Positions 1 through 64,000 of a DNA stretch of 64,000 bases are shown here, piece by piece. The DNA comes from Rebecca billardiae RCC1528 (Eukaryota > Protista > Haptophyta), in assembly GCA_965240325.2 (NCBI GenBank), contig OZ251236.1, positions 310,001-374,000 on the forward strand, given 5' to 3'. Position numbers and translations under genes: made by a program. The notes under the pieces are model-generated. The model was given only the letters and a program-made list of their open reading frames with translations, searched no databases and was not told the DNA's origin. The stretch's first letter is position 1. Every line of letters starts with the position of its first letter.

Positions 1-725
1 CACGGCCACGAGCGAATGTGGAAAGCAGACGCGAACCCGCAAAGGATACATTGCGACAGCACTGGCACGGCCCGCCGACCCCCCCGCCCGCCAGGGCACA
101 GTTTACTATTCTCTCGGGCCGCACGTCGGCCACCAGGCAGTAGGCACCACGCGCCCTAGCTTGACCACGCGGCCCCTTGGGCAATGGGCGGCCTGCGGGC
201 GCGGACGCGGGCGGAACGAAACCTCAACGCGACAACTGGTGCTGCCGTGATACCGGCATGCAATATGCATGACGCGGGTTGCGTCTGCCGGGCCTTATGG
301 CAATAATTTAAGTTACCTGATGAGCGCGGCGCGTGTCGCCTATGCAATATCACGACAGCAAGTTGAGCGCGGCGCGTGCGTCGTCGCGTGCGCCGGTACC
401 TTATATTGCGTGCCCTTGGGAAGGGCCGCCTTGTCCCCATGTCCGAACTATGCAAGGGCCGTACCACTAATTAGTCATCAGTTTTTTGGGGTGTGAGTAG
501 GCCGGGGTGAGGGGGGTCTACCAATCAGCCCTTGGTACTGACCCCTGCATGGCCACAAGGCGCCACAACCCTTGGTACTACGTTACCCCTGGCCATAGCT
601 AAAGTAGTGCTGATGAAGTTTGGCTCGCGGGTGCGGCCCTTGGCTCGGGTTCACGCGAGAGTGTGGGCAGCCGCAAGCACCCCGCCCCCCGCCCCTGCCA
701 GCTTACGGTTCCCAGCAGCGCCGTC

Positions 726-3700
726 ATGCTTTTGACGTGCGCGGCCGCGACGTGGCTGCTTCTCCCCGCCGCCGTGGCGGGTGCTGGCCCCGCGCACGCA
801 GCATCGGTGCTGGCATCGCCAGCTGGCCGGAGTCCGATCGATGCGGCTCGCACGCCGGCAGGCCCGACATCCACCTCCAAGTGCGCGCGCTTTGCGGGCG
901 GCGGTGCGAGCAGCGTGTCACGTGTGCCACGGCGCATCTGCCTGACGGTCGTCTGGCGGGTGGGGAGGGGGGCGCGCGGCGAGGCGGGTGTGGCTCGGCG
1001 CACTTGGGGCCCACGACGCGCCTTAGCGCATTGTCCCTCCTGGCCGCACAGGGCGTCGGCCGGGCCTGCGCAGCAGTCGGGTTGCCATTGCTGCCCAGCC
1101 CACGGCCGCGCCCCCAAGGACGCGGCGCGCGCGTGCGGGCGCCTGCAGCGCGCATCCATGGTGCCAGCCGAGCACGGGGCGGCAGACCCGAGCGCGCCCC
1201 TGCGGCAACACCAACGACGGTAACTCACGACTGTCCCCCTCCCCCCCGCCCGCCGTCGCCCGGCGTGCGCGCGCGCGCGCGCTGCAGGAACCAGCGTCGG
1301 CTGGGGACGTACATCGGCAAGGGCGGGCCGGATGTTCTGGCTGCACCAGACGCCAGGCCCGCCCTGCTGCCGACCGCGCTCGACGGCTACAAGGCCATCC
1401 GCTACCACTACGTTGGCGGCGACAAGGGCGACGACACGCTTGACGGCGGCAGCGCCGGCACGGCCGCCTTCTACGGCGACGGCCTGGACGTCGTGAACGC
1501 CGTGTACGGCGGTGGCGGCGACGACGTGATCAACGACGATGGCGCGTCGTCGGCGGGCGCCGGCCTCCTGCTCGGCACGGGCGGCAGCGTGCTCAACGTC
1601 GTGCGCGGCCAGTCGGGTGACGACACCATCAACACCGACCGTGGCGGCTCCGCTGGCGTCGGCATCGGCGGCACGGGTGGCGATGCTGTCAACATCGTGT
1701 TCGGCGGGCGCGGCGACGACGACGTCAACTACAATGGTGGTGGCGACGCTGGCGATGCGCAGCTCCACGGCCAAGGTGGCAACGCGCTCAACGTGCTTCT
1801 CGGGCGGCAGGGCGACGACGACCTCAACGACGACGGCGGCAAGGCCGGCGACGCCACCTGGAACTCGGCCGGCGGCAGCGCCGTGAACATTGTGGCCGGC
1901 GGCGCCGGATCCGACACGATCCAGTACGACGGCGGCGACGCGGGTGACGGTGCGCAGGGCGGCACGGGCGGCAACGTGCTCAACATCCTCTCCGGCGGCC
2001 AGGGCGACGACGAGATCAACGAGTATGGCGGCGACGCGGGCGACGCGTACTCCCTCGGCACCGGCGGCAACGCGATCAACCTCATCTCCGGCGGCGACGG
2101 CGACGACGAGATCAACGCCTATGGGGGCGACGCCGGCGGTGGCAAGAATGTTGGCAACGCGGGCGGCAGCGTGCTGAACGTCGTGCTCGGCGGCGCTGGT
2201 CGCGACGGCCTGAACTACCGCGGAGGCCAGGCCGGCGTCGGCGAGGCGCTCGGGGTCGGCGGCGACGCGACCAACGTGCTGGTCTCAGGCCTCGGGGACG
2301 ACAACATCAACGAGTACGGTGGGAACGCCGGCAGCGGCGCAAACTTTGGGCGCGGCGGCCACGTGCGCAATGTTGCGCTCGGCGGCGACGGCGACGACAA
2401 CATCAACTACTACGGTGGCAACGCGGGCTCCGGCAAGAACGTCGGCGTCGGCGGCAGCACCTTCAACGTGCTCGACGGCGGCACCGGCGACGACCAGATT
2501 AACAAGTACGGAGGGGATGCCGGCACAGGCTCCTACCTCGGCTTCGGCGGCGACGCCGTCAATCTCATCAACGGGCTCACGGGCGACGACACGATCGCGT
2601 ATTACGGAGGGAACGCCGGGGCCGGCAGCTACGGCGGCAGGGGCGGCAGCGTGACCAACGTGCTCAACGGCGGCGCTGGCGACGACAACATCGGAGTCGG
2701 CGCTGGCGACGCCGGTGACGGCTACATGGTTGGCGTCGGCGGCGACGCCCTCAACGTGGTCAACGGCGGCGCCGGCGACGACACCATCTTCAAGTACGGC
2801 GGCGACGCGGGTGACGGGTACGACGCCGGCAAGGGCGGCAGCGTGACCAACGTGCTCAACGGCGGCGCCGGCGACGACAACATTGGCTATGCGGGTGGCG
2901 ACGCGGGTGACGGGTACGACGCCGGCAAGGGCGGCAGCGTGACCAACGTGATCAACGGCGGCGCCGGCGACGACAACATTGGCTATGCGGGTGGCGACGC
3001 GGGTGACGGGTACGACACCGGCAAGGGCGGCAGCGCCGTCAACGTGATCAACGGCGGCGCCGGCGACGACACCATCTTCAAGTACGGCGGCGACGCGGGT
3101 GACGGGTACGACGCCGGCAAGGGCGGCAGCGTGACCAACGTGATCAACGGCGGCGCCGGCGACGACAACATTGGCTATGCGGGTGGCGACGCGGGTATTG
3201 GGCGGAGTGTTGGCGTCGGCGGCAGCGTGACCAACGTGATCAACGGCGGCGCCGACGACGACACCATCTCTGAGTCCGGCGGCGGCGCGGGTGACGGGTA
3301 CGACACCGGCAAGGGCGGCAGCGCCGTCAACGTGGTCAACGGCGGCGCCGGCGACGACAACATCGGCTTTGCGGGTGGCGGCGCGGGTGACGGGTGGAGT
3401 GCTGGCGTCGGCGGCGACGCCGTCAACGTGATCAACGGCGGCGCCGGCGACGACACCATCATTGAGTCCGCCGGCGGCGACGCGGGTGAGGGGTGGAGTG
3501 TTGGCGTCGGCGGCAGCGCGACCAACGTGATCAACGGCGGCGCCGGCGACGACACCATCGGCCGTTACGGTGGCGACGCTGGTGACGCGTGGGATGCTGG
3601 CGTCGGCGGCGACGTCGTCAACGTGATCAACGGCGGCGCCGGCGACGACACCATCTTTCAGTTCGGCGGCGACGCGGGTCAGGGGTGGAGTGTTGGCGTC

Positions 3701-6206
3701 GGCGGCAGCGCGACCAACGTGATCAACGGCGGCGCCGGCGACGACACCATCGGCCGTTACGGTGGCAAAGCTGGTGGCGGGTGGAGTGATGGCGTCGGCG
3801 GCGACGTCGTCAACGTGATCAACGGCGGCGCCGGCGACGACGACATCGGCTTTAACGGTGGCACCGCGGGTGGCGGGTGGGACACCGGCACTGGTGGCAG
3901 CGCCACCACCGTGGTCAATGCAGGCGACGGCGACGACGTAATCCTCAAGCGCGGCGGCCTTGCGGGCAACGGCTATCAATTGGGCATCGGCGGCTCCGCC
4001 ACCAACGTGGTCAACGCCGGCGACGGCGGCGACGATGTGCTGGACAGAGGCGGCCGAGCGGGCGCCGGCTGGGATTCTGGCGTCGGCGGCGCAGTCACCA
4101 ACGTGGTCAATGCCGGCGCTGGCGACGACGAGGTGCTGTCGGCCTCTAGCGACGGCAAGGGAGGTGATGGCTACGGCACTGGCGTCGGCGGCAGCGCCGT
4201 GAGCGTGGTCAACGGCGGCGGCGGCGACGACCAAGTGTTCGCTAGCGGCGGCGGTGGAGGAGGTGGCGGCTGGGACACGGGCGTCGGCGGCAGCGTCGTC
4301 AACGTGGTCAACGGCGGCGACGGCGACGACAAGGTGCTCACTGGCGGCGGCGGTGGAGCAGGCAGTGGCTGGGACACGGGCATCGGCGGCTCCGTCCTCA
4401 ACGTGGTCAACGGCGGCAGCGGCGCGGACGAGATCCTGGACTCCGGCGGCTACGGCGGCGATGGCCGTGATGCGCGCTCCTTCGGCGGCCACGCCATCAA
4501 CCTCGTCCACGGCGGCAGCGAGATCGACAACATCCTCTACCAAGGCGGCTTCGGCGGCTACGGCCGGGACCGCGGCATCGGCGGCTCGGTGCTCAACGTC
4601 GTGCAGGGCGGCCGGGGCAACGACAAGGTCCTGTACGAGGGCGGCTACGCAGGCTACGGGTACGAGGGCGGTAACGGCGGCACTGTGATCAACCTGGTCA
4701 GCGGCTACACCGGCGACGACAAGCTCATCTACGGAGGTGGCAGGGCTGGCAATGGCTATGACGGTGGCGTCGGCGGGACGGCGATCAACCTGATCAGCGG
4801 CGGCGTCGGCGCCGACGACATTGGCTACGCGGGCGGCATCGCCGGATACGGCTCCAACGGTGGCGACGGCGGCACGGCAATCAGCCTGGTGACCGGAGGC
4901 GCTGGCGACGACTCGATCTTCGCGTACGGCGGCAACGGTGGGGATGCCACCGGGGGCATGATCGGCACGCGGGCCACGAGTGGCGGCGACGCCATCAACT
5001 TCCTCTTCGGCGGCTCCGGGGAGGACATCATCCTCTACAGCGGCGGCAAGGGTGGCGACGCGGCGCCACGCGCCACCGGCGGCGACGCCGTGAACATTGT
5101 CGTCGGCGGCAGCGGCGACGACGAAGTCGCCGCGGGCGGTGGCGGCTCTGCTGGCGCGGGCTCCTACTGGGGCACAGGAGGCGGCTATGGCGGCAACACG
5201 CTCAACGTCCACCTCGGCGGCGCCGGCGACGACACGCTGCACGGCGGCCACGGCGGGAACGACGCGGGCGGCACGGCCGGCGCTGCGCGCAACTGGCTCT
5301 TCGGCGGTCTCGGCGCGGACAAGCTCTACGGCGGCGACGACAACGACGGTGGCGCCATCAGCCGCCTCTTTGGTGCGCGCGGCGGGGCGCGATGCGCGCC
5401 GCGCCTCGCGCTGCGCCTCGCCTCGCCGCAGGTCGCGCCGCGGCGCGCGCGGCTGGCGCGCCGCCGCACCGCACGCGCGCGCTCACGCGCCCGCGCGCGC
5501 TGCCGACGACGGCGCATGCGCGCCACGCAGGCGGCCTGGGCGACGACAAGATCTACGGCGGCTCGGGCTTCGACTTCGTCTCGGGCGGCCTCGGCGCCGA
5601 CTACGTGAACACGCAGGACGGCGAGTACGACATCATCTGGCACGACGGCAAGGACACGCTCGTGTACGATGAGGGCATCGACTACGTCTTCTGCAACTAC
5701 CGCTGCCAGGTCGCCAAGGTCGCCGCGCTCTTCCCGGTGCGCGCAGCGACGCGCAGCGCACGCCGTGCGCGTGCGAGCTGTGCGTCTCAGCGCGAGCGGC
5801 CCGCGCGCTCGGCGACCGCTCACCCTCCCTCCGCCCGCGTGCCCTGCTCGCGTGGTCTCGTCGCGCGCAGACCTCGCCGCAGGGGGTCGCCTTCCGCGCC
5901 GTCGCCACCGACGTCGCCGACAAGATCAACCGCCGCATCAGCAGCGTGCGCCAGGCCTACACCTTCCTCGCGCCCTGCCTCACGGGCGGCGAGTGCCTCA
6001 CCAGCGACGAGGGCTTTGGCGTCATCCATGGCGCCCGGCGTGCCCTGCGTGCCGTCGGCGGCGTGCGCTCGCCGCTCGCCGCCGCGGCGCTCCTGGGCGT
6101 GGGCATGCTCTTGGTGGCGGCCGCCATGCTCACGGCCGTCCGCCGCCGCCGTCATGCTGCGGAGCGCACGGCCGCCACCGAGAACGCGGCTGCGCAGGCC
6201 GTCTGA
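726..6206 (+). CDS. Secreted, C-terminally membrane-anchored glycine-rich RTX-like (haemolysin-type Ca2+-binding) repeat protein, about 1,649 aa; exons 726-880, 1052-1219, 1288-5372, 5531-5736, 5871-6206
   Basis: N-terminal hydrophobic signal MLLTCAAATWLLLPAAVAG. More than 40 units of about 32 aa, each carrying GGxGDDxI/L. GT..CAG introns join the track ORFs 663, 620, 5392 and 5946 in frame (4,950 nt total). TM segment LAAAALLGVGMLLVAAAMLTAV is followed by RRRR. Intron 1 is frame-neutral and so less certain. Confidence 0.85.
2640..3870 (+). repeat. Near-identical tandem units of about 96 bp in the core of the RTX gene
   Basis: Recurrent AACGTGATCAACGGCGGCGCCGGCGACGAC at roughly 96-bp spacing. 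Confidence 0.85.
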
Positions 6207-6767
6207 GCAGGCGGCCTGCGTGTTGGCGCCTACGTGCCGGACGACCGGCTGCACACACACACGGCGATGACGCAGTGCTCATCAGCAGCGACGCCCCCTT
6301 CTTCCCCTATCCACATTCCCATCATCTCGACGATATGATGTAACGTGCACTTTCCTGCATATCCAGCAGCGACCGGCCTCAATCACCGCCGCGCCGGGCG
6401 ACCCAGGTCGAGGCGGTGCTCCGTCCAGGCCCTGCTCTCGAGCCCGTGCGCGCCCGCCAGGCGGCCGCGCACGGGCTGCTGACTGACTCAGCTGAGGGGC
6501 CGCTGGGCCGCGCACTGCCGCCCGCGCTCGGACTCCTGGTCAGAAGCGGCGCGGCCGCGTAGTCCGTACCGCGCCTACACTGACGGCCCACCAGTCTGTG
6601 TCTGACTGTTGCCGCACTCAGCCTGCAGATGACGAGTCACGGTGCGTTGCTTGCCCGCCATATTATTCTCGATCCGGACTCCGGTCACAGTGGCGCCTGG
6701 CGGTCATCGCGTCCTGATCGACATGTATATATGTATCACGTCGCCAGTCAGCATGATGCGTGCGCGC

Positions 6768-6820
6768 ATATATTATAATAATATATATATATTATAGCAT
6801 ATATATATATATATATATAT
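6768..6820. repeat. (AT)n microsatellite
   Basis: Interrupted ATAT run, directly visible. Confidence 0.9.
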
Positions 6821-6898
6821 CGATCGTCAGCAAGTAAGGCGCGCGGAGCGGGGCCCGCACTGCTCTCAACTGGCTCTCGCAACGCGAACACTCGCATA

Positions 6899-8355
6899 TC
6901 AGAATCTCGGCAGCAGAACCTCAGATATCAGCCGAAGCAGCGCGCGGCTTGGACGCAGGACGCCGCGCCCGTTGTAGTTGCGCGGGGCCCCGCAAGGCGG
7001 CAGCGAGCGCGCGCGCGCGGCCGCGAAGGGCGTCGCCAGCACGCGCGCGGCCATGCGCCGCGCCAGCTCGAGCATTGAAGCCGCGAGGCCAGCTAACAAG
7101 CTGCCACCGCCGCCGCCGCCGCGCAACGCTGCCGCGCGCTCGGCAGCCTCGGCCGCGCGCTGTGCCGCGAGCAGCGCCGCTCCTGACCAGCCGGCGCTAC
7201 TCCTGTGCGGGCAGATGCAGCTGGCAGGACGGCTCGGGCAGCCTCCCGAACGCGGGGGAGACGCCGGGCGGCTCGAACGCGATGCGGCACCTCGGGGGGG
7301 CGCCGCGGCAGCCTGCAGGGAGGCGCCAGCGAGCGGGCGCGACGGCGCCGCCATGCGATTTGGTTCGACCCGTCGTCGTCCCGAGCGCGCGCGCTGCCAG
7401 GCCGGAGGCCAGAGCCCCCCGCGTGCTGCCGCGCCTCGGCGGGCCCGACGCGCCTGGGCTGCGGGCACCGGCTACTCCGCTCGGCAGCAAGGGCCAGGTT
7501 GAGACTCGCCTACCACTGCTCCGGCTCCGAGCGCCGCACCGCGCCGAGTTTTTGGGCACCTCACCGCACGCGACCGCACACGGCCGCGCAGCTGAATAAT
7601 TGGATTATTAATTGCTCCTCCGCGCAGCCCAACGCCGCGGCGCGGCGCACGGCGGAGCGCGGCCCGTCCGCGCCCACGAGCAGTTCGAAGCGCACGGCGC
7701 GCAGGGCGGCGGGCTCGGAGCCGGGGGCGGGCGGCGCGTCTGGCGCAGAGGCGGCGCGCGGCGCGTCAGCGGATGGCCGCGGCCTCGGAGACGGTGCACG
7801 CGCGCGCCAGCAGCTCGGCGCGCTCTCCGGATGCTGCCCCGGACCACGCCGCCTCCTCGTCGTCCGGTCGTGCAGGCGCGGGGGCGACCACGCGGCCACG
7901 GCGGCCGCGCCACCGCCCGTCCCGCGCCCCCACCGCTGGCGCAGCGCACCAGCTGACCCACATGCGCGCACACGCGCACGACGCGCACGCCGACGCGTCG
8001 GGCGGAGCCCGGCCGGTGCGCTGCCTCCGCCATCGGGCCCATGACGCGCCGACAGCATGGCGGCGTGGGGCTCAAGCGCTGCGCAGGGAGTATCGCACGC
8101 GCAGCACCGCGCGCCCTCCGCGCCGACCACGTGCGCGAGCACCTCGGCGCGCGACGCGCCTCGCGCGAGCGCGCCGAGCGCCGGCCGCAACGCGGCGCTG
8201 ATAGCGGCGGGCTCCTCCGGCCAGGCGCGGCGGAGGCGGTCGAGCGTGGTAGGTACGGAGGGGCACGCGTACCGGCGGGCCCGCACGCGCGCCGCGCACG
8301 CCGCGAATGCCGCGGCGAACGCGGGCCACACAGTGCCCACCGCCTTCACAGCCAT
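6899..8355 (-). pseudogene. Possible degraded FAD-dependent monooxygenase-like gene
   Basis: Motif VRFELLVGADGPRSAVRR (the DG motif of flavin monooxygenases) near 7640-7700. No intact GxGxxG or GD motif, and coding-like segments fall in different frames. Confidence 0.3.
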
Positions 8356-8454
8356 CGTGCAGAGCGCAGTGCGCGGCCTGCTGGTGCAGTCGCGCGTCGC
8401 GCGAAGCACGCCGCCACGCCGAGAGGCTGCTCACGGGAAGGACCCCGTGTCACG

Positions 8455-9170
8455 ATGATCGCGCTCGTGTGCGTCGCTCTCGCGCCCGGCGCACTCGTGA
8501 CGCCCGGCGCGCCGGCGCTGGCGATACGCCGCGCGCCGCGTGCGGCCGTGCGCATGGAGGGCGGGCGCGACGCCCAAGAGCCTCTCTTCAAGCTCTTCAT
8601 GAAGCGCGAGGGCATCGTGGCAGAGTCGCTCGACCTGTCGGCTTTCGGGCTGACGCGCGGCACGCGCGCGCTCGAGGACATCGCGCTGGGAGACGTGCTG
8701 GTCAAGCTGCCACGCGCCGGGGCGATGGACCTGGGCGCCCTGCGTCAGGTGCCCGTGCCGGACTCCCTCGTCTCCGCCGACTGCTGGCGCTCGCTCCCGT
8801 GGTTTGCCCAGCTCGGCCTGTGGGTCCTTTCTGAGCAGGCCAGGGGCTCCGAGTCAAAGTGGGCGGCGTACGTCGACCTGCTCCCGCTGGAGGGCAAGGC
8901 GCTGGACACGCCGTACCGCTGGACCGACGCTGAGCTCCGCGCCCTCGCCTACCCGCTCATCCCCGCGTCGGTTGGCGAGCAGCGCGAGCTGATGAGCGCC
9001 ATGCATGCCGCCATTGTCAACTCGGCGCCACAGTCGCGCGTGACGGTGGAGGCGCTGGCGTGCGCGTGCGAGTCGGTGCTGTCCCGCGCGTTCCCGACGG
9101 GCGAGCTGCTCGAGCGCGCGGGCGGCGGCGGCGCCGCCGCCGGGCCGCTCGCTGGCCTGATGGGCGCGCT

Positions 9171-9201
<31 letters not shown>

Positions 9202-9933
9202 CCCGGAGCCGCGCTCGTAGCCAGGGAGAATTCCTACGCCCTTTTCCCTGCGATTGACGCGATTAATCACCGCTCGGGCGCCAAGACGCTCTTCTCGTAC
9301 GACGAGCGCGAGGCGACGATCGTGCTGCGCTGCGGCGAGGCCTTCAAGCGCGGCGAGCAGGTCTTCATCGAGTACGGCCAGAAGTCGAACGACGAGCTGC
9401 TGCTGCTGTACGGATTCGTCGAGGCCGATAATCCTTTTGATTCTTATTCGACCGCGGGCATTGTGGAGTGGGCGCGCGCCGAGTACGCGCCCGTGCGCGC
9501 GATGCCCCCGGCCGAGTGGGAGGCGCGGCTCGAGGCGCTGCGCGCCGCGGGCCTCGACGGCGCGGCCGACGCGGGGAGCGTGGGCGCGACCGGCGCGTCG
9601 GTGGAGGTGCTGGCGGCCATGCGCTGCCTGCTCGACAGCGGCGGCGCGGCGCGCGCGAGCGCCGAGGGCGCGGCGGCAGCCTACGCCGCCGCGCCTGTGG
9701 CGCACGAGCCGGCCGTCCTCTCGGCGCTCACGGCCTTCTGCCGCATGCGCGCGCGGGAGCTGCCCACGCGCAAGGCGCTCCGCGACGCGTGCGCGGGCTC
9801 GAGCGCCTCGCGCGTGCAGACGATCGGCGCGTTCGTCAACGCGAAGCGCACGACGCTGCGCGGCGCCGAGTCGACTCTGAAGCGTGCGCTCGACGCGGCG
9901 CGCGCGCGACCCGCCCGGGCCGCTGCGGCCTAG
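8455..9933 (+). CDS. Plastid-targeted SET-domain lysine methyltransferase (Rubisco LSMT/SETD3-like)
   Basis: Signal plus transit peptide MIALVCVALAPGA...RRAPRAAVRM. Motifs RGTRALEDI, SKWAAYVDLLP, VLSRAF, LFPAIDAINH, GEQVFIEYGQKSNDELLLLYGFV. Confidence 0.9.
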
Positions 9934-10164
9934 AGCTTATATAATATCTATCGCGCGGTACACGTACGACGACGCGACGATCGTTCTTTATACCTAACCC
10001 GCGGAGCCCCGGGTCAGCAGTATTGATATTTGATGAGTATATACGACGCATGTCAGAGTCGCAGTGCCAGTCGTCATCACTCATCCCGCATCCGAGCACT
10101 CCGCCTCCGGAGACCGGAAACGACAGTCCGGTCACTGAGGCATTAATATCATATATCATAATCA

Positions 10165-10170
<6 letters not shown>

Positions 10171-10205
<35 letters not shown>
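10171..10205. repeat. (AT)n microsatellite between convergent genes
   Basis: Directly visible. Confidence 0.9.
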
Positions 10206-10207
<2 letters not shown>

Positions 10208-10274
10208 ATATAATTGTCTCTCTCTCGATACATACTACAGATGTATATATATTCGTCGGAGGCGCTCCGCGTCG

Positions 10275-11300
10275 TTAACGTCTTCGGTCGCGGCCGCCGC
10301 GGTGCCCATCAGGGTCCTCGCCGCGGGGCGGGCGGTCGCCGCGGTCGCCCCCGCCACGATCGCCGTCAGGTCGCGGAGGGCGCTGATCACGGTCCTCGTC
10401 GTCGCCTGAGCCCGCGCCACCCTCGTCGCAGGAGTGCAGCTCGAGCTCCTCGTCGCAGCCACCACCCTCGCAGCTCGTCTCGCCTGTCGCGCCAGCCTGC
10501 AGGCAGCCCCCGCCTGGGCACCGCGCGTTGCGCGCGAGCCGCTGGTCGCAGCCGCCGCCCGGGCAGTCTGCCAGCACGCGCGCGCACACCTGCACGCACT
10601 CGCCGCCGGCACAGTGCGCCTCCTGCGTGTTGCGCTGCTCGCAGCTGCCGCCCGCGCAGTACGCCACGCCCGCGTCGCGCTGGTTGCAGTACCCAGCCGC
10701 GCAATCCGCGCGCGCCGCGCCCACCTGGTAGCAGCCTCCGCCGCCGCACGAGGGCTGCTGGCAGTGTGACTGGTCGCAGTCGCCATCGCCGCAGCGGCAG
10801 CTGCGGTGCATGTGCCGCCCACTCTTGGGCCAGCGGTCGTGGCGCCGATCCCCGTCGTCCGCGGCCGCCGCGATGATGATCACGAGCACGAGCAGCACGC
10901 AGCACGCGGCACACTTCCACTTGCGCGACAGCGGCGGCTTCGGGCAGTGCTCTTCGAGCATGCTCTCGCGCGCGGTCTGCCGCCGTCGGCCGGCCATGCG
11001 TGCGTGCAAGGGCTCGTGCGGCGATACGCTCGGGCCGTCTATGACGTAGCTCGACATCGTCGACGGTGCCGCCGGCGGAGCTGAGGGCTGCGGCGGAGGC
11101 GAAGACTCGAGCGGCGGCGTCGCAGTGGGCGCGGGCCCGGAGGCAGCACTCGCGGCGTGGTCGTCGAGGTAGAACTGGATCTGCTGCCCGGGGCCTTGCT
11201 CGGGCGGGCACGTCAGCACGACCTTCGTGCCGCCGACATCGACAGCGAAGAAGCCGCCCGGCTTCGTGCCGTCGGGGATTTTGACCTCGAAGTACGGCAT
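10275..11300 (-). CDS. Single-pass membrane protein with an N-terminal V-x-I-P-x-G-x-x-P-G domain and Cys-rich CxGGxCxQ repeats
   Basis: ATG at 11300 (MPYFEVKIPDGTKPGG). TM CAACCVLLVLVIIIAAAA, then about 8 repeats of 15-16 aa and an acidic/Arg-rich tail. Confidence 0.8.
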   Translation of the reverse strand: MPYFEVKIPDGTKPGGFFAVDVGGTKVVLTCPPEQGPGQQIQFYLDDHAASAASGPAPTATPPLESSPPPQPSAPPAAPSTMSSYVIDGPSVSPHEPLHARMAGRRRQTARESMLEEHCPKPPLSRKWKCAACCVLLVLVIIIAAAADDGDRRHDRWPKSGRHMHRSCRCGDGDCDQSHCQQPSCGGGGCYQVGAARADCAAGYCNQRDAGVAYCAGGSCEQRNTQEAHCAGGECVQVCARVLADCPGGGCDQRLARNARCPGGGCLQAGATGETSCEGGGCDEELELHSCDEGGAGSGDDEDRDQRPPRPDGDRGGGDRGDRPPRGEDPDGHRGGRDRRR

Positions 11301-11743
11301 GCGGGTGGTGGTTGCGCTCGCTCGCCTGCCCGGTGGTGAGCGGGTGAGCAGCAAAGGCAAAGGCAAGGTTCACGGAAACTGCGCGCGTGCTGCGAGCCGG
11401 GACTCGAACAGACAGGACTGATGATGAGATGATGAGCTTCCGGAACCACTCCCGACTCCCGCCACATTACACAGCACACTTGACTGCCGTGACTGTCAGC
11501 CCGGTAGCTATCTGTATTACTTAGCAGAGCTCATACTAGCCAAGCTAGGCGTCGTAGCTAATTTCATCTATACTGCGCTATACATTTCGTCCACGCCATC
11601 ACCGCTCGAGCCAGCCAGCTTGTATTGATTATATTTGATGTGGCGCCGACCGGTGGCGATGCCGGGCCGCAGCACCGAATCAGCCGACTGCCGAGTTGAG
11701 AATACTGAGATGCGACGACGACGATGCTGATGACACCACGCCG

Positions 11744-13918
11744 TCAGCCGCGCCCGAGGTGCGTGACGACCGAGAGCATCGATGCGGCGAGCACGACGGC
11801 GAGACCGCCCGCCGTGCCCAGGCCCGTGCCCAGCCCGCCGAGCGAGCCGCCGCCGCTCGGCAGCGCGCTCTGCGCCACAGGGAGCACTGTGAAGGCATGC
11901 CGGGAGACTCCGTCCTCCGCCCTCACCACCAGCCGGACCGCCGTCGCCGCCCGCGTGCCGTTGGCGCGCGCGCCGGCGGCGGCGAAGTCGAGCGCGAGCG
12001 GCGTCGAGACACAGACTTCGTCTCCGTAGCCGGCGGCGAGAGGCGCGCGGCCGAACGCGCGCGCGGCACTCGCCGAGCCCCAGCTGGCCGCCAGCTCGGC
12101 CCCGCCAGCCACTCCGCCGCTCCCAAACCCGCCTGCGGCGGCGCGCAGCAGGTCGTCGTCGACGGCGCCGGCCGAGCCGTTGCCGGCGCCGAGCAGGTCG
12201 GCGGTGCACGGCGCCTCAGCACTCGGCGCCCATAGCCACTGGCCCACCTCTCCGCCCGCGCCGGCCGTGCTGCTGCCCGCGCCCGCGTCGGCCTGGCGCC
12301 TCGAGCCGCGCCGCCCGCCGCCCGCGCGCCGCGCCGCGAGGTGCACTCCACTCCCGGCGGTTGAGTGCACGCCGCGCAGAGCGCACAGCGATGCGCGCGC
12401 GGACGATGGCGCCGCGCACGCGACGAGTCGTGGCGCGGGCCACGCCGCCGATGGGCTGCCCTCCGGCGGACGCAGCACCGCGTCCGGGATCCCGACCTCG
12501 TACAATGAGTGAGACGCCAGGAAGGTCACGCCGCCGTCAGCGCCAGCAGACGGTCGCGCTGGGCCCGCGCGGCCGCCGTCAGAGCCGGCCGTGGCGAGGC
12601 GTGGGCTGAACGGCCACGCCGACGCCGACACCGACGCCCACTGCACCGTCGGCGGCCCGCACACCAGCAGGCCACAGTCTGCCGCCTCGCCAGCCGACGC
12701 GCCATCGTGACGACCAGCGTCGCGCCGCGCCGCCGCGGTCGGCTCGGCGCCCGCCGCCGCCGCCGCCGCGCGGAAGGGTGGGCGCAGGTGAAGCTGGGAC
12801 GAGGACCAGCGCCACGCGTGCGCGTGCGCGCCGGCGCTCGAGCCCGCCGCGGCCGAGCCGCCGCCGCCCTCGCCCGCGCTCGTCGGCGCGAGCAGCCGCA
12901 GCTGCAACGAGCGCAGCCGTGCGTCTGTGCTCGCGCCCGCGCGCGCCCGGCGCACAGCGACCGTGTAGAGGCGCTCAGACAGGCCGTCTGCCGCGCGCAC
13001 AAGGACGCCGAGGTGCGTGCGCGTGCCGGCGGGGCAGAGGGCGAGCGGCGCGCTCGTGGCCGAGCGCCAGCCCACGCTCTGCCACGGCCTGCCGCCTTCC
13101 AGCACGCCATCGTCGGCCGGCTCAGCGCCGCTGCCCCCGACGCTGCCGCCGCCGCCGCCACCGCCGCGCCGCCACGCATCGTCGGGCGCGGCGGCCCCCG
13201 ACGCGTGCCCTCGCGCGGCCGAGGAGCGGGCGCGCGCCGACGCGTGCCGCCCGCGCGCGCGCTCGCCGGGGCACGGCAGCGTGCGGAAGAAGCGCACGCT
13301 CCACGCCTCCTGCGCGCTCCCGCGCCGCACGTGCCCAGAGGCCGCGAGCAGCACAGCCACGCGCACGCTCGGCTGCTCGGCGCGCACGGCCGCACCGTAC
13401 TGCATGCGCCCCCGTTGGAAGGGCGGCGCGAGGGCGGCGACGGCGCTGGCGCCGGAGGCGGGCAGGATCTGCAGCGCCGCGAGGCCGACCCCGGTGCCGG
13501 CCGGCGGCGGCGGCGGAGGCGGCGGCGCGGCGGGCGGGAGCGGCGGCGGCGCCGGAGAGCGCGCCGACACAGACACGCGCACGCGCACGGCGCCCGGTCC
13601 GGGCTCGAGTGGCACCCAGCGCTCGCCCGAGTCCAGAACGTGTGTGCGCGCCGAGCCGATCGCCATCGAGCGGAACACGTCGCTCTCCATCGCGCGCAGC
13701 TCCAGCTGCGCGCCGGGCGGGACGTCCTCGAACGCGCAGCAGCCGTGCGCGTACTGGGGAGCCACGCTGTTGGCGACGACCTCCGTGCGGCAGGTGCGGT
13801 GCGAGGCGCGGCCGGCGAGGCGTACCTCGAAGAAGACGTCGGCCACGTCGTTCAGCCCCGCGCCCCGCGACGGGAGCTCCCGCGCCGCGAGCACGCACGC
13901 CTCCACGCCGACGCCCAT
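11744..13918 (-). CDS. C2-domain protein with cadherin-like beta-sandwich domains and a C-terminal hydrophobic anchor
   Basis: C2: VLAARELP..DVADVFFEV..RTEVVANSVAPQY..MESDVFRSMAIGSA..WVPL. Cadherin-like signatures PPF..QYGAAV, VRAADGLSERLYTVAVRRA..STDARLRSL, VRAEDGVSRHAFTV. Terminal GLAVVLAASMLSVV. Confidence 0.7.
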   Translation of the reverse strand: MGVGVEACVLAARELPSRGAGLNDVADVFFEVRLAGRASHRTCRTEVVANSVAPQYAHGCCAFEDVPPGAQLELRAMESDVFRSMAIGSARTHVLDSGERWVPLEPGPGAVRVRVSVSARSPAPPPLPPAAPPPPPPPPAGTGVGLAALQILPASGASAVAALAPPFQRGRMQYGAAVRAEQPSVRVAVLLAASGHVRRGSAQEAWSVRFFRTLPCPGERARGRHASARARSSAARGHASGAAAPDDAWRRGGGGGGGSVGGSGAEPADDGVLEGGRPWQSVGWRSATSAPLALCPAGTRTHLGVLVRAADGLSERLYTVAVRRARAGASTDARLRSLQLRLLAPTSAGEGGGGSAAAGSSAGAHAHAWRWSSSQLHLRPPFRAAAAAAGAEPTAAARRDAGRHDGASAGEAADCGLLVCGPPTVQWASVSASAWPFSPRLATAGSDGGRAGPARPSAGADGGVTFLASHSLYEVGIPDAVLRPPEGSPSAAWPAPRLVACAAPSSARASLCALRGVHSTAGSGVHLAARRAGGGRRGSRRQADAGAGSSTAGAGGEVGQWLWAPSAEAPCTADLLGAGNGSAGAVDDDLLRAAAGGFGSGGVAGGAELAASWGSASAARAFGRAPLAAGYGDEVCVSTPLALDFAAAGARANGTRAATAVRLVVRAEDGVSRHAFTVLPVAQSALPSGGGSLGGLGTGLGTAGGLAVVLAASMLSVVTHLGRG

Positions 13919-14226
13919 GCCGAAGCGGGCGGCGCGCGCGCTGCGAGTGCGCCGGAATCGTCATATCGAAAGGCGGGGTCAGAGAAATCCGAATTAAATC
14001 GGCGCGCGCAATAAAACCGCGCGGCCGACGACGATGAAATAATCTACGCGCGCTCGTCGAGGACGACGGTGCTGACGATGCTGGCGATGGCGATGTGACG
14101 ATGTCGATGACGTGGATGACGAATCCGCATCAGACGAATGACGAACGAAGATGTCGTCGATATGTATGATGATCATCACGACTACCTAGCGGCCAGCTGC
14201 TGCGGCAGATGCGGCCGCGCGGCCGG

Positions 14227-17200
14227 CTAGCAGTCCAACAGCGCCGACGACGATCTCCCCTGCCGCGATGCCGCCTCGTACGGCCCAGGCTGCGCCTCGC
14301 CGTCCGCGGCGGCCGGCTCACGGCAGTCACGCGCGGCGCGCACGTGGCCGTGCCCGCTCGCGGCGGCGCCGTCCGCCGCACGCGCCTCCGCGCCGGCGTG
14401 GTGGCCCTCCTCGACCGCCTCCGCGCCCACAAAGTAATGCAGGTACGTGCAAAGCAGCCGCTCGACAAAATTGGCGTCCAGGAGGTATTGCAGGTGCGCC
14501 GCGCGCCCGAGCGTCTGATCGAGCGAGAGTCCGGCCAGGTGGAAGTCGACGTCGAGCCTCTTGCCGCGCACGCCCGCGCCGTGCAGCCCCCACAGCAGGT
14601 GCTGCAGCATCGCCGAGTAGACGAGCCCCTTCGGCCGCGAGTCGGCGAGCGCCTCGGGCGAGGGGTACAGCGACGCTGAATTGTACGGCACGTAGCGGTC
14701 CTGCGGGCAGCGCGCGCGCGCGGGTGAGGGGGTGTAGGGTTGGGGTTGGGTTGGTTGGGGTTAGGGTTGGAGCTCGGGCTCGGGCGCGGGTGGAAAGTGC
14801 CGCGGGTAGCGCAGGGCCGGGGCCGGGGTCGGGCAGGCGGCTGAGCACGCGCGCGCCACGCCACCGCGCGTGGGCTTGGAAGGCACGGGCCAAATCGAGC
14901 GAGCACGCTCGACGTGCCGCCGCTGGTGGCGGCGGCGGCGTGCACGGCGGCGTTGGCGTTGGCGCGTGCGCGCACGTTGACGCACGCGACGAGCAGGACG
15001 TGCCGGAAGTGGACGAGAAAGTTCCGCTCGACATTGAGCCGGTACAGCAGCGTCGACTGCGGGTCGGGCGCATCCCGAAGGGTGAGCTCGCGGATCGCCG
15101 CGCAGCGCGGGTGGTTGCGGAGCGTTCGGATGAGCACCTTCACGAGCCCGTTCTGACCGTACAGCCAGCCTAGGTGCGGGCAGCCGAGCGAGAGGAACGT
15201 GTGGCAGTAAGGCAGGTAGCGCGAAAACCGCTCGGTCTGGAGCGCCGCGCGCAGGATCAGCGCGCCCTGCGAGTGTGCGACGAAGGAGATGCGAAGCGGT
15301 GTCGCGGCCGCGCGGTGCTGCGCGCCGCCGCCCGCGCCGCCGCCCTGCGACTGCTGCAGGTGCGCCGCCCCCGCCGGCTCGCGCTGCTGCGCGCCCGCCG
15401 CGGGCACAGCACCGCCCGCCGGCTGCGCCGCGCCGCCGCCGCCGCCGCCGCAACCCGCGCCGCCTTGCGACGGTGGCAGCAGCAAGGACACCATGTCGTC
15501 AACCTCCGCGGCCAGTCTCTCGCCGCACTCGACAAAGGAATCAAGCGTGCGTCCCTCGTTAGCGCGCGAGAGTAGCACCCGCGACTGCGGCAGCAGCAGC
15601 GCCAGGCTGTTGGCGTACAGCTGGAGGTCGTACCGGTTGCCAAACAGGCCGTGCACGAGCACCACGGCGTGGATGACTGGCGGCGCGCCGGCGGCACCCG
15701 GCGGCGGCGCGGCGCCGCCGCCGCCTGCGACGGGCGGCGCTGCGCCGGCACCGCCGCCGCCTCCCGCCGCCGCCGCGGCCGTGGCGGCGCCCGCCGGTGC
15801 GGCGCCGCAGCCCGACGGCGTGCGCGCGCCGAGCTTGCCGCCGGCCGCGGCTGGCGCCGCTGGGCCGTCACCGACCGCGCCGCCTCCATTCGGCCGCGCC
15901 GCCGCGCCGCCGCCGCCGCCGAGCCGCGCGGGCGGCGGCGCCAGTCCGCTGTCAGAGGATTGGCTGCTGTGGCCGCCGAGGCGCGCGACGCACGCGGGCG
16001 GCGCAGAGTCCGCGCGATCGAGCGCGCCGCCCAGCGCGCGCGCCTGCGGCGGCGGCGTGCGCGGCGGCGAGGCGCTCAGCCGGGGAGCGGTCGCAGGCGA
16101 CGCGCCGCCGCCGCAGCCGGGCGGCGGCTGCTGCGTCGTGGCATCCCAGCAAAATGATCCGCCGCCGCCGCCGTGCGCGTCGCCCTCGCCGCCCGCGCGC
16201 GCAGCACCACCGCCGCCCTCGCCGCCTCCCAGCACCGCCCTCCGCCCGAGCCGCGGCTCAAAGAGCGAGTGCTCGACAATCGTCGGCTGCGCATCATATC
16301 GATGCGCCGCGCCGGCGCGCGCGCGCTGCGAGCGCGGCGCCGTGCGCAGCGCCTCGAGTCTCGGGCCGGCGTCGGCGTCGGCGTGCGGCGCGCGCGCGCG
16401 GCGCGTGCCGCCGCTGGAGCTGCCGCCGGCTGCGCCGCCCGTGGGCGCTGTGGCCGCGCCGGCGCTCCCGCGAGCGGCGGCGGCGGCGGCGGCGGCAGCG
16501 GCGCGCGAGCCGCCGTGCGGCGCAGCCGGCTGCGCCGCCGGCACAATCGCGCGCCGCTGCGACCATTCGCTCAAGTGTCGGCGCAGCGTCTCGGCGGCGA
16601 GGTATTCCGCCTCCGCCGCGGGCGCGGGCGCGACGGGCACGAGGTGCGCCCCGTCTCGCGCGTGCTGCGCGGCGCCGTGCGGCTGGGGCTGCAACGGCTG
16701 CGGCGGATGGCCCGCCCGGCCCGTCGACTGCTGCTCGGCGGCGGCGGCGGCGGCGGCGGCGGTAGCGGCGGTAGCGGCGGTAGCGGCGGTGGCCCCGGCG
16801 GCGGCGGCGGCACCACAACCACTGTACACGGGCCATCGCGGCGGCGCGTCCGCGGCGGCGGCGCCGCCGTTGAGCGCGCCGAAGCCTCGCAGCTGGCGGT
16901 GGTGCGCCGACGACGACCTTGGCCGCTCGGGCGAGCCCAGCGGCAGCGGCAGACCAAGCACCGCCGCGGCGGACGCGCCGCTCAGAGCCATCCGCTGCGC
17001 ACGCGCCGCGCACGCGAGTTGTGACGAGAGGCTGGTCAAGTCCTGCGCCAGGGTGCTCAGCGCGCCCGCGACCGTGGAGTCGGCCTGCGGCAGCCGCAGC
17101 AGCGCGTGCTCACGCGCCACCTGCAGCAGCTCCGCCACCGCCACATGCGAGCCAACGGCCCAGCTCAATCTCACGCCTCGCGTGCCCGCGCGCGCGCCCC

Positions 17201-17655
17201 AGCGCGCGCCGCCGCCCGGCGCCGCGCCGCCGCCCGGCGCGCCGCCGCCCGGCGTGAGGGGGTCGACGAAGGAGCCCACGCTGCCGCCGTCCTTCGACTC
17301 GAACGGCGAGTGCACGGTGCGCGAGCCAGCGGAGACCGCGGACATGCTGCTCGTCGAGCGGCAGAACGCAGGGCGGAAGGGCGGGCGGCACTCAGGCGGC
17401 GTGAGCGACGCGCGCGCGCCCGCGCCGCCCGCCGCGCCGCCGAGCCCAGCGCCCCCGGGCCGCGCGCCCGGCGGCGGCGGGCTCGGCGGCGGCGTGGGCG
17501 GCAGCGGCGGCGTCGACGCGGCACGCGGTCGCGCTCCGCTGTCTGTCTCGCTGCACCCGCCGAGCGCACGCGCGGCGCTGCCCGCGCCGAACCCCGACTC
17601 GGCTGCGGACGCGCCGCCACCGGGCGGTGCAAACGGGGAGGGCCCGCGCTGCCGC

Positions 17656-17728
<73 letters not shown>

Positions 17729-18540
17729 GCGGCGCGAACGCGCCGCCGACTGGCGAGGCGTCGAGCGTCGCCGAGCGCGCGCGCCCGCGGCGCACCCGGC
17801 GCGGCGAGTGCTCGAGCAGCTGCGCGCCGGGCTCGAGGAACGCCGACCTCGTCAGCAGCTCGGTCGACTCTGCCGATCTGTCCGCGTCGTCCCGCGCCGC
17901 CGAACCAGGCCATCGGCCGCCGATACTTCGGCCCGCGGAGAGCGGGCGGCGGTGCCACGAGAGCTCGGCGCGCCCGCTCGGCGAGAGGACCAGCTCCGCC
18001 AGATGGTCCGCGATCGGCGTCGGAGGGCTCGCGCCGCCGCCGCCAGCCGTGCCCGCCGCGCGCGAGCCGCCGCCGCCGGCCGCGGCTGTGAACGAGAGAG
18101 CGCGGCGCCGGCGGCCCGCTTGCGCGTTGGCGCCGCGCGCCGAGCCGCCCGTCGCCGCGCGGCGCGGCGGCGTGCGCCGGTGCGCGCCGTCGCCCGCCGC
18201 GCCTGCGCCGTCGTCGGGCGAGTCGTGATACACAATGCGCGGCGGATCGGGCGGCGAGAACGGCGAGCAGCCGCCGCCGAACGCGCCGCCGCCGCCGCCG
18301 GACGCGCCGCCGACGGACGCGCCGCCGCCGACGTTGAGCGGAGGCGGGCGCCTGCGCGCCGCGCTGATCGGCGCGAGCGGCGCCGAGGCTTTGGCGCCCA
18401 GCGCCCCCGCCGAGGCCGCCGCTGCTGTGTACGACCCCGCCGGGCCGGCGACAACCGGGTGCGGGCTCGGCACGGGCAGCGGTGGAGGCGTGGCGCGCCG
18501 CGGGCCCCCGTGCTCGCCGACCGCGCCCGTGCCGAGCGCA

Positions 18541-18586
<46 letters not shown>

Positions 18587-19571
18587 GATCCGAGGCGTCG
18601 TGCGAGCGCGCGCGGCGCGTGGCCCTGCTGCGCGGCGCCGTGTGCTCCCCGTCGATCTCGAGGTCGAGGTCGCGATCGAGATCGAGCGGACGCGCCGCCT
18701 CGCCGTCGATCTCGATCTCGATCTCGAGATCCAGATCGAGATCGAGATCGAGCGACCCACCGCCGCCCGCCGCCGCGGCACTTCCGTCGGCGGCCGGGGC
18801 GCAGTGGCCCGGCGGCCGGCACGCGGGCGGGCCCGCGCCGCCGCTGCTCGAGCCGGCCGCGCCGCCCGCACCGCCGGCCGCCGCCGCCCCGTACGCCGCC
18901 GCCGCACGCCGCGCGTGCGCGCCGCCGCGCGCCGCCAGCTCGGCCATGTGTCGGGCGCGCGCCGCGGCCGCGACGGCCGCGCGGCTCGGCGGGCTGGGCG
19001 AGGGCGAGCCTGGGAGGAGCAGCGCCTGCGGGTGGAGCCAGGCGGGCACGCCGATGCGCACGAGCTCGGCGCCCATCGACGCGTGCGAGAGCATCAGCGC
19101 GCCCACGCACCGCTCGCACAGCGTGACGAGCAGCGCGACGAGCGTCGAGTCAGTCGGACCGGCGCCGCCGAGGCCGGCCGCGGCGACGGCCCAGGCCCAG
19201 AGGTCGGAGCCGACGCGGCGGAGCGTGCGCAGCGTGCCCTGCGGGCCCGGGCCGTCCTGCTTCGCGAGCGCGACCCCCGAGCGCAGCGAGATGTTCGAGC
19301 CCGAGCCGCGCCGCCTCGGCATCAGCGGCGGCGACGGCGCGCGAGACGCGTGCTCGGCGGCCGGCTCCAGCGGCAGCTGCAGCGGTTCGTCAATTTGCAG
19401 CGGTTCGTCAAACGGCACGCGCGTGAGGTGCGCGCCCTTGGCCGGGCTGCTCTGCGAGCTGTGCGGCGCCGAGTGCGCGCCGCCCGACTGCGCCGCCGAC
19501 TCCCACGACGCCGCCTCGGGCAGCAGCTGCACGAGCGAGCGCGCCGCGCGCCGCTGCGCCGCCGAGACTGC

Positions 19572-19602
<31 letters not shown>

Positions 19603-20231
19603 AGCAGCGCGGGGTCGAGGTGCAGCCCGACGAGGCGCGTGCTGAACGCCGCGTGCACCATGCACCAGTGCCACTCGTCCCACAGCACCGGCTCGTACAG
19701 CACGCGGCGCTGCGCGTCGGTCGCCGTGTCCGCGGCGCATCTCAATAGTATCTCGCTCGTCGACACCGGCTTCAGCACGGCGGCGAGCGCGGAGGGCGTG
19801 GCGCCCTCGGCGGCGACGCCCTCGGCGAGCGGGGCGAAGAGCAGCTCGAACCGGAGCCGCACCGGCTCGACCTCGAGCCGCGGGCCCGCGCCCACCGCGG
19901 CCACGTCCAGGAGGCCGCACAGGCTGACCGACTCTGCGAGCGGGTGCTGCTGCCGCGCGTAGGAGATCAAAACGGGCGTGGTGGAGCACGCGCGCGCGCG
20001 CGGGTGCGGTGGCGGCTGGCCCTGCGCGCGCACGCCCACGACCGGCCGTCGGCGCGTGTGGCTGCCCACCGTGAGCCGCCTGCCCGTCGTGTCGCCGAGC
20101 GCGCTCACGCGGACCGCATAGTAGCCCTGCGTGTAGAGCGCCACGTTGTCAAGGCGCGCGAGGCAGATTTGAATCTCGACCTCGGCGCGGAGCACCGCGC
20201 GCGGCCGAGCGCGGCCGGCTGCCGGCGGCAT
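14227..20231 (-). CDS. FAM135-like protein with a C-terminal DUF676 putative serine esterase/lipase; intron 14701-14975
   Basis: N-terminal VEIQICLARLDNVALYTQGYYAVRVS. C-terminal VVLVHGLFGNRYDL, GERLAAEV, ISFVAHSQG, FLSLGCPHLG. The spliced last exon supplies DRYVPYNSA and LGRAAH (Ser/Asp/His triad). Start position approximate. Confidence 0.85.
17656..17727. repeat. (CCG) x about 24 trinucleotide repeat encoding poly-Gly in the FAM135-like gene
   Basis: Directly visible. Confidence 0.9.
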
Positions 20232-20578
20232 GCCCCCAGCCGCGGGCGTGGGTGGTACCGCGCGCACGGCGAGCCCGCGCGCGCGAGGCCGCTCGCTGCA
20301 CGCCCCGGGCCGTTCAACCCGGGCGAGGGGAGCACCTCGCTCGCTGCTGGACTTTTGCTCGCCGGGCTTTCAGGCTCTGGATATGGGCGAATGGTCATAT
20401 GACGCCCATCGTTTCCCGTATTCAACGAGCTGACAACGAGTATGGAGCTCGCCAGTACCCCTCGCAGTCTTCCGGACCGTTATCGATAACGCCGACCCGG
20501 ACACGCTCCCGTTGGGCTTTGCTTTGTGCTTTCCGCAAGTGGCCGCCGCCCCATTCAAAGGGCCATCACGCCGCCGCC

Positions 20579-23500
20579 ATGACGCAGGTGCGCGCGCGGC
20601 GGCGCTGACGCGCCGCGGCGCGCATCACGCGCCGGAGGCCCCGCCGCACGCGCGCACGCCGCGCTCACACTGCCCCGCGCGCCGCGCGCGGCCCGCAGGT
20701 CGCGCCGCCCGGACCGGCGGCGATCCGCGTCGAGGCGAGCACGCTCGAGCTGAACAAGGGAGTCAGCCTGCCGCGCGGCAAGCCCGACGTGAAGGTGACG
20801 TTCGACCTGCTCGGCGCCGCGAAGGCGTCGTCCGAGGTGGTCACGCCCGATCGCGACAAGGCCGAGCTCGGGCTCGACGCCTCCTTCGCGCTCGAGCTCG
20901 GCTCGGCCGAGCGCGGCCGCTTGCTCGACGCGCTCGACTCCGAATCGACCGACGACTCGAACGTCACGTTCACGCTGTTCGCGACGAGCAAGTCGGCTCG
21001 CGCGGCGGAGCCCGTGGCGATCGGCCGCGCCGTGACCAACCTCGAGAAGCTGCTCGTCGAGGCCAAGAAGGACATGCTCAAGGTGCCGCTGCCGCTGATG
21101 TCGACCGACCCGCGCAAGCCGACCGCACAGATCGGCAAGCTCACCGTGTCGCTGCTCGCGTTCGAGGCGCTCTCGCAGCTCGACGCGGCGCTGGAGAAGT
21201 ACGGCGACGCGCCCAAGGCCCGCGCCGCCGAGGCCAAGGCCGCGCCGCCCAGCGCGCGCGCCGTCGTGCGCGCGAGCGCGACCGAGCTCGAGCTCGCCCG
21301 TAACGTCTCGCTCCCGTTCGGGAAGGGCCGCGCGGCGGTGAGCTTCGAGATGCCGGGCGACAAGTCGGCGGCGTCGGCGGCGGTGCCGGTGTCGCGCGGC
21401 CGCGCGACGCTCGGCTTCGAGCACGCCGTGCGCACCGAGCCCGGCTCCGCGCCGCGCGCCGCGCTGCTCGACGCGCTGGATGCCGACGACTCGGCGGACG
21501 CGCCTCTCGTCGAGGCAGTCTTCACCGTGCTCGCGGCGGACGGGCGCGGCGGCTCGACGCCGTTCGGCCGGGCGGCCGTCGACCTGGAGAAGCTGCTCGA
21601 CGGGCAGCGCGACGTCACGCGCAAGCAGCTCCCGCTCATCGCCGTCGACCCGAAGCGCAAGCCCGCCGAACTGGGCACGCTCACGGTCACGCTCGAGGCG
21701 CTCGGCGCACTGAGTGAGATTGACGAAGCGCTCGAGAAGCACGGCTCGGCGCGCGCGGTGAAGGAGGCGGAGGGCGGCGCGCGCGGCGCGGAGGGCGCGG
21801 CGCGGCGCGACCGGCGCAGCCGCGCCGACGACGCGCCCGCCGCCGCGCCCGCCGCCGCCGCCACCGAGCCGCGGCGCCGCGGCGCGGAGCGGCCGCCGCC
21901 GCCGCGCGAGCCGTCGGCCGCCGAGCCGGCGCCCGCGCGCCGCTCGCAGGGCGAGGCGGCGGCGTCGGCGCGCACCGCCGAGCCGACGCGCACCGCGCGC
22001 CGCCCGCTCGGCTCGACGCGCGGCGGCGCCTCCTCCTCCGCCGCCGCCGCCGCCGCCTCGCCCACCGCCGAGACGATAGCTATTGAGATTACCCATCTCG
22101 AGCTGCTCGACGACGGCGCCGACGGCGTGCCGGCGGACGCGGACGCGCTGGTCGTCGACGTGGACCCGCTCGCGCTGCCGCACCGCCAGACGCGCGCGAT
22201 CGCGCTGCGGCGCGAGCGCGGCGCGGGCGCGTACGCCCTCGACTTCTCGCACGAGATCCCCGCGGGGCCGTCGACCAAGGCGCGCGAAGAGCTCATGGAC
22301 GCGCTCGAGTCTGAAACGCAGGAGGATTCCGATGTTTACTTCACGCTGCTCGCGCTCGACGCGCGCGCGGAGCGCGAGGTGCGCGCGGGGAAGGACGCGG
22401 ACGCGGTGGGCACCGAGCTGGGCGTGGGCTCGCTCAACCTCGAGCAGCTGCTCGAGCGCGGGCGCGACGCCTCGGAAGTCGTGCTCGGGCTGACGAGCAA
22501 GCGCGGCCGACGCGTCGCCGACTTGACCGTGAGCGTGCGCGCGCTCGGCGCGCTGCGCGCGGCGGAGTCGGCGCTCGAGGCGCACGGCACGTCGGCGAAG
22601 GCGAAGCGGGTCGAGCGCGCCGCCGTCTCGCCCGCGCGCTCCGCCTCCGCCTCCGCCGCGGCGCTGCTGCCGCGCGCGCCGTACGTCGGCGTCGAGATCG
22701 AGATCTCGCAGGTTTCGTTACCCAGGGTGGACGAGACCGTCCCAGACGGCGTGGACGACCTCGAGTTCGAGTTCGACCTGCTCGGCGTGGAGCACATCAA
22801 GTCGGCGCGCGTGCCGCTGCGCGACGACGGGCAGATGCCCATCGGCTACCGCGAGTCCTTCGCCGTCGGCATCGGCACCAAGGCGCGGCGCGAGCTGATG
22901 GACGCACTCGAGTCGTCGTCGCAAGAGGACTCGGACATTTATTTCTCGCTGTATGGCCTCGACCTCGACCGGTCGCAGCAGCCGCAGGGCGCGGCGGCGC
23001 GGCGCGGCGGCGCGGGCGAGCCGTCGCGCGTCGAGCTCGGCGCGGCGTTCGTCAACCTCGAGCGCATCCTCGCCAGCGGGCGCGACGTCGTTTCCGAGAA
23101 GCTTCCGATCATGCACGAGGATAAGCGCACGGGCGCGCAGCAGGTGGGGACGGTCACGATGACCGTGCGCGCCCTCAGCGCGCTCAGGGACGTCGAGGCG
23201 TCGCTGGACAAGCACGGCTCGCCGCGCGAGGCGGAGAAGGCGGAGCGCGCCGCGTTCGCGCCCGCGCCGCGCACCCCGCCCGACGGCAGCGCCGCGCGCG
23301 CGCCCGCCTCGCCCGAGCCGGCCGATCGCGCGGGCGCGCGCCAGCGCGGTGCGCGCCGCTCGGACGACGACGCGGAGCGCTCGCGCGCCGGCGGCCGCGG
23401 GCAGCCCGCCGCTGCCACGTCCGTGCGCGTGGAGGTGGACGCGTTCAAGCTGCACTCGGTCGACGACGTGGCGGACACGGTGGACGACCTGCTCGTCGGC

Positions 23501-26500
23501 GTCGACCTGCCGATGCTCGACGACGAGCTGAAGACCAAGGCCGTGCCTGTCGTCGAGAAGGCGCCGCGCGAGCACGTGTTTGGCTTCAGCCACGAGCAGG
23601 AGGTGCGGCCGGGCAGCAAGGCGCGGCGCGAGCTGATGACCGCGCTCGAGTCGGAGACGCAGGCGGACTCGGACGTGATCTTCACCGTGTACGGCGTGGA
23701 CCCCGAGGCGCCGCGCGGGGCGGAGCCCGTCGTGATCGGCTCGGCGGCGCTCAACCTCGAGGAGCTTCTCGAGCAGGACCGCGGCGACGCGGTGGGCCGC
23801 GCGCTGCCGGTCCGCACCGAGGGGCGGTCTGCGAAGGAGGTGGGCACGCTGACGGTGAGCGTGCGCGCGCTGAGCGCGCTCAAGGCGATCGACCGCTCGC
23901 TCGAGCAGCACGGCAGCCTGGCCGCGGCGCTCAAGGCGGAGGAGGCCGAGGCGGCGGGCGGTCGGAACACCCGCTCGGGCGGCGCCGCCGGGCGCGGGCG
24001 CGCCGCCGCCGCCACCGCGGCCGGCGGTGGCGCCCCCAAGCCGGTGAGCGTGAAGGTGCGCATGTCGCAGCTCGAGCTGCACGACACGAGCGCGCTGCCC
24101 GCCGAGGTTGACGACGTGCAGCTCTCGTACGAGTTCCTGCGCCAGGCGCCGATCGAGTCGTCGCGCGTGGGCGTGCAAGACTCGGGCAAGCACTTCTTCG
24201 ACCTCGAGCGCGACATCGACGTCTCCGCCGGCACACGCGCGCGCGCCGAGCTGATGGATGCGCTCGAGTCGTCGAGCGCCGCGGCGACGGACACGCGCTT
24301 CGTGGTGCGCGGGCTGCCGCGCGGCTCGGGCGGGCGGCCGGTCGAGCTGGGCGTGGCGAAGCTGAACCTGGAGGGCGTGCTCACCTCGGAGCGCGACGTG
24401 CGCGACGAGGCGCTTCCCGTCGTCGACGCGAGCGGGCGGCGCGTCGGCACGCTCACCGTGAGCCTGAGCGCCGTCGACGCGCTGCGGCAGGTGGACGACG
24501 CGCTGGAGAAGCACGGCTCGGCGCGCGACGCCAAGGCGGCCGAGGTGCGGCTGCTCGAGCGCCCCGCAGCCGGCGCGGCGGACGCCGAGCGCGGCCGGCG
24601 TGAGCGCGGCCGCGCGGCCGCGCCCGCCGCGCCCGCGGCCGGCGCCGCCACGTCCGTGCGCGTGGAGGTGGACGCGTTCAAGCTGCACTCGGTCGACGAC
24701 GTGGCGGACACGGTGGACGACCTGCTCGTCGGCGTCGACCTGCCGATGCTCGACGACGAGCTGAAGACCAAGGCCGTGCCCGTCGTCGAGAAGGCGCCGC
24801 GCGAGCACGTGTTTGGCTTCAGCCACGAGCAGGAGGTGCGGCCGGGCAGCAAGGCGCGGCGCGAGCTGATGACCGCGCTCGAGTCGGAGACGCAGGCGGA
24901 CTCGGACGTGATCTTCACCGTGTACGGCGTGGACCCCGAGGCGCCGCGCGGGGCGGAGCCCGTCGTGATCGGCTCGGCGGCGCTCAACCTCGAGGAGCTT
25001 CTCGAGCAGGACCGCGGCGACGCGGTGGGCCGCGCGCTGCCGGTCCGCACCGAGGGGCGGTCTGCGAAGGAGGTGGGCACGCTGACGGTGAGCGTGCGCG
25101 CGCTGAGCGCGCTCAAGGCGATCGACCGCTCGCTCGAGCAGCACGGCAGCCTGGCCGCGGCGCTCAAGGCGGAGGAGGCCGAGGCCGCGGGCGGTCGGAG
25201 CACCCGCTCTGGCGGCGGCGCCGCCGAGAGCACTCGCCCCGCGCCGGCCGCTGCCCCGCCGCCGCCCAAGCCGGTGAGCGTGAAGGTGCGCATGTCGCAG
25301 CTCGAGCTGCACGACACGAGCGCGCTGCCCGCCGAGGTTGACGACGTGCAGCTCTCGTACGAGTTCCTGCGCGAGGCGCCGATCGAGTCGTCGCGCGTGG
25401 GCGTGCAGGACTCGGGCAAGCACTTCTTCGACCTTGAGCGCGACATCGACGTCTCCGCCGGCACGCGCGCGCGCGCCGAGCTGATGGATGCGCTCGAGTC
25501 GTCGAGCGCCGCGGCGACGGACACGCGCTTCGTGGTGCGCGGGCTGCCGCGCGGCTCGGGCGGGCGGCCGGTCGAGCTGGGCGTGGCGAAGCTCAACCTG
25601 GAGGGCGTGCTCACCTCCGAGCGCGACGTGCGCGACGAGGCGCTTCCTGTCGTCGACGCGAGCGGGCGGCGCGTCGGCACGCTCACCGTGAGCCTGAGCG
25701 CCGTCGACGCGCTGCGGCAGGTGGACGACGCGCTGGAGAAGCACGGCTCGGCGCGCGACGCGAAGGCGGCGGAGGAGCGCGCGGCGCGGCAGGGCGGGCC
25801 GGGCGAGACGCGCGCGACGCGCGAGCGCCGGCGCGAGCGCGGCGCGCCTGCCGACGCCTCGCGCCGCGGCGGCGCCGACGGCGGCCGCGAGCCGGCGGCG
25901 CAGGCCCAGTCTGAAATCGCGCTGCTCGTCTCGGCGGTGACTCTCGACGACGTGGGCAAGGTGCACCAGGGCGTGCACGAGCTGCAGCTCGCGGTGGACT
26001 TCTTGGGCGCGCACGCGGAGGGGCGCGAGCCGCGCTCCGCGCCCGTCACGCTGCAGGACTCGGGCAGGCACCTGCTCGACAACTGGCGCGCCGCGCTCGA
26101 CGTGCGCGCAGGCGCAGGCGCCGGCGCCGGCGGCGTGGCCGAGGGGCGTCGGGCAGTCTTGGAGGCGCTGGAGCCGGGCAGCGCGGAGGAGGACTCGGAC
26201 GTGGTGCTCACGCTGTACGGGCTCGAGCGGCCGCCGTCGACGGCTCGGCCGCGCGAGCTCGGCACGGCCACGTTCAACCTTGAGCAGCTGCTGCAGCGCG
26301 GGCGCGAGGCGACGGCGGAGGCGGTGCCTCTGCTGACGCCTCGGCCGCCCGGCGGCGGGCTCGGCGCGCAGCGCACGCGGATCGGCGAGCTCACGCTCTC
26401 GACTGAGGCGCTGCCCGCGCTGCGCGCGCTCGACGCGCTGCTCGAGGAGCACGGCGACGCGCGCCGCGCGCTCGCGGCCGACGCCGCGCCGCGCGGCTCC

Positions 26501-29500
26501 GGCGCGCAGCGCGGCCCGCGCGGCTCGGCGGCCGCGGAGGCGCCGCGCACGCGCGGCGCGAGCCGTGCCGCGGGCGGCGGCGCGCGGCCGAGCGCCGCGG
26601 CGGCCAAGGTGCCGGCGGACACGGTGCGCATATCCGTGGCGAGCGTCGAGCTGCCCGACGTGGACGCGGTGCTGCCGGACGACGTGGACGAGCTGTTGGT
26701 CGGCATCGACTTCCTCGGCGCAAAGGAACTGCGTACGCCCGTGTTCGGCGCGCTCGAGGCGGGCGGGCTGCACCCCGTGGGCTACACGCACGACCTGGAC
26801 GCGGGCAAGGGCACGGCGACGCGCGACGCGCTGCTCGACGCGCTCGACTCGGCGGAGACGGCGGACTCGGACGTCTTCTTCGTGCTGTACGCCGTGCCCG
26901 CGCGCGCCGACGCCGAGCCGGTCGAGCTAGGGATGGCCGCGGTCAACCTCGAGGCGCTGCTTGACCGTGGGCGCGATCAGATTGAATCTCGGCTCGAGCT
27001 GGAGCCGTCGGCGGGCGGCGCGCGGCGCGGCGGCGGCGCGGGCCGCGCCGAGCTTGGAAGCATCACGGTGAGCGTGGAGGCGCTCACGGCGCTGCGCGGC
27101 GTGGACGAGGCGCTCGAGAGGTACGGCGACGCGACGCGCGCCAAGGCCGCCGAGCGCGGCGGCGGCCGCGCCACCGGCCGCGGCGGCGCGCAGCCGCCGC
27201 CTGGCGCGGCCGCCGGCGCCGCCCTTCCCCTCGAGCCCGAGGCGGTCGTCTCCGTCGAGATCCACGAGCTGGTGATCGACGACGTGGGCCAGCTCGACGC
27301 GTCGGTGGACGAGCTCGAGTTCGAGTTTGACTTTCTCACGATGGACGACATCCGCTCGGGGCCTGTCAAGGTCGAGCCGGACGGCACGCACGTCGTGTAC
27401 TTTGCAAAGGGTGCGCCCCGCGCGCGCGGCCGAGCGGGCGGGCGGGCGGGCGGGCGCGAGCGCGGGCGCGGCGTTGGCGCGGCGGGCGCGCGGGGCGTGG
27501 CGCGTGGGGCTGCACGCGGGCAGTGCAGTTCGCGCGCGCGGAGCCCGTGGCGCGCTGCGCACAGCGGTCGGCGCACGCGCCCAGCACACGACTGCCCTTG
27601 CCGACCGCCGCGCGCCGTGCCCGCCCGCTCCGCACGCGCCGCGCGGCGCAGAGTTTGACGTCTCGCCCGGCACGCGCGCGCGCGAGGCGCTCATGGACGC
27701 TCTCGAGTCCGCCTCCACCGAGGACTCGGACGTCTACTTCATGCTGCACACGATCGACCGAGACCGGACCGACCCGCGCACGGGGCAATCTCGGCGCGTC
27801 GAGATCGGCGCGGCGTATGCAAACCTGGAGGAGATGCTCAAGCGCGGGAGGGACCTGCTCAACGCGCGGCTCAAGGTGCTGTGCGCGCGGGCCGCCTCGC
27901 CGCGCGGGCGTGCCGCCGGGCGCGGCGGGCGGCGGTGTCGCGGGCCGCGCGGCCGCGCGGGGGGGGGGGGCTCACTCAGCCCCGGTGCGTGTCCGAATAA
28001 TTGCGCCGCCCTCGCGCGCGCCGTGCCGCGCACGCATACAGATTCACTCGACGGCCAAGGGGCGGCAGCACGAGGTGATCGGCACCGTGCGGCTCACGAT
28101 CCGCGCGCTCGACGCGATGGCGGACATCGACGCCGCCATCGACGAGCACGGCTCGGTCAAGCAGGTGCGCGCGCGCGCGCCTGCCCCGCGGCCGGCGCGG
28201 CCGCTCGAACCCCGCGCGCCACGCACGCGTGGCTGACCGCATTCGACGAGCGCTGGGCGCGCCGCGCCGCCGTGGCCGCGCGCGCTCGCGCCGCCGCAGG
28301 CAAAGCTCAGGGAGCGCGAGCTGGGCAAGTCGCGCTCCGCCGCCTCGCTCTCGCGCACCGACGTCGCCCGGTACTCGCCGTCGGCCGCGGGTGCGCGCGA
28401 GGGCGCGGCGCGCACCGCGCCGACGCGAGGCGGCGCGGCATCGCAGCGGCAGGGACCGCCCGCGGCGGCGCGGCAGCCATACGCGCCGCCGCCGCCGGAG
28501 GAGGAGGTGCCGCCGCCCGCCGAGGCGACGATCGCCGTATCCAAGCTGCAGCTCTCCTCGGCGGCGCAGCGCGACACGGCGGCCGCGGGCGCGCTCGCCG
28601 TCCGCGTCGACTTCCCGGGAGCCGCCGAGCCGCGGACGACGACGATCAAGCTGCCATCCTCCTCCGGCGGCCGCGGCGGCGCGGGCGTGCCCGTGGACCT
28701 CAGCGAGGCTGTCGACTTGTCGCAGGGCACCGAGGCGGGGCGCGCCAACCGCAAGGCGCTGCTCGAGGCGCTCGACCGGCCGGCGGACGCGGCGGAGGAC
28801 GACACCGATGTCGTCTTCGAGCTCCTCGCGCTCTCGCGGCCGGAGGCGGCGGCCGCGGCGCGCGGCGAGCCAGTGCCGCGCACCGCGGGCCGCGTGCTCG
28901 GCGTCGGCTCGGTTTCTCTTGAGAAGATTCTCGACGACGGCGCCGACATGCGCCGCGCGCCGGTTCAGCTCCGCCCGCCCGGCTCTGGGCCGAGCGCGCA
29001 GCCCGTCGCCACGCTCACCGCGGACGTGGTCGCGCGCGACGCGCTGGAGGAGCTCGACGAGGCGTTGGACAAGCACGGCTCGGCGGAGCGCGCGGCGCAG
29101 GCGGACGTTCGCGAGGCGCGTGAGCGCGGCGCGGCGAGGCCGAGCGCGCGCGGCGGCGCGGCGCAGTCGGCCACGCGGCGCAGTGCCGGCGGCTACGCTG
29201 GCGGCTACGCCGCCGGCGCGGCGCAGCCGATGCCCGCGGACCCGGCGGAGGCCAAGGCGCACGCGCGCGCCGAGATGATCGAGCGCAACCGCCGACAGCC
29301 GCCACAGCCCTACAAGGCCATGGCGCCGCCGGCGCGCGCCGCGTTCGGGGCTCTGAAAGACGACCTGCGCGCGGGCACGGCGATGGGCAAGGCAGACTAC
29401 GCCGCCGCGCTCGGCAGCACGCACCCCGCGCGGCTGCACGACAGCTCGGTGCTCGCGGCGCGCGAGGCGGATGCGGGCCGCTCGCTGGGCGCCGCGCTCG

Positions 29501-30912
29501 GCCCGGGCGCCGCGCTCAGCGCTGTTGCGCTCGCGGGCGCGCCGCCGGCCTCGTCGGGCGCCGCGCCCGCGCGCGGGCGCGGCAGCTCGGCGGCGGCGCA
29601 GCCCGCCCTCGCGGGCGCGGACGCGGGCGCGTCGAGCGTGCTGCTACGGCCGATCCGCGCGGAGGGCGTGCCGGCCGTTGCGGAGGGCTACTCGGTTGTG
29701 GCGCGCACGCTGCGCCTCTGCGTCTTCGACCCGTCGACCGCCGCGCTGCGCGGCAACGTGCTCTCGGTGAAGGCGGCGGACGGTGCCGCCGCGCCCGCCG
29801 GCGGCGCGGGCGCCAACCGCGGCGCAGCGGGCGGGACCACCGCCTGGCCCTTCGACAAGGCGCTGCAGCTGTTGCTCCGCCAGGCAGCGGACGCGCCCGC
29901 CGACGCGCAGCTGCTCGTCCAGCTGGATGCCGTGTGCGTGCCCGCGCCCGGCGCGCCGGCGCGCGCCGCCATGAGCGGCTCCGGCGGCGCGGACGGCGCG
30001 GATGGCGCGGGCGCCGGCCGCCGCGCGCGCCGCGCGCCGGCCGCGCCGACCGGGCCGTTTTGGGAGCGGCGGCGCGGGCGCGCGCGGCCTGTCGCGCTGT
30101 GCTGGGGCGCGCTGCCGCTCGGCGTGCTCGCCGAGTGGAAGCCTGCGCTGCGCTCGGCGGGCTCGGCCGCGAAGCAGGCGGTGAAGGAGCGCACCGTGCA
30201 GATGCGCCGCGGCGCCGCCTTCAGCGGCTCCGGTCTGCTCACCGCCAAGCCCAGCGCGCCGCCGAGCTCGCGCCGAGGCGGCGGCGGCGCCGCGGGCGGC
30301 GGCGGCGGCACCGCCGCCGGGGGTCCAACCCTCGTCCTGGGCATCTCCGCACCCTCGGGCACAGGCACGGACGCGGCGACGCTCGGCGCGCTGCCTGCCG
30401 AGCTGCTGTGCGAGCTCGCGCACGCGCGCATGTTCGCCGTGCAGCGCGCGCTCCTGGCGAAGACAATCGGCTCAGCGACCGACTTGGCGGGCGGCGCGGA
30501 CGGCGGGCTGCTGTGGGCACCCCACGCGGCCGCGTTCGCGCAGCTCGCCGCGTCGGCGGACACGCTGGGCGCGCTCGAGCGCGTGTGGACGGCGCGGCTG
30601 CGCGCGCCGAGCGCGACCAAGGCCAAGCGTGACTCAGCCTCCTTCGAGGCCGACACGCTCGGCGAGTCGGCGGTGGCGCTCACACTGCTGCTCGGCGCGC
30701 GCGGCGCGATGGAGCGCGCGCCGACGGACGCGCGCCGCGCCGAGCTGCTCGCCGAGGCGGAGCGCGAGGCGAAGGAGGGGGGCAAGCGAGTGCTGACCGC
30801 GCTCGCCGAGCCCGCCGCCAACGCCGCCGCCGGAGGCACCGCGCCCTTCCGCGAGCGAGCCCTCGTGCTGGACCCTGCTGCAGAGCTCGCGGCCAGGCGC
30901 GGGCCTCCGTGA
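20579..30912 (+). CDS. 3,226-aa protein: 12 tandem RPGRIP1/RPGRIP1L C-terminal-type C2 domains plus a C-terminal nephrocystin-1 (NPHP1)-like domain; exons 20579-20587, 20699-27410, 27652-27875, 28042-28164, 28300-30912
   Basis: Four GT..AG introns give a continuous 9,681-nt frame. Each repeat reads I/VxIEIxxLxL...R..LMDALES...DSDVxF...ELGxAxVNLExLLxxGRD...IGxLTVSVxALxAL. Tail motifs YSVVARTLRLCVFD, GNVLSVKA, CWGALPL, LPAELL, LERVW..KRD. Confidence 0.85.
23414..25770 (+). repeat. Internal tandem duplication of a two-domain C2 block (about 23414-24540 and 24647-25770)
   Basis: Near-identical DNA at an offset of about 1,230 bp; only the linker differs markedly. Confidence 0.9.
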
Positions 30913-31249
30913 GTGGTACGCGCATCCGGCGCAGCCTCGCCCTCAGTCTGAGCGGGCTCAGTCAGCGGCCGGCGATGACCGCTGACAGCCGCGGCGCCCT
31001 GATGAATGACGCCGATCGCGGCTCCTCGTCGCCGCCGCGCATTGCGCATGAATCATTTGTGTCGCATTCGACAGCGCGGCCGCCGGAACTCTCCGCCTGA
31101 TTCGCGGGCACGGGCCGCCCGGCCGGGCCGGGCGGCGGGCCCGGTGCGGCGGTGCGCCCCGCCGGCGCCTGGCCCCGGGACCGGGGACGGTCCCGATCGC
31201 CGATCACGATGACGATGTCGATGTCGAACTCGATGGCGGACGGAGGGTT

Positions 31250-31810
31250 GCGCCAGCTGGACAAACGCGAAGGACCCAGCATCCAGGATCCTGGATGCTG
31301 GAGGGCCCCCAACGAGACCCACCTGGCTGGTCACCTGCGGATCACGAGGGCCCGGCTCCCCTCGCGCCGCTTTCAGCGCACGCTCTGCCGGTGCGGCGGG
31401 CGACGTGTGCGCACGCCGTGCAGCTCGCGGCGCGTGCGCGTTGGCTAGCTGGCGCACGTCTCCTGACGCACAAGTCGAATGATCGCAGCTGGGCTGCCCT
31501 TTCTCGCCTCAAGGACGCGTGCGACGCCGGTCGCCGCCGGCCCGAGCGGCGTGGCCGTGCTGCCTGCACGCTGGGCGCCCGTGGACGTGGCTTCGCCGCG
31601 CGCGCTGAGGCCGGCGAGCGTCGCGACCGACTTTCACGACGCGTGCGACGCGCCATCTGCCCGCTTCCTTGCCTCCGACGCACGTCTTCTGCGGGCAACG
31701 GCGATCGCCCACCCACGCGGCGGCGAAGCCGCCATCCGCCGCGCGAATCATTTCGTTTTGATGAAAAGCGCAGATCTGAAAAGGCCGGAAGGCGTTTGTC
31801 CAGCTGGCGC
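31250..31810. repeat. 19-bp perfect inverted repeat pair (31250-31268 and 31792-31810) enclosing a 26-bp perfect palindrome (31276-31301); possible MITE
   Basis: GCGCCAGCTGGACAAACGC and GCGTTTGTCCAGCTGGCGC; CCAGCATCCAGGATCCTGGATGCTGG. No TSD found. Confidence 0.55.
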
Positions 31811-32228
31811 TCGCAACGCCCCTGATCGTGATCGATCGTGATCCAATCCTGGATCACGATGGCCGGCCGGCGATGCCGCCCGCGTCCTGACCAGTGACCG
31901 GTGCGGTCGGCTCGCCGGCCCGCCAGCCGGCCAGCCGCGCCGCGCGGCCCGCTCCGGAGGCCGTGAGTCTGAGTCGGCACTGTTACGACTCAGTGCGGTC
32001 GCCGCGGCCGCCCACGGCCCAGCCGGCGCCGCGCTCGGGCCGACCGGCGCACACGCGCGCCCGGCCACGCGGCGGCCCCGCGGGCACGGCGCGGCCGCCG
32101 GGTCGCCGGTGCGAGCGGTGCGGTCGACTAATCGAAGCGGCTGACGTCAGGGGCTAGGGTCAGGGAAACGAGTCAGTGGTAGCGAGAGGCGTACAGACCG
32201 GGGCGGTGCGCAGGCCCACCCGACTGTC

Positions 32229-33296
32229 TTGCCCGAGTTGCCGTTGGGCCTCGGTGGGGCGGGCCTGATGCTGACCACCCCTTCATTCCAACCCGTAAAC
32301 CCGCCGCCACGCGGTCGAATTACTATGGAAATTCCGCGCGCCAACGGCCCCACGTTCCCGACCCCATCGTCAGTTACCCCAGCCGCCCCCCTGCACGCAC
32401 GCGCGCGAGGCACCCCGGCGTGGCGGGCGCCGGGCGTGACGTCCGCGCAGGGTGTCGTAGACGGCATGGACGTCGACGAGTCACAACACGCACCGACGCC
32501 TACGGTGCACACCGACCTCCCAGACGATGAACGGCACAATGTCGTATGGGCCGAGCACACGGCCGACATGACCGGCAGCAACCTCTCTGATGGCAGGGGC
32601 GGAGCTCGCGGCTCTGCCTCGCGCCAGGGGACGACCTGGGCTAGTGGTCCCGGTCGCCCCACTCCCACCGGTGGCGCGGGCACTCGCCCCACGCACACTG
32701 CGACCAACATGCTCAACGAACGCATTGATGAGACCAAGGCAGACATGACCGGCAGCAACCTCTCTGATGGCAGGGGCGGAGCTCGCGGCTCTGCCTCGCG
32801 CCAAGGGGCGACCGGGGCTAGCGGTCCCGGTCGCCCCACCCCCACCGATGGCGCGGGCACTCTCCCCACGCACACTACGGCCAACATGCTCAACGAACGC
32901 ATTGATGAGACCAAGGCCAACATCACCTGCCACAACTGCTTTGACGGCAGGGGCGGAGCTAGCGGCTCTGCCTCGCGCCAAGGGGCGACCGGGACTAGCG
33001 GTCCCGGTCGTACCACCTTCACCGGGTCCGAGGGACGTCTCCAGACACACCCTGTGCCCAGCATACTCAACAAGCGCACAGTGACTGACAGTGACAAGAA
33101 AGGAGAATGCACTATGCACTTGCAGTACATGCGGGCAGGCCCCCATGTCCCAGACACTATCAGTCAGCCGGCGGGCCGCCGTAAAAAAGGCAGGCATGTC
33201 CAACCTGCAGGTCTCAAAGTGAGGCCACAGTCGGGTACACTCACAGATGATATAGTATGCGGCTGCTGCGCAAGCACTGATGATAGGACAGGGTGA
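32229..33296 (+). CDS. Putative ORF1 of the retrotransposon (or a repeat-bearing 5' UTR), with about 2.5 copies of a 177-bp unit
   Basis: Open frame overlapping the ORF2 start by 17 nt. Repeat units start at 32565, 32742 and 32919. No recognisable gag, RRM or zinc knuckle; start codon uncertain. Confidence 0.4.
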   Translation: MPELPLGLGGAGLMLTTPSFQPVNPPPRGRITMEIPRANGPTFPTPSSVTPAAPLHARARGTPAWRAPGVTSAQGVVDGMDVDESQHAPTPTVHTDLPDDERHNVVWAEHTADMTGSNLSDGRGGARGSASRQGTTWASGPGRPTPTGGAGTRPTHTATNMLNERIDETKADMTGSNLSDGRGGARGSASRQGATGASGPGRPTPTDGAGTLPTHTTANMLNERIDETKANITCHNCFDGRGGASGSASRQGATGTSGPGRTTFTGSEGRLQTHPVPSILNKRTVTDSDKKGECTMHLQYMRAGPHVPDTISQPAGRRKKGRHVQPAGLKVRPQSGTLTDDIVCGCCASTDDRTG

Positions 33297-36200
33297 TGCA
33301 GGCCCAGGTGTTGCTGGTGCAGCAGCAGCGCCAATGCAGCAGGGCTACCAATACAGCCATGCTGACATCTCGTATGCATACTGCAATGTTGGGGGAGCAG
33401 GTGGGGCTGACCCCTCTGTCCGGCGGGACGACATCGCCACTTGGATTCGAGCAGTGGGGACACCTGATATTGTCTTTTTGGTGGAGACCCAAATGCCTGC
33501 GCATCAGGTAGTGCGGTGGGCCAAGTCGTTCCCGGAGTACACAGTACATGCAGAGCACGCCCGCGACAGGCGCAAGGGCGAAAAAGGTGCCAGGGCCGGG
33601 TGTGCCATCCTGGTACGCAAGGCACACGTGGGTGCACCCAAATCGCTCCACCTCAACAGTGTGTGCAGAGGCAGGGAAATACTATACCCAGAGCTGGCAG
33701 GGCACATCATTTCGGGTGAAATCACGCTCTGCAGGGGCAATGGGCAGGCTGTCCCCATGTGGGTGTGCTGCTTCTACAACCCGCATGATGAGGAACGGCA
33801 GCACCTGCTGCTTCCACACATAGTCAACCACCTTCGTACAGGCACATGCATAGGCCTTCCCACAGCTGGCAACATGCGGACTCATGCTGTGCACGTAGCC
33901 AGGCATGCTGCCAGGCTGCAATTGGTAGCATGCGATGGAAATGGGCACATGCACGACAGCAACGCAGGGGAGGGGGCTACCCCCAAGGTAGTGTTCCGCA
34001 CATACATGACAGACGCTGACCACCTCTTCAACCAAATACCCAGCACCACACGATGGGACACGCTCGAAAGGCCCACATTCATCACTGCACACAGGGAGGA
34101 CGGCAATGGGGCGGATCGATCTGTGATTGACTACATATTCTCCAACATGGACACAGTTGGGCACACCGGACACATGGACATATCGGAAAAGGCCACCCTG
34201 CGAATGCCAGGAGCACACGTCCCAATATATGGCCGGATTCACTCGGTGGCACTGCGCGGCGCTGCTGCAGTACTGGCCTCACCAGTGCAACCTCCCAGGC
34301 ACATACGCGTGGACCTGGGAAAGACGTCACCTGACTGGAATAAAGCCAAACAGCTGCTTGCGATGTGGATGGAGGGCCTGCCACTACACATTGCGGACTT
34401 TGCTGAGGCCCCAGTGCCGGCACATATGCTGGTGCAACCTTCGCTGGTGACGACAGCAGCCACTGCGCTGACAACGCTGAGACACCTGACCACACTGGCC
34501 ACCAGGGACATGGCAACTGTACTGGAGCAACCCAGTGTATATGACGGACAACCAGACACGCCCCTGAAGATCCGACCAGCCACAGCGGGCGCAGCAGCGG
34601 GTCAACACAAATCCAAAGCAGATGCTGCTTCTGCTGCGCTGCATGCAGGCGATATTCTGGCTAACAGAGCAGCTGCTGGGCTGCCAGCTGGTCCAGCAGT
34701 GCGCAGAGCAGTGCGCAGGTACGAGCGGACCTGGGGCACTGGAGCTGCACAGTCCCAGCACTGGATACAAGTGGCAATGGGGCCTCACGGACAGGTGCCG
34801 GTAGGGCCATTTCTGTCCCACCAGCGCTGGAGACAAATCGTGCAGCAGCAATGCAGGACGAGCCGCGCGCAAGTGAAAGCTGTGTGGCAGCAGCAGGCCG
34901 AGGAACAAAAGAGGGCGTGGTTCGCCAAAGTCAAGGTTGAGACCAAAAAGAACTCGCATAAATTGCGTGTCATGGTGTATGCCAAGGACCCCATCACACT
35001 GCCTACCATCGTCAGAAGGAGCGATGGGGCACTGGCCACCAGCGTTGACGATGTGAAATCGGAGTACAGGGGGCACTACCAGGGCCTTCTGGAGCGACAA
35101 TACACTCGGCCCGGGGGCAGGCCTCCTTGGCACGCTGGAGGTCATATGTGGCACGACATTAGGGCCGCATGGCATACTGATCCGGGGGACGCATATGTCA
35201 CCGCCCTCGGAACGCCACCCACCCCCGCGCAAATACGGCACATCATCACATCTGAGGTGGGAGGCAACTCGGCACCTGGTCCAGATGGCATACAGTACAA
35301 TGTACTCAAGCTCTTGGAAGGCCACCATGCCGAGCGCGACGAGCCTGTACTGCCAAGCGGCACGCGCACACACAGGCAGCACGCTGCACAGCAGACTGGT
35401 GAGCAGCAGGGGGCAGCCAGGGGACAGGGGACAGGACACCCTGGCCCGATCGCCACTATTATATCTAATCTCTGCGCAGTCATGTACGCGACAGGGACTC
35501 TTCTGGACGGACTCCAGCAAGGGGAGGTTGTCTCACTACACAAGCACGGGGATATGCACGTGCTCGGGAATTACAGGGGCATAACACTCAACAGTGTGGT
35601 GTACAAAATCATGGCAAGACACCAAAACAACGTCATGCAAGCTGCGTCCGACAGGCTCAGGCTAATCGAGCCGGAACAGGCTGCCAGCAGAGAGGGTGGG
35701 CAAGTGGTACAGCAAGTCGCTGTCTTTGCCAATGTGGTGGCCGATGCACACCGTTCCCGGCGCACGCTGTTTTGTGCACTGATGGACATTCAAAAAGCCT
35801 TCGACACTGTGCCATACCAAGGCATTGAGGATGGCTTCCGCAGCCATGGGTACCCAGCCATGTTTTATACCCTCATGCGCTCCTTAGGAGAGGGGCATGA
35901 TGTGGTGGTGAGGACGCCATATGGGCCCACTGATAGTGTACGCTTACGGTGTGGCACGAAGCAAGGTGACCCTGCTAGCTCCACTAAGTTCTGCCTGTTC
36001 ATCAACATGTTCCTCAGGTACCTGAAGAGCAGGCATGGCGGGTACCATGTACAGTCCAAATGCAGCTCAGACGACGCGGACGCTGCTGCAGGGCAGGTGA
36101 CAGTGGTGGCCACTGCTATCATGGACGATATCAATTTGTACGCGCACAGCAGAGCAGACATCACAGCCATGATGCAGGACCTCGTCGACTTTTTGTGGTA

Positions 36201-39200
36201 CTATGATATGGAGCCCAACTACCCCAAATCCAAGGTGGCAGTGTATGTGCCCCCTGGGCACGCACAGGTGGACCCAATACAGGTCATCAACAGGGCAACT
36301 GGACAAGCTGCTCTCATAGACACGTTGCAGGATGGCGAATACTTCACGTATGCAGGGGTGGTGACCAACATTCATCTGGCAACTGACAGGATGTTCGCCA
36401 GTCTCAAGGCCAGAGTGGCCAAAGCCGCCGCGCGGGTGCAGGCAGCTGACTGCTGCACCGAGACCAAAAAGCTGCTCACTGTGTGGGATGTCACGTCGAT
36501 ATTATTCTACTTCTACGAGGTGGTTGGCATGTCCAGGGGCAGACTCAACCAGCTGCAAAGCCTCATGGTGGAGCCAGTGGTCAGGAGTGCTGCCCTGCCA
36601 GGGCGCATCGCATACGAGGCAGCGTGCTTTCCTCCCCAGTTCCTGGGCCTAGGCCTCATCAATCTACATGCGCACCTGGAGAGTGTCCAGGCACACGCGT
36701 ACTACCACTTCCTGGCAGATGACCCACGTGGGCTATGTGCGCGCACGTCCATGGCAGCCATGGGTGCCCTGCAATCAGTAGAGCACCCAGCACGGGCGCG
36801 CGTACGCGGCGCCTCTACATTTGCCTCCACCATCGTCACCGGGAGAAATTCTGTACGACGCATGGGGTGGGCACTGCTCCCATCCGAAGTGAATCTCGGC
36901 AGCAAGCTGATGCAGCAGCTGGCCCCCGGGCTCGGGATGCTGGCCACAAACCGGACCCACAGGGCATATACAAGACTCGCCGCAATGCCAGGGGCAGCTG
37001 CCCTCCCCTGCTTGGCACCACACGGCCTTCCTGACGCGAACGGAGAGATGCTCAGCCGGATCGAGCACTCACTGGTGGACGGTACCCAGCACGTGTTGCT
37101 AGGTGTGCTCATGCAACAGCCACCAAGACAGATGGTCTCCACTGCGTTCTATGCGGAGCTGTCCTCACTGCCACATAGGTCCCGCCCGGCGGTGATACTG
37201 GCAGTGAGGGATATGCTGAGGGCAGTCCTGACCGACCAGAGCTACTACAGGTACCTGGGGCACGTGCCTGCCGCCAAGCGTACTGTCTGTGATCCACCCA
37301 ATCCCCGCCATCTGCCTGCACTTCCTGTGCCTGGCATGCTAATGGTGGCCACGGACGGCTCATTCGATGCAGAGAACGGGCAGGCCGCGTGTGCCTTTTC
37401 CTTCTTCAACGGCAACAATTACACTGCCCCTGTGCATGTGTATTGCTCCAAGTTCGCGGGGCACCAGGCACCAGGCCCAGCCGAATTCATGGCCATCACA
37501 GATGCATTGGTGCAGATAGACCCCACCGCCAACCTGCTGGTGTGCACTGACCTGCAGGAAATGGTAAAGGCCGCCGAAATGTGGCAAAACGACCCCTGGG
37601 ACCGACGGCTTCGGCAGGGGCACCACGCGTACGCCCCATACATCGCCAGGGTCATGAGCCTGGTGGGCTGGCGCCGCTTGCGGCATGGCAGCACCACTTC
37701 ATTCGAGCATGTCAAGGCGCACTCTGCTGACGATGCTGCTGCGCGACACCTCAGCCTCACACACAACCCGGGGGACCAGCACTGCACTGTCAGCCAACAC
37801 AGTGTGGCGGCTTTGCGCCAAGCAGGGATGAACCCCAAAACCCTGCTCAACGCATGCAGCGATGCGGGGGCCAAGCTCTGCTGCTCTGACCCCGCAACCC
37901 CCTGTGTGACTCACAAGAGAGGTGGCCACCCAAATGCGGGTTCCCATGCAATGGTACAGCTGGCCGATGGAGAGCCAGTGGCAGGCCGAATCAAGCCCCT
38001 TGTGTATGACAGTGTGCTATCACAAAGGGCAACCCACCTGCAAGTCACCAAGTCCAGCTGTGACTTGGTGGGTGAATGGACCGGCGTGTGGCCAGAGGCC
38101 TCCACTGGCGTACTACGGACCTGGCAGGCCAACACTGTGCCTGCCTACTACATACTCCACCACGGATATGAGTTCCTGCAGCCTGCTGCCTTGCGAGACC
38201 CGACGTTGCTCTCTGTGCGATTCCAGTCGGGGGCGGCATTTAGCGATGCCTGCCCCCTCTGCGATCATGCTCCACTGCTACATCCAGCGCCAGATACTGA
38301 GCACCACCTCTTCTCTGAGTGCCCTGAGGTCGATGCCTACCGAATGGCTGCTGCCAGAAGCGTATCGCATGTAATTGAGCCATTCATGCAGGGACAGGCT
38401 GCAGCATGGAACTTGGCACGTCACGTGTGCTCTGGGGCTGCTCTCATGGGCAGGGTGCCCAGCACACTGAAGACCACTGTGGGGGGCAACGTGCATCTCG
38501 GCAGGACCATGCACGTGGCCTTACTGAAGGCAGGGCTAGGCATCATGCAGGCCCGCAAGGACGTGGACTCCCAGCTGTCGAAGGCAGGACGTCTCCTTCG
38601 ACATGCCAGGGAGCTTCGGCCGCCGCCTGGGCACGGCCCAGGGGGGCAGCCCCCACCCCCACAGGCACAGGCAGGCCCAGGAGGGGCGATTGCCATGAAT
38701 AATCAGTTGCAAGGACCACCTGTCATCCAGCAGCAACCCCCTGCCCAGGCTGGCCAGGGCTGGCAGGCAGGCGCGGGGCAGGCCAACCTGCACCAGCCCA
38801 TAGCGCGCGGTCACCACGTGCGCCCCCAGTCACTCTCGCAGGCGTGGCCCCTTCAGCGTGCTCGCCCCCTCCCTATGGTGATTGCGTGGCCTCTGCAGCC
38901 TGCCACACCTCTTGTGGCATGGCCGCTCCAATATGCCACCCCGCTGGCTCGCAGCAATGTGGGTCCGCCGGACAATATGTTGACACATGGGGGCCCTGAG
39001 ATGGAGGCAGACCCGGCTGCTGGCAGTCACACTGGTAACGGAGCTCACAGCGACCTTACACAGTCAGACACTGGACAGCAGGCCGCACAGCCGCCTGCTG
39101 GCTCTGCCAGGCCACCGGCAGCCCCCAGGCGTGGGCTGCCTCCTCCTAGTCAAGCGCAGCAGGACAGCCCCCCGCCCAAACGACACTGCCCACCCCGCCA

Positions 39201-39501
39201 GGCAAATGTGCCGCAGCGGAGCACGCTACCCCCTGCACAGCGCAGCAGGAAGAGGCGAGCGAACGACACCTCCCCAGGCGTATTAGCCATCGCCACCACT
39301 TTGCTTGCTTCCTACAGCGGCCCACGCCCGGACTTGATGCCCGATGTAGCACACATGTCTGACATGACCCCCTCTGCCTCCATAGCTGCACGAGTGAAAT
39401 ACAGGCGCCTCGCTGCCAGGGCCAGTGGCCCAGACCCCTGCCCAGCTACTGGGCTCGATGACAGTCCCCTCAGCTCCCTTCCCCGCGCAGGGATCGGCTA
39501 G
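33280..39501 (+). CDS. ORF2 polyprotein: apurinic-like endonuclease, reverse transcriptase, RNase H and CCHC zinc finger (2,073 aa)
   Basis: APE: YCNVGG, DIVFLVET, FYNP, ACDGN, IDYIF. RT: APGPDGI, NYRGITL, DIQKAFDTV, GTKQGDPAS, IMDD, TYAGV. RNase H: ATDGS, AEFMAI, CTD, HVKAHS, NACSD. Zn finger CPLC..HLFSEC. Confidence 0.95.
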   Translation: MIGQGDAGPGVAGAAAAPMQQGYQYSHADISYAYCNVGGAGGADPSVRRDDIATWIRAVGTPDIVFLVETQMPAHQVVRWAKSFPEYTVHAEHARDRRKGEKGARAGCAILVRKAHVGAPKSLHLNSVCRGREILYPELAGHIISGEITLCRGNGQAVPMWVCCFYNPHDEERQHLLLPHIVNHLRTGTCIGLPTAGNMRTHAVHVARHAARLQLVACDGNGHMHDSNAGEGATPKVVFRTYMTDADHLFNQIPSTTRWDTLERPTFITAHREDGNGADRSVIDYIFSNMDTVGHTGHMDISEKATLRMPGAHVPIYGRIHSVALRGAAAVLASPVQPPRHIRVDLGKTSPDWNKAKQLLAMWMEGLPLHIADFAEAPVPAHMLVQPSLVTTAATALTTLRHLTTLATRDMATVLEQPSVYDGQPDTPLKIRPATAGAAAGQHKSKADAASAALHAGDILANRAAAGLPAGPAVRRAVRRYERTWGTGAAQSQHWIQVAMGPHGQVPVGPFLSHQRWRQIVQQQCRTSRAQVKAVWQQQAEEQKRAWFAKVKVETKKNSHKLRVMVYAKDPITLPTIVRRSDGALATSVDDVKSEYRGHYQGLLERQYTRPGGRPPWHAGGHMWHDIRAAWHTDPGDAYVTALGTPPTPAQIRHIITSEVGGNSAPGPDGIQYNVLKLLEGHHAERDEPVLPSGTRTHRQHAAQQTGEQQGAARGQGTGHPGPIATIISNLCAVMYATGTLLDGLQQGEVVSLHKHGDMHVLGNYRGITLNSVVYKIMARHQNNVMQAASDRLRLIEPEQAASREGGQVVQQVAVFANVVADAHRSRRTLFCALMDIQKAFDTVPYQGIEDGFRSHGYPAMFYTLMRSLGEGHDVVVRTPYGPTDSVRLRCGTKQGDPASSTKFCLFINMFLRYLKSRHGGYHVQSKCSSDDADAAAGQVTVVATAIMDDINLYAHSRADITAMMQDLVDFLWYYDMEPNYPKSKVAVYVPPGHAQVDPIQVINRATGQAALIDTLQDGEYFTYAGVVTNIHLATDRMFASLKARVAKAAARVQAADCCTETKKLLTVWDVTSILFYFYEVVGMSRGRLNQLQSLMVEPVVRSAALPGRIAYEAACFPPQFLGLGLINLHAHLESVQAHAYYHFLADDPRGLCARTSMAAMGALQSVEHPARARVRGASTFASTIVTGRNSVRRMGWALLPSEVNLGSKLMQQLAPGLGMLATNRTHRAYTRLAAMPGAAALPCLAPHGLPDANGEMLSRIEHSLVDGTQHVLLGVLMQQPPRQMVSTAFYAELSSLPHRSRPAVILAVRDMLRAVLTDQSYYRYLGHVPAAKRTVCDPPNPRHLPALPVPGMLMVATDGSFDAENGQAACAFSFFNGNNYTAPVHVYCSKFAGHQAPGPAEFMAITDALVQIDPTANLLVCTDLQEMVKAAEMWQNDPWDRRLRQGHHAYAPYIARVMSLVGWRRLRHGSTTSFEHVKAHSADDAAARHLSLTHNPGDQHCTVSQHSVAALRQAGMNPKTLLNACSDAGAKLCCSDPATPCVTHKRGGHPNAGSHAMVQLADGEPVAGRIKPLVYDSVLSQRATHLQVTKSSCDLVGEWTGVWPEASTGVLRTWQANTVPAYYILHHGYEFLQPAALRDPTLLSVRFQSGAAFSDACPLCDHAPLLHPAPDTEHHLFSECPEVDAYRMAAARSVSHVIEPFMQGQAAAWNLARHVCSGAALMGRVPSTLKTTVGGNVHLGRTMHVALLKAGLGIMQARKDVDSQLSKAGRLLRHARELRPPPGHGPGGQPPPPQAQAGPGGAIAMNNQLQGPPVIQQQPPAQAGQGWQAGAGQANLHQPIARGHHVRPQSLSQAWPLQRARPLPMVIAWPLQPATPLVAWPLQYATPLARSNVGPPDNMLTHGGPEMEADPAAGSHTGNGAHSDLTQSDTGQQAAQPPAGSARPPAAPRRGLPPPSQAQQDSPPPKRHCPPRQANVPQRSTLPPAQRSRKRRANDTSPGVLAIATTLLASYSGPRPDLMPDVAHMSDMTPSASIAARVKYRRLAARASGPDPCPATGLDDSPLSSLPRAGIG

Positions 39502-39861
39502 TGGCTGGCCCTCTGCCCACACTGGGGCACCCTAGGGGGTGCCCCTGCTGCCGACTCGGCTCAAACTCGATGATCTTGAATTGCAAGGCCGTACACTGCT
39601 TGTACCTGGGACCACCCCACAGTGTTGGGCTCGTATGCTGTTGGCAATGGCATACCCCCGCCCCCTCTGGAGGCGGGCTGTCCACAGTGGAGTGGTGTCA
39701 AGACACTAGGTGTCTCGGTCAGTGGTTTGAGGTTGGGTGAGGGTGGTGGTTGGTTGGGGGCTGGCCAGGGTAGGGCTGGAGGCTTCGGCCGCCAGCCTGA
39801 TCACCCGGAGCCCGTTATAAAGGGGAATTTAAAAAAGGCCACGCGGCGTCGTTGGCGCCAC

Positions 39862-39899
39862 CAAAGGACCATCAAATATTCAAATACGATGGTCCTTTG
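39862..39899. mobile_element. 38-bp P-superfamily-like mini-element or excision footprint
   Basis: 12-bp TIRs CAAAGGACCATC and GATGGTCCTTTG, a 14-bp AT-rich spacer, and a 7-bp direct repeat GCGCCAC at 39855-39861 and 39900-39906. Confidence 0.65.
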
Positions 39900-41316
39900 G
39901 CGCCACGAAGCTTCGTACCGGTCCCGGTCCAGACGTTGACCAACGTCGAAACGGTGACTTGGACCGGTGTTCTGGAAGCTGCGCGCGCCCCGTGGACAAC
40001 TGCTCAAGCCTGCCACACGCCGCCCGCCATGCCGAACAGTCGTCCGTCCGCCGACAGCCACAACGCGCACCCGGTGCCGCGCTCAGCTCGCCAGAGCGAC
40101 GCTCGCGCTCAGCTCGCTCGTCGTGGAGTGCGTGCCCCGCACAACTCGCCCTCCGTCCCCGCACGCTCAAGGCCCTGGCTTTCCCGAGCGGCGTCGCCCG
40201 CCAAGCGCCAAGAAAGTGCGCTCGACCGCAGCGGCGCAGCCGAGCAGCGAGCATGACGAGACGTGATCGTCGCGCCAAGCATGTCGCGGTCGCTTCGCAC
40301 ATCGATACTCGTGGCCTACACACACATCGTCTCATTCGACCTGATCCACGCGATCGGCCGGGCGCGCAGCGGCGGTGAGAACTGACGCTCCGGTTACCGC
40401 CGCCTGCGCGAGAGCACCCTCTCGGTCCCACATACCCACTGAGAACGGCGGCGACGAGGAGTACTCAGCTCTCGGCGAGCTCACCACGAGGAGCTCACGA
40501 GGCCGCGGCCCGGCGGCGTCCACCACACAAGCGCGGGCCAGTTGGCCTGGCCCGACGCCCGCAACGCCTTCGACGACCACGATATCGCGCGCCACGTGGA
40601 GAGTCGCTCTGCCTTCGGCCCACGCACGCCCACCCTCGACGAGCGCGGCAAGCTGACGGTCGCAATGCTCCGGAGAGCTTCCTTCCTCTGGACGTGTGTC
40701 GGCCCCTTGCTTGCTCTGCGCTCTGAGCGTTCTTGCACTCCCGCCAGTCTCAGTCTGCCTCACTATCAGTATTAACCGTGCCCCGCTAGCCCGCCCTGAC
40801 AATGAGGCCGGGACCGCGATCTCACCTGAGGGCAGGGCGTGCGTACCTGCCCGCCCGGCGAGAAGGCGTTGTCGCAGCCGCGCTGTGAGGCTGGCAGGCC
40901 GCTGCCGCAACGGCGGGAGCAGCACTCAACCGGGTCTGAGACCGCCTCGGCGGCATGCGCTCGGCAGGACCGCCGGACGGCCGGTACTCCGTACCGCGGC
41001 GTGCCGGTTACATAGTCATAGTACATACAGTGTATCTCACTCCCTGATGACGACGACTAGTCTGGACGACTTGCTGGACTTGGTCCGCCGCCGCCGGCCT
41101 CGTCAGAGTACGTATTGATGGCATTTGGCAGACTACGAGCAGCAGTAGTAACTAGTACATCAGCCATATAGTCTCAAGTAGTCTGTCACGACGACGTCGA
41201 CAGGTCTACGCCCGTTGTACTTGTTGGCGTTGAGTCCGGTTGACGCCGGCGGCCCGGATCCGGAAGTCGTAGCCAGCAGTACGACTCGGTAGGCGGCCTG
41301 CCCGGCGATCTCGTGA

Positions 41317-42219
41317 TCAGTCGGCTGCTGAGGGTGTCACATCGATGGCGATGGCATCAGCGGCGGCGGCTTGGCCCTCGCTGCCGTCGTCGCTGCTCGC
41401 TGCCGTCGACACAGTCAGCGGCGCGCTGCCGCAGCGCGTGGGGCCGGCCGCGGCCGCCGCGTGCTCCGTGGCGGCCGCGGCCGCGGCGCTGCACCCAGCG
41501 CCGCCGCCCTCTGCCAGTGGCTGGGCTGCCGTCGGCGCCGCGCTCGGCGCTGCCGGGAGCGCTCGTTCGGGCGCTGCCGGCGGCCCCGGCCGGCTCTCAG
41601 ACGCCGCCGCCGCCGCCGCCGCCGGCGTTGGCCTCTGCTGCGCCTCGGCCTCCTCCGTCGCGCCGCCGTCGACGGCAAAGCCCCGCAGCACCTGCAGAAG
41701 GTACTCGTTGCCCGCCGTGTCCTTGTCGATGACGGCGTTGAGGCCGGCTGCCTCGAACTCGGAGCGCTCGATGCAGCCCGCGGGGTCGCCTGCGGGCGCG
41801 GCGGGGCGAGTTCGCGCGGTGAGGCCCCGTGCGCGCACGCGCACGCGCGCTCGCGGCGGCTGGAGCGCTGGCCGGCGCCGGCCGCCGGCCAGCCGACCCG
41901 CCGCGGCAGCCGCGGCGGGGCGGCGCGCGCGCGCGCGAGCACGCACCGGTCATGCCAATGATCACGCCCGTGTACCCCCACGCGCGTATCTGCCGCGTGG
42001 CCTCCGTGCCGCTCATCCTGGGCATCTGGTTGTCGATAAGGATCAGGTCGTACTCCCGCCCGCCCTGCGTGACCATCTCAACCGCTTCCACCCCGTTCTC
42101 AGCCTGGTCATACGCGACCCCGAGCCTTTTGAAGGTTCTCAGCGGAAGGATCTTGCGGATCATGAGGTCGTCCTCGGCGTGGAGCACGCGGAAGGAGGGC
42201 GGGAAGGTGAGCGCGCCCG

Positions 42220-42252
<33 letters not shown>

Positions 42253-44986
42253 CACGCGCGCTCGTGCCGGCCGCGGCCGCGTTGGGCGGCGCGGGCGAAG
42301 CCGGGTCTCGCGAGAGCGCTGACGGCATCCGCGCGGCCGCGGCGCGGCCGTCGCCGTTGGGTGTGGAGTCGGCGGTTTGCGAGGCGGCGGGGCCGGTGAG
42401 CGGCGCTTTGAGGATGCGCGGCGTGCCCCCCGGCGAGCTGTACACGGCGGGGCGCGGCGCGGGGAGCCCTCCGCCCCTGTCCACGCCCGCGCCCTTGGCG
42501 GCCGCTTGCCGTCCGTGCGCGCCGCCGAGTCCCCGCACGCCCGTCGGCGGCGAGTGCGCCGCCTCCGCACCCCACAGCAGCAGAGCCATGTCCAGCTCAA
42601 AGGTGAGGCCGCGGCCCGCGCCGGGCGAGGAGAGGCGCAGCTCCGAGTCCGGCGAGTGCAGCTTGAGGATCTGCCGCGTGATTGAGAGCCCGAGCCCGGT
42701 GCCGCCCGAGCCCTGCAATAATCCCTGACCCACCTGGGTAAATGGGTCGGCCGAGTGTAACTGCTCCAGGTCGGCTGGCTCGAGCCCGACGCCCGTGTCC
42801 ATCACGGCGAGGTGGACGTGGCGCCAGCCCTCGTGGCCCTGCGCGTGCACCGTCTCCCACACGCGCAGGCTGATGCACCCGCCCGCGTCGGTAAACTTGA
42901 GCTGCCGCCGGGCGCGCGGCGCGGCGCGCGGCGGGCGGGGGCGGCGCGGCGGTTGGCGGAGAGATGGGCGTGCGCGCCGCCGCCGCGCGCCGCGCACACC
43001 CGCGCCGCGCGCTGCCGCGCGCGCGCGCGCGCGCTCGCTGCACGCACCGCGTTGGACACGCCGTTGTGCACGCACTGCTGTAACCGCCGGATGTCGCCGA
43101 GAAAATGCATCGAGTCCAGAACGGGCGGCAGCGGCTCGGCCACAAGCCGGATCTTTTTATTCCGCGCCGCGGCGCCGAACCGGAGGAGCGCCGAGTCGAC
43201 GAGCTGCGAGATGCGCATCGGGTTGAGCACGAGGACGAGCCGCCCGCTGTCGATCCGCTCAAAGTCTGCGCGCGGCGCGGCGCGGCAGGCACACGCGGGC
43301 CGGGCGCGCGCGGCGCACGCACCGCAGCGGCGCGCGCGGCGCGGGACCGCGGCAGCAGCGCGTGGCGTGAGCGCGCGCGCCGAGTGCGCAGGCAAGCGCG
43401 GGCGCGCGCGCGCGCGCACGGCTCGGGCGCGCTCCACCCGCCGCACACCCGACGCGCGCGCGCACGGCGCGGCGGCGCGCGCGCGCACCGAGCATGTCCG
43501 AGACACTCTGTTCGATGGCGTTCACACACTCGCCCATCGCCCCGACCTGGTGCTGCACGTCAGGACTGCCGACGGGGCGGTCGGGCGGGAGCGCCTTGAG
43601 GAGGGCGACGACGCCGGAGGCGGCGAGGAGCGGGCTGCGCAGGTCGTGCATCACCACGCGGATCAGCCGCGCGCGCGCCTGCTTCGCGTCCTGCGCGCTC
43701 GTCAGCTGCACCGTGCGCCTTTGCTCCAGCCTCTGCGCGTGCCGCCGCTCCTGTGCCTCGAGCTGCACGGTCCGGTGCAGGTGGAACTGGCCGCGCTCGA
43801 GGAGGGCGGCGTGGCGCCGGCCGTAGAGGAGGGCGAGCCCGACGAGCCCGAGCGCCGTCGTGACGTACGCCTCGTCCGCCACGCTCATCCCCGGCAGCGG
43901 CAACAGCGCCGCAGTGAGCGCGCTTGAGCCGACGGCGACGCTCACCGCCAGCGCAAACGCAGGCGCCGACAGCGGCATGAAGACGCCAAAGAAGGCGAGG
44001 AGGACGGCCTCGAGCATGGTGTGCGCGTCGAGCGAGCCGGCCGACACCCCCGCCAGCCCCGCCTCGCCCGCGCCGCCGCCCTCGCCCTCGCCCGCGCTCC
44101 CGAACGCGAGCGCAAGCCGCGCGCGCTGGAGCACAACCGGAGCAAAGCCGAGAATCGCGCACAGCACAAGGGTGCACACGGCCTCGGTGAGGCGGAGGCC
44201 GAGGCGGAGGGCGCGCGCGAGCGGCACGTACGCCGCGAGGCACAGCAGCGAGAGCGAGATCGCCAGCTTCCCGTACGCCACCGACGGCGCCGGGCTCTCC
44301 ACGCTGAACTCCACCGTCGCGACGACGAGAAAGACACACGCCAGCAGCCCGGCCGAGCGCGGCACGTGCGTCTCGAACGCGCGGCGGAGGTAGAACTCGC
44401 GGAAGTCGTCCTCGTACTCGGGGTCGGCGAAGGGCCCCGTCCAGAGCAGGTCCGCCGTGGGGATGTCCACCACCGCCGGCGCCGCGGGCGCGCTCGGCTT
44501 GCGCACGACGAAGGAGGCGGCCATGGCCATCTCCTCGTCATCCGTGCCGCCGCCAGGCGGACTGGCGTCCACGGCGGGGGTGGCGGCGGGCGCGCACGCC
44601 GGGGCGATGGGCGGCACGCTCGGGCGCCTGCGCATGTACGCCGCCACCGCGCTCTCCGCGCCCGCGCTCGCGGAGGGCTGCGACGCCGCGCGGTGCTGCG
44701 AGATCTCGTCGACCGGGATCGAGACCTTCTTCATCGCGCTCATGCCCGCGCGCAGGCACGAGGCCCGGCGCGTTGAAGGGTTGTGCAGTAAGGCTGCCTC
44801 TGAGTGGTGGGCGTGGGGGCTGGTCTCGCCTATGGAGCCCCCCATCGCGTTGCCCTCGTTGGGCATGCCGCTACGCGACGGCGGCCCGTGCCACTCGTCG
44901 CCAGGGCCACACAAACAACGATGGCCAGGTGGAAGGGTGCAAAGCGGCCGCTGCACCTTGGCCTCGTCAATGAATAATTTCGTCAT
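41317..44986 (-). CDS. Multi-TM hybrid sensor histidine kinase (HisKA, HATPase, receiver); introns 43266-43488, 42902-43047, 41790-41946
   Basis: H-box VMHDLRSPL, N-box LQQCVHNGVSNA|LKFT, G1 DTGVGL, G2 GGTGLGLSI; receiver VLHAEDD, DLILIDNQMP, IIGMTG, VIDK. Introns restore the frame. Start ATG uncertain (44986 or 44866). Confidence 0.9.
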
Positions 44987-46051
44987 GGTCGCCCGCCCAA
45001 TAGTCGTTGACCAGAGAACATTTGGCGTGTGAGTAATTACATGGGATCGCCTTCTCGATACGGATATCGTCAAAGCCCATCAGACAATGGCGGGTAAACC
45101 TAAACTTCATTACGTGCCGACTGTAGTTCATCAAACACCCTGTATGGGGGTACTACCGACTTACACACGAAGCATACCCGCGGGTATCGTTACGATATCT
45201 CGCTGATTCTCAGACATCTTGAGATAAAGTAGGTGTACATGCACCGACCTACGATTAGTTAAAGTACGACTGATGAGCTAGCTTGAACTACTTTGACTTT
45301 TTACCGTGGGGCGTCGTATTAAAAATGGCGGCCGCGGGCTGAGCGCCCTGGCAGAGGGAGAGAGAATGCGATGCGTCCTGTAGGTTGCGCAGCACGATTC
45401 AACGGTCAGAGCCGGCCGATTGTCATCCATGCTGATTGCCCTCCGTGCTGCTGTGCGATTCCGACCATCGGCCCGCGCCCGCTGCCGCGCTTGGCCAATG
45501 ATTCAGTGCGCGGGGCCGTTCGGTGCTCACGTGAGTGCTGTGCCTAGGGTGATCGTTCCGCATGCGCTTCTTCGGCTGAATTGTGGTGGCCAACATGCAG
45601 TGCACGTGCACCCGAGCACTCGCCGTCGCCTGGTCCATGGGCATGCGCTCCCTTTCGCCTCGGCCCGCGGGCGGCTGCCGCACGCTGGCACCGTGACGAC
45701 TCAGCCAAACGAACGACACCGGCTCACACGCACAGTCAGCTGAGCCGCCAGCGACCGCAGCCTTGGCCGGTCGGCTCGAACGACGCCGCGACGCGCGCAT
45801 CACACTGTCTCCATCGATCCCGAGGGCTCACCAGTGCCGGCTGTTAACAGCAGGCATTGCGCGGCCGCCCGGGTGGCGAAGGGGTCCGGTCAATGTCTAA
45901 AGCAGCCGGGAGCAAAGCGCCGCCAAGCGCGCTTGCGAGCTCTCCGCCTCTCCCCAAGGGCCGGCCCTTGCTCTCCCGTTGCTTCGAGTCTTCGACCGAC
46001 GAAGGTGAGTGTTCCTGGGCGCGGGACGGCGGGAGAATCTCCGGCACGAAA

Positions 46052-47098
46052 ATGTCGTTGTCCGGCCTCGTCTCGGCGGTCGTGGGCGTGGCCCTGGCCA
46101 TGTCGACGACCACGCGCGTCGGCGGACGGCTGACCGACCGCACGTACCAATGGAAAGGCTACAACGTGCGCTACCAAGCGGCGGGCGAGGACAACGACGG
46201 GCCGTCCGTCGTGCTCGTGCACGGGTTTGGCGGCAACGCGGACCACTGGCGCGGCAACACGCCCGCGCTCGCAGCCAAGGGCATGCGCACGTACGCGATC
46301 GACCTGCTGGGCTACGGGTACTCGGACAAGCCCGCGCCAACCGACATGGCGCGCGCATGCGGCGAGACGCGCCGCGGCGCCGCCATCACCGGCACGGACG
46401 CGCACCCGTGCGGCTCCGGCTACAACTTTTACACGTGGGCGGACCAGCTGCTCGACTTCGCCAACGACGTGGTGGCCGACCCGCGCGGGGTCGCGCTCGT
46501 GTGCAACTCGATCGGCTCGGTCGCCGGCCTCCAGGCCGCGCTCGACGGCGGCGACCAGTCCGTGCGCGGCGTCTTCCTCCTCGACCCGTCGCTGCGGATG
46601 CTGCACGTGCGGCGGCAGAACCCGCTGCAACGGCCGCTGACCTCGGCGCTGCAGACGGTGCTGCGCGAGACGCCGCTGGGGCTGGCGTTCTTCGACTCGG
46701 TGGCCAAGCCCGAGACGGTGCGCACCGTGCTGCGCCAGGCGTACGGCGTGAAGGACCGCGTCGACGACGAGCTCATCGACGCCATCCTCACGCCCGGCCG
46801 CGCGGACGGCGCGGCGCGCGTGTTCCTTGACTTCATCTCGTACAGCGGAGGGCCTCTGCCCGAGGACCTGCTCGAGCGGCTCGCGCAGTCGCCCTCGCGC
46901 TCGTCGCAGCCCGTGTGGATCGCGTGGGGCGAGGACGACCCGTGGGAGCCCATCGCGATGGGCCGGCAGTACGCCGAGTACGACAGCGTCGAGCGCTTCA
47001 TCCCGCTCAAGGGACTGGGCCACTGCCCGATGGACGAGGCGCCGCACATTGTCAACCCGCTGATCGAGGAGTTCGCCGCGCGCGCGTTCGGCCAATAG
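46052..47098 (+). CDS. Alpha/beta hydrolase of the pheophytinase/chlorophyll-dephytylase-like family, with an N-terminal signal
   Basis: VLVHGFGGNADHWR, AIDLLGYGYSDKP, CNSIG nucleophile elbow, WGEDDPWEP, GHCPMDE. Confidence 0.9.
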   Translation: MSLSGLVSAVVGVALAMSTTTRVGGRLTDRTYQWKGYNVRYQAAGEDNDGPSVVLVHGFGGNADHWRGNTPALAAKGMRTYAIDLLGYGYSDKPAPTDMARACGETRRGAAITGTDAHPCGSGYNFYTWADQLLDFANDVVADPRGVALVCNSIGSVAGLQAALDGGDQSVRGVFLLDPSLRMLHVRRQNPLQRPLTSALQTVLRETPLGLAFFDSVAKPETVRTVLRQAYGVKDRVDDELIDAILTPGRADGAARVFLDFISYSGGPLPEDLLERLAQSPSRSSQPVWIAWGEDDPWEPIAMGRQYAEYDSVERFIPLKGLGHCPMDEAPHIVNPLIEEFAARAFGQ

Positions 47099-47821
47099 CC
47101 GCCGGGGTCGGCGCGCGGGCGGGAGGCGGGCGGGCGGTGTGTCCGAGCGCTGCGCGGTTGCCCCGGTGGCAGCCTGAACGGGAACAGGAGCTCTCCGCCT
47201 GACTCGAGTCACGGCGTACGGACTACGTCGACTGCTCACGTCGACGACAGCGTGGGCGTGATGAACTCGCGGCGCACTCGCCGCAGCCGCCCGCCATCGC
47301 AGCACTTGGCCACTTCGAATTTGCAGCGATTGCTGCAGGCTTCCGGCTCCTGCGAAGACGAGCCACACCGCGCGCCGCCGCCGACAAGTCCGTGGACCGT
47401 CAGTCACCCGGCGGCCCCGCGCCGGTTATTGCTCATCAGGCGCGGTCAGGGACCGAGCGGTCGAGTGGACCCGCGGGCGCGGCCTTTGAACCCGCTACGG
47501 TAATATGAATAATAACCGATCCTCGGACTCCTCGGGGGAACTCGTCATGACGATTCATGAGTCATGATGGACATGGCCATATGGGCCGTCAGCATCCAAA
47601 CCGATCGGACTTGACGAATATACATCTGCTGACTTATATCTGCGGATGCAAGAACATTATTACATGCGCCTTAGCGCCGGCCGGCGGCAGCCGGGTCCGG
47701 ACGGCGGCCCGCGGCCGCACCGTCCAGGCGCCAGTGCCGCACTCACAGCAGCACGGCAGGGCTGATCCCCGGGCAAGGCTTGCGCGGATGCGTCCAGAGC
47801 GGTGGACGCGCGCAAGCCTCA

Positions 47822-47897
47822 ACGCCGTGGATCGGATCAGACTCGCATGCACCCTCGCGGGTTGAGCAGCGTGTCGTCATGTTAGCCCTGACGTACT
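47822..47897 (-). promoter_or_regulatory. Eukaryotic type II SECIS element
   Basis: Minus-strand RNA: AUGAC-GACACGCUGC-UC-AA-CCC-GCGA-GGG-U-GCAUGCGAGUC-UGAU. It has the non-Watson-Crick quartet, an upper helix of about 10 bp, unpaired AA and an apical GNRA mini-stem. Confidence 0.85.
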
Positions 47898-47949
47898 GCG
47901 CGTGCATCGCGGCGGCATCAACTGTCGGGGGGCCGAGCGAGCGTCAGGC

Positions 47950-48228
47950 TTAGTCCTCGATGCCGAGGACGTCCTCCTTGTACATCTGCATGCGCTGCTG
48001 GATGTCGGCCTTCGCCGGCCAGCCGTATTTTCGGTACAGGTCGCGCTGTGCCCCCTTCCACACGACCACACCCGTGCCCGAGGCGATGATCACCTCGCTC
48101 CTCTGCCCGAGCTTTGCCGAGACCGAGGCCTGTGGCAGCACCTCCTTGATGAAACGAATGGCTGCATCGCGCTCCTGCATGCCACCGTCTCAGCTGGATC
48201 CGAACGTCACGACAAAGGAGGTCGCCAT
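47950..48228 (-). CDS. Small selenoprotein, 92 aa, Rdx/SelW-like; Sec at codon 13 (TGA 48190-48192)
   Basis: ATG at 48228 gives MATSFVVTFGSS-U-DGG, continuous in frame with track ORF 47950-48180. A SECIS lies about 70 nt after the TAA. Confidence 0.85.
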
Positions 48229-48662
48229 TCTGCTGCTGGGTGTGGGGGCTCGCCGCGGGGGTCAGGAGGCTGCCGGCGCACTTGTCGCCCGCCACTGCTT
48301 GCGTGATGCGACGGTTCAGCGAACGTGCAGTGACTCGTTGCAAACTTGGCCGGGAGATTCCGTCCGGGGCCCGCGAATATGCGCGAGTCCTGCCGAAGGC
48401 CGACACTGGCTGCCGCTCACTGGGGCGGCTGGCGACGGAAGAGTGATGAGCCTGGAGTTTTTAGAGAAAAGAGTATAACGGAAAGACTCGCGCTGTCGGG
48501 AAAATCATCCGAAAATGCGGCCGCTTTTCGCGCGCCTTTTCTTCATCAGCATTTGTAGAATTCTTGTGGTGCGGAACCCAGGTCCCGCGCAACGAGCTCG
48601 TTCCGGCGCGGCGGATCGAGGAAGGCGCGCCCAGCGGCAGGGGCCCGCGGTGGGGCGGGCGA

Positions 48663-50524
48663 ATGCGACACCGCGGCGCGCGCTCCGACGGGGCGCCGTC
48701 CGACCCGCTCCTTGACGGCTCGACCCAGGGCCAGTGCTGCTGGTTCGAGCTCTCGCGCACCGCGGTCGTGATCGTGCTGTTTGCGCTCGCGTCGCTCGCG
48801 ATCGCCCTCGTGGTCGCGGTGATCGCGCTGCTGCTCAAGAACTACCAGGAGTACGGCATCGGCGTGACCCCGACGGGGAGCGATCCGTACGCCACGGGCC
48901 GCTTTGTCCCGTGCATCTACGGCTCGTTCCCGTGCCTGTGGAACTGGAACATGTCGAGCACGGACTGGGGGTACGTGTGCACTCTTGGCAACGACTGCCC
49001 GAACGACTCGGGCGCGCGGCCCACGCTGTCGGTGGTGATGGCGACGCTGGGCGAGGGGGAGGCGGAGATCATCGAGAGCTCGATGCGTGCCGTCTCCGTC
49101 GAGGTGCACCAGGTCTTCTGCGACCGCGTGCTGCACGGGCTCCTGCGCTCGCACAAGATCCTGCTGGTCACCGTTACGCACGGCCGCGACCGCGCCTCGG
49201 TGTGCATGTCGGACCTGCTGCGGCTGTACGGCCGGCTGATCAAGGAGGTGATCTTCGTCGGCACGGGCCGCTTCTCCCCCCGCGCCGGCGGCATCCTCGA
49301 CTCCTCCAAAAACTGCTCGCAGGCCGCGCCCGCGCTCGAGCCCGCGCCCAAATCCGGCCCAGCCGTCAAGCTCAGCCTGATTGGAGATGTGTGCATCTCA
49401 AGCATCACCTCGAGCTGGGACTGCCAGCGCTGCGCGGACGACGACGACCCGAACCTCGTGCCGTCGGACTCGACGCCGTGGTGGTCCGCGTGCCGCAAGA
49501 TGCACTGCGAGCTGCGCTCCGTCGCACCCGTGGCCGACGTGCCTCCTTCATGGGGCGTCCAGCCCGCCGCCTTTGCGGCGCGCGCCGGTGGGAGCCGCGA
49601 CGCGCGCTCGGGCGGCGGCGGCGCGGCGGCGCCGGGACCTCGGCTCAAGAGCCAGATCTCGAGCGACAGCGGCGACGTCCCCGCGATGACGCCCTCCTTC
49701 TCCCCGGGCAGCGACGCGGCTGACTGCGAGTACTGGTCGCAGACCACCGAGCTGTACGATGTCGCGCACTCGCTGATTGCGTCGGACGCGCCGCCCGCGG
49801 CGGTCAGTGGCGAGCTGCGCGACTTCATCGTGCGCTACTGGAGAGCGATGTCGCAGGGCGCGACGCAGGACTACTCGGCCGTGCTGCGCGACACGCCGAT
49901 CGTCCTCGGCGACGGCGAGTGCGCCGAGGCCTCGAGCGAGACCAGGTGGTGCGTGCACCGCGAGCGCTGCGCGGCCTGCGGGCTCGCGCGCGGCGCGGCG
50001 CGCCGGCGCCGGCGCCGACGCCGCGCGACCCGCGCTGACCACGCGGCGCCGCGGCGCCCCACGCGCGCGGCGGCAGGCGAGGCGCGCCCTACGACGAGCT
50101 TGCGCGCCGCGCGGTCTCGCAGGCGATGGCGCACGCGTACGCGGGGCTCGAGCGCTCGGGGCCGCGGCCGCCGCCGGTCGCGGTCTCGGCGCGCGAGGGC
50201 GCCGGCTGGACGAGCGTGTTGGCTGTGCGCGAGCGCTACCTCGACCGGCCGATCCCGTTCGTCAACATCCGCGCGGCGTCGGGGTACACGCACGAGCCCG
50301 TGCACTTCGTGCCGGAGTACGGCGCCTGGCGAGAGACCCTCGGCTGGCTCAACCCGGACGAGCACGAGCGCTTCCGCACGCTCGCGCACGACCAAGCGTC
50401 CGAGATCGCCGCGCGCGCCGTGCTGAGGCTCTTCGACGCGCGGAGGCCCGCCGTGCCGCCAGACCTGCCAATACGCTCAGGGAGCATGGCGGAGCAGCAG
50501 TCGCGCATCATAGAGCTGGGCTGA
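48663..50524 (+). CDS. Type II membrane protein with a nucleoside phosphorylase/MTA-SAH nucleosidase (NUP-like) fold; intron 49949-50076
   Basis: TM AVVIVLFALASLAIALVVAVIALLL; EVIFVGTGRFSP, IGDVCIS..WD, VSAREGAG, IPFVNIRAASGY. The intron joins track ORFs 48564 and 50126. Confidence 0.7.
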
Positions 50525-51624
50525 TGGTCCGACGCCGCGGATCGCTCTTGATGGCGCGGCCGAGGCCCAGAGCGCCGTCCGTCCGGCCCATCGTCACTGA
50601 TAAGGCCGAAGGCGTGCTGCTCGGGCCGGCGACTCATCAGCCTGTCACTGTGTCAGTGACACTGACATGCAGTGACACTGTCAGGGCGACTCCGTCGTCA
50701 TCACTGGCGGTCCAATAAGGGACCTCCCTGCTTGGGCGGTCCGTTATTATTATATTACTCATCATCGTCGTATTAAATAATGTTTCTTTGTCCTTGAACG
50801 CGTCGTCAAAGTTCTGGAACACGGAGGACTCCATGGTGCTGAACTTTTTTTTGGGCTCCCGGACCGGTCTCTCGCACGATGGCCGCCGAGCGGGCGAGGA
50901 GACGAGACGCCTTGGAGGCCTTGATCCGGGCGCATCCGCTGGTTGGCCGCGGCACCCTGTCGCGCTCGCGCCCCGGGTGCACCTTCGTGCACTGAGAGTC
51001 ACCGATGGGCGAGAATCTGCTCGTCGACTCGAGCAAGCTGCGCGCTGTCCGCGTCGAGCTGCTCGCGCCGGCGGCCACACCTTGAGCTCGCGGCGGTGCG
51101 GGTGTGCGCATGAGCTTGTCGGCTTCGAGCTGCTCGCGCCCCGGGCCGCGCCGTCAGCTCGTGGTGGCACGGGTATGCGCACGAGCTCGTGCTTGGTTGC
51201 AGCTCCTCAGAGGACTGCCACAGCTGGCTGGCTCAGAGCTTGTTCGACGAGTGCTGAGGAGTGCGGTGTGGCCTCATTCGGCGCGGTGCGCCGCAGCGGT
51301 CAATGCGTTGCTCGATCCTGCACTGCACGACTACGTCTTGACTCGAGAGGGAGGCGCCGATATCGGGGCTGTGTGCAATGCGTCATGGCCGCTCGGCGCA
51401 GAGCCGACGCCGCACGAAGCAGCCCTCAGCCAACACCAGCGAACTGACTGACGGGTCTGACCGACTATGCAATCGGAACTTCTGGCGAGTTGGGGCCCTA
51501 TTGAGGCGTCGTATTTGGTCCTTCGATCGGCTGGGGGGAGCCCCCCCCCAGACCCCCCAGAGAGTCTGAATGCACCCCTGCTGGACGTCCCCGACAGTGA
51601 CCGGAGCCGCACGTGGCGTCGTCG

Positions 51625-52824
51625 TCACAGCGTGCACTCCGGGACCGAGTCGCCCTGCAGCTGGCCGAGCAGCAGTCGGCCGTCGGGGGCCTCGCTCACG
51701 GCCGAGACGGTGGCCACGTGCTCGCCCGTCGAGTCGGCGTACACGTCGACGATGGCGCCGTCAGACGCGCGCAGCTTGAGCACGAGCCCGACCTTCTTGC
51801 GCGTGACGGCGCGGAGCGTCAGCCGGACCATGCGCGCGAGCAAGCCGCGCACGAGCCGGAAGCGCGCAAACTTGAGCAGCGGCGACCACGGGGCGATGAT
51901 GGCGAGCAGGAAGTGCTCGCCATCGGCCGCGCGCACGATCCCGTCGGGGAAGCCCGGCAGCGCGCTCGCGAAGTCCTCGCTCGTGCCCGCGCGCGCGCCC
52001 GCCAGCCACAGCCGGAGCACTCGGAAGCCGAGGGTCTCCACCACCAGCACGAAATCGGCCGAGGCGCTCAGCGCGACGCCGTTGGCAAACCAGAGGCCCT
52101 GGAGCAGCGTGCGCACCTCGCGCGTGGCCGGGTCGTACTCGAGGAGCTTGCCCGTCGCGTCGCCGCGCATCTGGCACCGCAGGTACCCGTGCATCGTGTC
52201 GTAGAACGGCCCGTGCGCCGAGCGCGTCAGCTCGACCGGCTCGCGCGTCGAGCTGCTGAAGTAGACGCGCCCGTACGGCCTCGAGGGGTCAGGGGCGACG
52301 TCGAGGTCGTTGGCGTACGGGTCGAGGCTGTGCAGGATGCGCAGCTCGCGCGAGGGCAGGTGCAGCTCGAGCAGGCCCTTCAGCGAGTCGCAGACGAGCA
52401 GGTGCTCGCCGCCGGGCGCCAGGTGGTAGCCCAGCGGCCGCCCTGGGCCCACGTATGCGACGCGGCGCGTGTCGTACCCGCCGCCGCTCCGCGGTGATGG
52501 GTCGAGGCGGAAGAGGGCCCCGGTACGATCGAGGGCGAGGAGCGAGCCGTTCGACGTGGCGATCACCGACTCGGCCCCGATCACCGCGCCGCGCGCGTGG
52601 TGCGTGCACGTCTCGCGCAGACGCTCCCGTGGGTCCCTCTGCAAGACTCGCGCGAGCGCACCCTCACTGGCCACGAGCCGCCGGGCGCGCTCGGGCGAGA
52701 CGGCGAGCACAGGGCCGGTGCCATCCGGCATGAACATCAAGGCATAGCTGCACGCGAGCCCGACGAGCAGCGCGACCGCAGAGTGCGCCACGAGGAAAAT
52801 CGCGATGGACGTAGCGGACGGCAT
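51625..52824 (-). CDS. Strictosidine synthase-like/APMAP six-bladed beta-propeller protein
   Basis: N-terminal TM; GRPLG, DSLKGLL, YANDLDV, GKLLEYDP, LWFANGVALS, LPGFPDGI. First ATG is at 52824 (the track start is GTG). Confidence 0.9.
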   Translation of the reverse strand: MPSATSIAIFLVAHSAVALLVGLACSYALMFMPDGTGPVLAVSPERARRLVASEGALARVLQRDPRERLRETCTHHARGAVIGAESVIATSNGSLLALDRTGALFRLDPSPRSGGGYDTRRVAYVGPGRPLGYHLAPGGEHLLVCDSLKGLLELHLPSRELRILHSLDPYANDLDVAPDPSRPYGRVYFSSSTREPVELTRSAHGPFYDTMHGYLRCQMRGDATGKLLEYDPATREVRTLLQGLWFANGVALSASADFVLVVETLGFRVLRLWLAGARAGTSEDFASALPGFPDGIVRAADGEHFLLAIIAPWSPLLKFARFRLVRGLLARMVRLTLRAVTRKKVGLVLKLRASDGAIVDVYADSTGEHVATVSAVSEAPDGRLLLGQLQGDSVPECTL

Positions 52825-52956
52825 GCTGAATTCCACTATTACCTACTTGATAAAAAAGCCGCCTCGATCGACGAAAATGCGACGCGACTTTGATTTCTTA
52901 TTTGGCTTTTTTTAATGCGCGGGTTGCGGCCTTCGTCCGATCCGAGCTGCCCGTCG

Positions 52957-54285
52957 TCATCCGCTTGGTGGACTGACAGTGACGGTGGACCCGTCAGCAT
53001 GCCGCCTCGCCCTGCTGAGCACCTCCATCAGGGTCGCCTTCGTCTCGTGAAACGTGTCTTTCAACGCCGACACTGCCTTCTTGTTCGTGACTTCACTGCA
53101 CGACTTGGTCGCAGATGCAGCTTCCGGGAACGCCGCGCACACGCGCGCTCTCAGCTCGCCGCAAGCGGGCCACTTGTGAACGATGGCGGGTGAAGAGGGC
53201 GGTCGAGTTCTCGGCGCTCCTCTAGGCTGCGGGTCTGGGGTGAGCCCTGGCGCCTGTTGAGCGAGCTGCACAAGTGCGGGGCAGCGATCGTGCTGACGAT
53301 TCACGGTGGTGAGCGTTCCTGCGTCCGCCCGGCCCTGGACCTGCACTGCGCCGAACTCTGCGCTCGCATGCGCGCCGCTTCCCGACAGGCCGTGGCGCCA
53401 CGCGACGTAATTGAGTACGTACTGGTCGTGCCTCCCGCATTCCGTCTCCGTCGCCCCGCCGAAAAGCTGCGCGCTGCCGACTCTCCCGCTGAGCGCCTTG
53501 TCGGCCCCTCGCTTGGGCGCACGGCGGCTATGCGCCAGAGCATCCGCCTCGGCCGCCATCCGCTCGCACAGCCGTGCGACAGCTGCCGCCGAGCCGTACA
53601 CCGAGCCCCCGCACACGTCCGGGCGGTGTTCGCGCGTCATCGCGTCTGCCAGCGCGTCTCCCAGACACGTCCGCAGCTTGATTCGCATCCAAGCGGTGAG
53701 CTTGTCCTCCTCCGCGAAAAGGGCGAGCTCGGAGCGTCGCACCGGTTCGTCCACGGCGAACGGTGGCCACAGGAAGACGACGTCTCGCACGTCGAGCAGC
53801 CACACACGGTCGTACTGCAGCGCGGTGGAGTTCTTCGCGGCGCCAGTGCCTGCGGGCTCGAGCCAGCGCCTGTAGTGCGCCCACCTGAGCTGGTTGAGAC
53901 TCCCGAGCACGTCGTTGGACATGCCAGCTGCCGCCCTCTCGAGAGGTGGCAGCCCGATGCGTTCGTGGGTGGTTTGGGCCTCCGCACACGGTTCTGTGTG
54001 CGTGGTGACGCCATGCTTGCGCAGGAACTTCTCGGCGACGTGGTCATTCTCGACGAGCCCTGGCGAGACGCCCAGGTGTACGGCGCCCGCGTAGCCCGTT
54101 GAGCGCAGAGAGCCCAGAAAGACGGCCATATCCTGCCATTTGTAGCGGCAGGCCATGGCGAAGATGGCGTGCCGCCCATCGTCGGGGCTGCCATCATCCC
54201 AACCGCTGACCCCGCCGTCCGCCATCCGCGGCATGCTCAGCCCTGCGAGCGCCATCGCGATGACGACGGGCCGCGGCGCCGCCAT
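52957..54285 (-). CDS. Secretory GT-A-fold glycosyltransferase-like protein
   Basis: Signal peptide; FLGSLRSTGYAG, RWAHYRRWL, YDRVWLLDVRDVVF (DxD-type), CGGSVYG, HDQYVLNY, IVHKW. Confidence 0.7.
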   Translation of the reverse strand: MAAPRPVVIAMALAGLSMPRMADGGVSGWDDGSPDDGRHAIFAMACRYKWQDMAVFLGSLRSTGYAGAVHLGVSPGLVENDHVAEKFLRKHGVTTHTEPCAEAQTTHERIGLPPLERAAAGMSNDVLGSLNQLRWAHYRRWLEPAGTGAAKNSTALQYDRVWLLDVRDVVFLWPPFAVDEPVRRSELALFAEEDKLTAWMRIKLRTCLGDALADAMTREHRPDVCGGSVYGSAAAVARLCERMAAEADALAHSRRAPKRGADKALSGRVGSAQLFGGATETECGRHDQYVLNYVAWRHGLSGSGAHASAEFGAVQVQGRADAGTLTTVNRQHDRCPALVQLAQQAPGLTPDPQPRGAPRTRPPSSPAIVHKWPACGELRARVCAAFPEAASATKSCSEVTNKKAVSALKDTFHETKATLMEVLSRARRHADGSTVTVSPPSG

Positions 54286-55030
54286 CCCGCCCCTCGTCGA
54301 TCCTATTGATGTGCATTAATATGATTGACGATGCCATTTTGTGCTCACTGCCCATTTTCAATTTCCACATTACTGTAGGCGACTGGGCCGACCGCGAGAT
54401 CAGTTGGTTTTTATTGTTTTCCGGTCGTTGACTCCAGCTTTTCATCAGCAGTCTGCAGTGGGACTGTGGGAGTGATCAGCACCGCAGCAAGCGCGCGCGG
54501 TTTGCGGCCGGCGAATCGGCCCGGAATTAGGCGCGATGAACTATGGCAACGAAGTCCCGTCGTGGCAGGCGCTGCATGCGCGTCATATCCATGATTTTGC
54601 TTCCGCGAGGCCGACGTGACCCGCGGACCGGGCCCTCTCCGCCCGGCGTCCGCGGCTCAGGGCGGCGCCACCGACGCAGCGCGACGCGGCTCGGTGTCAA
54701 CTGTGCCGAGGCCATCTTCGGCTTCGCGAAGTCGTCGCGGCCGGAGTCTGCCACGACTTGTGACGATCGTGACCGCGGATGACGGGCAGACGGCCGACCG
54801 AGCTGCGCTGAGCCAAATCCGATGACGCGGCGCTCGATCGCAGTGCTCACAGTGTGTCAGTCAGACGACAATCCGTAATGATTATAAATGAATCGGATGT
54901 GTCACACGCGCGAGCGCCGAGACGCCTCGTCCGTACGGGCGTTGGACCCGCGTGCGGCCATACGTTTGGCGCACGGGCCACGCGCGGTCGGCCGCGCCGC
55001 GTGGTGGCGCGGGCTGCGCCGCCGCCGCGC

Positions 55031-56213
55031 TCAGCCCATCTGCGAGGGCTGGCGCGCGGCGGTGACGGTGCCGGGCGGTGCGTCGAGCAGCGGCATGCCC
55101 AGCCCGTGCCGCGCGAGGTTGATCGAGTTCTTCACGAGCATCGGCAGGATCAGGCGGTCGACGCCGTTGGGCGAGGGCGCGATGAACGAGGCCACGCGCA
55201 CCGCCTCGTCGAAGAAGACGTCGCCCACCTTTCGTCGTCCGCTCGGCCGAGACGGGTCGGGCACGCTCCCGCCGCCCAGGTCGATCACAACAGCGCCCTC
55301 CTTCAGCCAATCACCTGCCAGCGGCCGGCCGGCGCCGCGCCGGGCGCGCCGCGCGGTCGGGCGGGCGGCGGGGTCGGCGGCGGCGCGGCCCGCAGCTCGC
55401 GCCGCGCGCGCCGCGCGCGCGAGCCCCGCGCGCACCCCGCACGGTGTTGGGCTTGCCGTTGGTCGCGACGAGGATGTCAGCCTCTTGGACGACCGCCTTC
55501 ATGTCCGCGGTGAACGAGTGGCAGATGGTGACGGTGGCGTTGTTGTGGAGGAGGAGCTGCGCGACGGGCAGGCCGACGGTGTTCGAGCGCCCGATCACCA
55601 CCGCACGCCGCCCCTGCAGCGGCACGTTGAACCGCCACAGCACCTCGAGCGCGCCGATCGCGGTCGTCGGGACGGCGAGGGGCTTCCCCTGCTTGAGGCA
55701 CATCTCTTTGAAGTTGGCGTCCGAGAGGCCCTCGGCGTCCTTCTCGGGGGCGAGCGCGCCGAGGACGCGGGAGACGTCGACGTCGTCTCCCAGCGGCAGC
55801 TGCACGCTCACCGCGTGCACGTCGCGGTCGGCGTTCAGCTCGGCGATCGCGGCGACGAGCGCGGTCGTGCCGCACCCCCACGGCAGCGCATGCTCCGTGA
55901 CGCGCAGCCCCGGAACCTCGTCGTGCAGCAGCCTCATCGCGGCCGAGACGTGGCGGTGGCCGGTGTCGCTCGACGTGACGAACACCAGCTTCGGGACGAC
56001 GTTCTTCTCCTCGCGTAGGATGCGCAGGTCGTCGGTCAGGTCGCGCCAGACGCGCCGCGCGACGTTGTCGCCACGGATGACGCGACACCTGTGCTCCGTG
56101 CCGGGCGCGGCGGGCTTGCGCGCGTACTTCCTGCGGAGGAAGTACCACAGCGCCATCGTCGTCGCGCCCACGCCGAGGGCGATCGCACCCGCCGCCGCGT
56201 CGCGCGGGTGCAT
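55031..56213 (-). CDS. folD: Divergent FolD-family methylenetetrahydrofolate dehydrogenase/cyclohydrolase; intron 55315-55435
   Basis: IAELNADRDVHAVSVQLPL, PEKDAEG, AVVIGRSNTVGLPVAQLL, NATVTICHSFT, ADILV, VRG|DWLKEGAVVIDLG, GDV. Confidence 0.85.
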
Positions 56214-56455
56214 GGCCCCGGCGCGCGCGAGCGGCGCCAGCCAGCAGCAAGCCGACCGAGCGGTCGCTCGCGCAGCCGCCGCCGCCGGGAGTTGAGTAAG
56301 TGGGTGAGTCAGTACTCAGTAGTGAGTCGTCGACTCGCACGCCATCGTGCGTTAGCTCCGCTGCATTGGCGGCGCGCTCGCGCTACCGTCCGCCCTTGCC
56401 CAAAGCCCCCGGGGAGCTCGCCTGGTCGTCCCGGCAGATCGCGCGCTCGGCGCCG

Positions 56456-57145
56456 ATGCTGAACCAGATCAAGGCGACCTTCGGCACGAGCAATGAGCCC
56501 ACACAGCTGCAGCGCGCGGCCGAGGCGAGCGGCTTCAGACAAACGACCGCCCTCGACCGCGTGAAGCAGAGGCTCGGCCTTCAGGAGAAGACAGAGCTGC
56601 AGGAGATGCAGGAGTCGATGTGCCCGGCGCTGACGTACGAGCAGGTGCGCGCGTGGCCGACTCGCGCCACCGCACGCGCCCTCGCCGCGCACAGTCTCAC
56701 CCCCGCGCCCCATGCGCCCCGCGCGCTGCGGGGCGGCCGGTGACCGCAGCGGTTCTGGGGCTTTGCCGCGTGCTTCGGCGTGGGCGTGCTGCTCTCGCTC
56801 ACGTCGATGTTCTCGTTCACGAAGCTGGTGCTCGGCTACCCGCGCGACTTCGCGATCAAGTACACGCTGGGCAACATCATCGCGATCTGCTCCACCGCCT
56901 TCATCATCGGGCCGATGCGTCAGGTCCGGAACATGTCGGCGTCGCACCGCTGGCTCGCGGCCATGCTGTACGTGGGTGCGATGATCCTCACGCTCGTCTC
57001 GGCGTTCTACGCGAAGAGCGCGTTCATCACGCTGCTGTGCATCATCGCGCAGTTCTGCGCGATGGTGTGGTACGTCGCGTCGTACATCCCCTTCGGCCGG
57101 CGGATGATCGCCAAGTGCTGCGAGTCGACGCTCGACTCGGCATGA
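56456..57145 (+). CDS. SFT2: Got1/Sft2-family vesicle transport protein; intron 56645-56749
   Basis: CPALTYEQ|RFWGFAACFGVG, FAIKYTLGNI, FIIGPMRQVRNM, QFCAMVWYVASYIPFGR. Confidence 0.9.
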
Positions 57146-57467
57146 GAGGCCCGATCGGCACGTGACCAGGCCGACGGCGGTCCAGCTCCGATGCTCGCCG
57201 CCGGGGTGGTACCATGCGCGGCTCTTCGCGTCACGCGCACGCCCGTGCGTTGGGGGAGACCGCGCCAAGTGTCGCCACCATCTATCTACGCGGATTTACG
57301 GGCCGACCTGGCCGCAAGCTATCCGCGACTTCCGTACCGCCCCGCAGGCCCCAGCTGCGCCGGAGCGGGAGCCGACGATGCAATTATTAGGAAGATGTCG
57401 GGGAGGCCGCGCAGGCCGGGGTAGCGCGCAGGGCAAGTATAGCGGCAAGTAGTGCCGCTGCAGCATC

Positions 57468-57502
57468 ATCTCTCTAGCTCTCTCTCTCTCTCTCACTCTC
57501 TC
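57468..57502. repeat. (CT)n microsatellite
   Basis: Directly visible, interrupted. Confidence 0.8.
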
Positions 57503-58012
57503 TACGGTCTCACTCTCAATTTATTCTCTGCTCATATGCATCACTATCTGTCTGACTCTCATGACTCATCTGTCTCTCTTACTCTTAGGAGTTAGGAGTC
57601 CGTCTCTCTCTATAATGATGGCGGCGGTCGTCGACTCGCGGGACAACATGCATCATTGCATGACCGGAAAATCGGACACTGCCGCACTGCGCGTCTGTGC
57701 GAGTATTCAATATATTCATCGCGCGTCGATATCTTTATATATATTGTATGACTATTTCAGATATTGGAGATTCAGACGTTTTCAAAGACGACGAAGTATT
57801 ATTAGTAAAATATTATAATATAGAATTATTATAATAAAAATAGAATCGAATCATCTGTCAGTCCCGTCTCATGCTATCATCGCACTGATGTGCTTGTGCA
57901 TGGTCACAGGCGTGCGCGGGCACACTGCATGCGCTGCTAGCGGCGCGCGATCCGCTCCGCCGCCCCGCAGCTGCACGCGACAGCGCACTTCGCATCCGCT
58001 GAGCCCGCCAGC

Positions 58013-58742
58013 TTACGCCTCCGGCACGAACTCGCCCGGCACGAGCACGCAGTCAATGGCGTGGATGAGGCCGTTCGAGCACTCGACATCGACCGGGTAC
58101 ACCTGGCCCTTCGACGCGCCCGACGAGGTGATGCCGACCATCGCGGAGTCGAGGAACGTCTTGCGGAAGCGGCGGCCGTAGGTGAGCTTGCCGCCCTGCA
58201 CGGTCTCCTGGTCGCCGGTGATCGACGAGAGCGGGACCTTGCCCGGGATGACGTGGTACTTCAGGATGTCCGCGGTGACCTCGCCCTTGAAGTCGTCGAA
58301 CGCCGCATCCGTCGGTGCGAGGACGGTGAACGGGCCAGCGCCCTTGAGCGTGTCCGTCAGGCCCGCCTTCTCGACCGCGGCGACAAACTTGCCGAAGTTG
58401 TCGTAGCCCTTAATGTCCGACTCCTCGTAGCCCTTAAGGACGCCATCCGAGCCCCAGAAGATGACCGGGCCCTCGAGCGACGCCGCCGTCGTCACGATGT
58501 CATCCGCCATCACGATGCTGCTGCGGAAGGCCGAGACGCGGCGCGTCGCCGGCACGGAGCCGACGGCGAGGCCCGACGTCACCGCGAGGCTGGCGAGCAG
58601 AACGAACGAGCGGAACCTGCGGCGGGTTCGGCACCAGCGCGTGCGCGCGGGTGGAATGAGCGCGCGCGAGGGGGCGGGGCGTGCCGCGCCGCGCGGGGAG
58701 GCGCGCGCGGCGCGCGCGATTCGGCGGGCGGCGCACGCACAT
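58013..58742 (-). CDS. Plastid-targeted fasciclin (FAS1) domain protein; intron 58617-58740 splits the start codon AT|G
   Basis: Spliced N-terminus MFRSFVLLASLAVTSGL..RRVSAFRSSIVM. FAS1 motifs GPFTVLAPTDAAF, ILKYHVIPG, CSNGLIHAIDCVLVP. Confidence 0.88.
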
Positions 58743-60862
58743 CGTGACGAGTGTAATTGGCGGGGCGAGGACGTCCGAAGTCGGGGTCGGCTCTCGGCCG
58801 TTCTGCTGCGGTTGATTACGCTCGGGCGCCTGCGCGCGCGTTCGCGAATGACGCAACGCGCGGTGCGCGGCGCTCGGGCCGGTGCGGCAGGATGCGAGGC
58901 AGTGTCGCGGCAAAGTCTCGGGTCTTCGTCAAAATGATTGGCTGTCGCGCGAGGTTTTAAGCTGAAGCCCGACGAATCGACGATCTATCCTACGATCTGT
59001 AGATCCGAACCGCCATGGTCTTGATCATGAGCCGAGCGACCGATCTGGTCGCTTGGCGTGGCGAGCGGGAACAGGTTTTGCGGGCCGAGAGCAGAGGCCT
59101 GGGCAGTAATCATTGGCGCCAACCGGAAATCCGGGAGCTTCGGCGCTCCGGCCGCGAATCCGCGATGGGTCGCCCGCCGTCCAGGCGTCCGTCCACACCG
59201 AGCAAGCACCGAGGGGGTCCCGCGCACACACCCGCGTGCGCCATCCAGCCACCGTGTCTGGCATCGCCTCCCCCGCGGCGTGGCCCGCCATGGCCTTCAT
59301 GCCGGTCCGCGCGCATACTGTGCGCAGCCGTGACGATCATCGTCCGCTTCAGGCGCTCTCCGCAGGCCGGAGCAGGGGCACCGAGCGGGGTGTTTTCCTC
59401 ACCATCCGTCACGGCGCGCTCGTTCCCCGGAGGTAGCCCCTGTAGCCGTTCGCCGAACCTTACGCTGGGTGTGCACACGCAGGGCTCGCCGTTCTCCGAT
59501 CGCTGCCGTGTCGCGGTCAGATGCGTGTGCGTGCGCGACATCGACTCCTCGCGTGCGCGCGCGCGAGGAGGCGTGCAAGTCATGTGTGCCGGCGTTCAGA
59601 GGAGCCATGCGGGCAGCGTGGACTCGTCACGTAGCGAGGCAGACGAGCTGCAGCGTCACACACACATACCCCCCCCTTCCTTCCCTCCGTCAACTCCAAC
59701 GTCCGCGCGGCCAGCCAGGCGCCGGGAGGACGACTACATCCGACCACGCGGCACGGCGGCAGTTGGCACTGGCTATCAATCGCTGTGGTGCAGCTCCGCG
59801 GAAGGACGGGCTGGCACGAGCGCAAGGACGTGCTGGCGCTCGGCACACGAGGTGGCGATCAGAGGCACATCGGGTGTTGAAAACGACCGGCGCGCCGGGC
59901 AGCCCGTGCCCGCGCCGCGGGCATCGTCCACCGAACTGCGCCCGCGCGTGCGGCGTGCGCAGCTGCCGAGCGGGCGGCCGGCGGGTGCAAGCGTGCTGTG
60001 AGCGCGCTGCCCTGCCCGCTCACGGCTTCAAGAGGCGTTTGGCTGCCGCCCTCGGCCGAGCGCTGGCGCTTGGCACGCGCTGCCGCTCACACATGCACAC
60101 GGGAGCGCGTGCCGCCAGGCTGCACCCCGATCCTGGCGTCGGTCGCGCGCCGAGTGCGCAGTTTCGCTTGGCTCGGGCGTCCGGTAGATTGACGGGCGGC
60201 GCACCGCTGCGCCGCACACGCGGGCCTCGTGTACGGGCCGGATCGGTGTACATGGTGGCTGCGTGGGCAACGCACAGCTCAAGCCGGATGCTGCGATCAG
60301 CCAAGCTGGCCAGCGCACGTGAAGGGCACGCACGCTCTGCCCCACAGCCGCTCTCCCCGTGGCGCGCACCGGCGCACGGCTGCCGGAGCAGGCGCGCCAG
60401 GTGTGGCGGTGGGCTTACTGTCCCCCGGGATGCCTCGAGCGGTGGAGTGGAGCACGCTGTCTGCGCCCGTGGCGCGCGCGAGGGCATGCACGCGCGCCCT
60501 CGCGCGCCTGGCAGGCTGTAGCCTTCGCCACGGGCACCACCGGAGAACCTTGGGAGAACAACAGCTTTTGGCAGCGCTCGCCGCGCGAGCGTCAGAGCGC
60601 GCGGTGCGCTGGGAAACGACCCGTGGTGTTGGGTGTGCCGCGTGTGCGGTGACGAGGAGGCGGAGGAGCGCCGCACCTGGATAGTTGCACTCACCAGTCA
60701 CCAAGGGGTGCACGAAATGCCGTGCACGTTGGCTTCCGTGACGGCCGCGGGCGTGCGCGCGGAGCGCTCGCGGGAAGGCGGTCGGGCGCCGGGGATCCGC
60801 CCCGGCCGGTCCGGTGATGAGCACTAAAAGCCTTGGACCCTGGACTTTGAACTTGCTCCGCC

Positions 60863-61971
60863 CAAGGGTGTCCAGGGTCCGCAACAGCCAGTGCGCAGCG
60901 CGGCAGAGGCTGTGACATCGCGAGGTCGCCGCTCGCCAGTGGGACTCGCCCGCCCGCCGCCGTGCACGGCGGCGGAGCCGCTCGCGCCGTGCGCTCCTGC
61001 GGCCGTCGGATCGGGCTGCGTAGGCGGCGCGCGGCTTGGGCCGTCGCAGAGCCACCCAGCGCCCCTCTCTGCGCCGCGCGCCTTCCTCGTCCTCGCCTTC
61101 TCCGCGCCTTGGAGCAGCACGCACACGCGCGGCGCCGCACAAAGGCAGCCCAGGCGCTCGCGTGCAAGCGTGCGCGCGCGCAGCGCGACGGGCTCGACTC
61201 GGGGCTCGCGCCGCTGCGGGGGCATGCAGCACCGTCCCATGCGCGCGCGACGCCACCTCGAACCTGCGCGTTTGACCGTCAGTGCACGCTGATGCACGTT
61301 ACAAAATGGTCTGACTTGGCATCATCACACGTGCGACGGAAGCTTCCACAACGGGCCTTGAGTGCGTCGACGCGATCGATGCGGAGACGGTCATGCTTGC
61401 GTGCGCTTGTCTTGTGGTCTCCACGCTTGCTGAGAAGCACCGCGTCGTAGCTGTCATCGTGTCTTGCCTAAGAAGTTGTCCTGACGCATGGCAGGTTCTG
61501 GTCAGATTGGGCCTACTTCAACACGAGGTCGTGTGAGCATTTGGCGCGTGACGGTCACAGCGATGCGCAGGTTCGAGGTGGCGTCGCGCGCGCATGGGAC
61601 GGTGCCGCATGCCCCCGCAGCGGCGCGAGCCCCGAGTCGAGCCCGTCGCGCTGCGCGCGCGCACGCTTGCACGCGAGCGCCTGGGCTGCCTTTGTGCGGC
61701 GCCGCGCGTGTGCGTGCTGCTCCAAGGCGCGGAGAAGGCGAGGACGAGGAAGGCGCGCGGCGCAGAGAGGGGCGCTGGGTGGCTCTGCGACGGCCCAAGC
61801 CGCGCGCCGCCTACGCAGCCCGATCCGACGGCCGCAGGAGCGCACGGCGCGAGCGGCTCCGCCGCCGTGCACGGCGGCGGGCGGGCGAGTCCCACTGGCG
61901 AGCGGCGACCTCGCGATGTCACAGCCTCTGCCGCGCTGCGCACTGGCTGTTGCGGACCCTGGACACCCTTG
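60863..61971. mobile_element. Non-autonomous foldback DNA transposon (P/Galileo-like features), 1,109 bp
   Basis: 407-bp TIRs at 60863-61269 and 61565-61971 (one mismatch noticed, at 61228). CAAGGG..CCCTTG ends. 7-bp TSD CTCCGCC at 60856-60862 and 61972-61978. Confidence 0.8.
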
Positions 61972-62069
61972 CTCCGCCGCTGCGGGAGATTTGAGATTTG
62001 AGACTGCAGTGATCCTGCACCGGGCGGCCAAGCCAAGCGGCACTGTCGTGGCGGGCGGCCAAGCCCGCC

Positions 62070-64000
62070 ATGTTCACCGCGCGGCGGCCGCCTTCGACGC
62101 CCGGAGGCGCAGCCGCCCGCTGGCTCATGCCGGCGCGGGCGCATCTGGGCGCCATGCTCATCGTCGCGCTGCTGCTCGGCTGCGCCGGCGCCAACTTGCC
62201 CGGCCGCCGGCGTTTCGCGCTGTCTGCCGACGAGCTGCGCGGCTCGTGCGACGCTCGCGGCGGCGCGCGCGCGCGCTCGTACGCGCCGCGCGGCGCGACG
62301 AGCTGCGCGGCGGCGGCCGTGATGGCGGCCTCCGCGCTGATCGGCGCCGCGGCTCTCGCCGCGCGCGGCCGCGAGCGTGCCCATGAGCGCCGCGCCGCGC
62401 GCGCGGGCGCTGAGGCCGCCGTGCGATGCGCGCAGCTGCGGTGGCGCGCGCGCCGCGCGCGCCGGCTGCAGGTGCAGGCGTTGTGGCACGGCGTACGCAC
62501 GCGGCTCGGCGCGGACGGGGCGCTCCTGTCGCCGGGCCCGTCGTCGCGGCCGAGCGTCGCCGCCGTCCTCGACGCGGCGCGCGCGCGCGCCACGGCCGCG
62601 GACGAGTCAGCAGCGCGCGCGGCCGAGCGGTCGCGCGCCGACGCGGCGCGCGCCGACGCGGCCACGTCCGCCCTCGCGCGCAGCGAGGAGGAGCTGGCGC
62701 GCGCGGGCTCGGCGCGCGTCGCGGCGGAGGCGGCGCTCGGCTCGGCGCGTGACGAGCTCCGCCGCGCCTCCGCCGCGCACGCCGCGCTCGGCGCCGCGCT
62801 CGCCGATGCGGACGCGGACGTGACGCGCGCGGCCGTGGCCGCGGCGGAGCGACGCGCGGCCGCGGCTGCGCGCGGACGCGCGCTCGTGGCGGCGCGCGCG
62901 CGCGTGGGCCGCGAGCTGCGCGCGCTGCGCTCGGGGCTGGGCGCTCTGCGCGCGGACGCGCGCGCCGCGCTGCACGCCGCGCACACCGACACCGCCACCG
63001 GGCACGATAGCTTACTTGCCGGCGCCGCGGCCGTGTGCGCGCGGAACGAGGCGGCTGCGGACGCGGCGCGCGCCGCGCTCGCGCGCGAGGCCGCGGCGGC
63101 GTCGGACGAGGGCGCGTGCGCGCGCGCGCGCGTGCTCGTGCTGCAGGCCGCGCTGCGCGACGACGACACCGCGCGCACCCTCGCGCGCTGGGCGCAGCCG
63201 CCCGCGCGCACCGCCGCCGGCCCCGCGCGCCGCGCATCGCTCGATCCTGCGTGGGTTGTTGGTGCGGCCGAGCGCGCGCGGCGGGAACGGCTGAGCGCCA
63301 AGGCGGTGGCGGGCGTGGCGGGCGGCGCGGGCGCGGGCGCGGGCAAGCCGGGCGCGCGCCCGCGCGCCTCGCTGCCCAACGACTCCGCCAGCGAGTCCGA
63401 CTCAGTCCGGTCCTTCTCCTCGGTCTCGTCGGCGCCGCGCGCCGCCGGCCGGCGCCGGCTGAGCGCTCGCCTTGAAATGCTGTCGCAGCCGAAGGGTGCG
63501 ATTCCGCCGAAGGAGCACGGCGGCGGGAGCGGCGCGGCGGGCGCGGGGGCGAAGGGGACGGGTGGGAAGGCCGCCGCCGCCGCAGCAGCCGCGCGCGCCG
63601 CCGGCCTCGCGCGCCGCAGCTCGGCGAGCGCAGCGCCCGCGCCGGGCGCGCGCGGCGACGGCGGCGGCGGCGGCGGCGGCGGCAGTGGCGGCGCGCGCCG
63701 CGCGAGCGGCGGCGATGGCGGCGGTGGCATCGGCGCGGGCGCGGCGGCGGCGGCGGCCGTGTTCTGCGGCGGTGGCACCGGCGGGCCGCCGCGGAGCGCC
63801 GCCGCCTCGCCGAGCACGCCCGGCACCGCGCCGGACTTCTGCTCTGCCGCGGGCGGCAGCAGCCGCGCGGGCGACGGCGGCAGCCGCGCGGGCGACGGCG
63901 GCAGCCGCGCGGGCGACGGCGGCAGCCGCGCGGGCGACGGCAGCAGCCGCGCGTCGCTCGGCTCAGTCGGCTCCGGTGGCGCGGCGGAGGAGGCGGAGCT
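62070..64000 (+). CDS. Ala/Arg-rich putative coiled-coil protein, truncated by the window end
   Basis: Frame appears open from ATG 62070 (alternative ATGs shortly downstream). Hydrophobic MLIVALLLGCAGA, IQ-like AQLRWRARRARR. The minus-strand 635-aa track ORF is its shadow. Confidence 0.55.
   Translation, partial: MFTARRPPSTPGGAAARWLMPARAHLGAMLIVALLLGCAGANLPGRRRFALSADELRGSCDARGGARARSYAPRGATSCAAAAVMAASALIGAAALAARGRERAHERRAARAGAEAAVRCAQLRWRARRARRLQVQALWHGVRTRLGADGALLSPGPSSRPSVAAVLDAARARATAADESAARAAERSRADAARADAATSALARSEEELARAGSARVAAEAALGSARDELRRASAAHAALGAALADADADVTRAAVAAAERRAAAAARGRALVAARARVGRELRALRSGLGALRADARAALHAAHTDTATGHDSLLAGAAAVCARNEAAADAARAALAREAAAASDEGACARARVLVLQAALRDDDTARTLARWAQPPARTAAGPARRASLDPAWVVGAAERARRERLSAKAVAGVAGGAGAGAGKPGARPRASLPNDSASESDSVRSFSSVSSAPRAAGRRRLSARLEMLSQPKGAIPPKEHGGGSGAAGAGAKGTGGKAAAAAAAARAAGLARRSSASAAPAPGARGDGGGGGGGGSGGARRASGGDGGGGIGAGAAAAAAVFCGGGTGGPPRSAAASPSTPGTAPDFCSAAGGSSRAGDGGSRAGDGGSRAGDGGSRAGDGSSRASLGSVGSGGAAEEAE
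63860..63952 (+). repeat. 21-bp tandem repeat, about 4 copies (GCAGCCGCGCGGGCGACGGCG)
   Basis: Directly visible. Confidence 0.85.

Follow-up and report, generated by a model that had tools for sequence, protein, structure and literature searches.

The locus at 20579-30912 (+ strand) in a window of contig OZ251236.1 from Rebecca billardiae RCC1528, the window being the whole stretch of 64,000 nt analysed, raised the question whether one gene joins an array of RPGR-interacting (RID) C2 domains to a domain resembling nephrocystin-1 (NPHP1), and what such a protein could do. The host is a flagellate alga with very GC-rich DNA. A ciliopathy module at the transition zone (the NPHP1-4-8 module) is made up of NPHP1, NPHP4, and RPGRIP1L, and RID domains are protein-binding C2 modules that are independent of calcium and lipid. 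The reading preferred here, with a probability of about 60%, is that a protein of approximately 3,200 aa with 12 RID C2 domains and an NPHP1-like tail would serve as a multivalent transition-zone scaffold.

The gene model consists of five exons, all on the plus strand, and predicts an uninterrupted protein of 3,226 aa. Its spliced coding sequence of 9,681 nt corresponds to 3,226 codons and a stop codon, contains no internal stops, and is assembled over four GT..CAG introns, the splicing of which we infer from the sequence. The spliced reading frame proposed in the sequence-only reading, including its coordinates, was thereby reproduced exactly. Exon 1 (20579-20587) is a mini-exon of 9 nt, read from the sequence, with an ATG and two codons followed by the donor GTGCGC. 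Its start codon lies in a good Kozak context, gccgccgccATGa, and this start is a plausible candidate. Upstream of exon 1 an AT-richer intergenic stretch is found. Intron 1 (20588-20698, 111 nt) is needed, since no earlier in-frame ATG is available in the frame of repeat 1. Repeats 1 to 10 and the initial half of repeat 11 are encoded by exon 2 (20699-27410). Intron 2 (27411-27651, 241 nt) is in phase 1; its removal creates a GAG codon, which brings back the residues E-F-D-V. Exon 3 (27652-27875), intron 3 (27876-28041, 166 nt, phase 0), and exon 4 (28042-28164) are followed by intron 4 (28165-28299, 135 nt), which is in frame and contains a TGA at 28234-28236. Exon 5 (28300-30912) ends with the stop codon TGA at 30910-30912. 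Reading this TGA as part of a GTGAGT donor with an additional exon behind it was rejected, as both relatives stop within a few residues and lower-GC sequence follows. Long open reading frames on the minus strand over the region were dismissed as by-products of 75-80% GC. The predicted length is an upper estimate, because long in-frame linkers could conceal more introns.

Twelve repeats had been claimed for the protein, and the same number was obtained in two ways. The motif LxxxDxALExHG ends at 12 positions (aa 172, 352, 633, 843, 1075, 1276, 1486, 1686, 1922, 2146, 2352, and 2616), and a hidden Markov model (HMM) built from the repeats detected 12 full-length domains. Each measures 161-190 aa, and the linkers between them 15-105 aa. 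The domains are located at 20711-21208 (repeat 1, 188 bits), 21254-21748 (repeat 2), 22064-22591 (repeat 3), 22679-23221 (repeat 4), 23411-23917 (repeat 5), 24038-24520 (repeat 6), 24644-25150 (repeat 7), 25268-25750 (repeat 8), 25904-26458 (repeat 9), 26612-27130 (repeat 10), 27236-28155 (repeat 11, interrupted by introns 2 and 3), and 28513-29082 (repeat 12, the divergent last one), all on the plus strand. Repeats 5-6 and 7-8 arose by duplication in tandem of a unit of about 1,230 nt, the two copies being 99% identical; the proteins of repeats 5 and 7 are identical, those of repeats 6 and 8 nearly so.

The proposed identity of the repeats, the C-terminal C2 domain of RPGRIP1/RPGRIP1L, was borne out as well. 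Pfam family PF18111 (RPGR1_C) matched exon 2 in 10 stretches, the best of them in repeat 10, with 348 bits and an E-value of 9.5e-105, well above the gathering cut-off of 22.9 bits. When a profile of the repeats was compared to the PDB, the RPGR-interacting domain of RPGRIP1 (4QAM_B) was the sole match (E 3.8e-13, 140 positions). Repeat 11 reached 14 bits against RPGR1_C on one exon, the domain being split by introns. Repeat 12 gave nothing in Pfam at E-values up to 1. It scored 91 bits against an HMM of nine other repeats, compared to 10 bits for the best of 3,000 shuffles, and formed one clade with the last repeats of the relatives P0001 and P0002 (support 99/99), to which it is, judged by sequence, orthologous. 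At the level of profile comparison, all 12 repeats were confirmed as RPGR1_C or RID-type C2 domains. The family PF11618 (C2-C2_1) appeared in this gene solely inside a RID repeat, with 27.3 bits and hence under its cut-off of 29.2.

Behind repeat 12, a linker of 183 aa rich in Ala, Gly, and Arg (29083-29631), the middle segment of which is partly conserved in P0001 and P0002, leads to a tail that is separate from the repeats (29632-30909). Its fold was predicted from an alignment of three sequences with a pLDDT of 49 and a pTM of 0.39 (a single-sequence AF2 model was unusable, pLDDT 41). The predicted fold comprises a C2 beta-sandwich (29632-30366) that carries three long loops of low complexity, and then an alpha-helical domain (30373-30831, helices 248-400 of the model). 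The motif order of the tail is presumably that of human NPHP1, a resemblance that we treated as a pointer without evidential weight. When the ESM Atlas was searched by shape with this weak model, nephrocystin-1 ranked first among the cluster representatives, with 280 aligned residues and a TM of 0.44, under the usual line for the same fold; a second NPHP1-like cluster was also among the matches. Nephrocystin-labelled feature matches were obtained from two independent orthologues. The feature searches named nephrocystin-4 clusters as often as NPHP1-like ones, at a low recognition value of the query. The tail is described by the model as a C2 plus helical module with nephrocystin-1 as its best shape match, which favours this part of the sequence-only reading, whereas sequence-level significance for NPHP1 was not reached. 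Taken together, kinship of the tail with NPHP1 is probable.

None of the searches at the sequence level connected the tail to NPHP1. With phmmer, only two close relatives and no NPHP1 were found among 1.84 billion representatives. In Pfam, no family and no nephrocystin match was detected for the tail at E-values up to 1, a result that says little as the library has no nephrocystin-4 model (PF28126). Word-indexed homologue searches returned no match for the tail among 8,000 scored candidates, which is uninformative as alanine-rich words dominate, and were equally uninformative for a clean 54-aa segment of P0001 (self-match only) and for the 2,204-aa array (no matches). An alignment profile of the tail matched nothing in the PDB, none of 558 pattern matches to metagenome contigs was confirmed, and a Foldseek comparison of the tail model to the PDB gave weak PI3K and DOCK C2 rows only. 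Pfam scans of 20789-27400, 27627-27860, and 28507-30909, which take in exon 2 from its 31st codon on, exon 3, and exon 5 from its 70th codon on, showed no SH3 family at E-values of 1 or less.

These results leave some room for a different ancestry of the tail. It could be a lineage-specific C2 and helical module unrelated to NPHP1, and the protein one of several RID-array proteins with differing C-terminal attachments. The missing match to NPHP1 in phmmer, word-based, and PDB profile searches, the low confidence of the model with a TM under 0.5, and the abundance of C2 folds, which also make up most of the PDB matches, would agree with such an origin. In addition, orthology studies regard NPHP1 as specific to opisthokonts or metazoans (PMC4092220; PMC5850483). 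On the other hand, the first rank of nephrocystin-1 and the second NPHP1-like cluster in the Atlas, as well as the feature matches from the two orthologues, speak against an unrelated module. The 280 aligned residues are about twice a C2 domain, which argues that the helical part matches nephrocystin-1 too, and the C2 domain of NPHP1 has been followed to the last common ancestor of eukaryotes (PMC3495828). A lineage-specific tail is considered rather improbable.

A search of the whole genome with RPGR1_C, scoring 44-53 bits per domain, revealed at least 40 copies of the RID domain in at least five genes, three of which carry arrays. The RPGRIP1L orthologue on contig C8 has five copies and is the only PF11618 locus of the genome, and another gene has at least 12, about 17 by position. 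The repeats on contig C8 and those on contig C23 each form a clade of their own, which shows that these arrays expanded inside their genes, whereas the twelve repeats of the gene described here are without a supported clade of their own. Two assumptions of the sequence-only reading have to be revised accordingly. In this genome the domain is not confined to a single copy in each protein, and the fusion is not a lone Rosetta-stone case; with at least five genes carrying the domain, three of them as arrays, it is one product of a lineage-wide RID expansion. The nephrocystin-like tail is present solely in this gene within the genome.

Since RID arrays occur in other genes, not all of them need act at the transition zone. 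A genuine fusion protein could have its place at another cytoskeletal or membrane structure, the RID domain having been redeployed widely, as its presence in at least five genes would allow. This location is considered unlikely, however, because elsewhere both RID and nephrocystin domains are known as parts of transition-zone proteins, and a matching set of transition-zone genes is kept in the genome. B9 proteins and CC2D2A are present, indicating that a transition zone exists. For the scaffold at the transition zone, the twelve RID C2 domains may be arranged like beads on disordered linkers rich in Ala, Arg, Gly, and Pro, with a nephrocystin-1-like homology domain, C2 sandwich and helical domain without SH3, at the C-terminal end. 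Docking at the flagellar transition zone would fall to the tail, in analogy to NPHP1 within the NPHP1-4-8 module. As RID domains are protein-binding C2 modules, the array would offer a transition-zone partner, RCC1-like (RPGR-type) or other, up to twelve putative sites to bind. In this way, the ciliary gate would be equipped with a long scaffold of multivalent kind.

The junction that decides between a single gene and two genes is intron 4. The last three repeats and the tail are conserved in two relatives, which share intron positions with this gene, introns 2 and 3 on relative contig L002 and intron 3 on L001. At the position of intron 4, L002 contains two stops, and L001 has an intron of 286 nt, not a multiple of three, the splicing of which yields an open frame. 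Very unlikely is an arrangement of two genes, one carrying the C2 array and terminating inside an unspliced intron 4 at the TGA at 28234, the other coding for repeat 12 and the tail. The in-frame intron 4 with its stop and proteins of about 800 aa predicted by gene callers in both relatives would fit, but the starts of these predictions are GTG codons from a prokaryote-style caller, and none of the three species has an ATG upstream of repeat 12. Donor GTGCGC and acceptor CAG match those of the other introns of the gene. The position of intron 4 is kept, unlike its sequence and its length, and the AT-richer intergenic stretch that marks the true ends of the gene, 5' as well as 3', is absent there. 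Retained intron positions, the lack of an ATG before the last repeat, and the splicing required for the frame in L001 all favour the single spliced gene that had been proposed.

A further step, put forward tentatively, would be to see in this gene the sole NPHP1 orthologue of the lineage, in which twelve RID domains have taken the place of the SH3 and coiled-coil front and the NPHP1 and RPGRIP1L arms are covalently joined. In that case, the nephrocystin homology domain would predate opisthokonts, contrary to the opisthokont- or metazoan-specific view, RID-type C2 and NPHP1 domains would be predicted to act on the same assembly, and the transition zone of haptophyte-type algae would be built on the principle of multivalent RID arrays. 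The fusion would place two modules implicated in human ciliopathies on a single chain, in a lineage considered to lack nephrocystin-1, and as a natural combination of an NPHP1-like and a RID part it would be evolutionary evidence for both parts in one assembly. An NPHP1-like tail would shift the origin of its homology domain far outside animals and fungi. The amplification of RID across the genome shows the domain to be usable as a repeatable protein-binding unit, which single-copy animal proteins do not reveal.

Each of the 12 repeats corresponds to the C-terminal RPGR-interacting domain of RPGRIP1/RPGRIP1L (NPHP8, MKS5; RPGR1_C, 4QAM chain B), sharing a core that includes an R-x-x-L-x-D-A-L segment, a G-R-D loop, and the final strand. 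The animal proteins possess one RID instead of twelve, and their N-terminal coiled coil, C2-C2_1, and central PKC-type C2 are all missing here. By this predicted architecture, the gene is not an RPGRIP1/RPGRIP1L orthologue, the true RPGRIP1L orthologue being the gene on contig C8. With nephrocystin-1, the tail may have in common the arrangement suggested by the weak model, a C2 sandwich and behind it a helical domain. It differs by long low-complexity loop insertions in the C2 and a similarity too low for phmmer, and neither the SH3 (in the Pfam pieces scanned) nor the coiled coil at nephrocystin-1's N-terminus is seen in the protein. The RID-array genes on contigs C8, C23, and C36 of the same genome resemble this one in their tandem domains with low-complexity linkers between them, but are without the nephrocystin-like tail. 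In C2CD3 and other multi-C2 ciliary proteins, C2 domains likewise follow one another in tandem within a scaffold of the cilium or centriole (PMC3495828), the units of C2CD3 being PKC-type and those described here RID-type protein-binding C2 domains. Overall, the domain architecture is new, while its component parts are known.

The region has a G+C content of 75-80%, and for this reason long open reading frames are found in all six frames, while recognisable protein is encoded on the plus strand only. Exons were derived by reading the three plus-strand frames together with the junction sequences and are located at 20579-20587, 20699-27410, 27652-27875, 28042-28164, and 28300-30912 (all +). Each of the four introns starts with GTGCGC or GTGCTG and ends with CAG. 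Joining the five exons yielded a coding sequence of 9,681 nt free of internal stops, which specifies 3,226 amino acids, exactly the size proposed in the sequence-only reading. A divergent neighbour, an open frame of 2,045 aa on the minus strand (14130-20267), contains a DUF676 putative serine esterase domain close to its C-terminus (E 1.5e-22). On the other side, an intact plus-strand ORF of 2,073 aa (33280-39501) combines an AP-endonuclease domain with a reverse transcriptase (Pfam Exo_endo_phos and RVT_1) and is placed in a patch of 58-63% G+C within surroundings of 70-80%. It resembles a young non-LTR retrotransposon.

The motif L-x-x-x-D-x-A-L-E-x-H-G, which closes the repeats, is present in 12 copies in the predicted protein, and a search with an HMM of the repeats defined 12 full-length domains of 161-190 aa, connected by low-complexity linkers of 15-105 aa. 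Exon 2 matched Pfam RPGR1_C (PF18111) in ten stretches (E 9.5e-105), and the only PDB match of the repeat profile was 4QAM chain B, RPGRIP1's RPGR-interacting domain (RID; E 3.8e-13). The repeats had therefore been correctly recognised as RPGRIP1-type C2 domains. The RID has been described as a type II C2 domain, which binds RPGR, not calcium or phospholipid (PMC4519163). Repeat 12 was without a Pfam match; it scored 91 bits against an HMM of nine other repeats, compared to 10 bits for the best of 3,000 shuffled sequences. Repeats 5-6 and 7-8 are tandem copies of a unit of about 1,230 nt with 99% identity, the only internal duplication directly demonstrated in this gene. The duplicated two-repeat unit extends across 23406-25564 with a spacing of 1,230-1,233 nt and 99% identity at the DNA level, and the linkers following the two copies differ. 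Taking the assembly as given, this identity would point to a very recent duplication or to gene conversion that is still going on.

The expectation that RPGR1_C occurs once per protein does not hold in this genome (72 Mb, 41 contigs). The true RPGRIP1L orthologue, on contig C8 (934000-949999), consists of one C2-C2_1 domain (E 5.6e-41) followed by five tandem RIDs, whereas animal RPGRIP1L has one. On contig C23 (124000-140999, -), one open frame spanning two overlapping loci harbors at least 12 distinct RIDs, about 17 by position, of two alternating subtypes. Several of these units are nearly identical, and an odd Pfam CDI (cyclin-dependent kinase inhibitor) score of 50 bits with zero accepted stretches is probably caused by a repeated short linker motif. 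Additional RID copies were detected on contigs C29 and C36; on the latter (256000-265999), several partial RID-type matches in three frames of one strand suggest another intron-rich array gene. In the domain tree, the C8 repeats and the C23 repeats each formed their own clade, and these arrays therefore grew by duplication within the gene. For the 12 repeats of the window gene, no supported clade of their own was obtained.

A TGA at 28234 lies within intron 4 (28165-28299), which is in frame, so that this junction decides whether array and tail are fused or belong to two genes. The question was judged on contigs of two relatives, L001 and L002. On each of them, same-strand exons of upstream repeats come first. 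An intron follows at a shared position, between H-G/K-x-x-x-x and A-K-x-x-E, and behind it lie the last repeat and the tail. The counterpart of intron 4 in L001 is 286 nt long, not a multiple of three, and GTGCGC..CAG splicing leaves the frame open straight through; in L002, two stops are present within the interval. A separate downstream gene would agree with the 800-aa proteins predicted in the relatives, but their starts are GTG codons, and in all three species the stretch from the upstream stop to repeat 12 lacks an ATG. The positions of two introns within repeat 11 are also conserved, as is the point at which the three genes end, and lower-GC sequence lies beyond it in the relatives. Repeat 12 grouped with the last repeats of the relatives (support 99/99); the arrangement of array, last repeat, and tail thus predates the split of the three organisms. 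With a probability of roughly 85-90%, array and tail are parts of a single gene.

The tail, the last 426 aa (29632-30909), has no Pfam match and none in the PDB. When 1.84 billion representatives were searched exhaustively with phmmer, only two proteins came up, P0001 (52% identity) and P0002 (43%), both predicted from relatives, and neither Pfam nor phmmer provided a sequence-level link to a named family. When its predicted structure, a weak model (pLDDT 49), was compared by shape with ESM Atlas cluster representatives, 'nephrocystin-1 isoform X2' was the top match (TM by query 0.44; 280 aligned residues, spread over model residues 1-423), a 'nephrocystin-1-like' cluster was also found, and unrelated rows did not exceed a TM of 0.33. 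The window tail and the P0002 tail, which are 41% identical, were also searched by language-model features, and both led to the same chordate clusters (scores 0.91-0.94). The labels of these clusters are putative nephrocystin-4, nephrocystin-4 and, with the window tail as query, SH3-domain fragment; owing to the low recognition value of the window tail, these matches are weak on their own. Kinship to NPHP4 fits less well than to NPHP1, because in NPHP4 it is Ig-type domains, not helices, that come after the C2 domains. Overall, the tail probably shares ancestry with the NPHP1 homology domain. The proposed fusion of RID-type repeats to an NPHP1-like domain was thus largely right, with the NPHP1 link residing at the fold level of a weak model and the argument from uniqueness of the RID falling away. 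A Pfam scan covering 20789-27400, 27627-27860, and 28507-30909 showed no SH3 domain. In the genome, the nephrocystin-like tail occurs once.

The genome contains three loci with B9 domains as well as a CC2D2A-type C2 domain; the organism therefore possesses the MKS module, which implies that it has a flagellar transition zone. There, the tail might tether the protein to the NPHP module, an RCC1-like or other partner could find a series of binding sites in the twelve RIDs, and with its disordered linkers the chain would be able to reach across tens of nanometres.

In a limited literature search, no published description of RID arrays or of a RID/NPHP1-like fusion was found. The gene is a new domain architecture made from known parts and should be relevant to cilium biologists. 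NPHP1 has been described as limited to opisthokonts (Barker et al., PMC4092220) and as metazoan-specific (Nevers et al., PMC5850483); Zhang and Aravind dated its C2 domain to the last common ancestor of eukaryotes and listed its layout as SH3, NPHP1-C2, and alpha-helical domain (PMC3495828). The C2-then-helical order predicted for the tail is that layout, and an NPHP1-like domain in a haptophyte-type alga, if true, would favour their view of an ancient origin.
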